Shown here: positions 1 through 64,000 of the stretch, piece after piece
Position numbering within the stretch: position 1 is the first letter of the stretch
How the letters are laid out: every line of letters begins with the position of its first letter
IMG/VR virus record: IMGVR_UViG_3300029705_000029
Direction: 5' to 3' (one strand)
Length of the DNA: 64,000 nucleotides
Source: a virus
Taxonomy: Duplodnaviria > Heunggongvirae > Uroviricota > Caudoviricetes
Translations under genes and position numbers: made by a program
The notes under the pieces: generated by a model
What the model was told of the DNA's origin: nothing
Databases searched by the model: none
Seen by the model: the letters and a program-made list of their open reading frames with translations, nothing else

Positions 1-1120
1 GATTAGACTATATCTTCACCATGTTGTTCATGGGACTAGCACTTCCACTACCATAAGTTTGTAGTGTACTCCCTTGTGGGATAGTCGTTGAGGTTAATCT
101 ATTTAACTTGGTCAGAGTTAAACTATTCTACTCTTTCTAATTTTATCCAATCCTTATGTCTGCTGCCATTGCTGGCGTCCATTATTTTGATTGTTCCATC
201 AGGCAATTTCCATTTATACTTTGGCTTTGGTTTCCGCAATGCAGCTTTATGTGCTTCAGATTTAGGTTTGTCACGCAAGCTTTCACTAACTTTCTCGTTC
301 CATTCCTTTGTGTGAATCACATTCTTAAGACCATTCGAAATACGCTTGTTCATGTCATCGCTATTTCGATATCCCGCTCTGCTTTTGTTTCCAATGCCAT
401 ATGTGTTGCCTAGGCTTCTTTGTCTTAGTTTTTCTTTATTTGAGTCAGACATTGGTGTGCCTTTTCTTCCAGTAAGCGTTTCTGAAATATGTTTTTTCCA
501 TTCATCGCTTTTGTTGGTCACGGCTTCTAATAATTTCTCTTTAACTTCTGGTCGACGCATCGCTTCTTTTGTTGCTTCGGATATCTTTTGCTTCCAGTTT
601 TCTTTTTCTTCGTCCGTATATCCAGCAATCAAACATCCACCTTCGCCGCCGCTTGCAATGTTATATCCGTTGGGTCGAATTGTATTATATTTTTTTATAT
701 AATACTTTTCAAGTTCACAAAGTTCTGACTCGTTTTCGCATATATGCAAAATGGTTTTTTCATAATATTTATATACTTTATTTTGCTCATAAACCCACTT
801 ATGATGCGTTTTTTTGCTACTATCTAGATCATTTCTATTAAATCTTTTTCTATAGGATTGCCATAATAGAATGCCGCTTCCCATATACTTAGTATTATCA
901 TTTTGATCTTTTCCAATGTAGCTTAATCCTGTTATTAAATTTGTAATTTTATATACTTGCACATGTCATCACCAATACTTGCGTTTTAGATTAACCTGCT
1001 GATTGACTCTATTTGACAAATTTTTAGGGTAAGTGACCAAACTTACATTAACCTCCTATTGTCAACCTAACGAGTTGTCCCAGCATTTCACTAGTTTTAT
1101 AGAGCCCCCACCAGCAACTA
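1..1120 (-). mobile_element. Group I intron (partial; 3' end and downstream exon lie beyond the window start) carrying a GIY-YIG homing-endonuclease ORF
   Basis: The RNR ORF stops at 1121 right after the active-site NPCAEEP codons. A 160-nt structured leader then precedes the HEG ORF at 123..962. Beyond the HEG the minus strand reads AACGACTATCCCACAAGGGA (P7/P8-like) and GAAGATATAGTC (P7'-like; RC of 1-20), which resembles a group I core. Confidence 0.45.
123..962 (-). CDS. GIY-YIG homing endonuclease with NUMOD3-like repeats
   Basis: N-terminal VYKITNLITGLSYIGKD is a GIY-YIG motif. The C-terminal part has repeated basic motifs. The ORF sits between RNR exon 1 and the intron core. Confidence 0.8.
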   Translation of the reverse strand: MQVYKITNLITGLSYIGKDQNDNTKYMGSGILLWQSYRKRFNRNDLDSSKKTHHKWVYEQNKVYKYYEKTILHICENESELCELEKYYIKKYNTIRPNGYNIASGGEGGCLIAGYTDEEKENWKQKISEATKEAMRRPEVKEKLLEAVTNKSDEWKKHISETLTGRKGTPMSDSNKEKLRQRSLGNTYGIGNKSRAGYRNSDDMNKRISNGLKNVIHTKEWNEKVSESLRDKPKSEAHKAALRKPKPKYKWKLPDGTIKIMDASNGSRHKDWIKLERVE

Positions 1121-1936
1121 TTAAGGCTCTTCGGCACATGGGTTTGTGCCAGCATAATGGAAATCATTGAATCCACTTAGCAAATTCCAGTTATCAATTC
1201 GATCCCAGAAAAGCATTCCAGGCTCTCCCATATTCCAATTGTTCTTCGCAATCTTATGGAATAGCTCCTTGGCCTTTACAACCTTCTTGATCTCTTCTCC
1301 AGTCTCTTGGCGCACAAATGACAGCTCATAGTCTTCGTCGGCAATTACAGCTTTCATGAAATCGTCTGTAATACGAATTGAAATGTTAGCCTTTGTAACA
1401 CGGTTTAGGTCGTTTTTGATGTCAATGAATTCTTCAATATCTGGATGGTCGCAAGATAGTGAAATCATAAGTGCGCCTCTGCGACCATTTTGTGAGATGA
1501 GCCCAGTAACCAAAGAATAAAGGTCCATAAATGATACCGCACCAGAAGATTCTTTTGCGGCGTTTCTAACCTTGGCACCATTTGGAGCAAGCTTAGATAG
1601 GTCTACGCCAATGCCACCGCCATAGCTGTATGTTCTTGCAATCTTCTTTGCACATTCAAAAATTGATTCGAGATTGTCCTCTGGAGGCTCACATACATAG
1701 CAATTTGACATGCTAACCTTCCTACCAGAATGTTCTAGTCCTCTATTAGATAGGATTCTTCCACCAAATAGAAACTTTTTATCAATAATAAGATCTCTTA
1801 CAGCATTGTTGCCACCAGAAATACGATCTAGCCACTGGTCAAATGTTTCGTCTTCATAACGATACTTTCTTTCCCAAATATCAATGCCAAGCTGATTATC
1901 AGCACCTAACCACTCTTGAACGTTCAATATAATCAC
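1121..1936 (-). CDS. Ribonucleotide reductase catalytic subunit, 5' exon (class II-like; ends at the active-site TNPCAE)
   Basis: The 271-aa product has an RNR N-terminal region and terminates immediately after TNPCAEEP, so the gene is truncated by the downstream intron and HEG. Its start overlaps the upstream gene (ATGA). Confidence 0.6.
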   Translation of the reverse strand: MIILNVQEWLGADNQLGIDIWERKYRYEDETFDQWLDRISGGNNAVRDLIIDKKFLFGGRILSNRGLEHSGRKVSMSNCYVCEPPEDNLESIFECAKKIARTYSYGGGIGVDLSKLAPNGAKVRNAAKESSGAVSFMDLYSLVTGLISQNGRRGALMISLSCDHPDIEEFIDIKNDLNRVTKANISIRITDDFMKAVIADEDYELSFVRQETGEEIKKVVKAKELFHKIAKNNWNMGEPGMLFWDRIDNWNLLSGFNDFHYAGTNPCAEEP

Positions 1937-2523
1937 TCCAATTCATTATCTTTATTCATATAATATAGAACCTGCTCAAGCACATTCTCTATATTCTCAT
2001 TAGCATCAATTTTATGTAATTCAACGTTTAAACCATTGATGTTTTTATGATGCCATACAAGTTTGTCCAACTCTCTATACCAGTCATTTTTGGTATCATC
2101 ATGATGCAGTCTAGAAATAACTTCCATATCACTCGCACCTCTATCAATCATACGATCAATACGAGTTGCAACGGCTGCATCAAAATAAATAATGCACATC
2201 GCAAGACATTTATCGTGCGCTCTATTAAGCAAATACTCAACCCCTGGCACATCAATTACGTAAATATTGCATTCTTCAAGCTGTGCAAAAGTTGTACCGT
2301 AATGATGGTTGTTATAGAACGTGTAGCCAGCAAGCTCACCCAAATTGCAAAACTCATCTTTACTGATAAAAATATGACCAGTTTCTCCATCAAATCTTGG
2401 TTGTCTCGTGGTATATGAGTAAACTTGTTTATGGCCATACTTTTCTTCTAATAGATTTGCGATAGTTGTCTTTCCGCTGGCGCTCTTGCCAACGAACAAG
2501 AACAATTGATCCATACCATTCAC
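1933..2523 (-). CDS. Guanylate-kinase-like (d)NMP kinase
   Basis: P-loop GKSASGKTT plus an SYTTRQPRFDGETGHIF motif matching guanylate kinase. Confidence 0.65.
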   Translation of the reverse strand: MNGMDQLFLFVGKSASGKTTIANLLEEKYGHKQVYSYTTRQPRFDGETGHIFISKDEFCNLGELAGYTFYNNHHYGTTFAQLEECNIYVIDVPGVEYLLNRAHDKCLAMCIIYFDAAVATRIDRMIDRGASDMEVISRLHHDDTKNDWYRELDKLVWHHKNINGLNVELHKIDANENIENVLEQVLYYMNKDNELE

Positions 2524-2524
2524 C

Positions 2525-3271
2525 TCAATTCTTGATTTTCAACAGAAGATCTCTATTAATAAAACCAAGACTAGCAGCTTCTATTTTATCCGTTACCTTT
2601 TCAATACAAGTCTTAACTTCAGGATTGGCCGTGCCGTTCGTGTTGCGTTCTTTAAAAATATGAGCATATTCCGTAAGGTTAACCTTAAAAATGAAATTAG
2701 ACGGAATAGAGAGCATATAAAGACCGCGCTTAACATCCTTGTTATTCTCCATACCTTTTAGAATGTAACCATTAACTCCACGAACATAAGTATTTTCTGC
2801 ACATTCAATTTCGGTAGGAAGCTCGATGCCGAGATACTCAAGTGCTTCGTCAGTTGGAATGATTTTGTCCTGATAATATTCGGACATTTCCCCGTCGGAG
2901 AAATCTGCTAGTCTGGTAGAAGAACGAATAATACGATTTTCCATACGTTTTGCGTGCGAATCAAGATCGTCCTGACCACCTCTATGTAGCCCATAAACAC
3001 TAATACTAAAATCAAGGAATCTTCCCATTGTGATATGCTTAGGGCACCACTTGAAAAGAATCTTTAGCCAATCGTTGAGCTTTTCAGTAGTATGACTTAG
3101 CGCACCTACCGGTCCATGCTCTGGATTAGTATTAATGCACTTTGCAACTTCTGCTCTAATATCCATCTCAAGCTCACGTGTTAGTGTACGCTTTGATAGA
3201 AACATTGAAATAATTGCGTCATCCCATCCATCAATTCTATTTAGATATGCTTCCATTAAGCTTACCTCCAT
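2525..3271 (-). CDS. Hypothetical protein (possibly a nucleotide-metabolism enzyme)
   Basis: 248-aa ORF tiled with neighbours. A weak resemblance to ThyX-like proteins is not established. Confidence 0.5.
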   Translation of the reverse strand: MEVSLMEAYLNRIDGWDDAIISMFLSKRTLTRELEMDIRAEVAKCINTNPEHGPVGALSHTTEKLNDWLKILFKWCPKHITMGRFLDFSISVYGLHRGGQDDLDSHAKRMENRIIRSSTRLADFSDGEMSEYYQDKIIPTDEALEYLGIELPTEIECAENTYVRGVNGYILKGMENNKDVKRGLYMLSIPSNFIFKVNLTEYAHIFKERNTNGTANPEVKTCIEKVTDKIEAASLGFINRDLLLKIKN

Positions 3272-3576
3272 TAATTTTGTACTGTTTCTTCTTCAGTATT
3301 CTTTTCTTCCTGCTTGAGCGCCTTACCGCAAAATTCCTCAACCTTCTTGAAGATACGTTCGTATTCACGATGGCTGCAGTTAGGCTTATGCCAACCAGAA
3401 ATCATCTGCATAATTGTCATGCAAGCGGTGCGATAACCTAGGATCATATTCTGAGTACGGATTCTTTCTAGTGTGCCATTAATAGCTTCCTTGAGCTCGT
3501 CGTCATTCATTGGAATGGTTTCATCGACCTCAGCGACTGCCTCGTCAACTTCGTTGATGTTCTTGTTCTCTTCCAT
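3271..3576 (-). CDS. Hypothetical acidic protein
   Basis: ORF track; start-stop overlap with the downstream gene; conserved motif upstream. Confidence 0.45.
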   Translation of the reverse strand: MEENKNINEVDEAVAEVDETIPMNDDELKEAINGTLERIRTQNMILGYRTACMTIMQMISGWHKPNCSHREYERIFKKVEEFCGKALKQEEKNTEEETVQN

Positions 3577-3617
3577 AGTATCATTCCTTCCTTTTATTGG
3601 ATATTATTATTATAACA

Positions 3618-3637
3618 CATTAATTTTGTATTGTCAA
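3618..3637 (-). promoter_or_regulatory. Conserved motif copy (gene strand: TTGACAATACAAAATTAATG); class 1, where the motif supplies the -35 and TATAAT lies 17 nt downstream
   Basis: Minus strand TTGACA-atacaaaattaatgtgt-TATAAT upstream of 3271..3576; an 8-bp inverted repeat GGCTCTGA/TCAGAGCC abuts the -35. Confidence 0.6.
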
Positions 3638-3679
3638 GGCTCTGAGTGCAATTATTTTACAGTCAGAGCCATACAATTG

Positions 3680-6600
3680 TTAGAATTTTAGTCCATACCT
3701 TTTCTTAGCAACATCATCAAGCCATTGTGAATAAGGTTTAATTTTATCTACAATCATGCTATCTTCGCCTTCTTTTTTGCCAAGAATAGCTACCTGCTTG
3801 CCCTTTGCGATCAGATCTTGGAATTTTTGTAATGCATCAGGCCAGATCGTAACCTCTATGAGGCCATCTCCAGAATAGATATTTGCAAAAGCAAACTGAC
3901 TGCCAGTCTTTGTTTTCTTCTTCTGGATCTTAGATATAATGCCTACAATAACGCACTTATCGCCATTCTCATAAGACGTAAAATCATCAAGAATTTCATA
4001 TGCTTTGGCGAATGGATTTTCATCTGATACAAAGATTTGTAAAGTCTCAAACTCCCAGAATGCTTCATCTTGTAAGTATTTTGTATTGCACTCTTCAATA
4101 TATGTTTGGTATTTAAGCTTTTGCTCTTCATCAAACTTGGCTTTTTTCTTAGCGTTGTAGATTTCTAGCACTCGTTCTTTATCTACTTTGCGGCCAATCA
4201 TATATTCCGTTGTGTCAATGTCCCAGTCTAATAGTAGTTTTTGTTTCGTAGGCAAAGTTGCAACAGGCTTGTATTCACTTTGCTGATACATTGAACTGAG
4301 ATATTTAATTAGAAACTTCTTCTTGTTCTTGGTGGGAATTGCGCCTGATTTTACAAGATTGATAATCTGCGCTTTTGTTGGTTGCACTCTTTCAATAAAA
4401 TTATTCAGGTCTACAAATTTGCCATTAGCATTACGTTCATCAATAATTGATTCAGCTAACGTTTCGCCAATGCCAGTAATTGCAGAATATCCAAATAGAA
4501 TTTTATCGTTAGCAACGGAAAAATTCATTTCAGATTTATTGATGTTTGGAGGCAACACTTCTACGTCAAACTGCTTTGCATCTAGAATGTGCTTGTTGAT
4601 CATGCCAGGTTTGTTTTTGTTCATGTTAAAAAGCGCACTGAAGAAGTATTTACTATAATGACATTTCAAGTATGCAGTTTGCAGACATAGAACTGCATAA
4701 CTATATGAATGCGACTTGTTAAAGAGGTAGCCGCCTTTAGTTGAAAGATCATCGCTGATCTGTTGTGCAAGTTCTTTGCTGTAGCCATTGTCAATAATTT
4801 CCTGATACAGTTTCGCAGACTCTTGCTTGACTAGTTCAATATTCTTTTTACCAATGGCCTTTCTAAATAGGTCAGCACCGCCATAACTTCTACCACCAAA
4901 TTTTCTAACAATATCTAGCAATTGCTCCTGATAAATCATACACCCAAACGTTTCTTTGAGAATTGGTTCCATATCTGGATGAATGTATGTTACTCTTTCA
5001 GGATGTTTGCTGCATTCAATATATTCTTCAAGCGCACCCATAGAGTCTGGCCTATATAGTGCTAGAACTGCAGAAACCTGAGACAAGTCAGAAGGCTGAA
5101 GTCTTAAAAGCAGATCCTTCATACCAGCGCTTTCTACCTGAAAAACACCATTTGTCATTGCGCTACTAAGCAGCTTATATGAATCCACATCATATTCAAA
5201 TTTTGGGTTGTTAATGTCAATTTCCCAATCAGACACATGCGCCTCATTTTGTGTTTCTTGAACAAGACCAAGTGACGCAACGCCAAGAATATCGTACTTA
5301 ATAATGCCAACTTCTTCAACAACGCGCTTATCAACCTGAATTACGTGCTCGCCATCTTGTCCAAGTTTCATTGGCATAAAGTCTGTAACTTTGCCATCAA
5401 CAATACCAACGCCACCTGCGTGAATAGATGTTGTTTTTACACGACCAGAAAGATGACTTGCAATATCAAACAATTCTTTGTACTTTGGATTGTCAGCAGC
5501 TTCCTTATTGTTTTCCAAACACTCCTCAAATGTTGCATACACAAAACCCTTGCTGAGCTTGTCCATTTCTTTATATGGAAATCCAAGCACTTTGCCGACG
5601 TCTTTAAGTGCCACAACAGGTGTGATAAAAGAAAAGTTAATAATCTGACAAACACGATCTTCACCATATCTTTCAATAAGATAATTAACAACAGCTCCTC
5701 TATCAAATACATCTGTATCTGTATCTGGCATAGATACTCGTTCAGGATTTAGGAATCTCTGAAAAATTAGACCATATTTGATAGGATCAATGTCGGTAAT
5801 TTCAATGGCAAAGCATACAAGGCTTCCAGCACAACTACCTCTGCCAGCGCCAACTTTGTTGCCATTTTCTTTACACCATTTAATAAAGTCTGCAACAATC
5901 AAAAAGTAACCGTCAAATCCCATCTGATGAATTACGTCAAGTTCATAGTCAAGTCGCTCACGATAGATTTTTTGCTTTTCTTCGTCAAACTCATTAAACT
6001 TGCGCTTCTTCCAGCCTTCTTCGATAGAATGTCTAAGATACTCATAGTTATCATTAAATCCATCAGGAAGCGGGAACGTAGGTAGCTTTGGAGACTGAAA
6101 TGGCATGCCAACAATCTCGCACATGTCAGCTATTTCATTAGTGTTGGCTAGGCCAATATTTACTGCTTCAACACCAATGTGCTCGTCAAGTACGTTGTGG
6201 ATTTCTTCCTCTGACATCAGATAACAGTCATTATAGCTTTCAGACATTGTTTCTGAATCATGTGCAATCTGTACTAGACGGCCTTGATAGTACAGATCCT
6301 CTTTTGTCGCGGCGTGAGAATCTGTGGTTATAATCCATTTAGTATTGGTGTCTTTGGCGAGTTCCAGAATCTTGGCGTTATATTCTTCTTGATCCTGATT
6401 ATTGCCATGCGCTTGTAGTTCTAGATAAAAATGAGGGAACAATGCGCGATATTCGTTCACATATTCTAAGCACTTATTGTAATCTGACTCTCTGGACAAT
6501 TTTGATGCCAAACAAGCAGATGTAATTACTAGATCATTCGCATATGGGGCAATATCATGGATTGTCACACGTGGACGATAGTATTTGCCATGAAGTTCTG

Positions 6601-6913
6601 ATAGAGTGATGAGTTCATTGAGTGCAACACGACCTCGCTCGTTTCTTGCAATTGCAATAAGGTGGAAATATTTTGTATCCTTATTCTTCTCGTTGCGATC
6701 AAAACATTCGTAAAATTCTACACCATAAAGCATTTTTACCTCTGGATAGTCTTTTTTGAGCTTGTCAAAATAGCACCAAGAATAGGCGTTACCATGCTCG
6801 GTAATACAAAATGCCTTGAGGCCAATTTCTTTAGCACGTTTAAGATACTCTTCTGGTTTCGCGTAACCGTCAAGCAAAGAGTACATGCTGTGGTTATGAA
6901 GACTACTGTACAT
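3680..6913 (-). CDS. dnaE: DNA polymerase III alpha subunit (DnaE-type replicative polymerase with PHP domain)
   Basis: 1077 aa. N-terminal PHP motifs (HNHSMYSLLDG, CITEHGN) and the palm motif GRGSCAGSLVCFAIEITDIDP...PDTDTD. Confidence 0.85.
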   Translation of the reverse strand: MYSSLHNHSMYSLLDGYAKPEEYLKRAKEIGLKAFCITEHGNAYSWCYFDKLKKDYPEVKMLYGVEFYECFDRNEKNKDTKYFHLIAIARNERGRVALNELITLSELHGKYYRPRVTIHDIAPYANDLVITSACLASKLSRESDYNKCLEYVNEYRALFPHFYLELQAHGNNQDQEEYNAKILELAKDTNTKWIITTDSHAATKEDLYYQGRLVQIAHDSETMSESYNDCYLMSEEEIHNVLDEHIGVEAVNIGLANTNEIADMCEIVGMPFQSPKLPTFPLPDGFNDNYEYLRHSIEEGWKKRKFNEFDEEKQKIYRERLDYELDVIHQMGFDGYFLIVADFIKWCKENGNKVGAGRGSCAGSLVCFAIEITDIDPIKYGLIFQRFLNPERVSMPDTDTDVFDRGAVVNYLIERYGEDRVCQIINFSFITPVVALKDVGKVLGFPYKEMDKLSKGFVYATFEECLENNKEAADNPKYKELFDIASHLSGRVKTTSIHAGGVGIVDGKVTDFMPMKLGQDGEHVIQVDKRVVEEVGIIKYDILGVASLGLVQETQNEAHVSDWEIDINNPKFEYDVDSYKLLSSAMTNGVFQVESAGMKDLLLRLQPSDLSQVSAVLALYRPDSMGALEEYIECSKHPERVTYIHPDMEPILKETFGCMIYQEQLLDIVRKFGGRSYGGADLFRKAIGKKNIELVKQESAKLYQEIIDNGYSKELAQQISDDLSTKGGYLFNKSHSYSYAVLCLQTAYLKCHYSKYFFSALFNMNKNKPGMINKHILDAKQFDVEVLPPNINKSEMNFSVANDKILFGYSAITGIGETLAESIIDERNANGKFVDLNNFIERVQPTKAQIINLVKSGAIPTKNKKKFLIKYLSSMYQQSEYKPVATLPTKQKLLLDWDIDTTEYMIGRKVDKERVLEIYNAKKKAKFDEEQKLKYQTYIEECNTKYLQDEAFWEFETLQIFVSDENPFAKAYEILDDFTSYENGDKCVIVGIISKIQKKKTKTGSQFAFANIYSGDGLIEVTIWPDALQKFQDLIAKGKQVAILGKKEGEDSMIVDKIKPYSQWLDDVAKKRYGLKF

Positions 6914-6919
6914 ATCTAA

Positions 6920-6939
6920 CCACCCCTTTCATTAATTTT
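6920..6939 (-). promoter_or_regulatory. Conserved motif copy (GTGACAATACAAAATTAATG) immediately upstream of the dnaE ribosome-binding site
   Basis: The motif is followed by AAAGGGGTGG...ATG. Confidence 0.5.
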
Positions 6940-6945
6940 GTATTG

Positions 6946-8085
6946 TCACTTCACTACAACTAACATTTTACTAGCCCTTGTCACAGAAGTGTACAACCAT
7001 TTCTTATGATATTCCCTGTCGCCGAGCCACTCGTCATACACAACAACTTTATCAAACTCAGAACCTTGAGCCTTGTGGGTGGTAATTGCATATCCATAAT
7101 CAAATTCATAAGCCTTATGAACATCTTTGAACTTCCACCAATTGTCCTTATTTATAGTGCTTTCTTTGTCAATGAAGATTTTATAATCCATTTGCAAATT
7201 ATTGTATACTCCACCACTATTAGAAGTAAATTTAGCAATCATCTTTGGATTATACAACTTATCACTGCATAATTCAATGTCACTTACAATGCCTATCATG
7301 CCATTAATCAATGGTTCTTCATTACTACCAATTTCTTGCCATTCATTATGAAGACAAATAATTTTATCACCACCAATTGGCACACTAGCGCACTGATCTC
7401 CAAACTTAATTTTGCGCAACTTATCGTTCAAATAATGTCTGGTTGTATTTTTACCGCACAAAACTTGATCTGCACCCAACAAAAGTTTGTCAGATACGCT
7501 TTCCTGTGGAATTATCCTACACTCCTTTGGACCACCGTAATTAATCCATTTGCCATCACGAATATCCATACTAAGTCTAATAATAGGATTGTCTTGCGCC
7601 TGTCGCACGACTTCATCTAGCATTACGTGAGGATTATCTAGAATTGTACTAATACCATCTATTGGCGGCAACTGCCCAGGATCACCTAATGCAATAACAT
7701 GAACATGGTGAGATAGGAGCAATTCCCACATTTCTTGTGGTAACATACTGCACTCATCTAGTACAACAATCTTATAATTGTAATCTAAACTTTTCTTAGG
7801 TTTAAATTCATACGTTCTGTCTGGTTTTTCTTTGGCGTTATACAATAACCTGTGCGCAGTCATTGAGTTGTTACATCCCTTACTTCTCAGCACCAATGAA
7901 GCCTTGCCAGTGTAAGCAATATATACAACACTCGCTTCGTCAACACATAGTGCATCAATAATAAATTGTACGAGAGTAGACTTGCCGCTACCAGCATAGC
8001 CAGCAATCACCGTATACGGTTCTTTATTCTTATACCTCTCAACCGCTATTCTCAAACCTTTTTCTTGTCCGCTAGTTAAAACCAC
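6946..8085 (-). CDS. Dda/RecD-like SF1 DNA helicase
   Basis: Walker A GYAGSGKST, Walker B VVLDECSM and the C-terminal TTHKAQGSEFDKVVV motif. Confidence 0.75.
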   Translation of the reverse strand: MVLTSGQEKGLRIAVERYKNKEPYTVIAGYAGSGKSTLVQFIIDALCVDEASVVYIAYTGKASLVLRSKGCNNSMTAHRLLYNAKEKPDRTYEFKPKKSLDYNYKIVVLDECSMLPQEMWELLLSHHVHVIALGDPGQLPPIDGISTILDNPHVMLDEVVRQAQDNPIIRLSMDIRDGKWINYGGPKECRIIPQESVSDKLLLGADQVLCGKNTTRHYLNDKLRKIKFGDQCASVPIGGDKIICLHNEWQEIGSNEEPLINGMIGIVSDIELCSDKLYNPKMIAKFTSNSGGVYNNLQMDYKIFIDKESTINKDNWWKFKDVHKAYEFDYGYAITTHKAQGSEFDKVVVYDEWLGDREYHKKWLYTSVTRASKMLVVVK

Positions 8086-8089
8086 CTAA

Positions 8090-8602
8090 TCACTTCCTCA
8101 ACTTCCCACCGCGCATTGTAATTTTAGTCTTATTAAACTCGGCAAGCATATCTTCAAACGGCCTATTGGCACTAGAGTGTTTGTTAGTACAAGTCAAATC
8201 ACTTCTCTGCCTAGGAGTGTAAGTTCTAGATTCCTGCGTGGCTCTCAGCTTAACTGAATTGCCCTGAAGAGACTGAATCTTGCTCTTAAACGACTGCCCC
8301 TGAGTGCTTTGAAAATACTCATACATATCTTTCAGCAATTCGTTTTCCTCCTTTGCGGTTCTCCTACGAATACGAGCTTCACGAATAGCTTTATAAATCA
8401 AATAGCCCTTGTACATATCCTTAGGCTCGGATAGTTCACATTCATGATAAAGATCATTGAGCTCACCTTCGGTTTGTTTAATAACATCAAGATTCATTTC
8501 ATAGTTCCTAACAACATCCTTGAAAATAGTCACAATAGTACTACTGTAATTGTTCACAATATTTGCCATCTTTTTGTTCCTTTCGCTATTCACCGTTTGC
8601 AA
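8090..8602 (-). CDS. Hypothetical protein
   Basis: 170-aa ORF with a long 5' leader that contains the conserved motif. Confidence 0.5.
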   Translation of the reverse strand: MQTVNSERNKKMANIVNNYSSTIVTIFKDVVRNYEMNLDVIKQTEGELNDLYHECELSEPKDMYKGYLIYKAIREARIRRRTAKEENELLKDMYEYFQSTQGQSFKSKIQSLQGNSVKLRATQESRTYTPRQRSDLTCTNKHSSANRPFEDMLAEFNKTKITMRGGKLRK

Positions 8603-8688
8603 TTATCCATGCCATCACAAAAAAGCCAAACAATATGCCAATGGATAACCCATTTAATAGATTTTCCACATATATCACCCCCCGCCCC

Positions 8689-8707
8689 ATTAATTTTGTA
8701 CTGTTGT
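8689..8707 (-). promoter_or_regulatory. Conserved motif copy located in the transcribed leader (class 2)
   Basis: Upstream TTGACA-N16/17-TATAAT at about 8712-8740 (minus strand); the motif lies downstream of the -10. Confidence 0.5.
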
Positions 8708-8787
8708 TATTATAACACAAACTCATGCTTTGTCAAGCGCAAAAAGAGTGCATAGCTAAGCCACACACTCTTTTTACAATAATTAAT

Positions 8788-8937
8788 TCACAGTACATCC
8801 TCCAGTTCAAACAGCGCCATGCGGTCATTGTTATATACCGCTTCAACAACATAGTCCACAAATTCATCATCTTCACATGTGTCCAACATGTTTAGTAGTA
8901 GGCTTGCGGCTTCAAGAATTTCAAACTTCAATTTCAT
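8788..8937 (-). CDS. Small hypothetical protein (49 aa, hand-called)
   Basis: ATG at 8937 preceded by GGAGGA at a spacing of about 9 nt; acidic product; not in the ORF track. Confidence 0.3.
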   Translation of the reverse strand: MKLKFEILEAASLLLNMLDTCEDDEFVDYVVEAVYNNDRMALFELEDVL

Positions 8938-9280
8938 GACATTGTTCCTCCAGTACGTTAATTAAGTATTTCCAGAACCAAGGGAGCGCTTTTTTGATTT
9001 GTTTGTTTCTTCTTAACGTATATCCATTGAGTTTCAACCAATTGTTTGATACGGGCCATCGCCATGAACGGCCATAAGTTAACGTCCAAAAGAATTTTCG
9101 ATTTAGATTTACATTGTTAAACTCAATTGTTGCTTCATCCCACTTTGGTAGAATAATTGGATTATTAGCAGGAATCTCCCAATAATCGAAATTTGGTGTA
9201 GATTCTTCCAACTCAAAAACAATATCGCTATTCAAGTCTCGTATTGACATTGTTCCAGTGATAAATTTTATGTTATTCAT
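8921..9280 (-). CDS. Hypothetical protein
   Basis: ORF track; tiled. Confidence 0.45.
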   Translation of the reverse strand: MNNIKFITGTMSIRDLNSDIVFELEESTPNFDYWEIPANNPIILPKWDEATIEFNNVNLNRKFFWTLTYGRSWRWPVSNNWLKLNGYTLRRNKQIKKALPWFWKYLINVLEEQCHEIEV

Positions 9281-9289
9281 AATTACTAT

Positions 9290-9637
9290 TTATTCTCTAG
9301 CTCCGCGCCATTCAAAGTTGTTTTTTCTACTCCCGCATCCTAAACACATGCCGAATATATCATATACGTTATCATTGTACATGTAATATTTACACAGAGC
9401 ACATTCTTTATACACAGATAGGTCTTTAATCGCTGCATCTCTTTCGAGTTTAACACGTTCAAGTTCTTCTGACAATTCTTCTATAATATCAGCCGCATTA
9501 AGCTCGTTCTGACATGGAAAGCCAGGATTGTACACAGGACACTGTTCGCATTTAAAATCTGAATCTGGACAACGTCTTAACGCTTTTACAGTCCGTTTTG
9601 CTTCGTTAGTCATCATTATCTCTCCCATCACTTGCAA
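9290..9637 (-). CDS. Hypothetical Cys-rich protein
   Basis: CxxC clusters (CEQCP, CALCK, CLGCGS). Confidence 0.45.
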   Translation of the reverse strand: MQVMGEIMMTNEAKRTVKALRRCPDSDFKCEQCPVYNPGFPCQNELNAADIIEELSEELERVKLERDAAIKDLSVYKECALCKYYMYNDNVYDIFGMCLGCGSRKNNFEWRGARE

Positions 9638-9719
9638 CCTTACACAATGCGTAGACGAAAAAGCATACAGCCACTACAATAATACTGATGAAAGCAGTTG
9701 CTAATATCTTCATCAATCA

Positions 9720-10151
9720 CTACTCCTTCGGCGGTTCTGGAAGTGGCATCCAGTGCGTGATCGTATGGTCGTAAAAGAAATATTGCCACGGAGAACGCCA
9801 ACCCTCTATGTTGTACCCGTGCATGTTGTGCGTGTAGCTTGTCATTGCGATAGCGTCATCTCCAATGGTAGCGGGAGCAAAAACCAGTACATTCACATCG
9901 TCATCGGGCAATCTATCATCTACACTAATCCACTTCGGAATACTTTTTAAGATGGTTTTAATATGCTGCGAAACTTTGTGCTTGACTTCTGCAAACTCGC
10001 TAATGGCATATGTGGCATTGAGCTGTTCTGCGTCACATCTTTTCTCAAGCTCCGATACATTTTCATATATAATGTCAATCAACTTATCAATTCTTTCGTT
10101 CGGACTCATATAACTGCACCATCCTATTCCATTCATCGATTGCTTCATCAT
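9720..10151 (-). CDS. Hypothetical protein
   Basis: ORF track; tiled. Confidence 0.45.
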   Translation of the reverse strand: MMKQSMNGIGWCSYMSPNERIDKLIDIIYENVSELEKRCDAEQLNATYAISEFAEVKHKVSQHIKTILKSIPKWISVDDRLPDDDVNVLVFAPATIGDDAIAMTSYTHNMHGYNIEGWRSPWQYFFYDHTITHWMPLPEPPKE

Positions 10152-10350
10152 GAGATTGCCAAGGACGATAATTTGCGCCCTTAACTTCTGCGTGAGTCTT
10201 TTTAAACAGCGGTTTGCACTTTATTGTAACGACATATCCTCCATAAGAAGGTACACAAGTTATTTCTGGCATTCTATTACACACTGGGCAAGGTTTAATA
10301 ACTGGCACTATATTGTTCCCCCTTCTGTATGTTCCCAAAATGGACAGCAA
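10087..10350 (-). CDS. Lar-family restriction-alleviation-like zinc-ribbon protein (start uncertain)
   Basis: CPVC...ITC...VTIKC...HAEV.G....W.S.DEAIDEWNR matches the Lar signature (CxxC ... AWNRR). The ORF overlaps its upstream neighbour by about 65 nt, so the true start is probably internal. Confidence 0.45.
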   Translation of the reverse strand: MLSILGTYRRGNNIVPVIKPCPVCNRMPEITCVPSYGGYVVTIKCKPLFKKTHAEVKGANYRPWQSHDEAIDEWNRMVQLYESERKN

Positions 10351-10580
10351 ATATAAAAATGAGAAACGTTCCCATTAGACTTTATATATTTTTCACATCC
10401 AACTCTATTATCACATAGGTCACATGATGCTCCATGATTATGCTTGTTCATATATTTTATGTACGTTTTATGAAGGTCTGCATATCTACTTTTATAATAT
10501 TCAATTTTTTGTTTGGCGTATAACCACACAAAAAATAATGCAATTATAAAGCATATGCTAACCACTACAACTTCTAACAA
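10308..10580 (-). CDS. Small membrane protein with Cys-rich C-terminus (TTG start in the ORF track)
   Basis: N-terminal transmembrane helix; CDLCDNRVGCEKY cluster; promoter TTGAAA-N18-TATAAT plus the conserved motif upstream. Confidence 0.4.
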   Translation of the reverse strand: MLEVVVVSICFIIALFFVWLYAKQKIEYYKSRYADLHKTYIKYMNKHNHGASCDLCDNRVGCEKYIKSNGNVSHFYICCPFWEHTEGGTI

Positions 10581-10597
10581 AATTACAACCTCTTCTC

Positions 10598-10615
10598 ATT
10601 AATTTTGTACCGTGA
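10598..10615 (-). promoter_or_regulatory. Conserved motif copy (class 2) overlapping an 8-bp inverted repeat
   Basis: Upstream TTGAAA-N18-TATAAT; inverted repeat GTACCGTG/CACGGTAC. Confidence 0.5.
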
Positions 10616-10672
10616 TACAATTATAGCACCACGGTACGTTGCTTTTCAATTGACCGAATAGACAAAGTTTGT

Positions 10673-12625
10673 TCACTCATTTTTGTCAATCATGCTCAAA
10701 AATTCTTCCTCTGTGATAATTGGCACTCCAAGCTCAACCGCTTTCTTGTACTTAGAAGATCCACTCTGTTCATTTGTGATAAGGTAGTCAGTCTTCTTGG
10801 ATACAGAGCCAACTGCTTTTGCGCCAAGAGATGCAATCTTTTCATTGATAGAATCTCTGGTGAAGTGGTTAAGTTTGCCTGTAACACAAATAGATTTACC
10901 GTTAAATTGGCTGTTACTTACACTTTTCTTTTCAGGAACAATAAAGTGCATCTCGTCAGCAAGCCTGAGAATATCCGAATAATTATATTCTAAATAATTA
11001 TCAAGAGTTGTAGCCATTGTTTCACCAAAATCGTCCAACGTGTCCCATGGGAATCCATGAGAATATGCATCCGCCCAATCGTGAAAACTCCCATTAAACT
11101 TCTGCGAGATGGTTTTAGCGGCAGACAAACCAATGTTGGGGATACCAAGTGCTGCAATGAAGTTCTCAAGCTTCACATTGCGTGATTTCTCTATGCTAGA
11201 CAATAGTTTTTCAACCGATTTAGCTCCTAAACCATCTAGCTTGATAAGTTGGTTACGGTAGTTTGAAAGCTTATAAATGTCCAAAAAACTATTGATATAA
11301 TTAAGAGAAATCAACCTTTCAAGCAAAGCCTCTGCAAGACCTTCGATGTTCATGCACTTGCGACTTACAAAATGTACAAACTGCGCAATCTTCTTGGCAG
11401 CACAATCTGGATTTACACACATAAGTACTTGGCTATTGTCGGTATTTTTAACAACCGTCTCTGACCCGCAACAAGGACATTTCTTTGGAGCTTCAAGAGT
11501 GTTACTTCTGGTAAGATTATCATCAATCTTAGGAATAACCATATTGCTGCGATAAACAGTAATAGTATCACCAATACCAAGTTCAAGCTGCTTAATGATA
11601 GACAAATTATGTAGTGTTGCTCTTGTGGTTAAAGCTCCATCGAGATCAATTTCAGAAAACACGGCAGTCGGCGCAATTAAACCCGTTCTAGTCGGATTCC
11701 ACTCCACATCAAGTAACGTAGTTTCATATGTACTATCCGCCCACTTAAGAGCCATTCTACAGCCCTCATGATGTGATGTTGCAGTGAGAGATTTAGAATA
11801 TTCCTTCATACACATCTCGAAAATTAGACCGTCGACAGGATAACTATAAGATTCTGGCGTCATTTCTGTTACGCAAGCTTCAACTTCCCCAAGACACCTA
11901 TCCACAGTTTCAAAACCAAGATAATCTAGATATCCAAGTTCATCCCACTTAGAATCATATTTGCCGTTTTCGTCATATAGATCAGATACACACTCAAATA
12001 CTATATAGGAAAGGTTTCTAACCTTAGTGATATTTGTATCAAGATTACGAAGACTGCCTGCAGCCAAATTACGAGGATGGGAATATTTATCCTCAAGAGT
12101 TTCATTAATCTTGTTGAAATTATCCCAAGAAACAACACATTCTCCACGAAGTTCAAGATCCATATCGTATGGAATATTCATGGGAAGGTTGCTAATCATC
12201 TTGGCCTGTTCGGTGACATCTTCTCCAATTGTACCCGTTCCCCTCGTAACAGCCTGTACAAACTTACCATTACTGTACCGAACGACGAGTGTCAATCCAT
12301 CAAGTTTGTAACTACAATAAAACGCATTATTACCAATGAACTTTTTGATTTCATTGATATCCTTAGTTTTTGCTGCGGATAGCATTGGTTTAGTGTGTTC
12401 TACTTTAGTAAAGCCATCTAGCACAGCGCCTTGCACTTTACGCGTAGGGCTGTTGGCAAGCCAGAAATTTGCTTCGTTTTCCAGCTGTTCAAGCTCGTTA
12501 TACTTTTTATCGTAAGCCGCATCACTAATAGTAGGATTGTCCATGACATAATATTCATGACAATACCGCAGAAGCTCTACAGTTAGTTCTTTGATTCTCT
12601 CAATTCTATTCATCGCGCACTTCAC
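10673..12625 (-). CDS. ligA: NAD-dependent DNA ligase
   Basis: KLDG adenylation motif (YKLDGLTLVVRY), Cys4 zinc finger (CPCCGSE...CVNPDC), helix-hairpin-helix region and a C-terminal BRCT domain. Confidence 0.85.
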   Translation of the reverse strand: MKCAMNRIERIKELTVELLRYCHEYYVMDNPTISDAAYDKKYNELEQLENEANFWLANSPTRKVQGAVLDGFTKVEHTKPMLSAAKTKDINEIKKFIGNNAFYCSYKLDGLTLVVRYSNGKFVQAVTRGTGTIGEDVTEQAKMISNLPMNIPYDMDLELRGECVVSWDNFNKINETLEDKYSHPRNLAAGSLRNLDTNITKVRNLSYIVFECVSDLYDENGKYDSKWDELGYLDYLGFETVDRCLGEVEACVTEMTPESYSYPVDGLIFEMCMKEYSKSLTATSHHEGCRMALKWADSTYETTLLDVEWNPTRTGLIAPTAVFSEIDLDGALTTRATLHNLSIIKQLELGIGDTITVYRSNMVIPKIDDNLTRSNTLEAPKKCPCCGSETVVKNTDNSQVLMCVNPDCAAKKIAQFVHFVSRKCMNIEGLAEALLERLISLNYINSFLDIYKLSNYRNQLIKLDGLGAKSVEKLLSSIEKSRNVKLENFIAALGIPNIGLSAAKTISQKFNGSFHDWADAYSHGFPWDTLDDFGETMATTLDNYLEYNYSDILRLADEMHFIVPEKKSVSNSQFNGKSICVTGKLNHFTRDSINEKIASLGAKAVGSVSKKTDYLITNEQSGSSKYKKAVELGVPIITEEEFLSMIDKNE

Positions 12626-12628
12626 CTC

Positions 12629-12934
12629 TTACTCCCCATCCATTTTTAATTCTCCAAAACTACAAAAGTCATCTGGCTCCATTTTTACATCATGTCCACA
12701 AGTAAAAGGATCAGGATCTTCTGAAAGTAGCTTGCACCTATGATATGTTCCGTCATACTCTACACAATCCTTGCAGTTAATAACTTCGCGCACTTCTTTT
12801 TCTTCATACGCATCAAACCAAAAATCTGCTTCGTAATTTAACTCTGGCACAACAACAGTTACCTTATACATGCCCATGCTTTTATAGTAATCGGCGGCGA
12901 AATCTTCATTTTCTGCAACTCTAATTAAATCCAT
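12629..12934 (-). CDS. Hypothetical protein
   Basis: ORF track; tiled. Confidence 0.45.
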   Translation of the reverse strand: MDLIRVAENEDFAADYYKSMGMYKVTVVVPELNYEADFWFDAYEEKEVREVINCKDCVEYDGTYHRCKLLSEDPDPFTCGHDVKMEPDDFCSFGELKMDGE

Positions 12935-12946
12935 ATACTCACCTCT

Positions 12947-13153
12947 TTATATTCCATAAACCTTCGGCAACTTATCCATACACTCATCAAACGTCATGCT
13001 CTGATCAATAAACAAATTGTACCAACCACTATAAGGGAAGAACCATCTAAGTTCTATGATGCAGCTTTCTTTGTCAACGATTTCCAAACATTCCACAATC
13101 TCTTCTTCTGATGGTCTAGCACCATCGCACAAGTATTCTTTAATTAGTTTCAT
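12947..13153 (-). CDS. Hypothetical protein
   Basis: ORF track. Confidence 0.4.
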   Translation of the reverse strand: MKLIKEYLCDGARPSEEEIVECLEIVDKESCIIELRWFFPYSGWYNLFIDQSMTFDECMDKLPKVYGI

Positions 13154-13166
13154 ATGTTGTCACCTC

Positions 13167-13418
13167 TTAAGTTTTGCTAAAAATTCTCTCTATACAATCA
13201 TTCCATCCCTCTGCATATTCGTCTCCATTAAAAGATATCAAACGCTCTACCGATTTCAATGGACACCAATCAGGTTTGCTATTTGGCTTTACATCTTGAT
13301 TATCCATCGGAGAACACCAATATTCTCTAGGTGACAAGGCACTTTCCGAATATGATGCGCAAACAGGACATTCTCTACAACAACTTGGCATATCAATTAC
13401 TAAAATTGCTTTGCTCAT
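13167..13418 (-). CDS. Cys-rich small protein; paralogue of 14003..14221
   Basis: Shares the SKPDWCPLK motif and a CCxxC cluster with 14003..14221. Confidence 0.45.
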   Translation of the reverse strand: MSKAILVIDMPSCCRECPVCASYSESALSPREYWCSPMDNQDVKPNSKPDWCPLKSVERLISFNGDEYAEGWNDCIERIFSKT

Positions 13419-13430
13419 AATTACCTCTTT

Positions 13431-13643
13431 TTATGCATCCAACTTTCTGCCACACATAGGACAATAATAAACTTCTACTGGCTTTATGCTGGGATATTTG
13501 GTCAAATATTCACCAAGAGGATATTCGACTTCTAAAAAGTATTTAAACCCATCGTATTTATATGAACTGCATCGATATAAATTTATCTCCCATGTATTTG
13601 GTTCTTGGTGAAAATCGCAAAACTTACAATCGCTTGCTTCCAT
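13431..13643 (-). CDS. Zinc-ribbon protein
   Basis: CKFCDF...CPMCGRK. Confidence 0.45.
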   Translation of the reverse strand: MEASDCKFCDFHQEPNTWEINLYRCSSYKYDGFKYFLEVEYPLGEYLTKYPSIKPVEVYYCPMCGRKLDA

Positions 13644-13666
13644 ATGTAATTACCTCTTAAACTTTT

Positions 13667-13942
13667 CTAATAATCAAAACAATTTGCTATCTTCTCTGCA
13701 AATCTATCAATTATTTTTTCAGCAATATGTTCTTTGCACAATTTATTGCAAGCTTCTTTTGCAAAATCATCAGTAATAACCTTACGCACTTCGCTCATCG
13801 CACAATCATGATACATATCCCAAATCCAATACGTATTATTTTTTGTGCGCTCAGAAATATACTGATTAACTCTTGCTTTAACTTGTTCTTTTACCATGTT
13901 TTCAATGATTTCATCTGAAATATTTATATCCATTTTTATCAC
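13667..13942 (-). CDS. Hypothetical protein
   Basis: ORF track. Confidence 0.45.
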   Translation of the reverse strand: MIKMDINISDEIIENMVKEQVKARVNQYISERTKNNTYWIWDMYHDCAMSEVRKVITDDFAKEACNKLCKEHIAEKIIDRFAEKIANCFDY

Positions 13943-14002
13943 CTGTTAAAAGTATATTTTTATGTATCTATAATTTGTTCTACGCAACTGTTATATCCTT
14001 TT

Positions 14003-14221
14003 TCACCAATCTTGCTCATCGCTACCATACGATATTTCCATCTTATTTGGCATTGGTTTTAACGGACACCAATCTGGCTTGCTATCTATGGTTATTACAT
14101 CATCATATTTATGACAATGATACAACAGAATGCAGTCTTCGCATTTTTCAGGCGTGTCGATTAATAGAATGGATTTGCTCATAATTATTTCACCCTCTCC
14201 ATATAAGCCACTTCTCCACAC
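14003..14221 (-). CDS. Cys-rich small protein; paralogue of 13167..13418
   Basis: CEDCILLYHCH...SKPDWCPLKP. Confidence 0.45.
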   Translation of the reverse strand: MWRSGLYGEGEIIMSKSILLIDTPEKCEDCILLYHCHKYDDVITIDSKPDWCPLKPMPNKMEISYGSDEQDW

Positions 14222-14370
14222 TTACCGCACTTTGTCCTACGCTTACCAAACCAATGAAAAGGAGTATGCAAGATCCAACTCCAGTAATTCTTGTAGACCA
14301 TCATATTGCCACATTTAGGACAAATTACTTTTACTTCTTTCATGCTGTTTGCCTCTCTAAGACTTATCAA
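14185..14370 (-). CDS. Trp-rich zinc-ribbon protein; paralogue of 14732..14920
   Basis: CPKCGN...W.W..TP.HWFGK...CGKCG. Confidence 0.4.
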   Translation of the reverse strand: MISLREANSMKEVKVICPKCGNMMVYKNYWSWILHTPFHWFGKRRTKCGKCGEVAYMERVK

Positions 14371-14557
14371 TTAAATCACAATACCTATTCGTTAAAATGT
14401 CAAAGCTATCTTTCAGACTGTCAAATCGAACCATTACGGACTCCAATGTGTCCAATACAATTGTTAAATTGTCTTGATATTCAGAATAGCTATCAAAATT
14501 AAGAAGAAATTCTATTACTTCGCGCAATTCTTTGGTTCTTAAATCTTCAGTTGTCAT
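14357..14557 (-). CDS. Hypothetical protein
   Basis: ORF track. Confidence 0.4.
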   Translation of the reverse strand: MTTEDLRTKELREVIEFLLNFDSYSEYQDNLTIVLDTLESVMVRFDSLKDSFDILTNRYCDLIDKS

Positions 14558-14731
14558 ATAATCACCATTTAAAACTTATTTTATTGTGTTCTCATATCTG
14601 CCCATTGTTCCAATATATCTGGAATAAAAACAATTCCGAAAATTGTAATTACCAATGCCAAACAAATTAATCCCATTATTATATCTAAAACAATATTCTT
14701 CATAATATCATCATTTAAAACTCTATTTTTA

Positions 14732-14920
14732 TTACTTATACCAATCAAACCACCAAGGCTTGTTCCAATCTTGTCTAGTCATAAAGTGCTTCTTTGCATC
14801 GCAGTGCTTGCACTTAATCCACTTCTTAGAACCGAAATGAGGTGTCCAAAGCCACTTCCAAAATGTCATAATTGTATTTGTTTTGCCACAATAACGGCAA
14901 GTGTATTTTATTTCTTTCAT
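14732..14920 (-). CDS. Trp-rich zinc-ribbon protein; paralogue of 14185..14370
   Basis: CRYCGK...FWKWLWTPHFGSKKWIKCKHCD. Confidence 0.45.
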   Translation of the reverse strand: MKEIKYTCRYCGKTNTIMTFWKWLWTPHFGSKKWIKCKHCDAKKHFMTRQDWNKPWWFDWYK

Positions 14921-14954
14921 ACGTTTTAACCTCTTAAAACTCTATTTTTATATG

Positions 14955-15170
14955 TTAACTTTCTGTACTTAAACCACAATGCTCAAGGATTGCTTTTGCT
15001 TCTTCAATAGTGAATGTTGCATATTCGGTATAACCATTGCCATTACATGCTTTGCAAACAACCTCTTCTCTTTCCATAGTGCCAGAAACATCGTCCATAT
15101 AGACTGTTTTCCAATTATAATGCTTGCCAATTCCTGCACAATTTCCACATGTTACTTGTATCACATTCAT
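14955..15170 (-). CDS. DnaJ-type CxxCxGxG zinc-finger-like small protein
   Basis: CGNCAGIGK...CKACNGNG. Confidence 0.45.
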   Translation of the reverse strand: MNVIQVTCGNCAGIGKHYNWKTVYMDDVSGTMEREEVVCKACNGNGYTEYATFTIEEAKAILEHCGLSTES

Positions 15171-15199
15171 AATTTTTACCTCATAAAAGTTTGTTTTTA

Positions 15200-15469
15200 T
15201 TAACTGCTCATTTCTTCATCTAGTAAAGTGGTTGACCTCGACAATACAATTGCAGGTTTATCACCAATATAACCATGCATAAATCCTCGTTTACCACACC
15301 AGACATCACGTAAGGAATTCCAGTCACCATTTGGATGCTCAATTGTCACATATGGGTCGCACCCAAAAGTTTTAATTTCTTTTTGTAACAGTTTAATTAA
15401 TTCCGACGCCTTCATTTGCGTTACACCCCATAAAATTCGTATTCTATGTGTCAATCCTCTCTCCTGCAA
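15200..15469 (-). CDS. Hypothetical protein
   Basis: ORF track. Confidence 0.45.
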   Translation of the reverse strand: MQERGLTHRIRILWGVTQMKASELIKLLQKEIKTFGCDPYVTIEHPNGDWNSLRDVWCGKRGFMHGYIGDKPAIVLSRSTTLLDEEMSS

Positions 15470-15636
15470 CCATACCTCTTCAGCTCCGCAACAAGCTCAC
15501 TCACTTCTTTGCGCAACCTCTTTAATTCACGCTCATATGTACCATCGTTATTATCCCATGATAAATTTTCAACTATTTCATCATAGTCATTGAACGCTTC
15601 AATAATTCTTTCAAGTCTTGTCATTTTCTTTGTCAC
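15451..15636 (-). CDS. Hypothetical protein
   Basis: ORF track. Confidence 0.4.
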   Translation of the reverse strand: MTKKMTRLERIIEAFNDYDEIVENLSWDNNDGTYERELKRLRKEVSELVAELKRYGCRRED

Positions 15637-15911
15637 CTTTCTTGTTTTAACTCTTCAAGATGTGTACAACCACTAGCCCAATCATCTGAAAGTCCAGAGC
15701 ATAAAGAGTTGCAATTTTTACAATACTTTTCAGTGTATTCTTCTCTTGTAAGCCTTTTGTTGTTATCAACTTGTATAGGTGTGCAAAATATGCTTGAAAC
15801 CCATTCCCAATGATTGTTGATATAAATCAAGAAATCTGGATCAAAACCGTCATTGTCTCGGATGCTATGCACATTATATTTGCCAAATTGATTGTAAAAA
15901 ACCTCAAACAT
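15633..15911 (-). CDS. Hypothetical Cys-containing protein
   Basis: ORF track. Confidence 0.45.
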   Translation of the reverse strand: MFEVFYNQFGKYNVHSIRDNDGFDPDFLIYINNHWEWVSSIFCTPIQVDNNKRLTREEYTEKYCKNCNSLCSGLSDDWASGCTHLEELKQER

Positions 15912-15924
15912 GTTATTTACCTCG

Positions 15925-16518
15925 TCAGTTTTTATTTAATGAATATAATACCTTTAGTGGGCAATTTTCATCAAGCGCATTCTTGTTAACTTTATAGTCT
16001 TCTTCTTTTAAATCCCACATCAGTTCACAACAACAGTGGGGATTACGACGATATGGACCATCTTCATAATGTCCAATAAACTTACATTCTCCACATGTAT
16101 TAGGCACCTTTGGCAATGAATCTAAAATCTTAAATATAGAATTAAAAATTCTATCAATAGTCTCCTCAGTATATCTGTCGTCATAACCAAAGTATTTTCT
16201 TTCGCATTTGCCGACGAATGTATCCAGTTTTGAAGACTTCTTTTTCTCGCGATCATACCATTCTTTATAGTTCTTAAGCCAATAGTTATCTGCAATCGCC
16301 CACATCTGGAGCAATTCATTGTCAGTAGCATCGGTTAATGGAAGATGTCCTTTGCTTCGTGCGTACTCTGTAATTTTATCCTCTTCAAACCAATGCCAGC
16401 CTTCGCATATGCCATAAATGCCCATTCCGTATCTACCATATAGGTCTGGATATTCGTCTTCAGATCCAGGCCATGGTATGCAATTCCTGACCTTGTTTAG
16501 CAGTTCTTCTCTATTCAT
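15925..16518 (-). CDS. Hypothetical protein
   Basis: 197-aa ORF. Confidence 0.5.
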   Translation of the reverse strand: MNREELLNKVRNCIPWPGSEDEYPDLYGRYGMGIYGICEGWHWFEEDKITEYARSKGHLPLTDATDNELLQMWAIADNYWLKNYKEWYDREKKKSSKLDTFVGKCERKYFGYDDRYTEETIDRIFNSIFKILDSLPKVPNTCGECKFIGHYEDGPYRRNPHCCCELMWDLKEEDYKVNKNALDENCPLKVLYSLNKN

Positions 16519-16708
16519 GCTTAAACCTCTTCATCTCTTCGATATCTTTCAATATCTGTCTATAGTTTTCTTCATTTTCCAGATCTTCATCGCAGTATTC
16601 ACACAAATATAATTGCTCAACCCGCCCTAAAACAACTGGACAATATTCATCACCATATTTACAACCATGCCATTTACAACAATGGCTTGCGTGAACACCA
16701 ATATTCAT
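16511..16708 (-). CDS. Cys/His-rich small protein
   Basis: ORF track. Confidence 0.4.
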   Translation of the reverse strand: MNIGVHASHCCKWHGCKYGDEYCPVVLGRVEQLYLCEYCDEDLENEENYRQILKDIEEMKRFKHE

Positions 16709-16720
16709 TTGCCACTCCTA

Positions 16721-17065
16721 TCATCTACACTTTGCGCGAAAAGTATAATTAGATCCGTTAGTAGACGTATATAATCTACAAACAAACCCATCATCATGCC
16801 CATTGTTGGTGTAATCATATGGCTCGTTTGCTTTAATATTCTCTATATCAGATGTAGGTATGAGAACTGTATTAACACACCAATCATCGTTACGACAATT
16901 ATTGCACATTGTCCAGAGTCGATCTGGACACGCGGACTTACAAGTAACTTTAATAATGGTCCAGTGCTCTGGTTTTAATTCACAATTTTCTTCGTGTATA
17001 TAGCAGCGAGTCTCATCATTTTCAAACTGCTTGCCACAGTATTCGCAAATATAAAGCCTTTTCAT
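16721..17065 (-). CDS. C2H2-like zinc-finger protein; paralogue of 18250..18516
   Basis: N-terminal YICEYCGKQFENDETRCYIHEENC. Confidence 0.45.
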   Translation of the reverse strand: MKRLYICEYCGKQFENDETRCYIHEENCELKPEHWTIIKVTCKSACPDRLWTMCNNCRNDDWCVNTVLIPTSDIENIKANEPYDYTNNGHDDGFVCRLYTSTNGSNYTFRAKCR

Positions 17066-17075
17066 TCAAATCTCC

Positions 17076-17366
17076 TTATTTCAACCTTTCATCATGTTCT
17101 TCGTACCACGCTAATTTTTGAACACATTCTGCTTTCCAGAGCACAGCATCTAAGCAATGTTCGCACGGCTTAGTGATTTCTTCTTGTAAGCCGCCAGACA
17201 TTTGAATTTCATATTGACGAGCCATCAGCTCCTTGCTCACTTCACAAGTGTTACAAGGGCATATAGCTGACAATTTTACATCTTGCCACTTGTTATGAGG
17301 GCGAAATGTTGCATCAAATGAACTCAAAGTGTCGAATACGTTTCTTTGGTATGTTTTCCAGTCCAT
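17076..17366 (-). CDS. Hypothetical Cys-containing protein
   Basis: ORF track. Confidence 0.45.
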   Translation of the reverse strand: MDWKTYQRNVFDTLSSFDATFRPHNKWQDVKLSAICPCNTCEVSKELMARQYEIQMSGGLQEEITKPCEHCLDAVLWKAECVQKLAWYEEHDERLK

Positions 17367-17468
17367 GTTTTATGTCTCCCCATTGCCCATATTGTGCAGT
17401 ATCTAATGTGACCAGGCGTCCAATCAGGATGTTTGGCACGAATGCGTGAGTAAATGAAAGAATATCTG

Positions 17469-17810
17469 TTAAATTTTTTCTTCATGCGCATATCTCCACA
17501 GCATTACGTTGCTTGCGCTAATGTCAGTAGGCATTGAAGTAAATACGATTTCCATCTCTTCTCCGCTAAAATCACAGACAATAATTCTATCTCCAATTTC
17601 TGGCATCTTATCTTCTGGATCAAACCACTCATGCTCTTCGTACTCAACATATTCGCGTTCAACTTTATAGCCAAGCATCTCAATTAGTCTAATCCACTCA
17701 TGATCTGGGACATTGTGTCCTTCGAAATGAAAATCTTCTCCGCAATTAACATCTAGAACTACCCAGTCGCCAATACCGTCAATAGTATATTTAATATAAG
17801 GTTTACTCAC
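17469..17810 (-). CDS. Hypothetical protein
   Basis: ORF track. Confidence 0.45.
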   Translation of the reverse strand: MSKPYIKYTIDGIGDWVVLDVNCGEDFHFEGHNVPDHEWIRLIEMLGYKVEREYVEYEEHEWFDPEDKMPEIGDRIIVCDFSGEEMEIVFTSMPTDISASNVMLWRYAHEEKI

Positions 17811-18235
17811 TTCAACATATCTCCAACAATTTTACTTGCAATGCTCATATCCATCTTGCCCTTGAAGTTTGCGCTCAGATACTTCATAATTTTACCCTTA
17901 TTCATTTCTACACCAGAGTTGCGAATAATTTCAGCAATCTCATCCTCATTAGTGATCAGACTGGGCGCAAACTCACAAATAATCTCCATCTGCTTCTTGT
18001 AATCTTCAAGTAGATCATGACGAGATTCTGGACAAGTGTCAATCATTTCCTGTGCGGTCTTCTTGGCTTTTAGGAGAACTTCATTAACAAGCGCTTCTGG
18101 AATATTATCTCTGCATCCATTGTCAATGGCTGCGTTCTTAATCTGTGCAATTGTAGTGGAGATAACGTTTTTGCGGAACTTGTCTCCTGATTTCATAGCG
18201 GCAATCATTGCCTGCTGTAGTGCTTCTAGTGTCAT
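17807..18235 (-). CDS. GatB/YqeY-domain protein
   Basis: MTLEALQQAMIAAMKSGDKFRK... N-terminus and overall pattern match the YqeY family. Confidence 0.6.
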   Translation of the reverse strand: MTLEALQQAMIAAMKSGDKFRKNVISTTIAQIKNAAIDNGCRDNIPEALVNEVLLKAKKTAQEMIDTCPESRHDLLEDYKKQMEIICEFAPSLITNEDEIAEIIRNSGVEMNKGKIMKYLSANFKGKMDMSIASKIVGDMLK

Positions 18236-18249
18236 AATTTATTCCTCCA

Positions 18250-18516
18250 TTAAAATATATAATCTTCCACGTCATATGGTCTAAAATCTCTGTAGTTGTT
18301 GTGCTTATTACAACTGTACTCATACATACATGTCAGTTCACAGCCGTATACATAGAACGAATTTACACAGCATCGACACATATCCCTGTCTGTCATATTC
18401 GCAATATAGTACTTGATCTTTTCTACATCTTCAAGGTGCAAAATCTCATGATAAGCACAACATGTTTTATCTGAGAATTGCTTGCCACAGTGCTCACATT
18501 CATAGATTGTTTTCAT
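18250..18516 (-). CDS. C2H2-like zinc-finger protein; paralogue of 16721..17065
   Basis: YECEHCGKQFSDKTCCAYHEILH. Confidence 0.45.
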   Translation of the reverse strand: MKTIYECEHCGKQFSDKTCCAYHEILHLEDVEKIKYYIANMTDRDMCRCCVNSFYVYGCELTCMYEYSCNKHNNYRDFRPYDVEDYIF

Positions 18517-18865
18517 GATGTTCTTTCACCTGCTTAAAATATTCTGGCCACGAAAACCATTTATCTTTCATTAAGTGCCCAATCTTAGTGATTTTAGCAC
18601 CCCAGCCTTCACTTTCAACTCTGCAATACTGACCAACAAGATCTTCCCAGCATTCTACTTCAAAGGTCTTCATTAGTTCAATAATCGCACCATAGCCATC
18701 AGAGGAATAATACTCGCCTGGTTTGCAGAACCAATGGTCTAAGCAATAGCCGCCTGGTGTGCAGCCCCAACCATCACCTTCGATTGTAATGTATGCAGTG
18801 AGACAGCCGTGATCTTCGCCAAGTCTAGTGTGAGTGATTTTGGCGTTTAGAATTTCTGTAGACAT
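18500..18865 (-). CDS. Hypothetical protein
   Basis: ORF track. Confidence 0.45.
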   Translation of the reverse strand: MSTEILNAKITHTRLGEDHGCLTAYITIEGDGWGCTPGGYCLDHWFCKPGEYYSSDGYGAIIELMKTFEVECWEDLVGQYCRVESEGWGAKITKIGHLMKDKWFSWPEYFKQVKEHHENNL

Positions 18866-18876
18866 ATTAAAGCTCC

Positions 18877-20097
18877 TTAATTCCCAATCTCAATCAAATA
18901 CTTAATAGTCATCTGATCATTTCTATAAAACACAATTTCGTCATTTATCAGCATCCCCTTGTCCGCTTTTGCATGCAGACAATTACATTTAGGATTCTTG
19001 TTCTGCAGTACATTGTAGTTCAAATGATAACAACTACTATCATGCTGGTATACAACATAAGGAGTTCCATAGGCCACTTCAAACAACGCCATGTAAGCGA
19101 CATTGTTTCCACCATGTGCCCAATAAGAACCAGACAGCGAGGTGTATCCAATGGACTTTTGACACTTAGGGGCAAAGTAGATTCCATCTGAAAACATGGA
19201 GCCTGTGTATACAGCATTACTAGGACGAATCATAAGGCCAGTTTTAATAATGGAAAACCAATTCTCACTGCGGCTACCATGAAACAGCAATCTGGTGTCC
19301 TGAATATCATTCTCAGCAATAAACTTATCAAAGCGTTCCTGAGTCTTAAGGTTCTTAACTCTCCAAGCCCTTCTAAACTTGCCAGCGGATTCATTCATAA
19401 GCTTCTTAATGAGCGCAATATCATCCGCAGTAGTTTCTTCCATTTCAAGTCCAAGTTCTTCAAGAATAGTTTGCTGTTTCTTTTCTACATGCTCAACAGG
19501 TTCATGCTCAGGTTTCACATAAATCTGACCGCGCATAACGTCAAGAAGATCCTGTTCTTTGGAAATAATCTGTGCAAAGTCTTCTACTTTATCAGCTAGA
19601 TAATCTCTGACATTGCCCATCTTTCTCGGAATTACCGTAAACAGTTTGAGCAGCTTGTCATTGAACGCTTCGATTGTAGCATCGCCATTTGCCAGCTCAT
19701 CAATGATCTTCTGAGCCGCATCAACCATATCCTGAGTAACAGCAGATGCTTGAACGGTATAGTTCTTCTGAATGGTTTCGCGAGCTAGACCCTGAAGCTT
19801 TTCTACGATAGCTTTGATTGCTGCGTTTTCAATGTCTCTGTAATGGCTTTCAGGATTGGCAGAAGAGATTTTCTCTACCAAATCCTGCTTTAGGTCTGTT
19901 ACATCTTGATATCCCTTATTAAGCTTACTGGAAATTTGCGTGTTCCATTTAGACATGGGATAATATCTTGTGGTTTTAGTTGCATCAACTCGTCCGTACT
20001 CGACTCTAAACTGGTCACCTTCTGGAAAAAGATTATAATACTTATTGTTATTCGCAGTTGTAACCATAATAAGATAAGTGGGTCTAATCTCTGCCAT
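18877..20097 (-). CDS. Poly/mono-ADP-ribose polymerase-like protein (WGR domain plus PARP catalytic domain)
   Basis: The N-terminus has a WGR-like FRVEYGRVDATKT segment. The C-terminus reads LLFHGSRSENWFSIIKTGL...YTGSMFSDGIYFA...YMALFEVAYG, matching the PARP H-G-S / Y / E catalytic signature. Confidence 0.7.
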   Translation of the reverse strand: MAEIRPTYLIMVTTANNNKYYNLFPEGDQFRVEYGRVDATKTTRYYPMSKWNTQISSKLNKGYQDVTDLKQDLVEKISSANPESHYRDIENAAIKAIVEKLQGLARETIQKNYTVQASAVTQDMVDAAQKIIDELANGDATIEAFNDKLLKLFTVIPRKMGNVRDYLADKVEDFAQIISKEQDLLDVMRGQIYVKPEHEPVEHVEKKQQTILEELGLEMEETTADDIALIKKLMNESAGKFRRAWRVKNLKTQERFDKFIAENDIQDTRLLFHGSRSENWFSIIKTGLMIRPSNAVYTGSMFSDGIYFAPKCQKSIGYTSLSGSYWAHGGNNVAYMALFEVAYGTPYVVYQHDSSCYHLNYNVLQNKNPKCNCLHAKADKGMLINDEIVFYRNDQMTIKYLIEIGN

Positions 20098-20112
20098 AAC
20101 TCAAACCTCCAA

Positions 20113-20538
20113 TTAGAGTTCGCAAATTACAATCTCAACGTCCATGTCTTCAAATACTTCGCAAATGATTTCATAAACCTTGCTCCAATCTAAACGATCC
20201 AAGCCAGAAGCAATGCGTGGCATGGCCAGCTTGGCTACATTCAGAAACTCCATAAATTCTTTCATCATTTCCAGTGCGGCTCTTACGGTTTCATAAGTAG
20301 GCTTGTGCCAATATTTCTGCTTAGTAACAAGATTAAAAACGTTGTCTACTGGTAGCGCATCGCCACCACAATACTCATAATCAGGATAATTTCTGAACAG
20401 CTTAAATCGCATATTATAAACACTATCAAAAGTCTTTGCGATACCAGCTCCGAGTGCAAAGTCGGCAGAGATACAATGTGCTAGATAATAACCCTGGGGC
20501 ATAGTAAATAGGTCACGCTTTTCAGTAGTAATAGTCAT
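20113..20538 (-). CDS. Macrodomain ADP-ribosyl hydrolase of the TARG1/OARD1/DarG-like clade
   Basis: YLAHCISADFALGAGIAKTF...HKPTYETV...AMPRIASGLDRLDWSKVYEIICEVF matches the TARG1 motifs (AHCISxD..MGAGIA; MPRIGCGLDRLxW). Confidence 0.75.
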   Translation of the reverse strand: MTITTEKRDLFTMPQGYYLAHCISADFALGAGIAKTFDSVYNMRFKLFRNYPDYEYCGGDALPVDNVFNLVTKQKYWHKPTYETVRAALEMMKEFMEFLNVAKLAMPRIASGLDRLDWSKVYEIICEVFEDMDVEIVICEL

Positions 20539-20560
20539 AAATCATTTCTCCTTTATAATT

Positions 20561-20580
20561 CATTAATTTTGTATTGTTAC
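20561..20580 (-). promoter_or_regulatory. Conserved motif copy, upstream of the DHH gene
   Basis: Motif followed by TATAAAGGAG. Confidence 0.5.
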
Positions 20581-22181
20581 CAAACGTCTTCAAATTTAAA
20601 ATCATTCAAGATTAACTGTCTGTAATAAGTTCTTCCAAAATATCCACTATCAAGCTGTCCCACTCCATAAAATTCTTTATCTTCTAGGTCCCACATATCA
20701 TCCCATCCATTAAAATTCCACTTAATAAATGTGACATTTGGGGTTGTAATTTTGAGGTGTTTGCCGCCCGACATATTGCCAACTTCGTAATCAGATACCT
20801 CTCCAATCATAACCGTAATTGGAGCAAATCCAGAGCCAGAAATTTTATTAATATCCTTAATCTGTTTAATTAGGATATCTGTAACTTGCTCTGCGTCAAG
20901 CTGAATATCAATATCACAAGACTGAACAAATTCGACGTCTCTCAGTACATCTTCTATTTTGTTTTTAAATTCTTCAAATCTATTAATTGGTATAAATGCG
21001 CCTGCGGCCAGCTCATGGCCCACACAAGATCCAATTCCAGTATCATTTACTATCTTGGTAAAATTATCTATACCAATTGCTCTCATAGACCCAGCGTAAC
21101 TATTGCCTACAGTTCTGAGCACAAACAATGGACGCTGATATTTTTCTAGCAATTTGTTACCCATCAAACCTGCGACTTCTGCATCAACATCGACAAAGAA
21201 GTACATACACTTTTGGTCTAGCTGTGCGTCTCCTTGTCTAATTAGCTCTTCCATCTGATCCGCCACAATATCGTTTTGCTTTTCTTTGCATTTCTTTAGA
21301 TCACGAATAAGAGCATTTACTTCTTTTGCATCGTCAGATAGAAACATCCTCATGGCCTTTTTGTTTTCACTCATTCTACAGGCAGCGTTCGCAAGAGGGG
21401 CCAGACCAAAACTGACAGCTTTGGAATCAAACCCATAAGAACCATTAATTTTTGAAATAGCAAGGTTTCTTTGGTGGTTGAAACCCTGATAACAAATATA
21501 TCTGTTTTCTGCCGACTGTTCGGAAACATCGCACATATCAGCAATAATACCTGCCGCTGCTAGATCCCAGAATTCTTCTGAATAGTCGTTCCAAGTTACT
21601 TCATCAATGTACTGACAAAACTTGAATACGACACCTGCACCACTTAGTGCTGGATTTGGGTAGTTGTTAGCAGAACTTATCAGACAAAATGGTAAATTTG
21701 CATCAATCAGTCGCTGCTCAATTAGGTGATGGTCACACACAATCAGCTTTGCACCTGTGTTTAGGATATTTTTATATACTTCTGGATCGTTGTTAAGAGA
21801 GTCAACAATAATTAGTGTGGTATTTTTGTCCAACATTTCAATCGGAAAATCTTCCGCACCATGCTTTTTACCTTCATTAATATATGTATCAATATTGTCA
21901 GTAAAATTTCGCAAGTATCTCGTCATAATTGTACCAGATGATAGACCATCCTGATCAACGTCGAAGAATACCACAAAACGATTGTTATCTTCGATTGTTT
22001 TTAATACAATATTACATCCCTCTTCAAGCCCTTGCATTTCTTCAAAAGGGACCATTGAATCTTCTGGTGGAGTCATAAAGGTTTTGTAATTTTTAATACC
22101 TCTGCTTTCCATAAGAGCTTCAATGATTTCAAGATGATCCATGTCTCTGCCATCTATTTTAATGTTCCAATTTTTCTTCAA
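20577..22181 (-). CDS. DHH/DHHA1 phosphoesterase (RecJ-like exonuclease or nano-RNase family)
   Basis: DHH motifs FFDVDQDG, IVCDHH and DHHA1 GHELAAGA. Confidence 0.7.
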   Translation of the reverse strand: MKKNWNIKIDGRDMDHLEIIEALMESRGIKNYKTFMTPPEDSMVPFEEMQGLEEGCNIVLKTIEDNNRFVVFFDVDQDGLSSGTIMTRYLRNFTDNIDTYINEGKKHGAEDFPIEMLDKNTTLIIVDSLNNDPEVYKNILNTGAKLIVCDHHLIEQRLIDANLPFCLISSANNYPNPALSGAGVVFKFCQYIDEVTWNDYSEEFWDLAAAGIIADMCDVSEQSAENRYICYQGFNHQRNLAISKINGSYGFDSKAVSFGLAPLANAACRMSENKKAMRMFLSDDAKEVNALIRDLKKCKEKQNDIVADQMEELIRQGDAQLDQKCMYFFVDVDAEVAGLMGNKLLEKYQRPLFVLRTVGNSYAGSMRAIGIDNFTKIVNDTGIGSCVGHELAAGAFIPINRFEEFKNKIEDVLRDVEFVQSCDIDIQLDAEQVTDILIKQIKDINKISGSGFAPITVMIGEVSDYEVGNMSGGKHLKITTPNVTFIKWNFNGWDDMWDLEDKEFYGVGQLDSGYFGRTYYRQLILNDFKFEDVW

Positions 22182-22927
22182 ATCATGTCATCCTCCAGTA
22201 CTACACAATTAATTTTTCCACTATGAGCGCAACAAGCATCAAGCGCAATAAAACCATCACCATAAAATGGGTCAAACTTTGCATCTGCTCCGAACTCACT
22301 GCGGCCTTCAAGTTTTGCCCAGCCAGTGCTGCAATGCCAATGGCCAAAAACAAGTGTTTTATTAGGAAGCAAACCGCATTCTGCAAGCTCAAACGGATCA
22401 CCCCATCTTGCATCATCCCACTGTGTTGCATGAGCTTCACGCCAATTTTCCATCTTTGTGTAGTTTTTGCCCCGAAGATAATACGGAGGTAGAATACTAT
22501 CACATTCAAGCGGGACAAAGCTGTGAACGAAGATGTAATTCTTAGTTTCTAAATAATTTACCATGCCGTCAACAAACTTTAAAACCTTTGGATAGATTGC
22601 TATACAAGCTTCTTCAAATGTATTGGCGCTTGGGGCAAGATCAATAATTGTTTGGGCGGTACCATTGCTCCAATCGTGCCCCTGTGGATATTCGCGTGCA
22701 AGACAATCCATTATGAGATCTTCGTGATTTCCGCGTATTAGAATTTTGCGCTCCAGAGACGCAAGATAGTCTATAACTTTATGTGGCTGTCTGCCCCTAT
22801 CGGTATAATCTCCAAGCCCTACCAGAAAATGATTTTTATTATTTTGATCAAATCCCGCTTCATCAAGCGCTTTGCACATTTCATCATAGAACCCATGCAC
22901 GTCACTGATGCAAAACAACTTTGCCAT
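22178..22927 (-). CDS. Calcineurin-like metallophosphoesterase (lambda-PPase/ApaH-like)
   Basis: Motifs DVHG, GDYTDRG and GNHE. Confidence 0.75.
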   Translation of the reverse strand: MAKLFCISDVHGFYDEMCKALDEAGFDQNNKNHFLVGLGDYTDRGRQPHKVIDYLASLERKILIRGNHEDLIMDCLAREYPQGHDWSNGTAQTIIDLAPSANTFEEACIAIYPKVLKFVDGMVNYLETKNYIFVHSFVPLECDSILPPYYLRGKNYTKMENWREAHATQWDDARWGDPFELAECGLLPNKTLVFGHWHCSTGWAKLEGRSEFGADAKFDPFYGDGFIALDACCAHSGKINCVVLEDDMI

Positions 22928-22960
22928 CTATATCTCCTCCCATCTATAGCTATTATACAC

Positions 22961-22980
22961 CATTAATTTTGTATTGTCTA
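22961..22980 (-). promoter_or_regulatory. Conserved motif copy, class 1 (TAGACA-N17-TATAAT)
   Basis: Upstream of the metallophosphatase gene. Confidence 0.55.
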
Positions 22981-23034
22981 TTGACGCATTAAACAAATAT
23001 GGGCCGCAGTTTTACTACGACCCATACAATGTTA

Positions 23035-23232
23035 TCACTCCTGTCTAATGTGATAATAAAATTCTCCAGAGTTAGGATTCTCAACAGTCACAACACTACC
23101 GCCAAGCAGCATCATGTCTAGAGCGGCCAAAACGCGAACAGTGGGAAGATCAAGATCATACGAGATTTCTCTGGGCGTCTTATCTGCGTTGCCCTTAAGA
23201 TAGCTATAAATTTTATTAATAATATTTTCCAT
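23035..23232 (-). CDS. Small putative winged-helix DNA-binding protein
   Basis: 65 aa; pattern PREISYDLDLPTVRVLAALDMM. Confidence 0.4.
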   Translation of the reverse strand: MENIINKIYSYLKGNADKTPREISYDLDLPTVRVLAALDMMLLGGSVVTVENPNSGEFYYHIRQE

Positions 23233-23242
23233 TTTTCATTCT

Positions 23243-23260
23243 CCTTAATTTTGTATTGTT
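23243..23260 (-). promoter_or_regulatory. Conserved motif copy
   Basis: Upstream of 23035..23232. Confidence 0.45.
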
Positions 23261-23312
23261 GTTTGCAAACGTATTCATTATACTGTATTGCGGCGTGTAT
23301 GTCAAGTTAAGT

Positions 23313-24194
23313 TTAGTGTGCGGCTTTATCTGCTTCGTGGAGCAAATCAATGTACTGCTTAAGATATGTAGGTAGATTGTTGTAATACTTACTATTAAAG
23401 AATGGTTCCATATGGTTACAAATTAACCAAGCTACAAACGGAGTAACATTTCTAATTCCATAAGACATCCATGCTCCATAGTTGTTATGAAAGTAAAAAT
23501 GCGCTATATCACAAGGATTACCCTTCGCATCCACAAACGCTTTCACTGCAGGCTTGCCAATGTCATGTAGCCATGCGGCCCATTGTAGTTCAAAATCATT
23601 GGTGGTCTTTAGCATATATTGGTAAGCTGCTTGGCAATGATCATAAATGTTCAGAGTATGATGAGGATTGTCATGTGGAATCTTCATTTCATCTACCAAT
23701 ATCATTTCATAAATACCATCATCATATTTAACAGATTTTACAACTTCAATGTGGTCAATACCTTCGTCGTACCATGGAGCCTGAAAACGCTTGAGCATCC
23801 TGCCAATTACTTCTGGACCAACAGTACGCTCTCTTTCGGCATCTCTTCTAATACAATCTTCAACAGGTGCCCAGATAATATGTGCCTCAATTTTTACAAA
23901 CTTTGGACATGCTGAAATGATATAAGCGCGATCTTTGCGAGTGATGTTCGTTGCGTCATACAGCACATTCTGACCATTGTTTAGTGCTTCGATTGCTCTG
24001 GACTGCATTAGAGAGAACACTTCATGGTTATCACCCTGAATCGCTTCATTCCCCCACAGTTCTTTTCTGATAGAATCAGAAGAAAGATGAATTACATTGT
24101 CGTGAAACTTTGCGTATTCTTTGGCATAGTAGGTTTTACCTGAACCAGGGATTCCTACGAGTAGAATTAGGGTTGGTCTGTTCATTTTAATCAC
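23313..24194 (-). CDS. Polynucleotide kinase (P-loop) fused to an HD-domain phosphohydrolase
   Basis: N-terminal GIPGSGKTYYA, as in the T4 Pnk kinase domain. C-terminal HD motifs (HLNIY..H...WLHDIGK). Confidence 0.6.
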   Translation of the reverse strand: MIKMNRPTLILLVGIPGSGKTYYAKEYAKFHDNVIHLSSDSIRKELWGNEAIQGDNHEVFSLMQSRAIEALNNGQNVLYDATNITRKDRAYIISACPKFVKIEAHIIWAPVEDCIRRDAERERTVGPEVIGRMLKRFQAPWYDEGIDHIEVVKSVKYDDGIYEMILVDEMKIPHDNPHHTLNIYDHCQAAYQYMLKTTNDFELQWAAWLHDIGKPAVKAFVDAKGNPCDIAHFYFHNNYGAWMSYGIRNVTPFVAWLICNHMEPFFNSKYYNNLPTYLKQYIDLLHEADKAAH

Positions 24195-24206
24195 CTACTT
24201 GTTCTA

Positions 24207-24228
24207 TTAAAAATTGTGTTGTTTCTAA
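24207..24228 (-). promoter_or_regulatory. Degenerate motif copy (ATTAAAAATTGTGTTGTT)
   Basis: Upstream of the Pnk gene. Confidence 0.3.
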
Positions 24229-24326
24229 TTGTAAGTCATCAATACATATTTTAGAAAAATATGTATACGGGATTCGTATTAATGGAACATTAGCATATTT
24301 TATTCCTCATTAAAACATTTTGTTAT

Positions 24327-25772
24327 TTATTCTTCCTGTGCTTCTTCTAGGTCTGGTTCAAGTGCTTCGTCCTTGATAATGCCCTCAAGAACCTTGAAAG
24401 AGAAGTTCTTATGCTTGTAGACCGCAATATTGGGACGATTTACGATACGAGCCACTACACCTTCGCGAATATGAGTCTTACCAATTGGGTCGGGGCCATC
24501 AAAGTATTCTTCAACCTTACGCAGGACATATTCGCCAGGGTTAACATGGATGCGCCTAGTTGCAACCCAGTTTTCAGCGAAATCAACAGCAGAATATTCT
24601 TTAATATATTCAGGAATAATGAATCGTTCAAATACGGGCACAGCATTTACGCCCATCTGTTCACAACGCATGCGCATCTGATCAGGAGACATCTCTACGA
24701 CATCACCGTCTTCGTTAGTCATAGTCATGCGGTAAACATAAACTTCGCACTTAGGAGGAAATACCTCAGTTGGAGATCCATTAGCAACATAAAAGCCATC
24801 TGGCTCAACAGAGTGAGGTTCCCAGCCACCAAGAGGTTCGCAACCATAAGAGAATACTGTTTCTTCACCGTACTGCTTAGAGAATTCTTTGTCCTTAATC
24901 TTGGAATTCTTTACAGATGCCATGATAGGGGTATCCTCGTTTACGAAGCCTACGATTTCGTAGTAGACCGTTTCGTTTTTACGTAGCTTACCTTCAAACT
25001 TCTTTGCCATCTCTAGTCTGAAATTGTTATCATCATAATATCCACCATCATGCTTGTCATCAAGAACAACACGACGAGTACCAGTTACATAACCATATTC
25101 CACATATTCCTTGCCAGGGCGACGACGAATCTTATCCCATAGAGTCTGCGGCTTACGATGATGCAGCGGCAGATAACCAGTACGACCGCTAGTTCCATGC
25201 ATCTTGAGCGTTAGCTCTACAATGTCTCCAGCCTTAAACTCACCCAGATTGTATGCCAGCTGTGCAGTATCAACATGCTCATAGAAAGTAGGTGCAAAAT
25301 TAGCCTTTGCTCTCTTGCCGCCACCACCATGATAAGTATGAGATGCATGATTGCGCCTTGGAATATACTTCTTGCAGATCTCCTTACCATTTAGCATAGA
25401 AATTGTATCGCCTTCCTTGAGATCAGAAATCTTACAGAAGTCAGCTAGGCAAGTTAGCGGAAGGAATAGTCCATCAGACTTTTCACCGCGAAGCTTTAGT
25501 GCCTTAATGTTGCGCTTTTCAGGGTCTAGATAACCACCACATAGATTGCCATTTTCATCCTTGCGACGCACAAGATCATTCGCCTTGCAAAATTCCTCAG
25601 ATAGCTGACCATCTACAGGGAAGTAAACGCCAAGCTGTCCTTCCATATAATCCATGGATACGATTACAGAGTTTCCAAAACATTCGCCAATCTGTAGGCG
25701 ATCTGCGTTAGAATGCTTGCGCACATTCTTTAGAATAGTAACAAAACCAGTGTATGCCATAATTCTTGCCAC
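24327..25772 (-). CDS. RNA ligase (Rnl2-like KxHGT nucleotidyltransferase) with an N-terminal tRNA-binding OB domain
   Basis: The N-terminus (KNVRKHSNADRLQIGECFG) resembles the Myf/CsaA tRNA-binding domain. Motif I is TLKMHGTSGR (KxHGT). Confidence 0.6.
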   Translation of the reverse strand: MARIMAYTGFVTILKNVRKHSNADRLQIGECFGNSVIVSMDYMEGQLGVYFPVDGQLSEEFCKANDLVRRKDENGNLCGGYLDPEKRNIKALKLRGEKSDGLFLPLTCLADFCKISDLKEGDTISMLNGKEICKKYIPRRNHASHTYHGGGGKRAKANFAPTFYEHVDTAQLAYNLGEFKAGDIVELTLKMHGTSGRTGYLPLHHRKPQTLWDKIRRRPGKEYVEYGYVTGTRRVVLDDKHDGGYYDDNNFRLEMAKKFEGKLRKNETVYYEIVGFVNEDTPIMASVKNSKIKDKEFSKQYGEETVFSYGCEPLGGWEPHSVEPDGFYVANGSPTEVFPPKCEVYVYRMTMTNEDGDVVEMSPDQMRMRCEQMGVNAVPVFERFIIPEYIKEYSAVDFAENWVATRRIHVNPGEYVLRKVEEYFDGPDPIGKTHIREGVVARIVNRPNIAVYKHKNFSFKVLEGIIKDEALEPDLEEAQEE

Positions 25773-25786
25773 CTTTTATATTTTGT

Positions 25787-26293
25787 TCAATTAAACGTCC
25801 AATAAAATTTTCCCTGTCCAACAAGATCCCAGCTGTCTGAGTGCACATAAGAGAAAACGCCCTCAATTGTTTCAATTTCTTCTGCAGAACTCAGGTCTGT
25901 GTCTGCGATATAATCAATACTAATTGACCCTTTAACCTTCTTATTTGCCATTACTTCTTCTGCGTATCCGTTTAGCGTCCAACCATTGACTGCAATTTCT
26001 GCAAACATGCACTGGATATTGCTATTTGTGTAGTTTTCAATAATTACGTCAATGTACATTGTTCCATAATCATCGTCAACACCCCAATATTCATCAAAAT
26101 AAGGAGCTCCAATCGCAGTCATTTTGACATTCTCGTCTTCGTACAGCACAGTTCCATCTACAACAGGGGGATAGAACTGCATAAGTTCTAGTCTAGCCTG
26201 GTCAATAATACTAATAAGTTCTTCTGGTGTGGCCGCAAAGGCGTAACTAGAAAGGCACATGATAAGAACAACACAAACAACAAGCTTCTTCAT
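25787..26293 (-). CDS. Secreted protein with signal peptide
   Basis: N-terminal MKKLVVCVVLIMCLSSYAFA. Confidence 0.5.
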   Translation of the reverse strand: MKKLVVCVVLIMCLSSYAFAATPEELISIIDQARLELMQFYPPVVDGTVLYEDENVKMTAIGAPYFDEYWGVDDDYGTMYIDVIIENYTNSNIQCMFAEIAVNGWTLNGYAEEVMANKKVKGSISIDYIADTDLSSAEEIETIEGVFSYVHSDSWDLVGQGKFYWTFN

Positions 26294-26310
26294 TTTGAAT
26301 TTCCTTCTTT

Positions 26311-26330
26311 CATTAATTTTGTACTGTTAG
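26311..26330 (-). promoter_or_regulatory. Conserved motif copy (class 2)
   Basis: Upstream TTGTTT-N17-TATATT; motif directly before the AAGAAGGAAA ribosome-binding site. Confidence 0.5.
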
Positions 26331-26346
26331 TACCTGGTAATAATAT

Positions 26347-26404
26347 ACCATAGAGCCATATAAAAAACAATTGACAGAATGGCCAAGAATTTCCTGATCA
26401 TTCT
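26347..26404 (-). terminator. Rho-independent terminator (11-bp stem TTGACAGAATG/CATTCTGTCAA followed by TTGTTTTTTAT on the minus strand)
   Basis: A perfect inverted repeat at 26365-26404 followed by a minus-strand T-run (plus aaaaaacaa, 26350-26358), directly downstream of 26421..26831. Confidence 0.5.
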
Positions 26405-26420
26405 GTCAACTTTTCACATA

Positions 26421-26831
26421 TTACCCCTCGTAAATTTCAAATAGCCGTCCCATTGACATACCATTTGCTCTTCCAAGATCTACAGCCAAAGCACACATAT
26501 TGGACTCCATACCAACACCAAGACCTTTGTTAAAATAATCAATCAAAGAATCATATGTGTCGTTGCCGTCCCGCGTCTCCCACCCAATCATAAACTGTCC
26601 GTTCACTGTAAAGAAATCTGCAGGAGTTCCCATATTGCTGCCCTTGGAACTGCGCCACCAACCGAACTCTTCTGGCCACTCAATAACATCTTCAAGAGTC
26701 TTAAGATCCTTCTTGTTGATCTCCCAAACCTCATAATAGGGCTTATGTGAACTCTTATAAGTTCTTTTTGCGTCAATCTTTAGCACTTTAAATGCTCTAT
26801 GTAGTCCATCTCCACCAAAAAGTTCTGCCAT
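26421..26831 (-). CDS. Hypothetical protein
   Basis: ORF track; TAATG overlap with the upstream gene. Confidence 0.45.
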   Translation of the reverse strand: MAELFGGDGLHRAFKVLKIDAKRTYKSSHKPYYEVWEINKKDLKTLEDVIEWPEEFGWWRSSKGSNMGTPADFFTVNGQFMIGWETRDGNDTYDSLIDYFNKGLGVGMESNMCALAVDLGRANGMSMGRLFEIYEG

Positions 26832-27610
26832 TACTTATTCTCCTTTACCTTTAGATATTCTCTCATTGCCTTAATCATGTTGAGAATTTCTTTTTTATGT
26901 ACATTATTTTCCACCCAGTCAAAATAATCTGGCTCACTATTATAAACATCAAGATAGCGCTTGCCCTTATGCTTGCCAAAATCGATCACGGTGTCCTCAC
27001 TAAAAGTAATCGCCGCAGGCTGTTCTACAACAATATTGTCAAAGTCCAAGCTAATACTCTTTCTAGAAGCAAGATAGTCTGCCACATGAACCATTCTTGC
27101 ATACTTGTTGTTGGGCTTCGGAAGCTCAACATTACTCTTCTTATCCGTGTTCCACTGACCCATATGCTTTGAGATTGTATCTGCTACTAGTTCAAGTTCA
27201 TCATGATTTAGATACTTGCCATCAAAACTTCTAATAACATCTGCCATTAGCACTGGATGATCGAACTTAGTGTACTTAGACTTTTCATAGTCTTCCTGAG
27301 ATCCACTCTTGCGTCCGTCATGAATTAGTCCCGAAAGTCTAATAAGATCTCGTTCTCTACTTGTGAGCTTGCTGTTATACTGCTCTAGTTCCAAAAAGAA
27401 ATTCAAGAATCTTACTACTGCAACCTGATGTCTCATAAGCCCCATTTCACCAAGTGAGTACGCTGGATGATACTTGCCTGTACTAGACGCTCCTACGCGC
27501 CAAATATAATCAGGGAGATCTTCAAGTAACACCATGGCAAATTCCTTGATGTCTTCGTTTTCAAACGTGTTTAAAATCGGTTGCACAAAATCGAGTCTTT
27601 CTTGCGTCAT
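26831..27610 (-). CDS. HD-domain phosphohydrolase
   Basis: H...LSGLIHDGRKSG...D pattern; C-terminal FGKHKGKRYLDV motif. Confidence 0.55.
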   Translation of the reverse strand: MTQERLDFVQPILNTFENEDIKEFAMVLLEDLPDYIWRVGASSTGKYHPAYSLGEMGLMRHQVAVVRFLNFFLELEQYNSKLTSRERDLIRLSGLIHDGRKSGSQEDYEKSKYTKFDHPVLMADVIRSFDGKYLNHDELELVADTISKHMGQWNTDKKSNVELPKPNNKYARMVHVADYLASRKSISLDFDNIVVEQPAAITFSEDTVIDFGKHKGKRYLDVYNSEPDYFDWVENNVHKKEILNMIKAMREYLKVKENK

Positions 27611-27783
27611 TATTCTTTCTCCTTAATGTCAATGTCGATTACTAGTCGGTCCATTTTGCCGCAACATGCACAAGGCTCCTTGCCATATGACAGAACTATG
27701 TGTTTAACTAACTTCTTGGGTGGCTTACATTCTTTGATGTAGCATTGCTTACAGTACTCGTATAGGTGTTCTACGTTCTCCAT
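27610..27783 (-). CDS. Small Cys-rich protein (57 aa, hand-called)
   Basis: ATG at 27783; CKQC...C...CACCGK; its stop overlaps the next start (TAATG). Confidence 0.3.
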   Translation of the reverse strand: MENVEHLYEYCKQCYIKECKPPKKLVKHIVLSYGKEPCACCGKMDRLVIDIDIKEKE

Positions 27784-27796
27784 AAATGTTCCTTCC

Positions 27797-28213
27797 TTAC
27801 TCTAAAATGTTTTCATGGGAATAACCTTCATTTGTTGTATAATAAATGTCTCTGATTCCGAGTTCTGTAATCAGCTTCATGCAGCTTGGACAAGGACGCG
27901 CAAGTAGTGCATTTCCTTTTTGTCCAGTTCTATATACATATAGACTAACATGTTTAAAGTCAATATCTCCACGTCCAATTAGCGGCTTAAGACATGCTAG
28001 TTCTGCGTGTATGCAGTGCATACTATCCTCGGAGAATCTATAGACATTATATTTCTTTTGAATAGGTGCAGTCTTACGTGAGTTAAATCCGCTTGAAATA
28101 ATGCGATGTTTGTAAACAGCTACCGCACCAATTTTAATTCTAGGAAAATCAGCAAGCTGAGAGACGGCTTTCGCCGCCTCAAAATATGCCTTGTGAGTCT
28201 TACTCAGTCTCAT
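27797..28213 (-). CDS. dCMP/cytidine-family deaminase
   Basis: HAELACL (H-A-E) and PCPSC zinc-ligand motifs. I trimmed the start to the internal Met (MRLSK) at 28213, which follows a GAGGAG ribosome-binding site. Confidence 0.7.
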   Translation of the reverse strand: MRLSKTHKAYFEAAKAVSQLADFPRIKIGAVAVYKHRIISSGFNSRKTAPIQKKYNVYRFSEDSMHCIHAELACLKPLIGRGDIDFKHVSLYVYRTGQKGNALLARPCPSCMKLITELGIRDIYYTTNEGYSHENILE

Positions 28214-28397
28214 CCAACGACTCCTCGTCCACAATATCAGGTTCATAATCATAAAGGCGCTTATCTTTGCGATCCTTGCCCCTATCATATGCGTTAAACT
28301 TCTTAAATACTTTTGCTACATGGTTAATTGGCCAGCTGGCACGTTCTTCTGCAGTAGGTTCCTGTGGTACATTCTTCTTATCAGTCATCGTATTCAA
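28200..28397 (-). CDS. Hypothetical acidic protein
   Basis: ORF track; 14-nt overlap with the trimmed deaminase start. Confidence 0.35.
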   Translation of the reverse strand: MNTMTDKKNVPQEPTAEERASWPINHVAKVFKKFNAYDRGKDRKDKRLYDYEPDIVDEESLDETE

Positions 28398-28575
28398 CCC
28401 TTTCTAGTAGTTCCTGGATACAATCAATACATAATTCACTTGAACCAAAGTAGTAAAGTTCGTCTTGTTCTTGTTCGCATCTATCGCATATATATCTTAT
28501 TACTTTATAAAATCTACATGCTTCGTAAGTGCATGGTAAGCCACAATCGCAGCAATCTGTATCTATTACCCTCAT
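28381..28575 (-). CDS. Cys-rich small protein
   Basis: CCDCGLPCTYEACRF...CDRCEQE...CIDC. Confidence 0.4.
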   Translation of the reverse strand: MRVIDTDCCDCGLPCTYEACRFYKVIRYICDRCEQEQDELYYFGSSELCIDCIQELLERVEYDD

Positions 28576-28587
28576 AGAACCACCACC

Positions 28588-28606
28588 TATTAATTTTGTA
28601 TTGTTA
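28588..28606 (-). promoter_or_regulatory. Conserved motif copy
   Basis: Upstream of 28381..28575. Confidence 0.45.
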
Positions 28607-29617
28607 TTTTAGTTTAAATACACAATCCTTGTATAGCCTCTCCCAGACATCTTGTCTATCCATTGGACTTTCTTTTTCATCAAGCAGGTTGTCTTTGTCG
28701 ATTACTGCGTATACATTAATTCCATCTATAAACATGTTGGCAATATCTTGCAGTTCATCTTCTTCGACATCTTTGTCAAACGCGAGAATAGGTGCACACC
28801 CAGTGCGCGTGATAAGTTCAACTTGATATTTGCTAATTGTTTTGCCACCAGTTGAGACGGCATTTCTATAGCCATATTCCGCAAGTTTTAGTACACTCTT
28901 TTCGCTTTCAACTACGATAATACACTTATTGTTTTTGATAAACTCTCTATTTTGCCAATAGCCATACAACACTCTACTTTTGTTGCATTTTTCGAGATAC
29001 ATAAAACGAGGATGCTGTTCGTCTGAATCTCCAAAGTATCTGCCTTTTACACCAACAAGTGAACCAATTGAATCAAAGATTGGAATTGCTATATAATTTG
29101 TTTGTTCATCATATGCTATCCTAAATTCAGCTTGAGTTGCAAGACTTATGCCTTCATCTGTCCACATTTTATTGCCATATGGAAGGTAATACGAAAGCAC
29201 TTGTTCCGAAATCGGTTTTAAAGGTATGTCATCTTCGTTGTGACAATCTTTATTAAGTTCTATTAACATTTTTAGCACCTGTAATTCTTCTAGTACATTG
29301 GCGTTTTCTGAATAATAATCTAGCCCCAATATATTGTGTACATACCTAAGTGCTTCAGGGAATGAACAATCTTGATAGAAAGAAATTAGATCAAAGATAT
29401 CAGCGACACGTTTGTTCTTGGTAATATTGCGAGTGTAATTTACAGTAATAAGAGTTTCGTTGTTGTACACTGTGATTGCTGAACTGTTATCCCCATCAGG
29501 GTTAGATGCAGTAAAATAGCCGTCATGCTCTCGAATATTACCACAGCCCAAATCTTCTAGAATTGTCTCTATGTAATTATTGTCAACAATATACTCCTTA
29601 AGCTCGTCAACTCGCAT
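28604..29617 (-). CDS. DnaG-like DNA primase (TOPRIM domain)
   Basis: TOPRIM motifs IIVVESEKSVLKL (E) and PILAFDKDVEEDE (DxD). Confidence 0.55.
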   Translation of the reverse strand: MRVDELKEYIVDNNYIETILEDLGCGNIREHDGYFTASNPDGDNSSAITVYNNETLITVNYTRNITKNKRVADIFDLISFYQDCSFPEALRYVHNILGLDYYSENANVLEELQVLKMLIELNKDCHNEDDIPLKPISEQVLSYYLPYGNKMWTDEGISLATQAEFRIAYDEQTNYIAIPIFDSIGSLVGVKGRYFGDSDEQHPRFMYLEKCNKSRVLYGYWQNREFIKNNKCIIVVESEKSVLKLAEYGYRNAVSTGGKTISKYQVELITRTGCAPILAFDKDVEEDELQDIANMFIDGINVYAVIDKDNLLDEKESPMDRQDVWERLYKDCVFKLK

Positions 29618-29657
29618 TTTTGTCCACCTGCTATAGTTTTATATGAATATTGTACCA

Positions 29658-29678
29658 CATTAATTTTGTATTGTCAAG
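29658..29678 (-). promoter_or_regulatory. Conserved motif copy, class 1 (TTGACA-N17-TACAAT)
   Basis: Upstream of the primase gene. Confidence 0.55.
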
Positions 29679-30294
29679 AGTCTTTTTCAATTAATAGCCA
29701 AACGCCGCCAGATGTAACACCCATTGATAGCGCATCAGAATGAGTTTCAACTGCGATATCAATTTGCTTATTCTTCACTGCACCACCGCAGTCATCTGCT
29801 GTGCGCCATCCATAACCTTCGATATATACTTTACTTCCATATGGAATTACCGTTGGGTCCACCGCAATAGTGCGTCCAGCTGTTACTTGTGTGCCTGTTG
29901 CGGTAATACCATCACCTGTGCCGCAAATATGAGATCGTAGTTCGCAACAGTAGTGAGTCAGCTTAAACTCTCCAATATAAACTAATTCATATTCAATATA
30001 TTTTAGCGCTAAAATCGTCTCATTTGCTTCGCCTAAGGATTTGGTCGCGGAGTCCAATTCGGCGGCTAATTTCTCTGATTTTGTATACTCTAACTGTAAG
30101 TTTTCGGTAACAGAAGCGAGCTCTTCCTGTGTCGCTTGCAATAAAGTGCTCTGTTCGTTCAGCTTATTGGTCGTATCTGCCAGCTCACTTCTTGATGAAG
30201 CGCACCAAGCGAACACAGAAAGTACAGCTACAGCTGCAGTAACTCCAATTATACTAAATATTGTGTCTTTAACCATCATGTCTAATCCTTTCAA
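29674..30294 (-). CDS. 3D-domain (MltA/YocH-like) cell-wall-active protein with N-terminal TM and coiled coil
   Basis: THYCCELRSHICGTGDGITATGT...AGRTIAVDPTVIPYGSKVYIEGYG...ADDCGGAVK. Confidence 0.65.
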   Translation of the reverse strand: MKGLDMMVKDTIFSIIGVTAAVAVLSVFAWCASSRSELADTTNKLNEQSTLLQATQEELASVTENLQLEYTKSEKLAAELDSATKSLGEANETILALKYIEYELVYIGEFKLTHYCCELRSHICGTGDGITATGTQVTAGRTIAVDPTVIPYGSKVYIEGYGWRTADDCGGAVKNKQIDIAVETHSDALSMGVTSGGVWLLIEKDS

Positions 30295-31402
30295 CCAATT
30301 TTGTTATAATGTCTGCTGCGGTGTCAATTTCTTGCTCTGTGTTTTCGCGTCCAAGAGTAATACGAACGCTACTCAGTGCTTCTTTGTTTGACAAACCAAT
30401 TGCCTTGAGCACATGAGATGGCGTTGGCTCATACGATTGGCATGCGGATCCTTTGCCGATATATAAATCATATAGCCCACACAGCGTTACCAATCTTTCA
30501 GCGTCAACTCCATCAATAGTAAGATTAATGTTATTCGCAAGCCTGCTTGATCCAACTGAGACCCCATTTAAAGTTGTACCTGAAATTTGCAGTAGTTTGT
30601 TTAATAGTTTGTCACGCAAACTTGTAATGCGATCCTGTACGCCAAACATATTATGGTTGCGAGTAATACTTAGCGCCTCGCCCATTCCTGCAATAGCTGC
30701 TGTGTCATATGTTCCTCCGCGCAGTTCATTTTCCTGTGATCCATAAATAATTGGTGTCAGTTCAATTCCATTTTTAACGTATAAAAATCCTGCACCACGA
30801 GGTCCACAAAACTTTTGAGCAGATACGGATACCATGTCAACACCAAGTTCTTTTACGTCAATACGCTGCTCTGGGTACAACTGAGTTGCGTCTGTGTGTA
30901 AAATGCAATTACAATCATGCACAGTTTGCGCAATAGCTTTAAGATCTTGTATTGTGCCAATTTCTCCGTTTGCCGCACCGATAGATACTAGAGATTTATG
31001 AGCTGGAAACTTAGTGAGGCTGCGAGAGTATTTTAGAAATGTTGGTCGAAGTTTTACATAACCTTGCTCATCATTTTCTATAAACATTGCGCGTGGCATT
31101 TTATAAATAGATGCATGTTCCATACGCGTAGTCCACCAACGAGCACCATTATGTGCTTTGAGATAGCCCTGAATTGCCATACTATTGGATTCGCATGCGC
31201 CGCTTGTGAAGATAATTTCTGTTGGGTCTGCGTTAATATCTTCTGCAACTTGCACTCTCACACCTTCAATAATTTTCCTAGCGCTATCACCAATTGCATA
31301 TGGACTTGACGGGTTGCCCCAACATGTTTTCATAACATGAGCCATAGTAGCAATAACTGACTCATATGGTTTTGTAGTCGCTGCATTGTCAAGATAAATC
31401 AA
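30269..31402 (-). CDS. Cysteine desulfurase (NifS/IscS class V aminotransferase)
   Basis: YLDNAATT N-terminus, SVSAQKFCGPRGAGFLYV (PLP lysine region) and the active-site loop GKGSACQS. Confidence 0.75.
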   Translation of the reverse strand: MIYLDNAATTKPYESVIATMAHVMKTCWGNPSSPYAIGDSARKIIEGVRVQVAEDINADPTEIIFTSGACESNSMAIQGYLKAHNGARWWTTRMEHASIYKMPRAMFIENDEQGYVKLRPTFLKYSRSLTKFPAHKSLVSIGAANGEIGTIQDLKAIAQTVHDCNCILHTDATQLYPEQRIDVKELGVDMVSVSAQKFCGPRGAGFLYVKNGIELTPIIYGSQENELRGGTYDTAAIAGMGEALSITRNHNMFGVQDRITSLRDKLLNKLLQISGTTLNGVSVGSSRLANNINLTIDGVDAERLVTLCGLYDLYIGKGSACQSYEPTPSHVLKAIGLSNKEALSSVRITLGRENTEQEIDTAADIITKLVERIRHDG

Positions 31403-31428
31403 ACATATTTCCCCTTTCCATTAATTTT

Positions 31429-31446
31429 GTACTGTTATTATACCAT
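31429..31446 (-). promoter_or_regulatory. Conserved motif copy
   Basis: Upstream of the cysteine desulfurase gene. Confidence 0.45.
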
Positions 31447-31490
31447 ATATTTGCATTTTGTCAACATAAAAAAATAAAAGGGTGGGAGGA

Positions 31491-32483
31491 TTACTCCTCT
31501 CCACCCATTGGAATATCAATAATTGGAAGTGCGCCAGAACCCATCATATAAGTTGGAAGGTTGCCAGTCCAGTTCTGTGCGTACTCATAAGCAACAACTT
31601 CGTTTGTGATAGCTTCTGCAAGAGCCTTAGTAGCTTCCGCTTCCTTTTCGCCCTTGTAAGCAATTGCATCAGCCTCAAGCTGTGCTACTTCAAAGTCGGC
31701 CTGAGCCTTAATGCGAGCGGCTTCAGCTTCTGCGTTTGCGTTAATTTCACGAATTGCAGCATCATTTTCGGCCTGAATCTTAGTGCGCTCAGCAGACTGT
31801 CGAGTACGCTCTGTTTCCATCTGCTGCTGAGTCTTGTCACGAAGAGCTTCCTGCTCGGCCACCTGCTTTGCTTCGATTGCAGCAGTGTAAGCATCAGAGA
31901 AATCAAAGTCATCAATTACAACAGCGACTTCAATACCATACTTAGACGCGAAAGTAGAAACCGTGGCATCAATGTTACTCTGCAGCTGAGTGCGTAGTTC
32001 AGTCATGTTTTCTGCCTCAACAAGACCAAATTCTGCCTTGATTGCGTTGTTAACCTGCGGCTTAATTAGAATGTTGAAATAATCAATACCAACAGTCTTG
32101 TAGATATTAGGCGCGGAAGATGAAAGCAGATTGTACTTTACAGTGTAAGTGTAAACAACTTCCTGTAGGTCAGAAGAAAAGCACACGTTTCGTTCAGTAA
32201 AAATCTGTTCCTTGTTCGTCATAGTCGTGATATTCTGCCATGGCGCGTGAATGTTCATGCCTTCTGGTAGGTTTCTATCTTCTACGCGACCAAAGGTGGT
32301 AAGAATACCAGTATGACCAGTAGGCACCGTAGAGATACAAGAACTACCAATAATAACCACCGCAAGAATTACTGCGATTACGCTTGCAATACCACCGATG
32401 CGGCTACATTCGAGCTTGGATGCAACAATGGGGATTACAATTGCGGCGATTAGAAGTAGGATACCGATTACGACACTAAACAT
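31491..32483 (-). CDS. SPFH/band-7 (prohibitin/HflK-like) membrane protein
   Basis: N-terminal TM, TGHTGILTTFGRV SPFH core and an Ala/Glu-rich coiled-coil C-terminus. Confidence 0.7.
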   Translation of the reverse strand: MFSVVIGILLLIAAIVIPIVASKLECSRIGGIASVIAVILAVVIIGSSCISTVPTGHTGILTTFGRVEDRNLPEGMNIHAPWQNITTMTNKEQIFTERNVCFSSDLQEVVYTYTVKYNLLSSSAPNIYKTVGIDYFNILIKPQVNNAIKAEFGLVEAENMTELRTQLQSNIDATVSTFASKYGIEVAVVIDDFDFSDAYTAAIEAKQVAEQEALRDKTQQQMETERTRQSAERTKIQAENDAAIREINANAEAEAARIKAQADFEVAQLEADAIAYKGEKEAEATKALAEAITNEVVAYEYAQNWTGNLPTYMMGSGALPIIDIPMGGEE

Positions 32484-32639
32484 AAGGACACCCTTTCTTT
32501 TTGTGTTTTATTTTAAGGCTTGTGCAGTGGCGTCCCACCGTATTAACCTGGGTTGAAAAAACCAATACTCTAAATGTTTCCATCCGTTATTGGTGAAAGT
32601 TATACCCCTTTTTCACGCACAATTTAATAATACCTTACC

Positions 32640-32713
32640 TGGAGCATCGTACCAGATTCGGACTGGCACTCCAACCTTGGAAGGGTTGTGTGCTACCATT
32701 ACACCAACGATGC
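32640..32713 (-). tRNA. tRNA-Gly (anticodon TCC)
   Basis: Minus-strand GCATCGT...anticodon loop CTTCCAA...T-loop TCCGAAT...ACGATGC-T-CCA. Confidence 0.8.
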
Positions 32714-32774
32714 ATATTTGCATAAGCTCTAGTTTAAACACCTACACGACGTGAACATACTTATGCTGGTAGGC

Positions 32775-32910
32775 TTGTCCCTCTGGGACTCGAACCCAGA
32801 CTATGCCTTGCTAGGGCCTACGGCTTATTGGTGACAGATTGTAGATTTGCACTACAATATCCTAAATGAATCTGCCAAGGCCGTGGCTCTCACCATTGAG
32901 CTAAGGGACA
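32775..32910 (-). tRNA. Atypical ~136-nt tRNA-like gene with a ~50-nt insertion in the anticodon arm (type II-like long variable arm)
   Basis: Canonical 7-bp acceptor (TGTCCCT/AGGGACA), U8, A14, D-arm GCTC/GAGC and T-arm CTGGG-TTCGAGT-CCCAG. The anticodon-stem halves ACGGC and GCCGT are separated by about 55 nt that fold into an extended hairpin (ATTGTAG-TGCAAAT-CTACAAT). Confidence 0.5.
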
Positions 32911-33446
32911 TTATAAAGCGGTTTTTCTTTCGGACATCTCCTATTGAGGTATGGATTACCGAAAACCACTAAGGTAGGCACATGTGCGTCACTTTCCTCA
33001 ACAAGCTAAAACACTTTAAAAGCCTTGGTGGGCAAGGTTGGTGCCGCCCCAACTACTCCCGAAGGAAACGGGTTTACAGCCCGTCGCGTTTGCTGATTCG
33101 CTACTTGCCCAAGGTGTCACGCCATTTTGAGACTAACGTGCTGTCTTGGCTTTTTGTTGTCGTTGTTTCACAGGTGCCATAACCAACGCCTTTCTCATGT
33201 TGCCACATATTAAGCCTGTGTTATTGAGAAATAGTAAGAGTCAATACCAGCTTGGTGCACGTGGAGGGCCACGATCCCTCAATCCCTTACGGGCACTGGT
33301 TTTTGAGACCAGCTTGTATGCCAATTCCAACACACGTGCGCATGCCCAACACTTGTCCATGCACCCACGAAAATTCGCACGTCAGCTGTTGGCACTGAAC
33401 AGAAACCATTTGAGCTCAGAGGCCGTTTACTGTCATATTACCTCTC

Positions 33447-33583
33447 TGGTGCTGGATACCAGACTTGAACTGGTACGGTATATTTCAACCAGCGGATTTT
33501 TTGTGATAGGCATGAGTGATGACCTCACTACTGCTCTGGCAACCCACCAAGTCCGCTGTGTCTGCCGATTCCACCAATCCAGC
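33447..33583 (-). tRNA. Atypical ~137-nt tRNA-like gene with a ~55-nt insertion in the anticodon arm; CCA encoded
   Basis: Perfect 7-bp acceptor GCTGGAT/ATCCAGC followed by A-CCA; T-arm ACCAG-TTCAAGT-CTGGT; 3-bp D-stem; anticodon-stem halves GCGGA and TCCGC separated by about 55 nt. Confidence 0.5.
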
Positions 33584-34232
33584 ATATCGGGCAGTTTTAC
33601 ATCTTGCCCAGGATGCCGATTAAAACTTCGGACCATCCTCCAAGTTGGAATAAGCAAATACAATCATAAGCAATTTCCTCCTTTGGATTATTTACTGCTG
33701 CTAACTAGAACGTCGAAACATAACTCCAATTACGAATAAGGAGCGACCTTTGTCCAGCGGACGCTATGCCCGAAATCCTTACAACCTAACAGTGTGGGAG
33801 CGACCTCGGTTAAAACTTTTTATTATATTGAGCTTGCTACTTACCAGCCACGGAGACAACCTATGGGCCTTGACCACCAACCCAAACTCTTTATCGTGGA
33901 TTTGGTAAATCTTTTGTGGACTACGCATTCTTCTGCGATCTTAGCCCTCTTTACAACCTTAATAAACGACCTTTGATCAAATCAATCTTTGAAGTTTGAA
34001 CGTTAAATTTTGAACCTTGATCCTTAATCTTTACAGCAACACTTATAATATATATCATATATTTTAAATCTTTATCATGCCTAAAAGATTTACAGTATAA
34101 GATTCTTGCTTAACGGGCAAGTCTTCTATTAATTGAAGATACTTTCTTTAACTTATTAATATCACTCTAAGTATCAAAAAGAAGAGATAAGCAGTCGTTT
34201 AAGGTTTCCGATAAGTAGCAAGCAAGTTTGCC

Positions 34233-34979
34233 TTAGTACTCGAACTCGATAACAGTTACAGCGTTGGAAACACTGAGAGCTGCATCAACTTCAGTTTCAA
34301 ACTCATTAATCTCGTCCATGAGATTTTCCATAAGGTTAGTGACGCCAAGCGGGTCAATTAGGTCATAAGTATTGTTCGTAATGTAATCCTTGCGAAGAGC
34401 CTTCATTGCATCACTATCGATAGCCATCTTAGAATCCTTAGGCTGAGCCTGGATTACAGACAGCACATACTGTTCAGCTCGCTTTTCAATGGCTTCGCCA
34501 CTATTACGATCAAGCTCAACATATGCTGCGCGATAGTTGTCTACAATGCGCTGACGAAGAATCTTCTTGTATTCCATGCCGTGATTCTTCTCTTCGATAG
34601 CCTCAGCGACCGTCATTTCCTTTTCGCCAACTACAACCTTGGTGGTTGCATTGGAAATCACAACAGCTCGCTTCATTGCGTCACGACGCGCAATTAGAGA
34701 CTGAACCTTCTGGTAAGCACTCTTGATGTTTTCCTTGAACTCGGCCACGGTAACTCCGTTAACCTTTTCTGCTGAGTGCTTAACTGCCATCGCGTAAGGA
34801 TGTGCGTTAATTGCCTTTAGGATGCGATCATCCATAGTCTTGAGTTCTGCAAGTGCCTTGTGAACCGTCATCTTTTCCTGAGTCATTTTCTTGTACCCCC
34901 TAATAAGCTTTGAATCATTAATTTTGTACTGTTTCCCTTGAACTGGAATTAGTATATCACACATTCCATATTCTGTCAA
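34233..34979 (-). CDS. Hypothetical protein
   Basis: 248-aa ORF; sigma-70-like promoter TTGACA-N17-TATACT at 34950-34980 plus the conserved motif upstream. Confidence 0.5.
   Translation of the reverse strand: MTEYGMCDILIPVQGKQYKINDSKLIRGYKKMTQEKMTVHKALAELKTMDDRILKAINAHPYAMAVKHSAEKVNGVTVAEFKENIKSAYQKVQSLIARRDAMKRAVVISNATTKVVVGEKEMTVAEAIEEKNHGMEYKKILRQRIVDNYRAAYVELDRNSGEAIEKRAEQYVLSVIQAQPKDSKMAIDSDAMKALRKDYITNNTYDLIDPLGVTNLMENLMDEINEFETEVDAALSVSNAVTVIEFEY
34917..34937 (-). promoter_or_regulatory. Conserved motif copy (class 2)
   Basis: Upstream TTGACA-N17-TATACT at about 34950-34980. Confidence 0.5.
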
Positions 34980-35003
34980 TAGAGTTTTTAAATCTTAACA
35001 AAA

Positions 35004-35080
35004 TGGCGTCCCAGGAGAGATTCGAACTCCCGACACACGGCTTAGAAGGCCGTTGCTCTATCCTACTGAGCTACTGGGAC
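35004..35080 (-). tRNA. tRNA-Arg (anticodon TCT)
   Basis: GTCCCAG...CTTCTAA...TTCGAAT...CTGGGAC-G-CCA. Confidence 0.8.
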
Positions 35081-35329
35081 ATAATATGGTAGGGTATCTC
35101 CAACCTACCGCGAACTACTAACAACATCACTTGCGTTTATTCTTTAGCAAGCATCCAATCAAGGCTGTGATGAACCCTGCTTGCCGCCGAAGACTAACTT
35201 GAATTATAAAGCCTAATAGTTTGTGGACTTGAACCACACAGCGCTCTTCCACTGGCCATCCTGCAACGTACCATATAACTTTTCGAGCAGTTTCTTCTCA
35301 ACTGGTTTAACGTGCGAAGTCAGCACGGC

Positions 35330-35405
35330 TGGTGGAGATGATGGGACTCAAACCCACGACTTTTACCTTGCAAGGGTAACACTCTATCAACTGAGTTACA
35401 TCCCC
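35330..35405 (-). tRNA. tRNA-Ala (anticodon TGC)
   Basis: GGGGATG...CTTGCAA...TTTGAGT...CATCTCC-A-CCA. Confidence 0.8.
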
Positions 35406-35821
35406 ATAAAATGTGTATACCAGTTTTGATTGGGACGAAGACTGGAAACTTCTTTTCTCTCGACTCGCTCCGTAGAGTCGGCTTAACCGACGTACTATTC
35501 TGTCTCGCATACACTTTCTGAGACTTGTGAAGAGAGCATTCACAATAGCGACCTAAGCCTTTTTGCCGTTAGAAAGCATTATCTTGTCGCCTGGATAGGT
35601 GGACTTTTGGAACGTGCACCACCATACACTCCGTCCTATATCTAACTGGACATTTCGCTTTTCTTTCAGATAAAAATCTTAGCTGCTTTGTGGTTTTGCG
35701 ATAACCCATAGTGTTCTCCATCAAGTACCGCATGGCAGCACGGGATTGACTTCACAGAACGAGCCTAATCTCAAGTATTAGGCAAAACACGTGTATGATA
35801 TTCTAAGTGTCATACCCGCTG

Positions 35822-35912
35822 TGGCGGAGATGGTGAGCTTTGAACTCACGCGCCAATTTCTTGACCTAATCGGTTAGCAACCGATCCCCTTCAACCGCTT
35901 GGGTACATCTCC
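35822..35912 (-). tRNA. tRNA-Ser (anticodon GCT), type II
   Basis: GGAGATG...TTGCTAA, long variable arm, TTCAAAG T-loop, CATCTCC-G-CCA. Confidence 0.75.
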
Positions 35913-35915
35913 ATG

Positions 35916-36006
35916 TGGCGACTGGTTTCGGACTTGAACCGAAACACCCTTTCGGGTTACTGGCAGATTTCGAATCTGCTGCCTTACCAATTAGGCTTAA
36001 CCAGCC
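35916..36006 (-). tRNA. tRNA-Ser (anticodon CGA), type II
   Basis: GGCTGGT...TTCGAAA, long variable arm (CAGTAACCCGAAAGGGTGT), TTCAAGT, ACCAGTC-G-CCA. Confidence 0.7.
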
Positions 36007-36016
36007 GCATGATTGA

Positions 36017-36139
36017 TTACTTCTGCTCCAGCTGTCTAATCTGACGCTTTAGCTTATTAATGATGTTTGCGTTGCCAACAGGATCTCTCTGCTGTAGAAG
36101 GTTAATACGTGCCTGAAGTCGTTCAACAGTCTTAGTCAT
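36017..36139 (-). CDS. Small basic coiled-coil protein (40 aa, hand-called) embedded in the tRNA array
   Basis: ATG at 36139 after GGAGGTATAAAATC; product MTKTVERLQARINLLQQRDPVGNANIINKLKRQIRQLEQK. Confidence 0.35.
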   Translation of the reverse strand: MTKTVERLQARINLLQQRDPVGNANIINKLKRQIRQLEQK

Positions 36140-36214
36140 GATTTTATACCTCCATTATTAATTAAATATGGTAGCAGTGTTTTTAGTCCATATTAAACTA
36201 GGCACCCACCTCTG

Positions 36215-36248
36215 TGGATCCCGCCAGGATTGAACTGACATCTCTGCT
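36215..36248 (-). other. Orphan tRNA 3'-half-like fragment (T-arm plus acceptor 3' strand) abutting tRNA-Thr
   Basis: Minus-strand GTCAG-TTCAATC-CTGGC followed by GGGATCC-A, with no matching 5' half nearby. Confidence 0.3.
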
Positions 36249-36324
36249 TGGAGCCGAGTATCGGACTTGAACCGATAGCCTGCTGATTACAAATCAGCTG
36301 CTCTGCCAATTGAGCTAACTCGGC
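36249..36324 (-). tRNA. tRNA-Thr (anticodon TGT)
   Basis: GCCGAGT...TTTGTAA...TTCAAGT...ACTCGGC-T-CCA. Confidence 0.8.
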
Positions 36325-36432
36325 ATAAAATAGTCTAAGACTCTTCCGTCCTGTCAAGGATAGGTCATCGCTTGTTTCTAGCCAAACCAAGAATCAATTA
36401 ACTCGAAAACGCTTTTACATTCTTAGACTATA

Positions 36433-36507
36433 TGGCTGGGAACCAGGGTAACGCTCCCCGTCTTCATGGGTCAAAGCCATGCGTACCAACTTTTATACGA
36501 GTTCCCA
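36433..36507 (-). tRNA. tRNA-Gln-like (anticodon TTG) with a non-canonical T-loop
   Basis: TGGGAAC acceptor pairing with GTTCCCA-G-CCA; D-arm GTAT/GTAC; anticodon arm CATGG-CTTTGAC-CCATG; T-arm CGGGG-AGCGTTA-CCCTG lacks the TTC. Confidence 0.45.
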
Positions 36508-36625
36508 TCATTGACCCAACTTTCTGCTCCTTGTATGCTTGCATCAGAGGCCAGGACGCTCTCTCCGTATTGGGTCGGAGTACGTATATTTCACTACTCA
36601 CGTGTCTGTTCGCGAAACAGCATGT

Positions 36626-36700
36626 TGGCGGTCACGGTGTGACTCGAACACACAACCTAGCGGTTAACAGCCGCTTGCTCCACCATTGAGCTACGTGACC
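36626..36700 (-). tRNA. tRNA-Asn (anticodon GTT)
   Basis: GGTCACG...CTGTTAA...TTCGAGT...CGTGACC-G-CCA. Confidence 0.8.
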
Positions 36701-36871
36701 ATATGGTGTCTCTACAGGCGGGGCCAGTGCAGCGACCCTATATGAGGGCTTTCCACGAACTACTTTTGCAACATTTTGTATGTCTGTTAATCTTACTGCC
36801 GTCAGCTAATTGGCAGTCGTTGCTATCCTTGTTCCGTACTAACACCTATACATTGCACTACCTGTAGAGAG

Positions 36872-36947
36872 TGGTGGGTGATTGGAGAATCGAACTCCAG
36901 ACGCCATGATTAAAAGTCATGTGCTCTACCAACTGAGCTAATCACCC
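36872..36947 (-). tRNA. tRNA-Lys (anticodon TTT)
   Basis: GGGTGAT...CTTTTAA...TTCGATT...ATCACCC-A-CCA. Confidence 0.8.
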
Positions 36948-36962
36948 ATATCGTGCGCCAGT

Positions 36963-37037
36963 TTATAGTCTTGGCGCAGGACTTCCCTTAACGGGTGGAC
37001 TATCCAGATCATTGCCGATTTCACGAATTCTCTTCAT
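36963..37037 (-). CDS. Candidate leader mini-ORF (24 aa) between the conserved promoter motif and tRNA-Lys
   Basis: GGGAGGATGATTCAT-ATG; product MKRIREIGNDLDSPPVKGSPAPRL; lies directly upstream of the tRNA array. Confidence 0.25.
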   Translation of the reverse strand: MKRIREIGNDLDSPPVKGSPAPRL

Positions 37038-37051
37038 ATGAATCATCCTCC

Positions 37052-37072
37052 CATTAATTTTGTACTGTCTTG
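37052..37072 (-). promoter_or_regulatory. Conserved motif copy (class 2) heading the tRNA array
   Basis: Motif followed by GGGAGG and the 24-aa mini-ORF, then tRNA-Lys. Confidence 0.5.
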
Positions 37073-37144
37073 CTTCGTTTGAAGTGTATTTATTATAACA
37101 CATCTTCCAGCATTTGTCAATACCTTTTTTCAAAAAACTTTATG

Positions 37145-37489
37145 TTAAGTATTTTCCTTGAACGTTTCACTTACTCGATCATTAAGTCGTTCAAGCGCCT
37201 TCTTGAACATCGCAATCTTAGAATCAAAGCACTTGTAATACTTCTTCATAAGCTTTGCCTTAGCGATCCGCTCACCAGTTGCTTCATCATAAACATCGTC
37301 ACCATGGCAGTGAGTTTCTACCCTAAAAGTATCTGGCATCATGTACTTATCATCAAACATGAAATCATCAGTTCCAAATTCGCTTGTTAGCTTTAGGATC
37401 TTATTACAAGCATCAAACTGAGTGCCGTTTAGCACAGCTACCGTCTTCTTCTGTTCTGGAACGTGATAATAATTAATTGCCATTTTCAT
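37145..37489 (-). CDS. Hypothetical protein
   Basis: ORF track. Confidence 0.45.
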   Translation of the reverse strand: MKMAINYYHVPEQKKTVAVLNGTQFDACNKILKLTSEFGTDDFMFDDKYMMPDTFRVETHCHGDDVYDEATGERIAKAKLMKKYYKCFDSKIAMFKKALERLNDRVSETFKENT

Positions 37490-37505
37490 TGTCTCCTTTG
37501 TTGCT

Positions 37506-37526
37506 CATTAATTTTGTTTTGTTCAA
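37506..37526 (-). promoter_or_regulatory. Conserved motif copy (variant)
   Basis: Upstream of 37145..37489. Confidence 0.4.
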
Positions 37527-37561
37527 CCGTGTATATATAATACCATATATTTCCATATATG

Positions 37562-38248
37562 TCAAGTGGTTTCTGAAATATTTTTTTCATTTCTTTTTTC
37601 AACCAGATAATCGTACAGATCTTCTGCACTCGCAAGCAGCTTACCATCAACAGTACGATCACTTTCGAGCCCAGTCAACCAGCGCATAATCAGCGGATCT
37701 TCATCAATATTGAAATACAGCTCAGGATCATAGAACTGTGGTTCAAGCTCCTCTTCTAGCGCATCAACAACTCTATCAATAATATCCATCATCATGCCGC
37801 GCTCAAAATAAACATTAAGAATGCCCTCTAGCGCCCTTAGGTTGGTCCAATAGCTTTCCAGCGCATTTACAACTTCACAAAACGACTTCTTTGTAATCAC
37901 AAACTTTTCACTGCTTTCTTCATTGGTGTAATCCTTTAATGTTTTCAGTTCGCTTAAAGAAATATTGTCCAAACGTGCAGAATACTCGTCGCAAACATTG
38001 CCTAGAATTCCATATACCCATTTCTTGAACGGAATCTCTTTTGGATGACACTCATTTACATATGCTCTCCAACCAGTTAAAGTTGGGACAAAGTAAAATG
38101 GGCTCATATACAGAAAATACTGGTCAGTGTCTTCTTCGTAGTAGAATTTAATTGGTTCGTTTGAAACAAAATCTGTAAATGTGTAGCCGTCTTCTGGTCG
38201 TAACAGTTTGTGAACTAGGCGTTTGCGTAGATTTTTAAATAGATTCAT
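37562..38248 (-). CDS. Hypothetical protein (start moved to the ATG at 38248; the track start at 38263 is TTG)
   Basis: GAGGAAAAG ribosome-binding site before the ATG (MNLFKN...). Confidence 0.5.
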   Translation of the reverse strand: MNLFKNLRKRLVHKLLRPEDGYTFTDFVSNEPIKFYYEEDTDQYFLYMSPFYFVPTLTGWRAYVNECHPKEIPFKKWVYGILGNVCDEYSARLDNISLSELKTLKDYTNEESSEKFVITKKSFCEVVNALESYWTNLRALEGILNVYFERGMMMDIIDRVVDALEEELEPQFYDPELYFNIDEDPLIMRWLTGLESDRTVDGKLLASAEDLYDYLVEKRNEKNISETT

Positions 38249-38372
38249 TTTTCTTTTCCTCAATCATATCAATAATCTTGTACTGAGTTGGATCTGTTTC
38301 ACAAATTTCAACTCTAAAGCCAACCTGGTTGAAAATCTCATTAAGCTCTTCGATACTCATATTGTTGTTCAT
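38235..38372 (-). CDS. Small acidic protein (45 aa, hand-called)
   Basis: AAAGGAG about 9 nt before the ATG at 38372; overlaps the next start. Confidence 0.3.
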   Translation of the reverse strand: MNNNMSIEELNEIFNQVGFRVEICETDPTQYKIIDMIEEKKNESI

Positions 38373-38410
38373 AAATTGCATCTCCTTTATTGTTTTTATT
38401 GATTATACCA

Positions 38411-38430
38411 CATTAATCTTGTATTGTCAA
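38411..38430 (-). promoter_or_regulatory. Conserved motif copy, class 1 (TTGACA-N17-TATAAT)
   Basis: Verified spacing on the minus strand. Confidence 0.55.
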
Positions 38431-38439
38431 TAGTTGGAA

Positions 38440-39981
38440 TTATTGTTTTTTAATGATATAACCAATATGATTCCAAATATTGTAGTCCAAATTATAATCA
38501 AACAGCATAATTTTATCTTTATCTCCAAGCCTATTCTTGTCCACTTTGATCGCGAAATATTTCTTCTTTGGATCTAAGTCATGAGCAACTTCCTCTCCCC
38601 AATCGTCATTAATTGCCATATATTGATAGTTATTATACTCATCAATATTGATTCTCTTACCAAGCGTCAGCAAGTCTACAGGGTGCTTAATGCCCTTTGC
38701 CGCACCAATGTTATTTGAGCTAAGATCAAACACACTATCAAACACTGTTGCATCGGTAAGCTGAAAAGTACAGACACCAAACAGCTTCAATTCCTTTCCA
38801 AGCTCAACAATCTTTGTGGCTGTCATCTTTACCTTAACCCAATCCTCTGCGCCCCATGCCTTTAATGTATCTACCGCAAAACAATTGCAGTCATAAACCA
38901 ATTTCGCTCTTCTAATCTCAAGCTCAATTGCCTCGTCACTATAGTCAGCAGTAATATCATTAAAATAAAACTTACCTTCCAACTGCGCTTCCATCCAGCG
39001 AGTCACTGCAATAACATCCTGATATTCCTTAGTGCTCTTAACTCTATTCAGAAAATCTTCATCGCTTTCAAGCCAATTACCATCTGCATCTCTAACTCTT
39101 TCAATAAACTCATGCGTTACGTCGTCCCTGAATAGGCCCATTGTAATTTCCTTTTCAGGTTTAATCAGCTCAACACCGTGAAGCTCCTTAAACTCCTTGC
39201 AATTCAGTACAGTAGTAATTAAGCAATTCTTAATTGCCTTCTCAGTCATCTCATTGCTAAGGAGCATAAATTTTTGTTTCTTAATCAATGTGACATACGC
39301 AATAAGATTTACCAAATTTCTTGATTTACCCTCATTTGACAAGAAGCCCTGAAACAAAACGTTCTCAGGAAGTAATCCTCTAAAATATTCATTATACCCA
39401 TCCCAGTGAGTTTGAATACCAAACTGTGGTGCAAGCAAATAAGAATCTATTACATCAGACACTCCCTGAGTCAGCAACACAGGCTCTTCAATAACATTAA
39501 TTTTTGTATTAATTTTATCTGCCTTACTGCGCATGTAACGATACACATCGCCTGCTGTCATATATTGAAAACTCTTTTTTGACAATATCTTTTCTGCGGG
39601 AAAACCTTGCTTATCATATTCTCGCACAAGTGAAAACTTTTTTACCGTATTAAAAACATTTTTAAAATCACTAGGGTCTGCAATATCCATCATGTGCTGA
39701 ATAGTCTTCCATCCACCATATGATTTGTATAACTTAAGCCTTTCCGAATTCTGTGTTGCAAAATTATTGACTTTATTTTGAGACATATCCTGGCTAAAAG
39801 TCAAATAACACTCTTCAAATAAATCGTAAAAAAATCTAGTTGATTCTCCAGAAAAATCATATTTAGACTTTGTAGATTCTCCATAGCTTAAATAAAGATC
39901 TGGATCTTTATACATGCAACCACAGAACAATAATTCTGCTTGATAGTTTGTTTTTTCAAATTGAATTACATTTTCATCCAT
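38440..39981 (-). CDS. DnaB-like replicative helicase (degenerate Walker A)
   Basis: 513 aa; DnaB-like N-terminal region; GFLSNEGKSRNLVNLIAY P-loop-like; located in the replication module. Confidence 0.45.
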   Translation of the reverse strand: MDENVIQFEKTNYQAELLFCGCMYKDPDLYLSYGESTKSKYDFSGESTRFFYDLFEECYLTFSQDMSQNKVNNFATQNSERLKLYKSYGGWKTIQHMMDIADPSDFKNVFNTVKKFSLVREYDKQGFPAEKILSKKSFQYMTAGDVYRYMRSKADKINTKINVIEEPVLLTQGVSDVIDSYLLAPQFGIQTHWDGYNEYFRGLLPENVLFQGFLSNEGKSRNLVNLIAYVTLIKKQKFMLLSNEMTEKAIKNCLITTVLNCKEFKELHGVELIKPEKEITMGLFRDDVTHEFIERVRDADGNWLESDEDFLNRVKSTKEYQDVIAVTRWMEAQLEGKFYFNDITADYSDEAIELEIRRAKLVYDCNCFAVDTLKAWGAEDWVKVKMTATKIVELGKELKLFGVCTFQLTDATVFDSVFDLSSNNIGAAKGIKHPVDLLTLGKRINIDEYNNYQYMAINDDWGEEVAHDLDPKKKYFAIKVDKNRLGDKDKIMLFDYNLDYNIWNHIGYIIKKQ

Positions 39982-39996
39982 CGTACACGTCCTCCA

Positions 39997-40659
39997 TTAA
40001 TCATCGTCGTCATCCAACAAATCAGAAATATCTCCCAGTCCTTCATGCTTAATTTCTGTTCTTTGCATGTTGTTATAGTTAATACGAGGAGTTGGCGTTT
40101 TAATTTCTGCCTGAAACGCATCTTGTTTTGCTTTATAAGCTAAAAATTCTGGTATTTTTCCTACAATAATAGCAAGATCATAAACAAGTCTTGTGTCATC
40201 ATTTCTATGGCCATTATGATTCATTTTCTTTTTATTATTAATTTTGTTTAGAGTTACTTGTCCCCATTGCCATGCTCCCAACAGCACCTCCATGGAAACA
40301 GGCTTACATCTTCTGCTTTGGTAGATTCCTCGTTCAAGGTCTGCAAGTCTTTGCCAGAATGAACATGGTACTTTTGTAATATTGTAATGATTTAGCAACC
40401 ATTCATTTAAGTTGTCCCGAGCAAATGAATGCTTAATTTTTTCTTTTGCTTCTGCTTTGAGGTTTTGTATATTGTAAAGGGCGTCTCGCCACATTTCTGG
40501 TTTTCCACGCTTTGAACATGCTTTCTTAGTAGCCATTTCTTCGAAACATGCAATATGATAATACTTGTCTTTAAAAGATATCACTCCAGTGATATTGTTT
40601 ATATTAACTTCTATTGTATTTTTACAATAAGCACACTTATATTCCTGTTTATCTACCAT
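39997..40659 (-). CDS. Hypothetical protein with N-terminal Cys cluster and poly-Asp C-terminal tail
   Basis: CAYCKN...HIAC; ends in DLLDDDDD. Confidence 0.45.
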   Translation of the reverse strand: MVDKQEYKCAYCKNTIEVNINNITGVISFKDKYYHIACFEEMATKKACSKRGKPEMWRDALYNIQNLKAEAKEKIKHSFARDNLNEWLLNHYNITKVPCSFWQRLADLERGIYQSRRCKPVSMEVLLGAWQWGQVTLNKINNKKKMNHNGHRNDDTRLVYDLAIIVGKIPEFLAYKAKQDAFQAEIKTPTPRINYNNMQRTEIKHEGLGDISDLLDDDDD

Positions 40660-40694
40660 GTTGCCACCTCCACTTTCTGTCGGTATTATACTCC

Positions 40695-40715
40695 ATTAAT
40701 TTTGTATTGTCAAGC
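40695..40715 (-). promoter_or_regulatory. Conserved motif copy, class 1 (TTGACA-N17-TATAAT)
   Basis: Upstream of 39997..40659. Confidence 0.55.
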
Positions 40716-40773
40716 ACCTACGCGTACAAAAATAAAAAAATAGGGAGGCACGTGGCCTCCCTTTATATTCATA

Positions 40774-41952
40774 TTATTCTGAAACAATCTCAAGGATGTG
40801 TTCAAGCACGCTTACGTCAGTTACTTTCTGATACGCAACAGGCAAACCAGCAGCCTTAAGCTTCTGTTTCATTTCCTGAACCTGAGGAGGAGTCATCGCC
40901 TTAGTAATTGGCCTAATCTGTTCAATAAGAGATTCAGCAGTTACAGGACTATCGCCTTCTGTCACCTTACTCATTTCCTTGTCCATATCATCCTTACTAA
41001 TGGGCGCAGACGCTCTGCCCATAACTTCACGTGCATATAGCTCCTGTTCGGTTGCTGCGGCATCAGAAAGATCATTTCTTAGCACGAACTTCTTCTTGCC
41101 CTTAGAACGGTCAATCACAACCTGCCAATCCAACAGCTGCGGGTCAACGAGAGTTTCCTTTGGATGCACACCAGTTCTATCCTTTTCCACATATGCTACA
41201 ACATCATCATCTTCGTTTCTATAGAATCTTACAACAGTATCTGCGTTATAGCTAATGTTCTTAAATCCAGCAGGAATCTTTTTGCCAGTAGAAATACTAG
41301 TAGTATTTCCCTGAGAATCTACATATGTTTCCTTTTCATCAGTTTCGCGACAAGTTACTACAGAATGCACACCTGCGCCCTGTAGAGATAGAATTAGATT
41401 CTGTCCCTTATATGAAATAGATCCCCAATCCTTGGTTTCCAGGGAGCTTCCCTCAATAGCAACTAGTCTTTCTTCACCAACCTGTCCCTTCTTGTCAGCA
41501 CGAACTCTTGCTCTCTTCTTAGAGAACTCAAGAAGTCCCTGCTGTACAGACATATGAAGAATAGATGCTCCGTCAACTACCATTGCATCTGCTCTAAATG
41601 GATTTCCGTTAGCATCAACAACAACTTCATCAGTTTCGTTGCCTTCATCGTCCAAGACATAGAAATCAGAACCATTCTTTACCTTGTCTACGTACTCAAG
41701 CACCTCTGCAAGGCTAGAAGTGTACACAATAAAAATATTCTCAAGGTCAACGCCATTAGCTTCCATTTCATCAATATAATTATCAATAGAACCTGCTTCG
41801 CAGTCAATATATAAAATTCTTAGCGGACTACCATCTTCATTTCGCATGTATGCTAGTTGAGATGCAAATGTACTTTTACCAGTAAATGATTCTCCATATA
41901 GAATCATATTTAGCTTTTTCTGAATAGCCGCAGCCTTACGTGCCTTTGCCAT
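40774..41952 (-). CDS. Sak4-like / AAA_24 recombination ATPase
   Basis: ILYGESFTGKSTFA Walker A; RecA-like core. Confidence 0.6.
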   Translation of the reverse strand: MAKARKAAAIQKKLNMILYGESFTGKSTFASQLAYMRNEDGSPLRILYIDCEAGSIDNYIDEMEANGVDLENIFIVYTSSLAEVLEYVDKVKNGSDFYVLDDEGNETDEVVVDANGNPFRADAMVVDGASILHMSVQQGLLEFSKKRARVRADKKGQVGEERLVAIEGSSLETKDWGSISYKGQNLILSLQGAGVHSVVTCRETDEKETYVDSQGNTTSISTGKKIPAGFKNISYNADTVVRFYRNEDDDVVAYVEKDRTGVHPKETLVDPQLLDWQVVIDRSKGKKKFVLRNDLSDAAATEQELYAREVMGRASAPISKDDMDKEMSKVTEGDSPVTAESLIEQIRPITKAMTPPQVQEMKQKLKAAGLPVAYQKVTDVSVLEHILEIVSE

Positions 41953-41978
41953 ATATATTCAATCTCCTTTTATGTCAT

Positions 41979-41996
41979 TATTAATTTTGTATTGTT
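41979..41996 (-). promoter_or_regulatory. Conserved motif copy
   Basis: Upstream of the Sak4-like gene. Confidence 0.45.
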
Positions 41997-42028
41997 AGGA
42001 GTGAGCTGTCGCCCACTCCTTGCTTGAT

Positions 42029-43102
42029 TTATTCAGCGTCCCATGGATCTTCATCGTCATCGTCATAATCATCGCCCCAGCCGCTAGTGTCTGCGCTTGA
42101 GGTTGCCTTGCCAGAGAAGTTCTGTTCTGCAGTCTGAGACGCACGGATCTTCTTGATTGCTTCAGCAACATTCTTTTCGGTATAGCTTTCCCTATCAATA
42201 CTAGAAGGCTTAGCACCAGTAACAACCAGTTCAGTTCTAGTGGGCGCAGACACACTATTCATTGCGTTTGCTTCGCCCCAACAATCATCTTCGGTTACTT
42301 CCTGAACACTATGAGTCACCTCAATCTTACCATGCACTTCAATAGCAGTATAAGGCTTAAGGTTCTTCTTAAATAGACCAGCAAGCTTGGTGTCAACAAT
42401 AATGAACTGAGTGTCAACAATATCAGAATAGGTTACAATCTTTGCAGAAAGCACAAATCTTCCAGTGTCCTTACCATTTTCCTGTTCCTTTTCAATACCA
42501 GTGAACACAATAGCCTGAGTAAAGTCATGAGTTGGCTTAACATCAACACCATCATATGCGCTATAATCAATATCCTTGCATAGAGAAATCTGATTTGGCA
42601 CATACTTAATGCTTCTGCGAATATTTCCATCTCCATCCATAAAGCTACTAAAATCAAGATTGCCTCGAATAAAAGTTGACATATCATCCTTTAGATGCGC
42701 ATTAATATAATCACATGCGTCAAACTGCGTCATTGTCTTTTTGTCATTAACTGTCTTACCATTACTGTCTACTGTCTTAGTAAGACCAAGATTAACACCA
42801 ATCATTCGCCAGCCTTCTGCATTAAACTTGTTTCTATTTGCCCAATCTACAGCCTGTGTTTCGGTCTTGCCAGACTCCTGATCTCTCTTAGAAAAATATA
42901 CCTTCTGCTGTGGCATGCCATTTAGGCTCATATACACACTCTTCTTGTCATCATAAGCACAACCGAAATTTACAGCTCTAAAATCCTTCCCAGTCTTTGT
43001 CTTCTTACTGGTATAAAACTTATCTCTTTCGGTGCCGTTAATAATACCTGCTACCTGAAATGTACCCTTAGTTTCTGGAAGCTCAAAAATCCTATTCGCC
43101 AT
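42029..43102 (-). CDS. Putative single-stranded DNA-binding protein (acidic C-terminal tail)
   Basis: C-terminus DDYDDDDEDPWDAE; sits between the Sak4-like ATPase and a downstream hypothetical gene; no strong motif. Confidence 0.35.
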   Translation of the reverse strand: MANRIFELPETKGTFQVAGIINGTERDKFYTSKKTKTGKDFRAVNFGCAYDDKKSVYMSLNGMPQQKVYFSKRDQESGKTETQAVDWANRNKFNAEGWRMIGVNLGLTKTVDSNGKTVNDKKTMTQFDACDYINAHLKDDMSTFIRGNLDFSSFMDGDGNIRRSIKYVPNQISLCKDIDYSAYDGVDVKPTHDFTQAIVFTGIEKEQENGKDTGRFVLSAKIVTYSDIVDTQFIIVDTKLAGLFKKNLKPYTAIEVHGKIEVTHSVQEVTEDDCWGEANAMNSVSAPTRTELVVTGAKPSSIDRESYTEKNVAEAIKKIRASQTAEQNFSGKATSSADTSGWGDDYDDDDEDPWDAE

Positions 43103-43131
43103 AATTACGTCTTCTCCTTTTAGTCCTTAAA

Positions 43132-43473
43132 TTATTCCTTGCAATTGCAATGTTCACAATTGCCATCACAGTCACATTCATCTTCAACTAGAATGTCTGC
43201 AAATCCATCCTTGAACATTTCGTCCAGTACATTAAGCAGTTCGTAAACGTCATCACATTCAAAAACCTGCTCCATAATGTTAAATTTTACGCGTTCGTAA
43301 TCAGAAGGGGTGCTCATATCAAACTCATAAACCCAAGTAGGATCACAGCAACAACTTACCCTAAACATAGATTCATCACAATGCTTCTGAAGCTCAATAC
43401 AGTACATGTCTTCATAGATGCCAGCAGTGTGAAAAGTGATTACCTCAGCAGTATAAGTTCCGTTGTACACCAT
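43132..43473 (-). CDS. Hypothetical Cys-rich acidic protein
   Basis: ORF track. Confidence 0.4.
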   Translation of the reverse strand: MVYNGTYTAEVITFHTAGIYEDMYCIELQKHCDESMFRVSCCCDPTWVYEFDMSTPSDYERVKFNIMEQVFECDDVYELLNVLDEMFKDGFADILVEDECDCDGNCEHCNCKE

Positions 43474-43495
43474 ACCATTAATCTCCTTTTACGCC

Positions 43496-43513
43496 ATTAA
43501 TCTTGTGTTGTTA
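43496..43513 (-). promoter_or_regulatory. Conserved motif copy (variant CTTGTGTTG)
   Basis: Upstream of 43132..43473. Confidence 0.4.
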
Positions 43514-43720
43514 ATATATGAATCGATCCATATTAGGATTCATATATAAATAAATATCTTCCTGGTCTTCGCCCAAGTTCAAACCTGTAGTTATACCACA
43601 ATTTGGACAATTAGCTTTCACAAACGTCTCGTCAATTGGGATATCGTGCGGGGTTATATATATTACTCCACATGTTTGACATTGGATATAACAACTTTCT
43701 CTTTTCCATTCCGTACTCAT
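43511..43720 (-). CDS. Zinc-ribbon protein
   Basis: CQTCG...CPNCG. Confidence 0.4.
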   Translation of the reverse strand: MSTEWKRESCYIQCQTCGVIYITPHDIPIDETFVKANCPNCGITTGLNLGEDQEDIYLYMNPNMDRFIY

Positions 43721-43757
43721 TATTCATGTTTGGCCTCCTTCCATACCGTCTCAATAC

Positions 43758-43776
43758 CATTAATTTTGTGTTGTAA
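43758..43776 (-). promoter_or_regulatory. Conserved motif copy
   Basis: Upstream of 43511..43720. Confidence 0.45.
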
Positions 43777-43850
43777 TCTTACATCATGTAAGCATTATAT
43801 CATATATTTTCCAGCTTGTCAAGTGTTTCCCCGCCCCAACCGCCATATTT

Positions 43851-44117
43851 TTATAATATAGTATAATCAATATATAATTCCATTACTTCACTTTTCAAAC
43901 AACATGCTTTGTCATCAATGCTTATCTCACAAAGCTCGTCCATAGTGATATATCTCTCTTCGTCTTCAATAATAAGGCCGATGCGACCCTCGTCCACAAA
44001 AGGATGAAGGACACATCTGTTCATTTTTTGGTTACCATACAGCAAATGATTGATTCGCAAATTTGCGTTCTTATTTTCTAGTGCCATAAATTTCTCTATA
44101 AAATCTCTTGTCAACAT
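43851..44117 (-). CDS. Hypothetical protein
   Basis: ORF track. Confidence 0.4.
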   Translation of the reverse strand: MLTRDFIEKFMALENKNANLRINHLLYGNQKMNRCVLHPFVDEGRIGLIIEDEERYITMDELCEISIDDKACCLKSEVMELYIDYTIL

Positions 44118-44141
44118 TTGTTATACCCCCTAGGCTGTCAA

Positions 44142-45110
44142 TTACACAAAATCCTTAAAGCGATGTGCTAAATTATCTACGTAGCTATCTGACTGAAATC
44201 CATACTTTTCAGCTAACTGCCTACCATCTTCAGATCTTAAAAAGCTTTTAAGCTCAAGCCCTGTTTCTTGCATGCCTTGAACTAAATAATGGTACATGCC
44301 GCTGATGTGTATGTTTTTCATTGTTAGGCTGGGGATACCAACTAGATCTCTGAAGTTTTGCAGTTTTCTATACACCCATCTAAAATTGCGGTCATCAGAA
44401 TCTGCGGCATGTGCATTATCTCTTTCCTTGTATAGTCTGCCAACTCCAATGAGTTTTTTAACTCTCAAGGATTCTCCATAACACATATATTCAACTTCAT
44501 CGAACGCTTTTGTCAAAAGTTCATACAGTCTATCTGTCAATTGAACCACTCTTCCGTCAGAGAAATATAATGATTTCTCCCTTGAATTGACCATAGATCT
44601 ATCAATCTTCACCAAGTCATTCATACTTGGTCCAGAAATGCCCTCCCATAAGCACTCTAAGATTGCCTTGTCAGTCCAATTGTATAACTGACCCTCGATT
44701 TCAGTTATTTCTTCTCTACTTAAGAATTTCATGCTATCAGGTGGAACGCATGGCTTTAATAAATCTATTGTAATACTATTATATGAGTCCGTTGTTTTAT
44801 CTTTATGATAATACTTTCTCCATGCGCAATATGCTTTTAGAATTACGTTGTAATTCATAAGCACATAAACCGATTTTGCCTTAAATTCTTTATACATTTC
44901 TAAAGATTCTGCGTTATTGAACTGACTGCAATCTTTATTATTTTTTTCTTCAAAAGGTTCTGTTTTTCTGAATAGACTATATAAAGACGTTCTGGCTACC
45001 ACCCTTGACCTTAAATAATCGTTTATAAAACCTTCTTTCATGTCAGATTGATACATTGATATTGCCACCCCTTTGTGGATTATTATATATGACGAACATG
45101 TGTTTGTCAA
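44142..45110 (-). CDS. Hypothetical protein (possible divergent integrase-like fold)
   Basis: 322 aa; lies adjacent to a tyrosine recombinase; the catalytic motifs are not clearly retained. Confidence 0.45.
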   Translation of the reverse strand: MTNTCSSYIIIHKGVAISMYQSDMKEGFINDYLRSRVVARTSLYSLFRKTEPFEEKNNKDCSQFNNAESLEMYKEFKAKSVYVLMNYNVILKAYCAWRKYYHKDKTTDSYNSITIDLLKPCVPPDSMKFLSREEITEIEGQLYNWTDKAILECLWEGISGPSMNDLVKIDRSMVNSREKSLYFSDGRVVQLTDRLYELLTKAFDEVEYMCYGESLRVKKLIGVGRLYKERDNAHAADSDDRNFRWVYRKLQNFRDLVGIPSLTMKNIHISGMYHYLVQGMQETGLELKSFLRSEDGRQLAEKYGFQSDSYVDNLAHRFKDFV

Positions 45111-45130
45111 TTTGTAATTGTTGGAATATT

Positions 45131-46156
45131 TTAAATCATACCATCCAAAATATTCGCTGCCTTTTTCTGCTTTTCCTTGGACAGTTCAGCATATCTTTGC
45201 GTGGTTGATACATTTTTATGATGCAGCTGTTTAGCGCACAAATAAATATCACCAGTCGCTTCGTACAAGTTAGTCGCGCAAGAATGTCGCATTACGTGAG
45301 GCGTAACATGCTTATCGGTTGCCCCTTTTGCATATTTGTCCATCATGTCCTTGACTGTTCTTACGTCCAGTCTTGTGTTTCGCTGAGTGACAAACAATGC
45401 ATCATTGTCCGCAGCATTAAAATACAGTTCACGATCTTTAAGCCACAATTTGATTTGTGTTTTAAGATTATCGCCGATTACTACGCAAGCGTCATGATCA
45501 CCCTTTTCTGTAATATAGATTTGATTATGCTCCAAATCCAAATCGCTAATATCGATTTGTACAATAGCAGAAATTCGTAGACCAGTTGCAAACCCAAGTT
45601 TCAAAAGACACAAATCTCTATTTATTAGCTTTTCGTTTGCTGTCTGTTCTACATTTTTCAGAATTTTTGCGATTTCTTCTGAGGTCAAAAAAGTTACATT
45701 AGGATTGTCTTTCATCTTCGGTCTTGATGTATTGCTTACTGGATTTGTGTCAATATAATCAGGCACCAAAAACTGAAAAAACGAGTTAAGCGCGGACCAA
45801 TTCGTTGTCTTATAGCTATCGGATGTCCTTTCGGTTTTTCCATTAGTTGATTTAGTTCTCAAAGAAGAAATGTACCTGTTAATATGGCTAGTATTTACAT
45901 CAAGATAGAATTCTTCTGGACATTTCACCTTAAATGTAAATTTAATAAATCGAATTACACTTGAAATGTATTCTTTTGCCGTTCTATATGATTTGCCTGC
46001 ACCAATTAGACTGTACCAGTAATCAGTCAAAATAGACGGCATACCTTGTATATTTTTCATAACATTTTGTTCAATCTGCATTTCATTTTCAAATCTACCA
46101 CTCAACGTAACGGCCTCCTTTTTCGATCTTCTTCTTTCTCCAGCTGAAAAAAACAT
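45131..46156 (-). CDS. Tyrosine recombinase (XerC/XerD / phage-integrase family)
   Basis: GLRISA (box I Arg), HVMRHS (HxxR) and LHHKNVSTTQRY (Tyr nucleophile). Confidence 0.7.
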   Translation of the reverse strand: MFFSAGERRRSKKEAVTLSGRFENEMQIEQNVMKNIQGMPSILTDYWYSLIGAGKSYRTAKEYISSVIRFIKFTFKVKCPEEFYLDVNTSHINRYISSLRTKSTNGKTERTSDSYKTTNWSALNSFFQFLVPDYIDTNPVSNTSRPKMKDNPNVTFLTSEEIAKILKNVEQTANEKLINRDLCLLKLGFATGLRISAIVQIDISDLDLEHNQIYITEKGDHDACVVIGDNLKTQIKLWLKDRELYFNAADNDALFVTQRNTRLDVRTVKDMMDKYAKGATDKHVTPHVMRHSCATNLYEATGDIYLCAKQLHHKNVSTTQRYAELSKEKQKKAANILDGMI

Positions 46157-46529
46157 ATGAAATCAAACACCACAGTATAATATTTCCTTTGAAAATCGTC
46201 GCGACAATCATAAGGAAAATATACCATACCCACCCAATGGTGAGTCCGTCAATCATTGAATCTGGCAACACTTTTTCTTCTGGAAAATGTACATTACTAT
46301 TTGTTTTACTTGTTATTTTAATAAAACAGTTATCAAAATGTTCCTGATACGCATGATACCTTGCGTGGCCAAGTTTATACACATACACTTCACGTTTCGT
46401 ATCATAACAAATAAACGTAGCTTCCGTTTCTTCAAGGCCATCTTTAACAATAAATACTGTACCAGTATAATATTTTTGCCCATCAACAACAAAATAATTT
46501 TGAAACCTCATTGAATTTCCTCCAAGCAA
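46095..46529 (-). CDS. Membrane-anchored hypothetical protein
   Basis: C-terminal transmembrane helix. Confidence 0.4.
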   Translation of the reverse strand: MLGGNSMRFQNYFVVDGQKYYTGTVFIVKDGLEETEATFICYDTKREVYVYKLGHARYHAYQEHFDNCFIKITSKTNSNVHFPEEKVLPDSMIDGLTIGWVWYIFLMIVATIFKGNIILWCLISYVFFSWRKKKIEKGGRYVEW

Positions 46530-46726
46530 GAAATCGCTTCTTCGAGCGCATCAATCGCTGCTTCCAAGTTTTCTTGTGCCTCCTCAGATTCCATTCCTCT
46601 GTCAGATCCCTGCAAACTTTCGGGCATGTTGTCAAACGCTTCCTGTTCATCATCGAGAATGTTCTGTACCAGTTCTTCGATGCGCTCAATTGCCTGTTTG
46701 ATTTGCTTTCTTCTTGCCTTATTCAT
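46508..46726 (-). CDS. Small acidic helical protein
   Basis: ORF track. Confidence 0.4.
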   Translation of the reverse strand: MNKARRKQIKQAIERIEELVQNILDDEQEAFDNMPESLQGSDRGMESEEAQENLEAAIDALEEAISCLEEIQ

Positions 46727-46989
46727 GCCTGTACTCCTCCAGTTACTTCCATAATATATTCGTTGATCATAATCTTTCTAGCTTTACGCTTCTGTTTAAC
46801 CAATTCCCGCTGTCTCCAATACTGGTGTTCTTCATTCTTAACAAGATGCTTGCACTCTTTCTGAAGACAGTTCTTGCACTTCATCTGCTTTACAGTCATA
46901 GATGCGTGATGGTGTCGGCAGTACGCAGCTACATTGTTTGAGCAGGTATTAAACAGACATTCCTTCATAGTATACCACCTTTCCTGCAT
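46723..46989 (-). CDS. Cys/His-rich small protein
   Basis: ORF track. Confidence 0.4.
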   Translation of the reverse strand: MQERWYTMKECLFNTCSNNVAAYCRHHHASMTVKQMKCKNCLQKECKHLVKNEEHQYWRQRELVKQKRKARKIMINEYIMEVTGGVQA

Positions 46990-46997
46990 TATACCTC

Positions 46998-47018
46998 ATT
47001 AATTTTGAATTGTCAAGA
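46998..47018 (-). promoter_or_regulatory. Conserved motif copy, class 1 (TTGACA-N17-TATAAT; duplicated TTGACAAT)
   Basis: Upstream of 46723..46989. Confidence 0.55.
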
Positions 47019-47044
47019 TTGTCAATTTTGAATATTTCAACTAT

Positions 47045-47560
47045 TTATGCGATCTTTTTACGCTTTTCAAAAGTTCTCTTGTATGGTTCAAATTCTTTTG
47101 TCTCATCATATCCAATGCTTTTAAGAATCTGGATCCTTTCTGTTTCATCAATAATTCTAGTAATTTTAATCTTATCCGTAATAATCCATATGCGATTGCA
47201 TCCAGTCTCTCTAAACCTGTAAAATCCGTTCTCTGGGATATGATCTACAAAACATTTTTTAGGTAGTTGCGCAACCACGTCAGTATAATCTACTGCTGTG
47301 TTACATTCTACTTCACACCAAACTCTTTTCCATGTTTTACCCCTTTGTGACTTATACATTCCATTGGCAGACATAAGCCATGGTGCAGAACAAATCTGGC
47401 CTACATGAATACCAGGTCTTTTTGCGAAGCCTGCAGTTGGATGATTTTCTGCTTGAATCCATTGTCCAATTGGATATACAGTTTTCTTATCAATAAACAA
47501 CGGATACAAATTGCCGAACCTATCCATTTCAAATAACTTGTAGTATTTCTGTTTGCTCAT
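47045..47560 (-). CDS. Hypothetical protein
   Basis: ORF track. Confidence 0.45.
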   Translation of the reverse strand: MSKQKYYKLFEMDRFGNLYPLFIDKKTVYPIGQWIQAENHPTAGFAKRPGIHVGQICSAPWLMSANGMYKSQRGKTWKRVWCEVECNTAVDYTDVVAQLPKKCFVDHIPENGFYRFRETGCNRIWIITDKIKITRIIDETERIQILKSIGYDETKEFEPYKRTFEKRKKIA

Positions 47561-47574
47561 ATATTATACCTCCC

Positions 47575-47748
47575 TTATTCCTCTGTATCAAACAGCATTT
47601 CAATTGTATTATTTTCTTCATCAATATTAAATTCCTGAAAATATGTTTCAAACCATTCCTGTTTATTTCCATCTACAAAATAGATTTCTGCATTTGGATA
47701 TATTTCTTGCAATTTTAACAAATTCTTAACGAGTTCTTTAATTTTCAT
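47575..47748 (-). CDS. Small hypothetical protein (57 aa, hand-called)
   Basis: AAAGGAGATGGAAGT-ATG. Confidence 0.35.
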   Translation of the reverse strand: MKIKELVKNLLKLQEIYPNAEIYFVDGNKQEWFETYFQEFNIDEENNTIEMLFDTEE

Positions 47749-47763
47749 ACTTCCATCTCCTTT

Positions 47764-48093
47764 TTAATTATCATACTTTGAACAATGCCCACTTGCGCAC
47801 ACCAGATCTTCAATAAAAGGTTCATATGCCTTAATAAACCTAATTAGTCTACCAACATCAGATCGCCATGTCTTGCGTTCATCTTCGTATTCGCTATGCC
47901 TCATTTCTTCATTGCAATGCCCAACCTCATAATAAGTACTAAGCACATAATCGCACTCAGCAACCATATCACGCAAATTCCATTCGCTTGTATTTTCACT
48001 AAGCGTTTCTCCAATTGTGTTATGTTCATAGCAAAGTGAATACATGATATTGTTGTATCTTTTAAGCGCACTTTCCATGTTTAACTTCTTCAT
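47764..48093 (-). CDS. Hypothetical protein
   Basis: ORF track. Confidence 0.45.
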   Translation of the reverse strand: MKKLNMESALKRYNNIMYSLCYEHNTIGETLSENTSEWNLRDMVAECDYVLSTYYEVGHCNEEMRHSEYEDERKTWRSDVGRLIRFIKAYEPFIEDLVCASGHCSKYDN

Positions 48094-48308
48094 TATTCAA
48101 ACCTCCATTCGTCAGGAAACATCATCCAACCATTACGCATCATATCTTCAAACTGAATGCAATAGCATTGATTCTGTTCATATGCGTTAAGATTACACCA
48201 TAAAAATCCTGTGTGGTTGTATCTATCTTCTGCTTCTTTCCATACTGTATTTACAAACTCCAAATGACTCATACACTGTCCAGTTTTAACATTTATAAAT
48301 TTTAACAT
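48093..48308 (-). CDS. Hypothetical protein
   Basis: ORF track. Confidence 0.4.
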   Translation of the reverse strand: MLKFINVKTGQCMSHLEFVNTVWKEAEDRYNHTGFLWCNLNAYEQNQCYCIQFEDMMRNGWMMFPDEWRFE

Positions 48309-48321
48309 TATTTACTCCTCC

Positions 48322-48573
48322 TTATACGTTCAATGTTCCAGTTTCAATCATGATCACATGATAATTTTTAACAACAAAACTATACGAATAACCTACCGCA
48401 CCAGGAGCCACACTCCACCCCATAGATTCTCTTACTCCAAAATAATCACATCTCTCTTCAAAATTCATGCTTTCCAATTCCCAAAATTCATCATCGTTCT
48501 CAAGTTCAAAAACATGAATCTTTTCCGCAGTTTCATCCCAGCTGTTCCACTCAGATTCAAAAACCTTTTTCAT
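48322..48573 (-). CDS. Hypothetical protein
   Basis: ORF track. Confidence 0.4.
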   Translation of the reverse strand: MKKVFESEWNSWDETAEKIHVFELENDDEFWELESMNFEERCDYFGVRESMGWSVAPGAVGYSYSFVVKNYHVIMIETGTLNV

Positions 48574-48574
48574 A

Positions 48575-49045
48575 CTATTTCTCCTTAAGCTGCATTTTCA
48601 AGTGCGCAATTTCAAGTCTCAGCTCACAATTATCTCTTGTAAGCCTATTAATCAAGCTTTCATTTCTTTCAGCCTTCTGAAGTCGTTCTTGTTTAATCTC
48701 GTCTTCACTGTACATATCCCAATTTTCTTGAGTGTAATCGTGCATCACATCAAAGATGCTATAGTCAATGATTCCCTTGCTAATGATTTTATTAGTATCA
48801 CAATCTACAATTACATACGCATTCCCCTCAAAATACATATAAATTAAAGACAAGTCATAATCATTATCAAACTTAGTTCTTTCAATGCGCTCTCCATACA
48901 ACGGATCATCAGATAAATTTCTTATGTCTGTAATCAGCATGTCATACTGGCCGCGCTTCTTTGGTTTCCATTCGCTCTTAACAATAGTTAACCAATCTTC
49001 ATCAAATCCTAATCGTTCTAATTTTTTAATTGTTCTTATATCCAT
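48575..49045 (-). CDS. Hypothetical protein
   Basis: ORF track. Confidence 0.45.
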   Translation of the reverse strand: MDIRTIKKLERLGFDEDWLTIVKSEWKPKKRGQYDMLITDIRNLSDDPLYGERIERTKFDNDYDLSLIYMYFEGNAYVIVDCDTNKIISKGIIDYSIFDVMHDYTQENWDMYSEDEIKQERLQKAERNESLINRLTRDNCELRLEIAHLKMQLKEK

Positions 49046-49062
49046 TTAACATATCTCCTTTT

Positions 49063-49416
49063 TTAACAATATTTATCACAATACTTTTGAATCGCTTTTC
49101 TGTTTTCATTTGTGTCAATCCAGCCCAAATATTTTCTGTCAAAGTTTTCAGGAAGTTCTTCAATAGGAATAATTTTAACTCCATCTTTAATTGCTTGCTC
49201 TGTAGCCTTATCATCATCAAAACATCCTACATCACTAATTGCTTCAATCTCCAACATTCCAGTTCCATCAAAGTTAAAAACCTCATAGCCCTTATTGCAA
49301 CTTTCAGGTCCCCAATCATAAACTATATCTTTAATTGCTTCCTCGTCGTTTCCATAATATCTCATCATTTGTTCGTATCTTTCTTTTGTCAAACCAAATT
49401 TACTCATAATAGCCAC
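49063..49416 (-). CDS. Hypothetical protein
   Basis: ORF track. Confidence 0.45.
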   Translation of the reverse strand: MAIMSKFGLTKERYEQMMRYYGNDEEAIKDIVYDWGPESCNKGYEVFNFDGTGMLEIEAISDVGCFDDDKATEQAIKDGVKIIPIEELPENFDRKYLGWIDTNENRKAIQKYCDKYC

Positions 49417-49428
49417 CTCAATTAATTT

Positions 49429-49448
49429 TGTACTGTTTAATGCTGATG
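49429..49448 (-). promoter_or_regulatory. Conserved motif copy
   Basis: Upstream of 49063..49416. Confidence 0.45.
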
Positions 49449-50114
49449 AAACACAACTGCTTTGAGCGCTTTAGACCAACATGCGCCACAAGCCGAGCAA
49501 GTAGATTCTCTTCCAGGACATACGAACGCGTTCTTAGGAAAGTCAGGATTCAAACGCTTGTCGTTAAAATCTACATACGCAACACCCAGTCCATGAGGAT
49601 TAGGAACTTCCCACAGCTTGTCCCAAGCGGAAAACATGATATTAAGATTGTCAGGCAGTTTTCCGTTCTTGTCAATGTAGTCATTTACAAGTTCGTACTG
49701 CTTAGTAAACGCCATGTATTTAGTGCTAGGAGTTTTCTTACACAGATCCACAAGTCTTACCAGAAAAGCCATATCAGGGAAATCACCGCTATCGAAAATT
49801 CTCACCTTAGGAAGTCCAGAAAACTTTACCTTGTAATAAACCTGTTCAAAGAAATTGTCAGGATCGTCATAGTACAGTCTAAGGTTTCTGTAATATGCTG
49901 CCTGTACATTCGCCATTTGCTGAAATCCCTTACATGCATAGCAAGTTGACTTACAAGGTGCATCATTACGACAAGTACATACTGGAAATGCAAGATTCAA
50001 ACAAGCTGCGCCAGTCTTGCTGTTCTTATTAGCCATGTTAATTTCATTACTCTTGTTTGCGAGAAAATCAATATACTCCTGTTTAGTTGCAAAAAATTCT
50101 TTATTCTGTTTCAT
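49437..50114 (-). CDS. Hypothetical multi-Cys protein (start trimmed to the Met at 50114)
   Basis: Cys clusters CTCRNDAPCKSTCYAC and CSACGAC; GGGAGG ribosome-binding site before the internal ATG. Confidence 0.45.
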   Translation of the reverse strand: MKQNKEFFATKQEYIDFLANKSNEINMANKNSKTGAACLNLAFPVCTCRNDAPCKSTCYACKGFQQMANVQAAYYRNLRLYYDDPDNFFEQVYYKVKFSGLPKVRIFDSGDFPDMAFLVRLVDLCKKTPSTKYMAFTKQYELVNDYIDKNGKLPDNLNIMFSAWDKLWEVPNPHGLGVAYVDFNDKRLNPDFPKNAFVCPGRESTCSACGACWSKALKAVVFHQH

Positions 50115-50118
50115 GTTA

Positions 50119-50400
50119 TTATACCTCCCATTTTTCCATTTCTCTTTTAATTTCTCCATCAAACGGTTCATCTTCCAAGCTAACTCCATATGCCATGTAA
50201 ATAGCTTCAAGAATCATATCAGCAAACCCAATAAGTCCGTTCCAGCACAGATATTCTGCAAGAAATTCCTTACCAGACATGGATAAAATCTTTTCGTCTG
50301 GGGTAGTGTCATCTTCATCATAACCGAGGCGCTGACGCATATCCTTCATGACGAATTCGGGAATTCCAGGATGCTTGTCAATATAATAGTTAATATCCAT
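50119..50400 (-). CDS. Hypothetical protein
   Basis: ORF track. Confidence 0.4.
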   Translation of the reverse strand: MDINYYIDKHPGIPEFVMKDMRQRLGYDEDDTTPDEKILSMSGKEFLAEYLCWNGLIGFADMILEAIYMAYGVSLEDEPFDGEIKREMEKWEV

Positions 50401-50684
50401 TATTCTTCCTCCTTATATACTCCAATAATATGTTTGTGAGTATAATCCTCATCATCGGAATCTGCCCACACAAGACAATCTAGAACATCGTCATACGTTG
50501 CAAATTCCATTGTTCCATGTTTGACTTCATAGTGCGGCCTCACCAAACATACATCCTGAATAATTCTACCGTCCTTGTCCCGAATACAGATAATCATTTC
50601 TGGCGGAATTTCAGGTTGATTTCTGTCATCAATTTCTGCGACAATCTGATAGCTCCCAAACGGAATAATAAGTTTATTTTCCAT
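50400..50684 (-). CDS. Hypothetical protein
   Basis: ORF track. Confidence 0.4.
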   Translation of the reverse strand: MENKLIIPFGSYQIVAEIDDRNQPEIPPEMIICIRDKDGRIIQDVCLVRPHYEVKHGTMEFATYDDVLDCLVWADSDDEDYTHKHIIGVYKEEE

Positions 50685-51055
50685 TACTCTTCCTCCATTT
50701 CAACAAATACATAATCATCAATACCATTGATATCAGGGCAATGTCCTTTAAAATATTCCTTTACATATTGTGGGACAATATATTCATCATCACCGTCACT
50801 TCCGTTTTTATAACAATTGAGCGGAATCGCAAAAGCAGATTCTCCTCCAGCATAATCAATCAAAATAAACCTAGAAGTGTATTCTGGGATTTCAATTACT
50901 CTTGCAAAATACCATGCCTCTACGCTATGAGTATCTGGAATTTCGTCAGGCCAATCAACCCCTGGGTCGCATCCAAATTCAACCGTGTCTCCGTTTTTAA
51001 GAGTCAAAAGATGCTGGGCAAAATCATCGCACGTCATAGGCTGGATGTATTTCAT
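50684..51055 (-). CDS. Hypothetical protein
   Basis: ORF track. Confidence 0.45.
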   Translation of the reverse strand: MKYIQPMTCDDFAQHLLTLKNGDTVEFGCDPGVDWPDEIPDTHSVEAWYFARVIEIPEYTSRFILIDYAGGESAFAIPLNCYKNGSDGDDEYIVPQYVKEYFKGHCPDINGIDDYVFVEMEEE

Positions 51056-51558
51056 TCTTCTTCCTCCTCACAATCAAGCAGCTCTCCCCAACCAAAATAT
51101 TCAATTTCTTCGTCTGTAAGGTCAATATTTCTGAATTTGGCGAGCGTTTCTTCTTCATCAAGTCGATACGATCCATAACAATCTGCAATATAGCACAGAC
51201 AATCTCTAATGATTTGCATTGCTCGCTGGTAGTCAATTCCATCTCCACCAAGATAGATTTCTCTTGAAACATAAATCAGCAAATCATACGTTTCAACATG
51301 CGCCAATTCATTTGCGCATTGAAAAATTGCCTTTTCAAAGCTTCTTGTCATGAACAGAATTTTACCTACCGCTTCAGCTGCATCATGGCGATCATCTATT
51401 GCATTGAGCTGATCCTCGTACCATGCTTCGTCTCTAAATGCGTTCTGTCCGCATTCAACAACATACTGAATTGCTGTGCGGAAAATCACATCTCCTTTGC
51501 ATATGTACTTGGCGCGAATTTTATCTAACTTCTGTTTAGATTCTGTGTAATTGTTCAT
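51052..51558 (-). CDS. Hypothetical protein
   Basis: ORF track. Confidence 0.45.
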   Translation of the reverse strand: MNNYTESKQKLDKIRAKYICKGDVIFRTAIQYVVECGQNAFRDEAWYEDQLNAIDDRHDAAEAVGKILFMTRSFEKAIFQCANELAHVETYDLLIYVSREIYLGGDGIDYQRAMQIIRDCLCYIADCYGSYRLDEEETLAKFRNIDLTDEEIEYFGWGELLDCEEEEE

Positions 51559-51570
51559 AATTAAACCTCC

Positions 51571-51729
51571 TTAATGTGCGATCATTTTCCACAAATCAGA
51601 AATAATATCGTGAATTGCGTTCGTAATTGCTTCTTTGTCATCAAATTGTTCGTCTGTAATGTAACCGAAATCTCTTAGACTGATTTGTTCTTCGTCGTCA
51701 ATTGTAATAATCACTCTTGTGTCTGACAT
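51571..51729 (-). CDS. Small acidic protein (52 aa, hand-called)
   Basis: GAGGAGG before the ATG at 51729. Confidence 0.35.
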   Translation of the reverse strand: MSDTRVIITIDDEEQISLRDFGYITDEQFDDKEAITNAIHDIISDLWKMIAH

Positions 51730-51914
51730 GACCCATCCTCCTCACTTACATTCATAGGCTGAACATCAATTATAAACTCCTCTGTGTCACATGGACTGAT
51801 CGCACCAAGAAACACTAAATTTCTTGCGGCACTTTGTGCTTCTTTGGCGCTACCTGCAACAACTTTTGTGATATACTTAGCTACTACTTCTACTGTTACT
51901 TCTCTTAGTGCCAT
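51711..51914 (-). CDS. Hypothetical protein
   Basis: ORF track. Confidence 0.4.
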   Translation of the reverse strand: MALREVTVEVVAKYITKVVAGSAKEAQSAARNLVFLGAISPCDTEEFIIDVQPMNVSEEDGSCQTQE

Positions 51915-51926
51915 AATTAAACCCCC

Positions 51927-52421
51927 TTAGCCACCCCATCTCAAATTAGTCCACTTTCCATCATAGCAACCATATCGTCCGCCCACAATCATTTTATACA
52001 CTGCACACAATCCTTCGTTCCACTTGTCACGGCTACCCTTGAACACGGTCATAGGATAAATCTGTTCTTTATAACTATCACCGCTACCAACATAATCAAG
52101 AAACCAGATGTCTTCAATTTGCTTTGCCTTATATACCATTGCTGGTTCAAGCGCCAAAAAAATCTTTTGACCATTGATATCAATTACCTTTTGAAGTCCA
52201 AAGTCCAATTCAAACTTTGCGTTTCCAACATCTTCATCGTCGCAATCATAATCATTGTACTCTGCTTCTCCGTTTATAGTGGCGACGATCTCTGTTGCAA
52301 AAGTCCTCATTAAACTTGTATTGTTACATAGAATGATGATGTTTTCTGTGATTGGACACAAAAGATTATTGTCGTCTTTCGTATCAAATCTTTCGTGATT
52401 AAATTTGATGCCGTTTACCAT
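51927..52421 (-). CDS. Hypothetical protein
   Basis: ORF track. Confidence 0.45.
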   Translation of the reverse strand: MVNGIKFNHERFDTKDDNNLLCPITENIIILCNNTSLMRTFATEIVATINGEAEYNDYDCDDEDVGNAKFELDFGLQKVIDINGQKIFLALEPAMVYKAKQIEDIWFLDYVGSGDSYKEQIYPMTVFKGSRDKWNEGLCAVYKMIVGGRYGCYDGKWTNLRWGG

Positions 52422-52446
52422 GTTGTCACCTCTTCAAATTATCCTT

Positions 52447-52773
52447 TCACAAATTCTTGCAAGCATCAATGATTGCCTGTGCATTGTTAATCTGCGGCTG
52501 AAGATTTGCCTTTGCAGCTTCCTCAGTGAGCCACATCTCTCCACTAAGATATGTCTTCAGGTAAAATGCTTTTTCATTGGCAATACACTTTATCCTGCTG
52601 AGTTCTCTTACTTTTTCTCTAAGGGTATTATTAACGTCTGCCAACATTTCGCTAAGCTGTAATGCTGAAATATCGTCATAGCATACATAAAGATATCGCT
52701 TTAGAATATCTTCAATCGAATTCAGGCTATCGTTTCCATTCAGCATGCCCAGCAGTCTTTCTCTGTCTGTCAT
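52447..52773 (-). CDS. Hypothetical protein
   Basis: ORF track. Confidence 0.45.
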   Translation of the reverse strand: MTDRERLLGMLNGNDSLNSIEDILKRYLYVCYDDISALQLSEMLADVNNTLREKVRELSRIKCIANEKAFYLKTYLSGEMWLTEEAAKANLQPQINNAQAIIDACKNL

Positions 52774-52793
52774 ACTTTCACCTCATCAAATCG

Positions 52794-52967
52794 TCATTTT
52801 ATTTCCTTTTCTACATCAATTACAACAGTTACTTTTGAACCCACCTTTATATGCTTACCAATAAATCCATTTAAGCAAACTACTGAATATCCATACTCGT
52901 CATCTTGCGTATCAATATAGACATTATTTTCTGCTTTCCAGTATGTTCCTTCAAATACATATCTCAT
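52794..52967 (-). CDS. Small hypothetical protein (57 aa, hand-called)
   Basis: GAGGTGA before the ATG at 52967. Confidence 0.3.
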   Translation of the reverse strand: MRYVFEGTYWKAENNVYIDTQDDEYGYSVVCLNGFIGKHIKVGSKVTVVIDVEKEIK

Positions 52968-53034
52968 ATTATCACCTCATAAAATTATCCTTTCAAGTCG
53001 TTATTATTTCATATACACTCATGAATTCCGTAAG

Positions 53035-53139
53035 CTCTCTTTAACAGATTCATGTTTGAGCTGCATTGAACCTGGGAATGATCTCAGAACCGGGTGATAA
53101 CCGGGTGACGAGATCAGCGCCCAGGTGTTTGTGCAGCTC
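53035..53139. repeat. Structured repeat unit A1 (conserved box CTCTTTAACAGATTCATGTTTGA plus an 82-nt hairpin closed by GAGCTGCA/TGCAGCTC)
   Basis: Box homologous to units A2 and B0-B3. The hairpin core contains CCGGGTGATAACCGGGTGA. Confidence 0.5.
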
Positions 53140-53140
53140 G

Positions 53141-53325
53141 GCTGAATTGAATTCCCTTGTGTATATTGGCGCTTATACCAAATTAAAATGCACTCTGTAT
53201 TTCCGTAGATATTTCTTTACAAGTTCCATATTCGGATCAATCTGAGAAAGTTACCAGCAAGGAAGCCGGGTAGATAAACCGGCTGTAATGCTGGTAAATT
53301 GAGCTTGAGGATTGATCGGAGTTAA
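53141..53325. repeat. Structured repeat unit A2 (box ...TTTCTTTACAAGTTCCATATTCGG plus a hairpin closed by GATCAATC/GATTGATC)
   Basis: Hairpin core AGCCGGGTAGATAAACCGGCT. The box aligns with B2 (CCTTGT..AATTAAA..TTTCT.TA...TCATAT). Confidence 0.5.
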
Positions 53326-53367
53326 ATTGAAACACCTTATGCATTCGCAGTATCTATCTGCGTTATG

Positions 53368-54300
53368 TTAATAGCCCTTTACTCCAAGCTCATGCATTCT
53401 ATTAGCATAGTTGAAATTATTGTCCTTAATTACCTTCTTCATCAGCGCAAACATTCTCCAACCTTCTCCCCTATATTCGTTAAGCTTGTATTTAAGCTCC
53501 TGCATAGACCCATAATTGGTAAGCGTTCCATTGTTATCTTTAATTACACAGTCGTGATACATTACCAGATTCTTAAGCGTATAATAAGCACCTTCTCCCT
53601 TGAAAGCATCAACCCATGCCTTGCTTTTGCGAGTTTCATAAGGAAGCTTAATCATGTCCTTCATAAAGTCCTTAAGATAACCATACAGTGAAGCGTAACT
53701 AACTGCATACTTAAGATACACAATCTTACTCATCAGCGGACGATACAGTTTCTTGTTCAAATCCTCTACAAAGATGTCAATTCCATTTACTCTCTTGTAA
53801 GGAACTCCCTTGCACTTCTTAGTAGGAAGCTTATCAACATAATCCTTGAGTTTTTCCACATAATCACATGCCACATCAATAACAACTTCCTTGGTGAAGA
53901 AGTGGCTTCTTTCATCAAAGCTTTCCTTGTCGCTGATTTCAAGGCAGCTAAGCACTCTTACTTCTTCGAGCATCATATCGAAAGTGTACTGATAGCCGTA
54001 CATTCTATGAAGGTAATCAGTGTAGCCCTCATGCATTCCATCATAGGACTTCCAATTCAACATCTGGAACATCTGAGCCATTACGAACCTTCTGTGAAGC
54101 TTGGTGTTCCTTACATATCCATTGGCGATAATCTGTTCTACAATGGGATCGGGTTCTTTGCCATTAACCACCACAGGCTGTCCATTTTCATCAATAATCA
54201 GATGAATCTTGGTTCCATTGTCAAGGTCCACAGTGAAGTACTTGCTGGTGTTGATGCCTGCCTGGTTCAATTTTTCCATTCTTTCTTTCTTGTTCAACAT
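53368..54300 (-). CDS. Hypothetical protein (first gene of the cassette flanked by the repeat array)
   Basis: 310-aa ORF. Confidence 0.5.
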   Translation of the reverse strand: MLNKKERMEKLNQAGINTSKYFTVDLDNGTKIHLIIDENGQPVVVNGKEPDPIVEQIIANGYVRNTKLHRRFVMAQMFQMLNWKSYDGMHEGYTDYLHRMYGYQYTFDMMLEEVRVLSCLEISDKESFDERSHFFTKEVVIDVACDYVEKLKDYVDKLPTKKCKGVPYKRVNGIDIFVEDLNKKLYRPLMSKIVYLKYAVSYASLYGYLKDFMKDMIKLPYETRKSKAWVDAFKGEGAYYTLKNLVMYHDCVIKDNNGTLTNYGSMQELKYKLNEYRGEGWRMFALMKKVIKDNNFNYANRMHELGVKGY

Positions 54301-54320
54301 AATATCATTCTCCTTATCTT

Positions 54321-54818
54321 TTAATTATTTTCAATCCACTTTCTTAGAATTACTAGATCTTTATCATTCTTTGACTGGTAAAACCACTTACCCATAGTCT
54401 TTTCATCCCACACAAAGCTGCCTTCAAGCGCAATGCATAGGATAAATCCTTCAAGCCGTGCTTTTGTAATCTCCCTCCTGTTCGCCAAAAATAATCTTTC
54501 ATCAGGAATCTCTTCAATTGGCAGCGCTTTGAAGTATGTTCGTCTCTTATTATCACTCCTTTCACTTGGTAGAGAATACTTATATCTGTCATATAATACA
54601 TCAATCGTTCCAAGAACAAGTTCCATCGTTGTAGGATCTCCTTTACGATTAAACAAATTCCTTGAAGTATCATATTCTCCGTTCTTAATCAGATAATCAT
54701 TGCCGACTTTCATTGTTCGCTTCTCAAAGTCAATATGGAACGTCTCTCCGTTTTCAACTCTTAAAAGCAGCTCTTCATAAATTGTCATTGTCTTACCTCC
54801 TTTTTGATAGATGCTCAA
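54321..54818 (-). CDS. Hypothetical protein (second gene of the cassette flanked by the repeat array)
   Basis: 165-aa ORF; GGAGGTAAGACA ribosome-binding site. Confidence 0.5.
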   Translation of the reverse strand: MSIYQKGGKTMTIYEELLLRVENGETFHIDFEKRTMKVGNDYLIKNGEYDTSRNLFNRKGDPTTMELVLGTIDVLYDRYKYSLPSERSDNKRRTYFKALPIEEIPDERLFLANRREITKARLEGFILCIALEGSFVWDEKTMGKWFYQSKNDKDLVILRKWIENN

Positions 54819-54821
54819 CAG

Positions 54822-54937
54822 TTTTGGTATATATCTTTAGAAGTCTCATATATCCTGAAGCGAGGCTCGTATTGGAGGCAGCCCCTGAAAGATAATTCGG
54901 CTGGCAGCCTCCTAATGCGAGACGTTATAGCTTCAGG
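54822..54937. repeat. Structured repeat unit B0 (partial box TTTAGAAGTCTCATATATCC plus a hairpin closed by CCTGAAGC/GCTTCAGG)
   Basis: Hairpin core contains CTGAAAGATAATTCGGCTGGCAGCC. Confidence 0.45.
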
Positions 54938-55098
54938 AAATTGAATCAACTGCCTTGCTATCTACTGCTATACTGCATAGATTACTCATAATACTGGTGT
55001 GTTCCTTTACCTGTTTCATGTTTGACTGCGCATGCCAGATTTAAGGCCATGATGGCAGGATGATAACCCTGCGATCTGGCCTGTGATCTGGGTTAATG
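54938..55098. repeat. Structured repeat unit B1 (box ...ATTACTCATAATACTGGTGTGTTCCTTTACCTGTTTCATGTTTGA plus a hairpin closed by GACTGC/GCAGTC)
   Basis: Hairpin core GGATGATAACCCTGCGATCTGG. Confidence 0.5.
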
Positions 55099-55268
55099 AG
55101 CAGTCGTCTGAATTCTATTACCTTGTAATCCATCGTCACACTACGAATTAAATTACTCAACAACATTGGTGCATTTCTCTAGTTGTTTCATATAAGAGGC
55201 AAATGCCTGCGTGAGAGACGGGATAATTCTGAGGTCTCAGTGTGTTATCCCGTTGGGCACGCAGGTCT
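55099..55268. repeat. Structured repeat unit B2 (box ...ATTACTCAACAACATTGGTGCATTTCTCTAGTTGTTTCATATAAGAGG plus a hairpin closed by CCTGCGTG/CACGCAGG)
   Basis: Hairpin core GGGATAATTCTGAGGTCTCAG. Confidence 0.5.
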
Positions 55269-55470
55269 ACTTGCCTTCTATTGAATCTAGTTGTCTTGTA
55301 ATTCACTGTTGCACTACATCATTACTCATAGCCATTGTGCGTTTCTTTAACTGTCTCATATTGGGGAATTATTTCAGCGACCTGGCATGGGAGCTGGAGC
55401 AATTTGAAACTTGCGTGCGCCTTCAAAGTGATAGCGACTAGGCGCAGCCAGTTTCAATGCGTAATAATTC
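55269..55470. repeat. Structured repeat unit B3 (box ...ATTACTCATAGCCATTGTGCGTTTCTTTAACTGTCTCATATTGGGG plus a ~104-nt hairpin closed by GGAATTATT/AATAATTCC)
   Basis: Hairpin core contains GTGATAGCGACTAGGCGCAGCC. Confidence 0.5.
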
Positions 55471-55526
55471 CCCAGTTGAATCTCGGCTACATTGTAATTT
55501 GCTTTTGTCGCACTCCAAAATGTCAA

Positions 55527-56786
55527 TCACATGCTTCTCACCAAAGTGTCATAAACTGCTCTGTTTGTGAGGATTGCATTCTGCATGCAGCGGATTGACA
55601 GATAACCGTCAATTTCCTTGTCGGTTTTATTTCTGTTCGCCGCTACATTTTTGCCCGTCCCTCTTAAGATGGTGTAATCTTCTTTATCACTTACACTACC
55701 AAGACCTCCAATCTTTTTCTTATTTGTTGCACAGGCTCTAATGCAATCCATTACGAACTGATTCAAAATGTCAATATCTTTTTGTACATTAATGATGGGA
55801 AGCACTGAAGTTGCCCACGAATACTTGCCATCTCCTTTATACAAATAAGATTGAACTTGATTGAGCGCTCGCTTCATGGAAATATTGCGCTGCTTGATTG
55901 TCCGAGATTCAATCTCTTTTTGAAAACTCTTTACGCGAGACTTGGCAAGTGTAATTTGATTTCCTTTGATATAGAAACCAAGGAACTTAAACCACCTGTC
56001 TTTCGTAAGAATCTCAACTTTCTTTGGATTCAATTCGAGTTCCATTTCATCAAGCATTCTCTTAATGGCTGCGTATGCTTGCTCCCACTCATTTCCTAGT
56101 GCCAACAAATCATCTGAATATCTAACATAGTAAACATTCATATCACTTATTGCCTTGTCAATGGGATACAACACTGCATCAGCCAAGAAGCTTGCCACAG
56201 CGCAACCTTGTTTCAAAGACTGATAATGTTCAATCAGTTCTCCATTGAAGTCAAAGCACAAATCTGCATGATAGTATTTCCTTACAACATCAATGATCTT
56301 TGACTTACCAACTTTCGATTCCATTCTGTCAAAGATGTCATCAATGTATCTGATAGGAACCCTATCAAAATACTTGGTCAGGTCTGCTTTCAGTCCAACC
56401 TCGCGAGTCTTTGTATTAATCACCTGCCTTGATACTTCCTGTACAATCTTGCCGCAACCAATGCCGCTTTGGTATGATTTGCAACTCTTATGAACGAACT
56501 CAGGAAACATCTCAAAGAACAAATTGTTTGCAATGGATAAGAAGATTCGGTCTACATTTTCATTAACGTAAACAATTCTCATATCTCCATTGTCTTTAGG
56601 AATCTGTGCTTGGTGCGGCGGAGCGATTTCGTAATTATCAGTGATAATTGCATTGTACAGCGCAAGTCTAACTTCTGGAGATGTAAGTTTTCTTAATTCT
56701 CCCTTGTCGATGTGCTTGTCGACACCAACTTCAAGTGCCTGCTCCCAGCGTTCAGTTTCAAAAAACTTCTTCAACAAAATGTCCAA
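55527..56786 (-). CDS. Reverse transcriptase (group II intron/DGR-like RT domain; no maturase or endonuclease domain evident)
   Basis: IPKDNGDMRIVYV (RT motifs 1-2), LKQGCAVASFLADAVL (motif 4), YVRYSDDLLALG (motif C, YxDD) and WFKFLGFYI (motif 7). Confidence 0.8.
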   Translation of the reverse strand: MDILLKKFFETERWEQALEVGVDKHIDKGELRKLTSPEVRLALYNAIITDNYEIAPPHQAQIPKDNGDMRIVYVNENVDRIFLSIANNLFFEMFPEFVHKSCKSYQSGIGCGKIVQEVSRQVINTKTREVGLKADLTKYFDRVPIRYIDDIFDRMESKVGKSKIIDVVRKYYHADLCFDFNGELIEHYQSLKQGCAVASFLADAVLYPIDKAISDMNVYYVRYSDDLLALGNEWEQAYAAIKRMLDEMELELNPKKVEILTKDRWFKFLGFYIKGNQITLAKSRVKSFQKEIESRTIKQRNISMKRALNQVQSYLYKGDGKYSWATSVLPIINVQKDIDILNQFVMDCIRACATNKKKIGGLGSVSDKEDYTILRGTGKNVAANRNKTDKEIDGYLSIRCMQNAILTNRAVYDTLVRSM

Positions 56787-56808
56787 ATTTTCACCTCCCG
56801 TATTAATT

Positions 56809-56828
56809 TTGTGTTGTTACTTTAATAC
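56809..56828 (-). promoter_or_regulatory. Conserved motif copy directly upstream of the RT gene
   Basis: Motif followed by GGGAGGTGA...ATG. Confidence 0.45.
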
Positions 56829-57382
56829 CATTCGTGATAGAACAGTGCTTCTTCGTCAGTCGGGTCTTCTTCGGAAACATGCTCATCAAATTCCGTGTTC
56901 ATTTCCGCAATCCGTTCTGCGTCAAGGATGTAATAACCACAATTGTCTACATCTTCGAGGTTGTCATAGAACCACTGCTGCAGTTCATAATGCTTGCGCC
57001 AGTACGCTTCCTCTTCTTCATACCAGATGTAAGTAGGAACAGATCTGGTAATTGTATATTTCTCTTCAATTTCCTCTCTAGAAATGAACTGGCCTACATA
57101 TTCGTCATTGTCATTTCTTCCAGAGATACGTATTCCTTCATAAGAATACATTCCAATGCGTGAATTTTTCGGCAGCTTGTAATCTTCAATCATCTTTTCT
57201 TTGTTGTAATATTCTGTAAGTACATTTCTTACAACAGTATATGGAATAAGCTGTTCAAAATTCTCTTCTACTTCTTCAACAGCAACCATTGCATAACCCA
57301 TGTTACTAATTTCTTCTACAGTGTACACCTTATCTTCAAGATCAGGTTTTCTTACACGTCTAACCCACATATCGAGTCCCAT
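56822..57382 (-). CDS. Hypothetical acidic protein
   Basis: ORF track. Confidence 0.45.
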   Translation of the reverse strand: MGLDMWVRRVRKPDLEDKVYTVEEISNMGYAMVAVEEVEENFEQLIPYTVVRNVLTEYYNKEKMIEDYKLPKNSRIGMYSYEGIRISGRNDNDEYVGQFISREEIEEKYTITRSVPTYIWYEEEEAYWRKHYELQQWFYDNLEDVDNCGYYILDAERIAEMNTEFDEHVSEEDPTDEEALFYHEWY

Positions 57383-57399
57383 AATTAATCTCCTTTCTT

Positions 57400-58344
57400 T
57401 TACACAGCAATCTTTTTATTTACCATGTTGTTAAACTGGTCAAAGATTGCATGTCCATCCATGATTTTGCTCCAGCGGTTTTCTTGATACGTTGCGGTGT
57501 TGCGTCGAGGTGCTGCGTGGGTAATAACATCACTCATTGCGTTAACTGCCTTCCATGCGCTGTCTTCAAACTTTGCAATATCTGGCATGTTGTATGCAGT
57601 CCAGTAGTTATTCTTAAACTGCTGTACATTGTTCTTTTTCTTCTGGCTTGCATCTTCCTTTACAGGGAACATTTCATCAAGAATCTGCTCAATCTGTTCA
57701 CGATAAAGCTTTGCGTTTGCAAGTCGGTCTGCCTCTTCATCAAGATTTACCATATAATCGTTAGCCAACTGCAAACACAATTTCGCTTCTTCAAGCTTAG
57801 ACTGCATATCGCCAACGTGCTTAGTGCTCCACTGACGCTTTGCACCATTAAGTGCCATACTTAAAGTGTTCTGACAAACCACTCGAATAGGAGTCATGGC
57901 AATTCTGATTGCGCCTGTGCCATCATGAGAATTTGTAAACACCATAAAAGGATCTACATCATCATCAAGCACCTTCTTTGTAGGCATCTTTGCGAGCAGC
58001 CAAATTCTCTTGCCTCCTGCGAGAGAGCCTGCGGTTTCATAGGTTACAACTCCGTCTTCCGTTTCACCAACAATTTCATCAGTAAACTCAAACGCTTCAA
58101 CGTTCTGTACAATCTTATAGCGGTCGCTTACAATACCAAGAATCGTGCCATCAGTGTCACGTCTGTTTGCCTTATATCCAGGAATCTCAATGCCAGAATC
58201 AGTGAACACAGGAGTCTGTTCTACGCGCCAATCAAGTCCAGCAAAATGCAATGCGTCTTCGCTCGTCGGTGCCTTTTCAACATTCACACCCAGTCCATGC
58301 CACGGTACCTGTCTTACATAAAACATAGATTCAACATTATGCAT
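57400..58344 (-). CDS. Hypothetical protein (DUF932-like phage/plasmid protein?)
   Basis: 314-aa ORF; the N-terminus FYVRQVPWHGLG is reminiscent of the DUF932 family. Confidence 0.5.
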   Translation of the reverse strand: MHNVESMFYVRQVPWHGLGVNVEKAPTSEDALHFAGLDWRVEQTPVFTDSGIEIPGYKANRRDTDGTILGIVSDRYKIVQNVEAFEFTDEIVGETEDGVVTYETAGSLAGGKRIWLLAKMPTKKVLDDDVDPFMVFTNSHDGTGAIRIAMTPIRVVCQNTLSMALNGAKRQWSTKHVGDMQSKLEEAKLCLQLANDYMVNLDEEADRLANAKLYREQIEQILDEMFPVKEDASQKKKNNVQQFKNNYWTAYNMPDIAKFEDSAWKAVNAMSDVITHAAPRRNTATYQENRWSKIMDGHAIFDQFNNMVNKKIAV

Positions 58345-58927
58345 TTTCCTTTTCTCCTTTTTCTTTATAGTAATTACTTACAGTTTCTTTCCACGATTTA
58401 CCAGACAAAATGCCATTTACCAACCCTCTGCTTAGACCGAGCATCTTGGCAATTTTCCTACATCCAAAGCCTGTATCATCTCTTATCTTCAAGATTGTAC
58501 ATACTATATCGCTTGTGATTATTGCATTATAGTGCTGCTCTTCTCTTGGTGCATATGTTGCTACATCCGCTGGATGTCTTAGCCCATTATCAAGCGCATG
58601 CTGATTGTTTTCAGATGGCGTCACATATTCAAGATTTTCAATTTTATTGTTATGCTTATTACCATCTTTATGATTAACAACATATCCTTCTGGACACTTG
58701 CCAAGAAATGCTTCTGCAACCGCTCTATGCACACGAATATTTATCACTTGATATTTCTGTGGCCTTGCTTGTAATGTCATATATCCATTTTTATTTTCGA
58801 ATTGCTTTAATGTACGCTTAGTGATTGCATTTCTGAATCTTCCGAAGTTGCTTGCTTCGTACATATTGTTCAGTGACGGAATTGGTTTCCATATTTCATT
58901 GCATAGATTTTCATCATTAGCTGCCAT
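58337..58927 (-). CDS. HNH homing endonuclease with NUMOD4-like N-terminus
   Basis: EIWKPIP...YEASNFGRFRN (NUMOD4-like) and NHKDGNKHNNKIENLEYVTPSEN (HNH). Confidence 0.7.
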   Translation of the reverse strand: MAANDENLCNEIWKPIPSLNNMYEASNFGRFRNAITKRTLKQFENKNGYMTLQARPQKYQVINIRVHRAVAEAFLGKCPEGYVVNHKDGNKHNNKIENLEYVTPSENNQHALDNGLRHPADVATYAPREEQHYNAIITSDIVCTILKIRDDTGFGCRKIAKMLGLSRGLVNGILSGKSWKETVSNYYKEKGEKENA

Positions 58928-58940
58928 TGTTTTATACCTC

Positions 58941-58960
58941 CATTAATCTTGTACTGTCCA
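58941..58960 (-). promoter_or_regulatory. Conserved motif copy upstream of the HNH endonuclease gene
   Basis: Variant CATTAATCTTGTACTGTCC. Confidence 0.45.
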
Positions 58961-59266
58961 CTCATCTACGCAAATCTGATGACTTTCATAGTTCTCATCT
59001 GCACCATATGAGATGCAATAATAACCATGTTCGTAATCTTCTTCAATCCACAGCGCACCACTATCCCAGTCATCATCTGGATACAACTCTTTATTTGAAT
59101 ACTTCTTCATTTCATCAGCATACGCTTCTTTTATCTCTTCAAAACCCTCCTTCGCGCACTGAAGTGCTTTGTTTCTGTCGTAAAAACAACCATGTTTTCG
59201 TTGTTCAAACGATATGTCATAGTCTATTTTGTCTGTGCTTGTTACCGTATATACTTTATTCATCAT
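58943..59266 (-). CDS. Hypothetical protein
   Basis: ORF track. Confidence 0.4.
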   Translation of the reverse strand: MMNKVYTVTSTDKIDYDISFEQRKHGCFYDRNKALQCAKEGFEEIKEAYADEMKKYSNKELYPDDDWDSGALWIEEDYEHGYYCISYGADENYESHQICVDEWTVQD

Positions 59267-59481
59267 TAATCATCCTCCAACACATCATAATAACTAAGTT
59301 CATTTTCTTTCGCTTCTCTTAGAGCGCTAATATCATATCCGTCATAATCGTCAACGTCAATACAAAACACACCTTCGTTGTAAGCAGCTTCTACTTTCTT
59401 TTCTGCATCACTTGCGTTTTCTGCGGCCACTACAACTGTTCTTGCCAGTGTTTCTTCAATGCGCACAACATAATGCTTCAT
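59266..59481 (-). CDS. Hypothetical protein
   Basis: ORF track. Confidence 0.4.
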   Translation of the reverse strand: MKHYVVRIEETLARTVVVAAENASDAEKKVEAAYNEGVFCIDVDDYDGYDISALREAKENELSYYDVLEDD

Positions 59482-59493
59482 AGTTACAACTCC

Positions 59494-60090
59494 TTACTCA
59501 ATCAAGTCGTAAATTTCATTTCCGTATCTGCAAACAAAGTTTACCTTATTCATTTCCTCAATGACATAATCAATATCTTCAATTGCAATCTCTCCAAGGT
59601 CATATCCAATATCGGTTATGTTGTCAAGCGTTTTCGGTTCAAATTCATCGCCATATTCTGCGATTTCTTCGTTGTAATGTTCAATGCAATCGTAATAATA
59701 GAATACGCTGTTATGAATCACCTCGTCATCAAGGTCAATTTCAATATCGCCCTCACTCCAATACTGAAGTTCTTCCATTCCCTTTTCACTTAGTGCAATG
59801 AGACCGCGGTTTCTGCTATAGTCTTCCTTTTTGAAAGTTTCATTCGGATAAAGTTTCTGAATGTAATCAAACTCATAAGCGTCACCTCGAATGCCGCCAC
59901 CATTATCTTCGCAGAATCGAATCAGTCTGAGCAAGAGTGCGCTTTCGCTTTCATCTTCGCTGTTGTAAATGCAGTTTACTATGTCTCTTGCTTCCATCAG
60001 TGCACTGTGACTGTATGCGCTCCAATGAAAGTAAATCTTGCACAAGTCCTTGCCACATCTATTAACTGTTACAACCAATCTCTGTCCCAT
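59494..60090 (-). CDS. Hypothetical acidic protein
   Basis: ORF track. Confidence 0.45.
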   Translation of the reverse strand: MGQRLVVTVNRCGKDLCKIYFHWSAYSHSALMEARDIVNCIYNSEDESESALLLRLIRFCEDNGGGIRGDAYEFDYIQKLYPNETFKKEDYSRNRGLIALSEKGMEELQYWSEGDIEIDLDDEVIHNSVFYYYDCIEHYNEEIAEYGDEFEPKTLDNITDIGYDLGEIAIEDIDYVIEEMNKVNFVCRYGNEIYDLIE

Positions 60091-60092
60091 AT

Positions 60093-60275
60093 TTATTCTC
60101 CTTTCTTTGCACCATCAATAATTTCCATTATATCTTCAAATGGATCTCTAAAATGTTCGGTGGTATCAAGTCTTGCGCAGTATGTGTCAACACCATCGTA
60201 GAACTTGTCTCTTAATCGTTGTATTTTTTTATATTCTTTTTCTGTTATTGTTATCACGCACTTCGCTCCTTTCAT
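60093..60275 (-). CDS. Hypothetical protein
   Basis: ORF track. Confidence 0.35.
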   Translation of the reverse strand: MKGAKCVITITEKEYKKIQRLRDKFYDGVDTYCARLDTTEHFRDPFEDIMEIIDGAKKGE

Positions 60276-60291
60276 TAATTTTGTACTGTTT
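60273..60291 (-). promoter_or_regulatory. Conserved motif copy
   Basis: Upstream of 60093..60275. Confidence 0.45.
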
Positions 60292-60497
60292 CATTATATC
60301 ACTTTCCTTACTAATTTGTCTTTCTATTTTTTCAATCCTTTATTTTAAATGTTCGTAAGTAGCAAGTGACCCGATGTTTCCTATGCATATGAGAATAAAC
60401 CCTATTCTCATCATCATTTCGGAATCTCCTGCACACATCCACGTTAAAATGCCTACAATGCTTGTTTGTATAAATGCTATCATTCGATCACTCTCCT

Positions 60498-60692
60498 TTA
60501 ATACATCATGAATCTTCCTTCTTCGTCCTCGGCATTGGCTACATTCCAGTTGATGTTTTCAAGCCGACCAAAGTTAATCTCACATACCATGTCGTTTGCC
60601 TTATCTGCCGCTTCATCAAAACTATTAGCTTCAACTTCAATGTACACTCTGCCATCTACGGCAACGCCTACTGTGTACTTCATTTCATCCAC
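60498..60692 (-). CDS. Hypothetical protein
   Basis: ORF track. Confidence 0.35.
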   Translation of the reverse strand: MDEMKYTVGVAVDGRVYIEVEANSFDEAADKANDMVCEINFGRLENINWNVANAEDEEGRFMMY

Positions 60693-61015
60693 TCTCCAAA
60701 TCCGTTAATGTACATATCACCATTCTTTACTCGAATCGAACGAAAAGCAAGCGCAATTCTTTCTCCAAGACTTACACTGTCGAAGTAATTGTCCACCTCC
60801 ATTAGACATCTTATAAATGCGCTTGGCTTGTCACAGCTGTCAAGATAATCAAACATTGCGGTTTTCATAATCTTTGACATTTGGGATTGAGTGTATTCTT
60901 CAATAGGAACATCACATTCTTTTGACATGTATTCTTTAGCGGCTTCAATTACATCTCCATACGCTACCTTTTTACATGCCATGATTATGTTGTAGGTTCT
61001 TTCGGTCATTTGCAT
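60680..61015 (-). CDS. Hypothetical protein
   Basis: ORF track. Confidence 0.45.
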   Translation of the reverse strand: MQMTERTYNIIMACKKVAYGDVIEAAKEYMSKECDVPIEEYTQSQMSKIMKTAMFDYLDSCDKPSAFIRCLMEVDNYFDSVSLGERIALAFRSIRVKNGDMYINGFGEWMK

Positions 61016-61275
61016 CTCCTTAAAATTTCGTCTCTCAAAAGATTCACAGCCCTGTTAATTGTATCCTCATATCCTTTTCGGCATACACCACCATACCACC
61101 ATCTATTAGACATGAGCCTTCCAATATCACTTTCATTATCAAAGCGAATGTCAGTTTCCTTTCGTTTATGAATTCGGTGGCATTCCTCGCAAATGTAACA
61201 ATGGTCGAATGTAACAAGTCGGACAATAAGGTTGGGTAGCTGTTTAAGTTTCCATTTAATGTGATGCAGTTTCAC
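61006..61275 (-). CDS. Cys/His small protein
   Basis: CYICEECHRIH. Confidence 0.4.
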   Translation of the reverse strand: MKLHHIKWKLKQLPNLIVRLVTFDHCYICEECHRIHKRKETDIRFDNESDIGRLMSNRWWYGGVCRKGYEDTINRAVNLLRDEILRRCK

Positions 61276-61581
61276 TTATATCACCCTCTCAACAATGCCA
61301 AGGTTGTAAATGTGAATATCATTTGGATTGATTTCATTGCTCTCGCCAATAACTGATTCAAATGTAGAACGATGGAATTTGTGAATCTTATCAAAGTCTC
61401 CTTTAATTTGATCCACAATATCTCTTGCGTTAGCAAGTCCAACAATAATACTTTGATCATCAATATAAGGCATTTTAGGTTGAATACCCCATACGTGACC
61501 TCTATCTATATAAAGACAGATTAGTTCGTTTGGTGCTGTTCCGAGTACGTAGAGGTTGCTTCGCGGTTTTGTTTTGTACAT
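61276..61581 (-). CDS. Hypothetical protein
   Basis: ORF track; AACGGAGG ribosome-binding site. Confidence 0.45.
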   Translation of the reverse strand: MYKTKPRSNLYVLGTAPNELICLYIDRGHVWGIQPKMPYIDDQSIIVGLANARDIVDQIKGDFDKIHKFHRSTFESVIGESNEINPNDIHIYNLGIVERVI

Positions 61582-61595
61582 TTAAGTTACCTCCG

Positions 61596-61751
61596 TTAAT
61601 CAAATCCATATTTAATAAACGTACCACATTCAGCAATTACTACGCATACGAGTAGCGCCCAAAATGCCGCTCCATCAATTCCGTTCTTGCGTGCGATTAT
61701 ACCAAAAAGAATGTATCCGAGTGAACTGATGATTTGTCCAATTACTTTCAT
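61596..61751 (-). CDS. Small membrane protein (51 aa, hand-called)
   Basis: GGAGGTAAAGTAA-ATG; two predicted transmembrane helices; TAAATG junction with the upstream gene. Confidence 0.35.
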   Translation of the reverse strand: MKVIGQIISSLGYILFGIIARKNGIDGAAFWALLVCVVIAECGTFIKYGFD

Positions 61752-62021
61752 TTACTTTACCTCCGTACAGTCATTTTCCCAAACAACACCATTATTTTCA
61801 ACTATAAGCCTGCAATTCAATGGGATTACCATGTCACTCGGGCGAAAAATTCTTGTAAGTCCATGTGAGATAGTAACTGCGTTACACATAATTGTTCCAA
61901 GTGAGTTTTCTACTGGACCAATTACCATAAACATTGCTCCACCATGTTCAAATACAGTTCCGCTACTAAGATTTCTGAATTCTACACTGGGAATCTTGGA
62001 TCTGTTATCAGCAACTACCAT
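61752..62021 (-). CDS. Hypothetical protein
   Basis: ORF track. Confidence 0.4.
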   Translation of the reverse strand: MVVADNRSKIPSVEFRNLSSGTVFEHGGAMFMVIGPVENSLGTIMCNAVTISHGLTRIFRPSDMVIPLNCRLIVENNGVVWENDCTEVK

Positions 62022-62022
62022 G

Positions 62023-62280
62023 TTATTTTACCTCAGTCCTCTCTACGGCTTCATTCCACTTTTCTCTTGCTTCACGAATAGTCTTACCACGTTCGCTTCT
62101 GAGACCACACGTGCATTTGTAAATATAACCAGATTCTTTTGCGACCGAATCGTATGTTACGTAGTTGTCAATGCGCTTGCGACCACAAACACAAGGAAGT
62201 AGCTTCACTGGTTTAGGTGGAATCTTGATGATGTTGTAGCCCAGCTTTTTCGCTTCGAGTTTGAGTTCTTCAACTGTCAT
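62023..62280 (-). CDS. Lar-family restriction-alleviation-like protein
   Basis: CVCGRK...YKCTCGLRSERGKTIREAREKWNEAV matches the Lar signature. Confidence 0.5.
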   Translation of the reverse strand: MTVEELKLEAKKLGYNIIKIPPKPVKLLPCVCGRKRIDNYVTYDSVAKESGYIYKCTCGLRSERGKTIREAREKWNEAVERTEVK

Positions 62281-62295
62281 GGTGCACTTCCTTTC

Positions 62296-62496
62296 TTAGT
62301 AATGCTCTTTCAGCGTTTCGTCCAGATATGCAAATCCGTTGTGGTTTTCAATGATCTCATAGTCTTCAGGTTCAATATATCCACCACAACAGAAACACAG
62401 GATAAATCCGTTGTCGAAGAGAATACCGAAATGCTCTGTGGAGTTTTCTTCCAGAGTGTCTCTGAATTTTACGAGGCTTACTGCATTTTCACCCAT
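62296..62496 (-). CDS. Hypothetical protein
   Basis: ORF track. Confidence 0.4.
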   Translation of the reverse strand: MGENAVSLVKFRDTLEENSTEHFGILFDNGFILCFCCGGYIEPEDYEIIENHNGFAYLDETLKEHY

Positions 62497-62665
62497 TGTT
62501 ATTCTCCTTTACAAACTGTTGTTTTTTAAACTCAGGATTATGATGGATTTGTGAAACATAATATAACATTTCAATGAGTCCTTCTTCGTTTAGTTTTGAT
62601 GTTAAAAGGAGAATACACTTTATCAAGATTTCTTCGTCGCTTATAGTATGGTGTTTGGCACTCAT
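62489..62665 (-). CDS. Small hypothetical protein (58 aa, hand-called)
   Basis: GGAGAGTAGTT-ATG. Confidence 0.3.
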   Translation of the reverse strand: MSAKHHTISDEEILIKCILLLTSKLNEEGLIEMLYYVSQIHHNPEFKKQQFVKENNNG

Positions 62666-62677
62666 AACTACTCTCCT

Positions 62678-63046
62678 TTACAACTCATATGCACTCAACG
62701 ACCAACTGTAGCCATACTCAAAATATAGATTATACTTTGCGAATAGCTTCTGAAGCTGTTCTTCAAGCTTATAGCCGCCGCGCACATATCCGTTAAGCAC
62801 TGAGTACAGCGGCCCTTCAAAGCTCATTGTGATTGTGTCGGGATTTGCGTATTCGATGTATTTCAGAGGATCTTTGCCTTCGTACTGATATAGATCTTCA
62901 TCAATTTTCTTGCCAAGCACTCCCTCCCATTCGTCACAGTCTGCAAATGCCTTGCCATCGAAGTAGATTACAATGTCGCTCCAGAGATGATGCTTTTTGC
63001 ACCATGTGTATATGTCTATTGCAAGTGATTCGTTTCTGTTGGTCAT
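62678..63046 (-). CDS. Hypothetical protein
   Basis: ORF track. Confidence 0.45.
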   Translation of the reverse strand: MTNRNESLAIDIYTWCKKHHLWSDIVIYFDGKAFADCDEWEGVLGKKIDEDLYQYEGKDPLKYIEYANPDTITMSFEGPLYSVLNGYVRGGYKLEEQLQKLFAKYNLYFEYGYSWSLSAYEL

Positions 63047-63061
63047 TGTTTTATACCTCCT

Positions 63062-63361
63062 TTAATCAGTTGTTCTCCAATAATACTCAAGCTCTTCTCC
63101 CTTAAGCTTCTCCCATGCGTAGTTATTTGCTTCGTGATACAGGTTTGAATACAGCAGAGAGTATTCGTTATTTCCTGTATGGTAAAAGTCCCAGCATTTC
63201 CAGTTAAGCACCATTACAAGTTCTGTAAGATACTTGTGGTTTGACTTCCATTCGTTGAACGCTCTGGTGTATGTTTCCTTTATTGCGTGAATACCGAATC
63301 TGTCTGCGATGCTGAAATCCTGCCAGAAAGTGGTGATTGTTTCGTATCCGTTTATGTTCAT
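63062..63361 (-). CDS. Hypothetical protein
   Basis: ORF track. Confidence 0.45.
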   Translation of the reverse strand: MNINGYETITTFWQDFSIADRFGIHAIKETYTRAFNEWKSNHKYLTELVMVLNWKCWDFYHTGNNEYSLLYSNLYHEANNYAWEKLKGEELEYYWRTTD

Positions 63362-63373
63362 GATTTTACCTCC

Positions 63374-63514
63374 TTACATTTCATCAATTAGTTCAAGTAG
63401 ATCATTAAGTGCGGAAACTCTTCCATATTCAAAATCATTCATATGACGATTTTCTGTTGCATCATACACTTCTTTTAGCAACCGTTCAATTAGCAATCGC
63501 AATTTATTTTCCAT
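63374..63514 (-). CDS. Small hypothetical protein (46 aa, hand-called)
   Basis: GAGG...ATG at 63514. Confidence 0.3.
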   Translation of the reverse strand: MENKLRLLIERLLKEVYDATENRHMNDFEYGRVSALNDLLELIDEM

Positions 63515-63629
63515 GATTTTCAACCTCATTTATTGCTTCAATCATGCTGTCTGCGCTACAGTAGTATTCTCCATTGATGTAGACTTCGTAGTGTCCGTTG
63601 ACTTGTACGATGCGCAAGTTATCTGGCAT
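63504..63629 (-). CDS. Small hypothetical protein (41 aa, hand-called)
   Basis: AAAGGAAG before the ATG at 63629. Confidence 0.3.
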   Translation of the reverse strand: MPDNLRIVQVNGHYEVYINGEYYCSADSMIEAINEVENHGK

Positions 63630-63643
63630 TTGAATCACTTCCT

Positions 63644-63853
63644 TTATTTGATGGTGAATTCGTAATCAACGATGTAAACGATTGTTTCTTCATCAAAGTA
63701 ACATACATCTCCGTCATACAGGTTAACTGCATTGTTATTGCACATAGGGTCGTAAATTTTCATGTAGTATAGCCCACCACTTGTGGCGAAAACTGAACCA
63801 CATGTAAGGTCTTCAAGTTTTGCCGTGTTATTATGAGGTTTGTTAATGTACAT
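63644..63853 (-). CDS. Small protein; paralogue of 63869..63997
   Basis: Ends ...YEFTIK, compared with ...HELIIK in its neighbour. Confidence 0.4.
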   Translation of the reverse strand: MYINKPHNNTAKLEDLTCGSVFATSGGLYYMKIYDPMCNNNAVNLYDGDVCYFDEETIVYIVDYEFTIK

Positions 63854-63868
63854 ATGTAATTTCCTTTC

Positions 63869-63997
63869 TTACTTGATGATGAGTTCGTGGTCGAGAGTGA
63901 TAACAACAGCAGTTTCATATGCCATTTCAAGACTGCCGTTTGTCAAATCAACCACATTACACATGAAGTCACCAGTTTCAATTCTTTCAGTTTTCAT
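63869..63997 (-). CDS. Small protein (42 aa, hand-called); paralogue of 63644..63853
   Basis: ATG at 63997, close to the window edge. Confidence 0.3.
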   Translation of the reverse strand: MKTERIETGDFMCNVVDLTNGSLEMAYETAVVITLDHELIIK

Positions 63998-64000
63998 GAA

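Follow-up and report, generated by a model that had tools for sequence, protein, structure and literature searches.

The closest described relatives of the locus analysed here are the UG27 reverse transcriptase (RT) systems, carried by gut phages and prophages, whose arrangement is already known from Mestre et al. 2022 (NAR, PMC9226505) and from a recent preprint by Li et al. (bioRxiv, 24 Sep 2026; 10.64898/2026.09.22.753630). UG27 arrays consist of tandem ~135-170-nt ncRNA units, sometimes found also in the neighbouring intergenic region, and in five homologous systems, which originate in integrated prophages, the central hairpins of the units are each copied into a 50-100-nt cDNA. This synthesis needs all three UG27 proteins, and the cDNA borders mapped in the same five systems place initiation 'at the conserved AUC' (10.64898/2026.09.22.753630). 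Also comparable are DRT2 (UG2), DRT9 (UG28) and DRT10 (UG17), which share the Class 2 UG/DRT RT class and the copying of a short template inside a dedicated structured ncRNA. From a single ncRNA, these host defence systems produce long DNA that is concatemeric, homopolymeric or tandemly repeated, with priming by the RNA 3' end or a protein Tyr/Ser (PMC12632851), whereas UG27 is phage-encoded and gives discrete short hairpins from many units.

The stretch of viral DNA analysed here (64,000 nt; hereafter the window) carries a phage UG27 RT system in which the RT is accompanied by two helper proteins and by a tandem set of six structured RNA units, with an array architecture that is the same as that of Li et al. 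(10.64898/2026.09.22.753630). Its three protein-coding genes are:

55527..56786, minus strand: UG27-family RT, 419 aa, YSDD intact (PADLOC RT_UG27, Pfam RVT_1)
54321..54788, minus strand: small accessory protein, 155 aa (sORF in the preprint; cluster 346 / RTas346; RTas346 profile)
53368..54300, minus strand: large accessory protein, 310 aa (bORF in the preprint; cluster 337 / RTas337; RTas337 profile)

The RT reading frame with its YVRYSDD and FKFLGFY motifs, picked out in a first-pass annotation of the DNA, is present, and a comparison across RT families assigns it over its full length to UG27 (PADLOC RT_UG27, E 2.7e-204, residues 2-419 on profile positions 3-420 of 420). Pfam RVT_1 matches with E 8e-21, and the runner-up RT profiles are UG26 (2.9e-37), UG17/DRT10 (2.9e-26) and Drt9 (4e-23), so that two of the DRT families mentioned above are among the best secondary matches. 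The two genes that had been listed as unknown are the known UG27 accessory proteins RTas346 (E 1.3e-54, profile positions 1-147 of 147) and RTas337 (E 8.4e-110, positions 20-314 of 316); fold matches of these accessory proteins gave nothing informative. A start of the small gene at TTG 54818 had been proposed, which lies within ncRNA unit 4; we corrected it to ATG 54788, behind an AGGAGG ribosome-binding site, and the resulting 155-aa product has an exact copy in public data (P0241). All parts of the locus are on the minus strand, and the actual RNA is therefore the reverse complement of the letters quoted at first pass. The minus-strand transcript would run from the RT through four ncRNA units, the small accessory protein and the large accessory protein to two further ncRNA units, matching the order RT - array - sORF - bORF - extra units found among published systems. 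The idea of an RT-dependent element with several structured ncRNAs was thus well founded, since the RT is UG27, the two genes are its partners and the published architecture templates cDNAs. The accompanying claim that the layout matches no known arrangement fails because that arrangement has already been published (PMC9226505; 10.64898/2026.09.22.753630).

The region 3' of the RT is non-coding and repetitive as described, and the six ~170-nt units, four plus two flanking the two accessory genes, occupy both intergenic spaces (55522-54806 and 53362-53011, minus strand). Their location had been given correctly, with extents (54822-55470 and 53035-53325) slightly too narrow once the basal hairpins are included. 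The units are listed below with their scores against covariance model R1, which was built from the window units and relatives; the window units being among the seeds, their own matches are expected by construction and the scores are not independent.

55321..55522, minus strand: ncRNA unit 1 (CM R1 56.6 bits, E 4e-13)
55152..55320, minus strand: ncRNA unit 2 (CM R1 95.6 bits)
54981..55151, minus strand: ncRNA unit 3 (CM R1 103.3 bits)
54806..54980, minus strand: ncRNA unit 4 (CM R1 79.4 bits)
53189..53362, minus strand: ncRNA unit 5 (CM R1 108.3 bits)
53011..53188, minus strand: ncRNA unit 6 (CM R1 120.4 bits)

Unit 1, whose central hairpin is branched and unusually long, begins 5 nt past the RT stop codon; unit 4 ends just ahead of the ribosome-binding site that serves the small accessory gene, and unit 5 begins 6 nt past the bORF stop codon.

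Each unit starts with a basal hairpin (P0), the loop of which forms a unit-specific pseudoknot with the segment after UANAG (5-6 Watson-Crick bp in 6/6 window units). The outer stem is bipartite, P1a and P1b being divided by an AAG/UGA loop, and it leads to an asymmetric internal loop whose 5' strand carries UUYA and whose 3' strand carries AU(G)-N7-UANAG. These motifs bracket a long central hairpin of variable sequence, and UUCA or UUUA together with UANAG is correctly placed in all six units. The 3' box AUG-N7-UANAG has six minus-strand copies, at 55359, 55191, 55019, 54849, 53229 and 53053 (spacing 168-176 nt). The pseudoknot joins GUGCG with CGCAC in unit 1 (5 bp, Watson-Crick), GUGCA with UGCAC in unit 2, GUGUG with CACAC in unit 3, GUAUA with UAUAC in unit 4, UAGAUA with UAUCUA in unit 5 and UAAGC with GCUUA in unit 6. 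The 'address' of unit 5, AUAUCUAC, is common to the corresponding unit of most related phages, and that of unit 6, AGCUUAC, is likewise kept in relatives. In unit 4 the outer stem is altered to UAGAU(A)GC/GCAUCUA. Perfect closing stems, ascribed at first pass to every hairpin, are found in five units (6-12 bp), that of unit 2 being imperfect. Similarly, the GATAA assigned to an inner helix is the complement of an apical-loop UAUC in the RNA, as in the UUAUCA of the unit 3 apical loop, and only unit 2 has the stem position. The apex of unit 2 has diverged, with UUAUC in the stem and not in the loop; its ortholog in a related locus (L001) is 0.82 identical across the central hairpin.

Alignment and folding of 42 units from the window and its IMG/VR relatives support the hairpins: the RNAalifold consensus contains P1a, P1b and the apical stem, with compensatory changes in 18 of 19 pairs. 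Across P0, P1a, P1b, P3 and the pseudoknot, 85.0% of positions are paired vs. 58.0 +/- 1.0% after shuffling (0/500 shuffles reach 85.0%; 42 units), a control that overstates significance because related units share ancestry. Changes on both sides are seen in 27/27 pairs. Less affected by the shared ancestry are the slid-partner controls, in which 29-51% are paired, and the comparison of pseudoknot partners, where at least 5 contiguous Watson-Crick pairs form with a unit's own loop in 90% of units vs. 8.4% with another unit's loop. In the pseudoknot helix, pairing reaches 89.9%, with covariation at each of the 5 pairs. Covariation among these 42 units of related phages backs every helix of the unit model, and the three protein identities, the six units, their structure and their covariation are established in the present analysis.

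Beyond the array, CM R1 finds nothing else in the 64-kb window (exactly six sites, no others at E <= 1); this absence of further sites is still informative, as are strong matches to non-seed units in other phages. It detects 88 units in 25 viral loci and 52 units in 32 genome loci, always adjoining an RT. Of the five systems tested experimentally by others, that of Phocaeicola coprophilus (L057) was included here and has the same layout with 5+1 units. Homologs of the locus lie on viral contigs of 160-173 kb, and the window also carries a DnaE polymerase, helicase, ligase, integrase, 11 tRNAs and PHROG-family proteins. The phage carrying the present system is ~170 kb in size and encodes its own DnaE polymerase and a tRNA array, which sets it apart from the five tested prophage systems. 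With published UG27 systems in general the locus shares the RT family, both accessory proteins, a unit class of ~167 nt, the phage context, the basal hairpin, pseudoknot and asymmetric internal loop with UUYA and AUx-N7-UANAG, the variable central hairpin, and a copy number that differs between relatives.

Could the array nonetheless belong to something else? Tandem, intergenic and hairpin-rich repeats might be a generic REP/BIME-like family of host or phage, or terminator hairpins, unrelated to the RT. We give this hardly any credence, as the units occur nowhere else in the window and adjoin UG27 genes in 57 other loci, terminator-like sites are at chance level, and the conserved motifs and pseudoknot are family-specific. 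Very improbable, too, is an unrecognised retron, group II intron remnant or diversity-generating retroelement (DGR). An RT adjoining structured non-coding sequence might suggest one of these, as might weak matches: the group II maturase model TIGR04416 reaches 106 bits, and retron RT profiles give E 1e-11 to 1e-13, with 7e-12 and 3e-13 for the best of them. But UG27 is ahead by >160 orders of magnitude in E-value, TIGR04416 is far under its 300-bit cut-off, and no retron msr/msd, group II or other Rfam family matches at 52900-57000 with E <= 1. Only 35 nt separate the RT from its upstream gene, in agreement with the earlier dismissal of a group II intron. A DGR had been rejected as well, and rightly: no template/variable repeat pair lies within 9 kb, the direct repeats of at least 40 nt in 46000-64000 being only the unit box and gene-start regions, none suited to such a pair. 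The label 'retron-like' is apt in a loose sense, in that retron RTs also use a defined hairpin of a neighbouring structured ncRNA as the template for a short, abundant ssDNA hairpin. Retrons differ, however, in RT family and in having one template per locus compared with six here; no msr/msd match, a1/a2 inverted repeats or branching G were identified in the locus, UG27 synthesis itself needs two dedicated accessory proteins, and UG27 is phage-borne without enrichment in defence islands. The likeness to CRISPR arrays, in which a conserved module also alternates with variable 'cargo' and units are gained or lost between close relatives, is an analogy only. As the first-pass annotation had argued, the ~170-nt structured units speak against a CRISPR array; the box copies are just 71-86% alike, the conserved part is structural and not an exact repeat, cas genes are absent (PADLOC made no Cas call on the three proteins besides RT-domain cross-hits), and the UG27 cargo is a self-complementary hairpin without detectable match to other genomes.

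For the UG27 system, each ~170-nt unit would fold into a conserved scaffold that presents its variable central hairpin, with the basal hairpin loop kissing the 3' side of the internal loop via the unit-specific pseudoknot. The RT, together with both accessory proteins, would copy the central hairpin only, starting at AU(G/C) of the 3' motif and stopping after UUYA. By analogy with the homologous systems the present locus probably produces cDNA as well, and with the RT copying each central hairpin, the expected output is therefore six ssDNA hairpins, each different and roughly 96-124 nt long. The following borders are predicted by homology, from the AUG start motif to the UUYA stop, a rule taken from the preprint:

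55357..55480, plus strand: predicted cDNA of unit 1, 124 nt (AUG to UUCA), DNA fold -31.2 kcal/mol
55189..55285, plus strand: predicted cDNA of unit 2, 97 nt, hairpin, DNA fold -22.5 kcal/mol
55017..55112, plus strand: predicted cDNA of unit 3, 96 nt, terminal-loop GATA at the midpoint, -23.0 kcal/mol
54847..54945, plus strand: predicted cDNA of unit 4, 99 nt, terminal-loop GATA, -24.8 kcal/mol
53227..53326, plus strand: predicted cDNA of unit 5, 100 nt, terminal-loop GATA, -21.5 kcal/mol
53051..53146, plus strand: predicted cDNA of unit 6, 96 nt, terminal-loop GATA, -25.2 kcal/mol

These predicted products lie at the upper end of the reported 50-100-nt range or beyond it and are slightly longer than the published ones. 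Most likely, each of the six units templates one short hairpin DNA.

The start motif itself differs from that of published UG27 systems. All units of this locus (AUG in 6/6) and of its clade have G instead of C as the third base of the motif; the triplet is uniform within a locus, and the AUG variant is found in all relatives with at least 60% RT identity except one (L028). A second difference is a strongly enriched apical-loop UAUC, unmentioned in the preprint text, which occurs in 64/91 units of the AUG-type clade vs. 1/91 for a control segment. Since AUG replaces the AUC start in the same clade that keeps this apical motif, and the AUAUC start context of AUC-type loci resembles it, the RT of the AUG-type clade could be imagined to start at the apical-loop AUC, yielding linear half-length ssDNAs of ~45-50 nt that are the complement of the 5' arm only. 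We regard such a start as unlikely: the mapped start is defined by a downstream N7-UANAG and an internal-loop setting, neither of which the apical loop has, apical UAUC also occurs in about 30% of AUC-type units, and the 3' arm has strong pairing and a DNA-type mismatch pattern, needless if only the 5' arm were copied. This pattern is seen in single mismatches, for which the ratio of G/U to A/C is 31:34 in central hairpins vs. 58:9 in scaffold helices (Fisher p = 2e-6). In addition, the cDNA-sense strand folds more stably than its complement in 131/166 units (Wilcoxon p = 1.6e-15), a strand asymmetry calculated from predicted folds of non-independent units. The mismatch statistics suggest that selection on the central hairpin does not act at the RNA level alone. 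They also bear on whether the array RNAs are themselves functional, as scaffolds, sponges or regulators, with reverse transcription incidental or absent in this phage. Scaffold helices that tolerate G·U and avoid A·C are a classic sign of RNA-level selection, and the cDNAs of this locus are known as predictions only, but the central hairpin has no RNA-type mismatch bias, every array comes with an RT whose YSDD is intact, and in five homologous systems this very part of the unit gives rise to RT-dependent cDNAs; purely RNA-level function is, in our view, a long shot, somewhat more so than the apical start.

Taking both together, and leaving the biological role aside, we are highly confident that this is a complete UG27 system in a ~170-kb phage and that it works by the synthesis mechanism proposed above. 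To the published picture of the family our analysis adds the AUG start variant, the apical-loop UAUC and the mismatch statistics of the central hairpins. Compared with the rest of the window, the predicted cDNAs have no match longer than 11 nt; like the fold matches of the accessory proteins, this singles out no particular target. Our best guess as to their role, and a tentative one, is that in the course of infection the hairpin DNAs may be bound, as ligands or decoys, by a host or phage protein; a function as antisense guides seems less likely to us.

Every gene between 50 and 60 kb of the window lies on the minus strand, including that of a reverse transcriptase (RT), which is separated from its upstream gene by a gap of only 35 nt:

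55527..56786, minus strand: RT, 419 aa, with YVRYSDD and FKFLGFY motifs (Pfam RVT_1, E 8e-21)

The PADLOC model for UG27 matches this protein over its full length (E 2.7e-204). Matches to other RT profiles are weaker, including UG26 (2.9e-37), UG17 (2.9e-26), Drt9 (4e-23) and retron RTs (~1e-11 to 1e-13), and the group II maturase model reaches 106 bits against a cut-off of 300 bits. The two genes that follow, listed as unknown in the first-pass annotation, turn out to encode known UG27 partners: the 165/155-aa ORF is the small accessory protein RTas346 (sORF; PADLOC, E 1.3e-54) and the 310-aa ORF is the large accessory protein RTas337 (bORF; PADLOC, E 8.4e-110). The border of the small gene had been drawn at 54818, where a TTG falls within the fourth repeat unit (u4); the real start is the ATG at 54788, preceded by an AGGAGG site, and public data contain the identical 155-aa product (P0241). 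Neither accessory protein has a family in Pfam, NCBIfam or PHROGs, and their AF2 models are usable (pLDDT 79 and 91). Exact copies of the accessory proteins occur on contigs as long as 171.6 kb, together with an identical 738-nt spacer between RT and sORF.

The locus is an ordinary UG27 system and already known, since the group was described in 2022 and its arrays and cDNAs were detailed in September 2026. Mestre et al. (2022, PMC9226505) found the RTas346 and RTas337 clusters associated with the UG27 RTs of gut phages, and pointed out that the intergenic region holds a putative structured ncRNA. Li et al. (bioRxiv 24 Sep 2026, 10.64898/2026.09.22.753630) described variable arrays of ~150-nt units with lengths peaking at 149 and 167 nt, ~135-nt units without the pseudoknot, and extra units in adjoining intergenic regions at some loci. 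Their unit consists of a main hairpin broken by an asymmetric internal loop with UUYA and AUCNNNNNNNUANAG, plus a basal hairpin and a pseudoknot. Five cloned systems produced RT-dependent ssDNAs of 50-100 nt that map to the central hairpins, starting at AUC and ending after UUYA, and deletion of either accessory gene abolished the products (10.64898/2026.09.22.753630). With regard to priming in class 2 RTs, DRT2 uses an RNA 3' end, and DRT9 and DRT10 use a protein Tyr or Ser (PMC12632851).

The window carries six such units, each including a basal hairpin:

55522-55321, minus strand: u1, starting 5 nt past the RT stop codon
55320-55152, minus strand: u2
55151-54981, minus strand: u3
54980-54806, minus strand: u4, ending at the sORF ribosome-binding site
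53362-53189, minus strand: u5, starting 6 nt past the bORF stop codon
53188-53011, minus strand: u6

AUG-N7-UANAG is found on the minus strand four times between the RT and the next gene (55359, 55191, 55019 and 54849) and twice after the second following gene (53229 and 53053), with a spacing of 168-176 nt within the arrays. The 15-nt pattern would not stand out by itself, as the window has 30 matches vs. 23 expected, and what makes the six copies distinctive is their regular spacing and common context. In its 5' half, each unit comprises the basal hairpin P0 (3-5 bp), the 5' arm of P1a (AUUAC or a variant), AAG, the 5' arm of P1b and (G)AUUCAA, P1a and P1b being the two parts of the outer stem. 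The middle is a long central hairpin with an apical stem-loop at its end, followed by AUAUG-N7-UANAG; the 3' part has ~3 nt, a 5-6-nt complement of the P0 loop, the 3' arm of P1b, UGA and the 3' arm of P1a. Already within the window P1a covaries, with AUUAC/GUAAU in u1-u3, UGCAU/GUGCA in u5 and AUAUACAC/GUGUAUAU in u6, and the pseudoknots pair GUGCG/CGCAC, GUGCA/UGCAC, GUGUG/CACAC, GUAUA/UAUAC, UAGAUA/UAUCUA and UAAGC/GCUUA in u1 to u6, respectively. A scan for sigma-70 promoters and intrinsic terminators gave results at chance level. Because u1, u4 and u5 sit tightly against neighbouring genes, the array is most simply read as part of an operon transcript, and would then be co-transcribed with the genes.

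To compare the units more widely, we used 25 IMG/VR loci (RT identity 52-92%, many on contigs of 150-173 kb) and 44 genome loci. MAFFT misaligned the 5' parts when given the six window units alone, and 42 units were needed for a usable alignment. On this alignment, RNAalifold independently recovers P1a and P1b together with the apical stem, and 18 of 19 pairs carry compensatory changes. Once P0 and the pseudoknot are added to give the full structure, 85.0% of alignment cells are paired vs. 58.0 +/- 1.0% after shuffling (0 of 500 shuffles reach the observed value), pairing falls to 29-51% when the partner is slid by 1-3 columns, and both-sided changes are present in 27 of 27 pairs. The pseudoknot helix is 89.9% paired; a pseudoknot of at least 5 Watson-Crick bp forms with the unit's own loop in 90% of 52 units, vs. 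8.4% with the segment of another unit. A covariance model of the units (R1) finds the six window units, which were among its seeds, and nothing else in the 64 kb. In the viral loci it gives at least 88 matches, including non-seed units, with E-values down to 1e-26; unit counts in these loci are lower bounds because cmsearch discards overlapping matches, and u2 and u4 were searched separately. The genome loci contribute 52 matches, including weak ones in Bacteroides phage BS-TP1 and in Phocaeicola coprophilus DSM 18228; the preprint names the latter species among its systems (10.64898/2026.09.22.753630).

Other explanations for the array fare poorly. A known RNA family is ruled out by the covariance-model check that the first-pass annotation had proposed: Rfam gives no match in the locus, either at the gathering threshold over the whole window or at E <= 1 over 52900-57000. 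A diversity-generating retroelement would carry a template/variable repeat pair; none had been spotted by eye, and a dedicated repeat search over 46000-64000 found none either. Repeats unrelated to UG27 are likewise rejected, as the units are absent away from UG27 genes in the 64-kb window and in the viral and genome loci. The original observation was real and its reasoning sound, and a UG27 RT with six covarying units is confirmed.

Applying the published start/stop rule (Li et al., 10.64898/2026.09.22.753630) to the six units predicts the following products:

55357-55480, plus strand: predicted cDNA of u1, 124 nt
55189-55285, plus strand: predicted cDNA of u2, 97 nt
55017-55112, plus strand: predicted cDNA of u3, 96 nt
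54847-54945, plus strand: predicted cDNA of u4, 99 nt
53227-53326, plus strand: predicted cDNA of u5, 100 nt
53051-53146, plus strand: predicted cDNA of u6, 96 nt

Folded as DNA, all six form long imperfect hairpins (-21 to -31 kcal/mol). A search of the rest of the window for similarity or complementarity to them gave best matches of 11 nt with E > 1, in agreement with the report that UG27 products have no obvious complementarity to phage or host genomes (10.64898/2026.09.22.753630).

Units per locus vary among relatives, with 4+2 in the window and L001, 6+2 in L005, 8+2 in L027 and ~2+3 in L008 and L013. Near-identical contigs carry the same array, so very recent gains or losses of units were not seen. 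In L001, a related locus with 84% RT nucleotide identity, orthologs are recognisable for u2, u4, u5 and u6, and none for u1 and u3, two of the four upstream units. Comparison of u4 and u6 with their L001 counterparts shows that the scaffold of conserved helices is more conserved than the central hairpin. The downstream units u5 and u6 keep their pseudoknot addresses, AUAUCUAC and AGCUUAC, across most of the clade.

Three features of the templates come from our own computations, go beyond the text of the preprint and are not validated. One is the third base of the start motif, which is G in all window units, in most relatives with at least 60% RT identity and in the distant L066, and C in L028 (77% RT identity), L022 and Bacteroidota prophages including P. 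coprophilus. The letter is uniform inside each array and varies between loci; the G-type L027 and the C-type L028 (3+2 units) are related phage contigs binned in one MAG. Such a locus-wide switch would fit orthogonal RT-template sets by which co-infecting phages might avoid cross-talk. A second feature is UAUC in the apical loop, present in 64 of 91 G-type and 20 of 71 C-type units; a 5'-arm segment taken as control has it in 1 of the 91 G-type units. In the 42-unit alignment three of its four bases are at least 90% conserved. CUAAC or CUGAC replaces it in some P. coprophilus units. The text of the preprint does not contain 'apical', 'UUAUC' or 'GATAA', though its figure may still include the motif. 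In the cDNA sense the motif reads GATA, for example at:

55062-55065, plus strand: apical GATA
54891-54894, plus strand: apical GATA
53273-53276, plus strand: apical GATA
53096-53099, plus strand: apical GATA

An anticodon-loop mimic is ruled out by the loop size, which ranges from 3 to 13 nt and is mostly 4 nt.

The third feature is an asymmetry between the strands, assessed on the central hairpins of 169 units from the window and loci L001-L070. With one energy model, the cDNA sense is more stable than the RNA sense in 131 of 166 central hairpins, including all six of the window, by a mean of 3.5 kcal/mol (Wilcoxon p = 1.6e-15). Pure RNA structure is expected to tolerate G·U and to avoid A·C, and an A·C opposition in RNA becomes a G·T wobble in cDNA. 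Counting single mismatches with Watson-Crick pairs on either side, we found a G/U:A/C ratio of 31:34 in central hairpins vs. 58:9 in the scaffold (P1a, P1b and pseudoknot; Fisher p = 2e-6), and 47:18 for C/U vs. A/G, in predicted folds of units that are related to each other and in which C is modestly more frequent than G. The central hairpin is therefore unlike pure RNA, which is consistent with additional selection on the DNA copy and suggests that central hairpins may be under selection on their DNA product.

The window covers the part of a large phage that serves replication and nucleotide metabolism, with genes for a DnaE-type polymerase, an SF1 helicase, an NAD-dependent ligase, a RecJ-like DHH protein and an RNA ligase. 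It also has a tyrosine recombinase/phage integrase (45131-46156, minus strand; PF00589, E 1.2e-35); this ~170-kb phage may be temperate or may use the recombinase for dimer resolution. We also observed a 406-aa, ADP-ribosyltransferase-like protein with a PARP catalytic domain (18877-20097, minus strand; PF00644, E 1.2e-21) and a cluster of 11 tRNA genes (32640-36947, minus strand; ARAGORN), within which lies a drum RNA (35651-35760, minus strand; RF02958, 68.6 bits). A 136-nt tRNA-like Rfam match at 32775-32910, absent from the ARAGORN calls, may represent a tRNA that contains an insertion or intron, or may be a false match. Two pairs of 41-nt direct repeats, 78% identical (58925-58965/63044-63084 and 57376-57416/60084-60124), overlap minus-strand gene starts with their ribosome-binding regions and may be common translation-initiation or promoter regions. 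The closest genome matches are contigs binned with Faecalimonas and Prevotella MAGs, leaving the host uncertain, and a search of GenBank phages gave one distant match only, Bacteroides phage BS-TP1. In this cultured phage (L026, PQ571274.1) the UG27 RT (79351-80613) is annotated as 'tail protein', and is adjoined by homologs of both sORF and bORF, plus at least three units detected by the covariance model (3497-4141 of the locus). BS-TP1 is a possible experimental model for the role of UG27.

Given the family assignment and unit structure, the published synthesis mechanism very probably holds for this locus. What the products do is a more tentative matter. The tolerance of A·C, the better folding in the cDNA sense and the GATA loop fit a phage-made library of hairpin decoys or aptamers, as does the faster divergence of the central-hairpin stems, outside the loop, relative to scaffold or RT. 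In such a scheme, the GATA loop of the cDNA, constant in the window's clade, would be what a common partner recognises, and specificity would come from the variable stems. We weakly entertain the idea that the hairpin DNAs act as ligands or decoys, as a possibility on the unlikely side; the joint proposal that the templates are tuned for DNA as an ssDNA ligand library and that the G/C switch marks orthogonal RT-template sets is doubtful to a slightly greater degree.

The window holds no new kind of system; it offers a well-delimited six-unit example in a large phage that encodes replication genes of its own, with an array that could be recovered by unaided reading of the raw sequence. It adds testable details, namely the locus-uniform AUG/AUC switch, the apical UAUC (GATA in the cDNA) and mismatch statistics suggestive of selection acting on the DNA strand. 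The UG27 RT system is carried by phages, is widespread and converts arrayed RNA modules into a defined set of ssDNA hairpins; its modular, apparently reprogrammable templates make it of interest for ssDNA production in cells.
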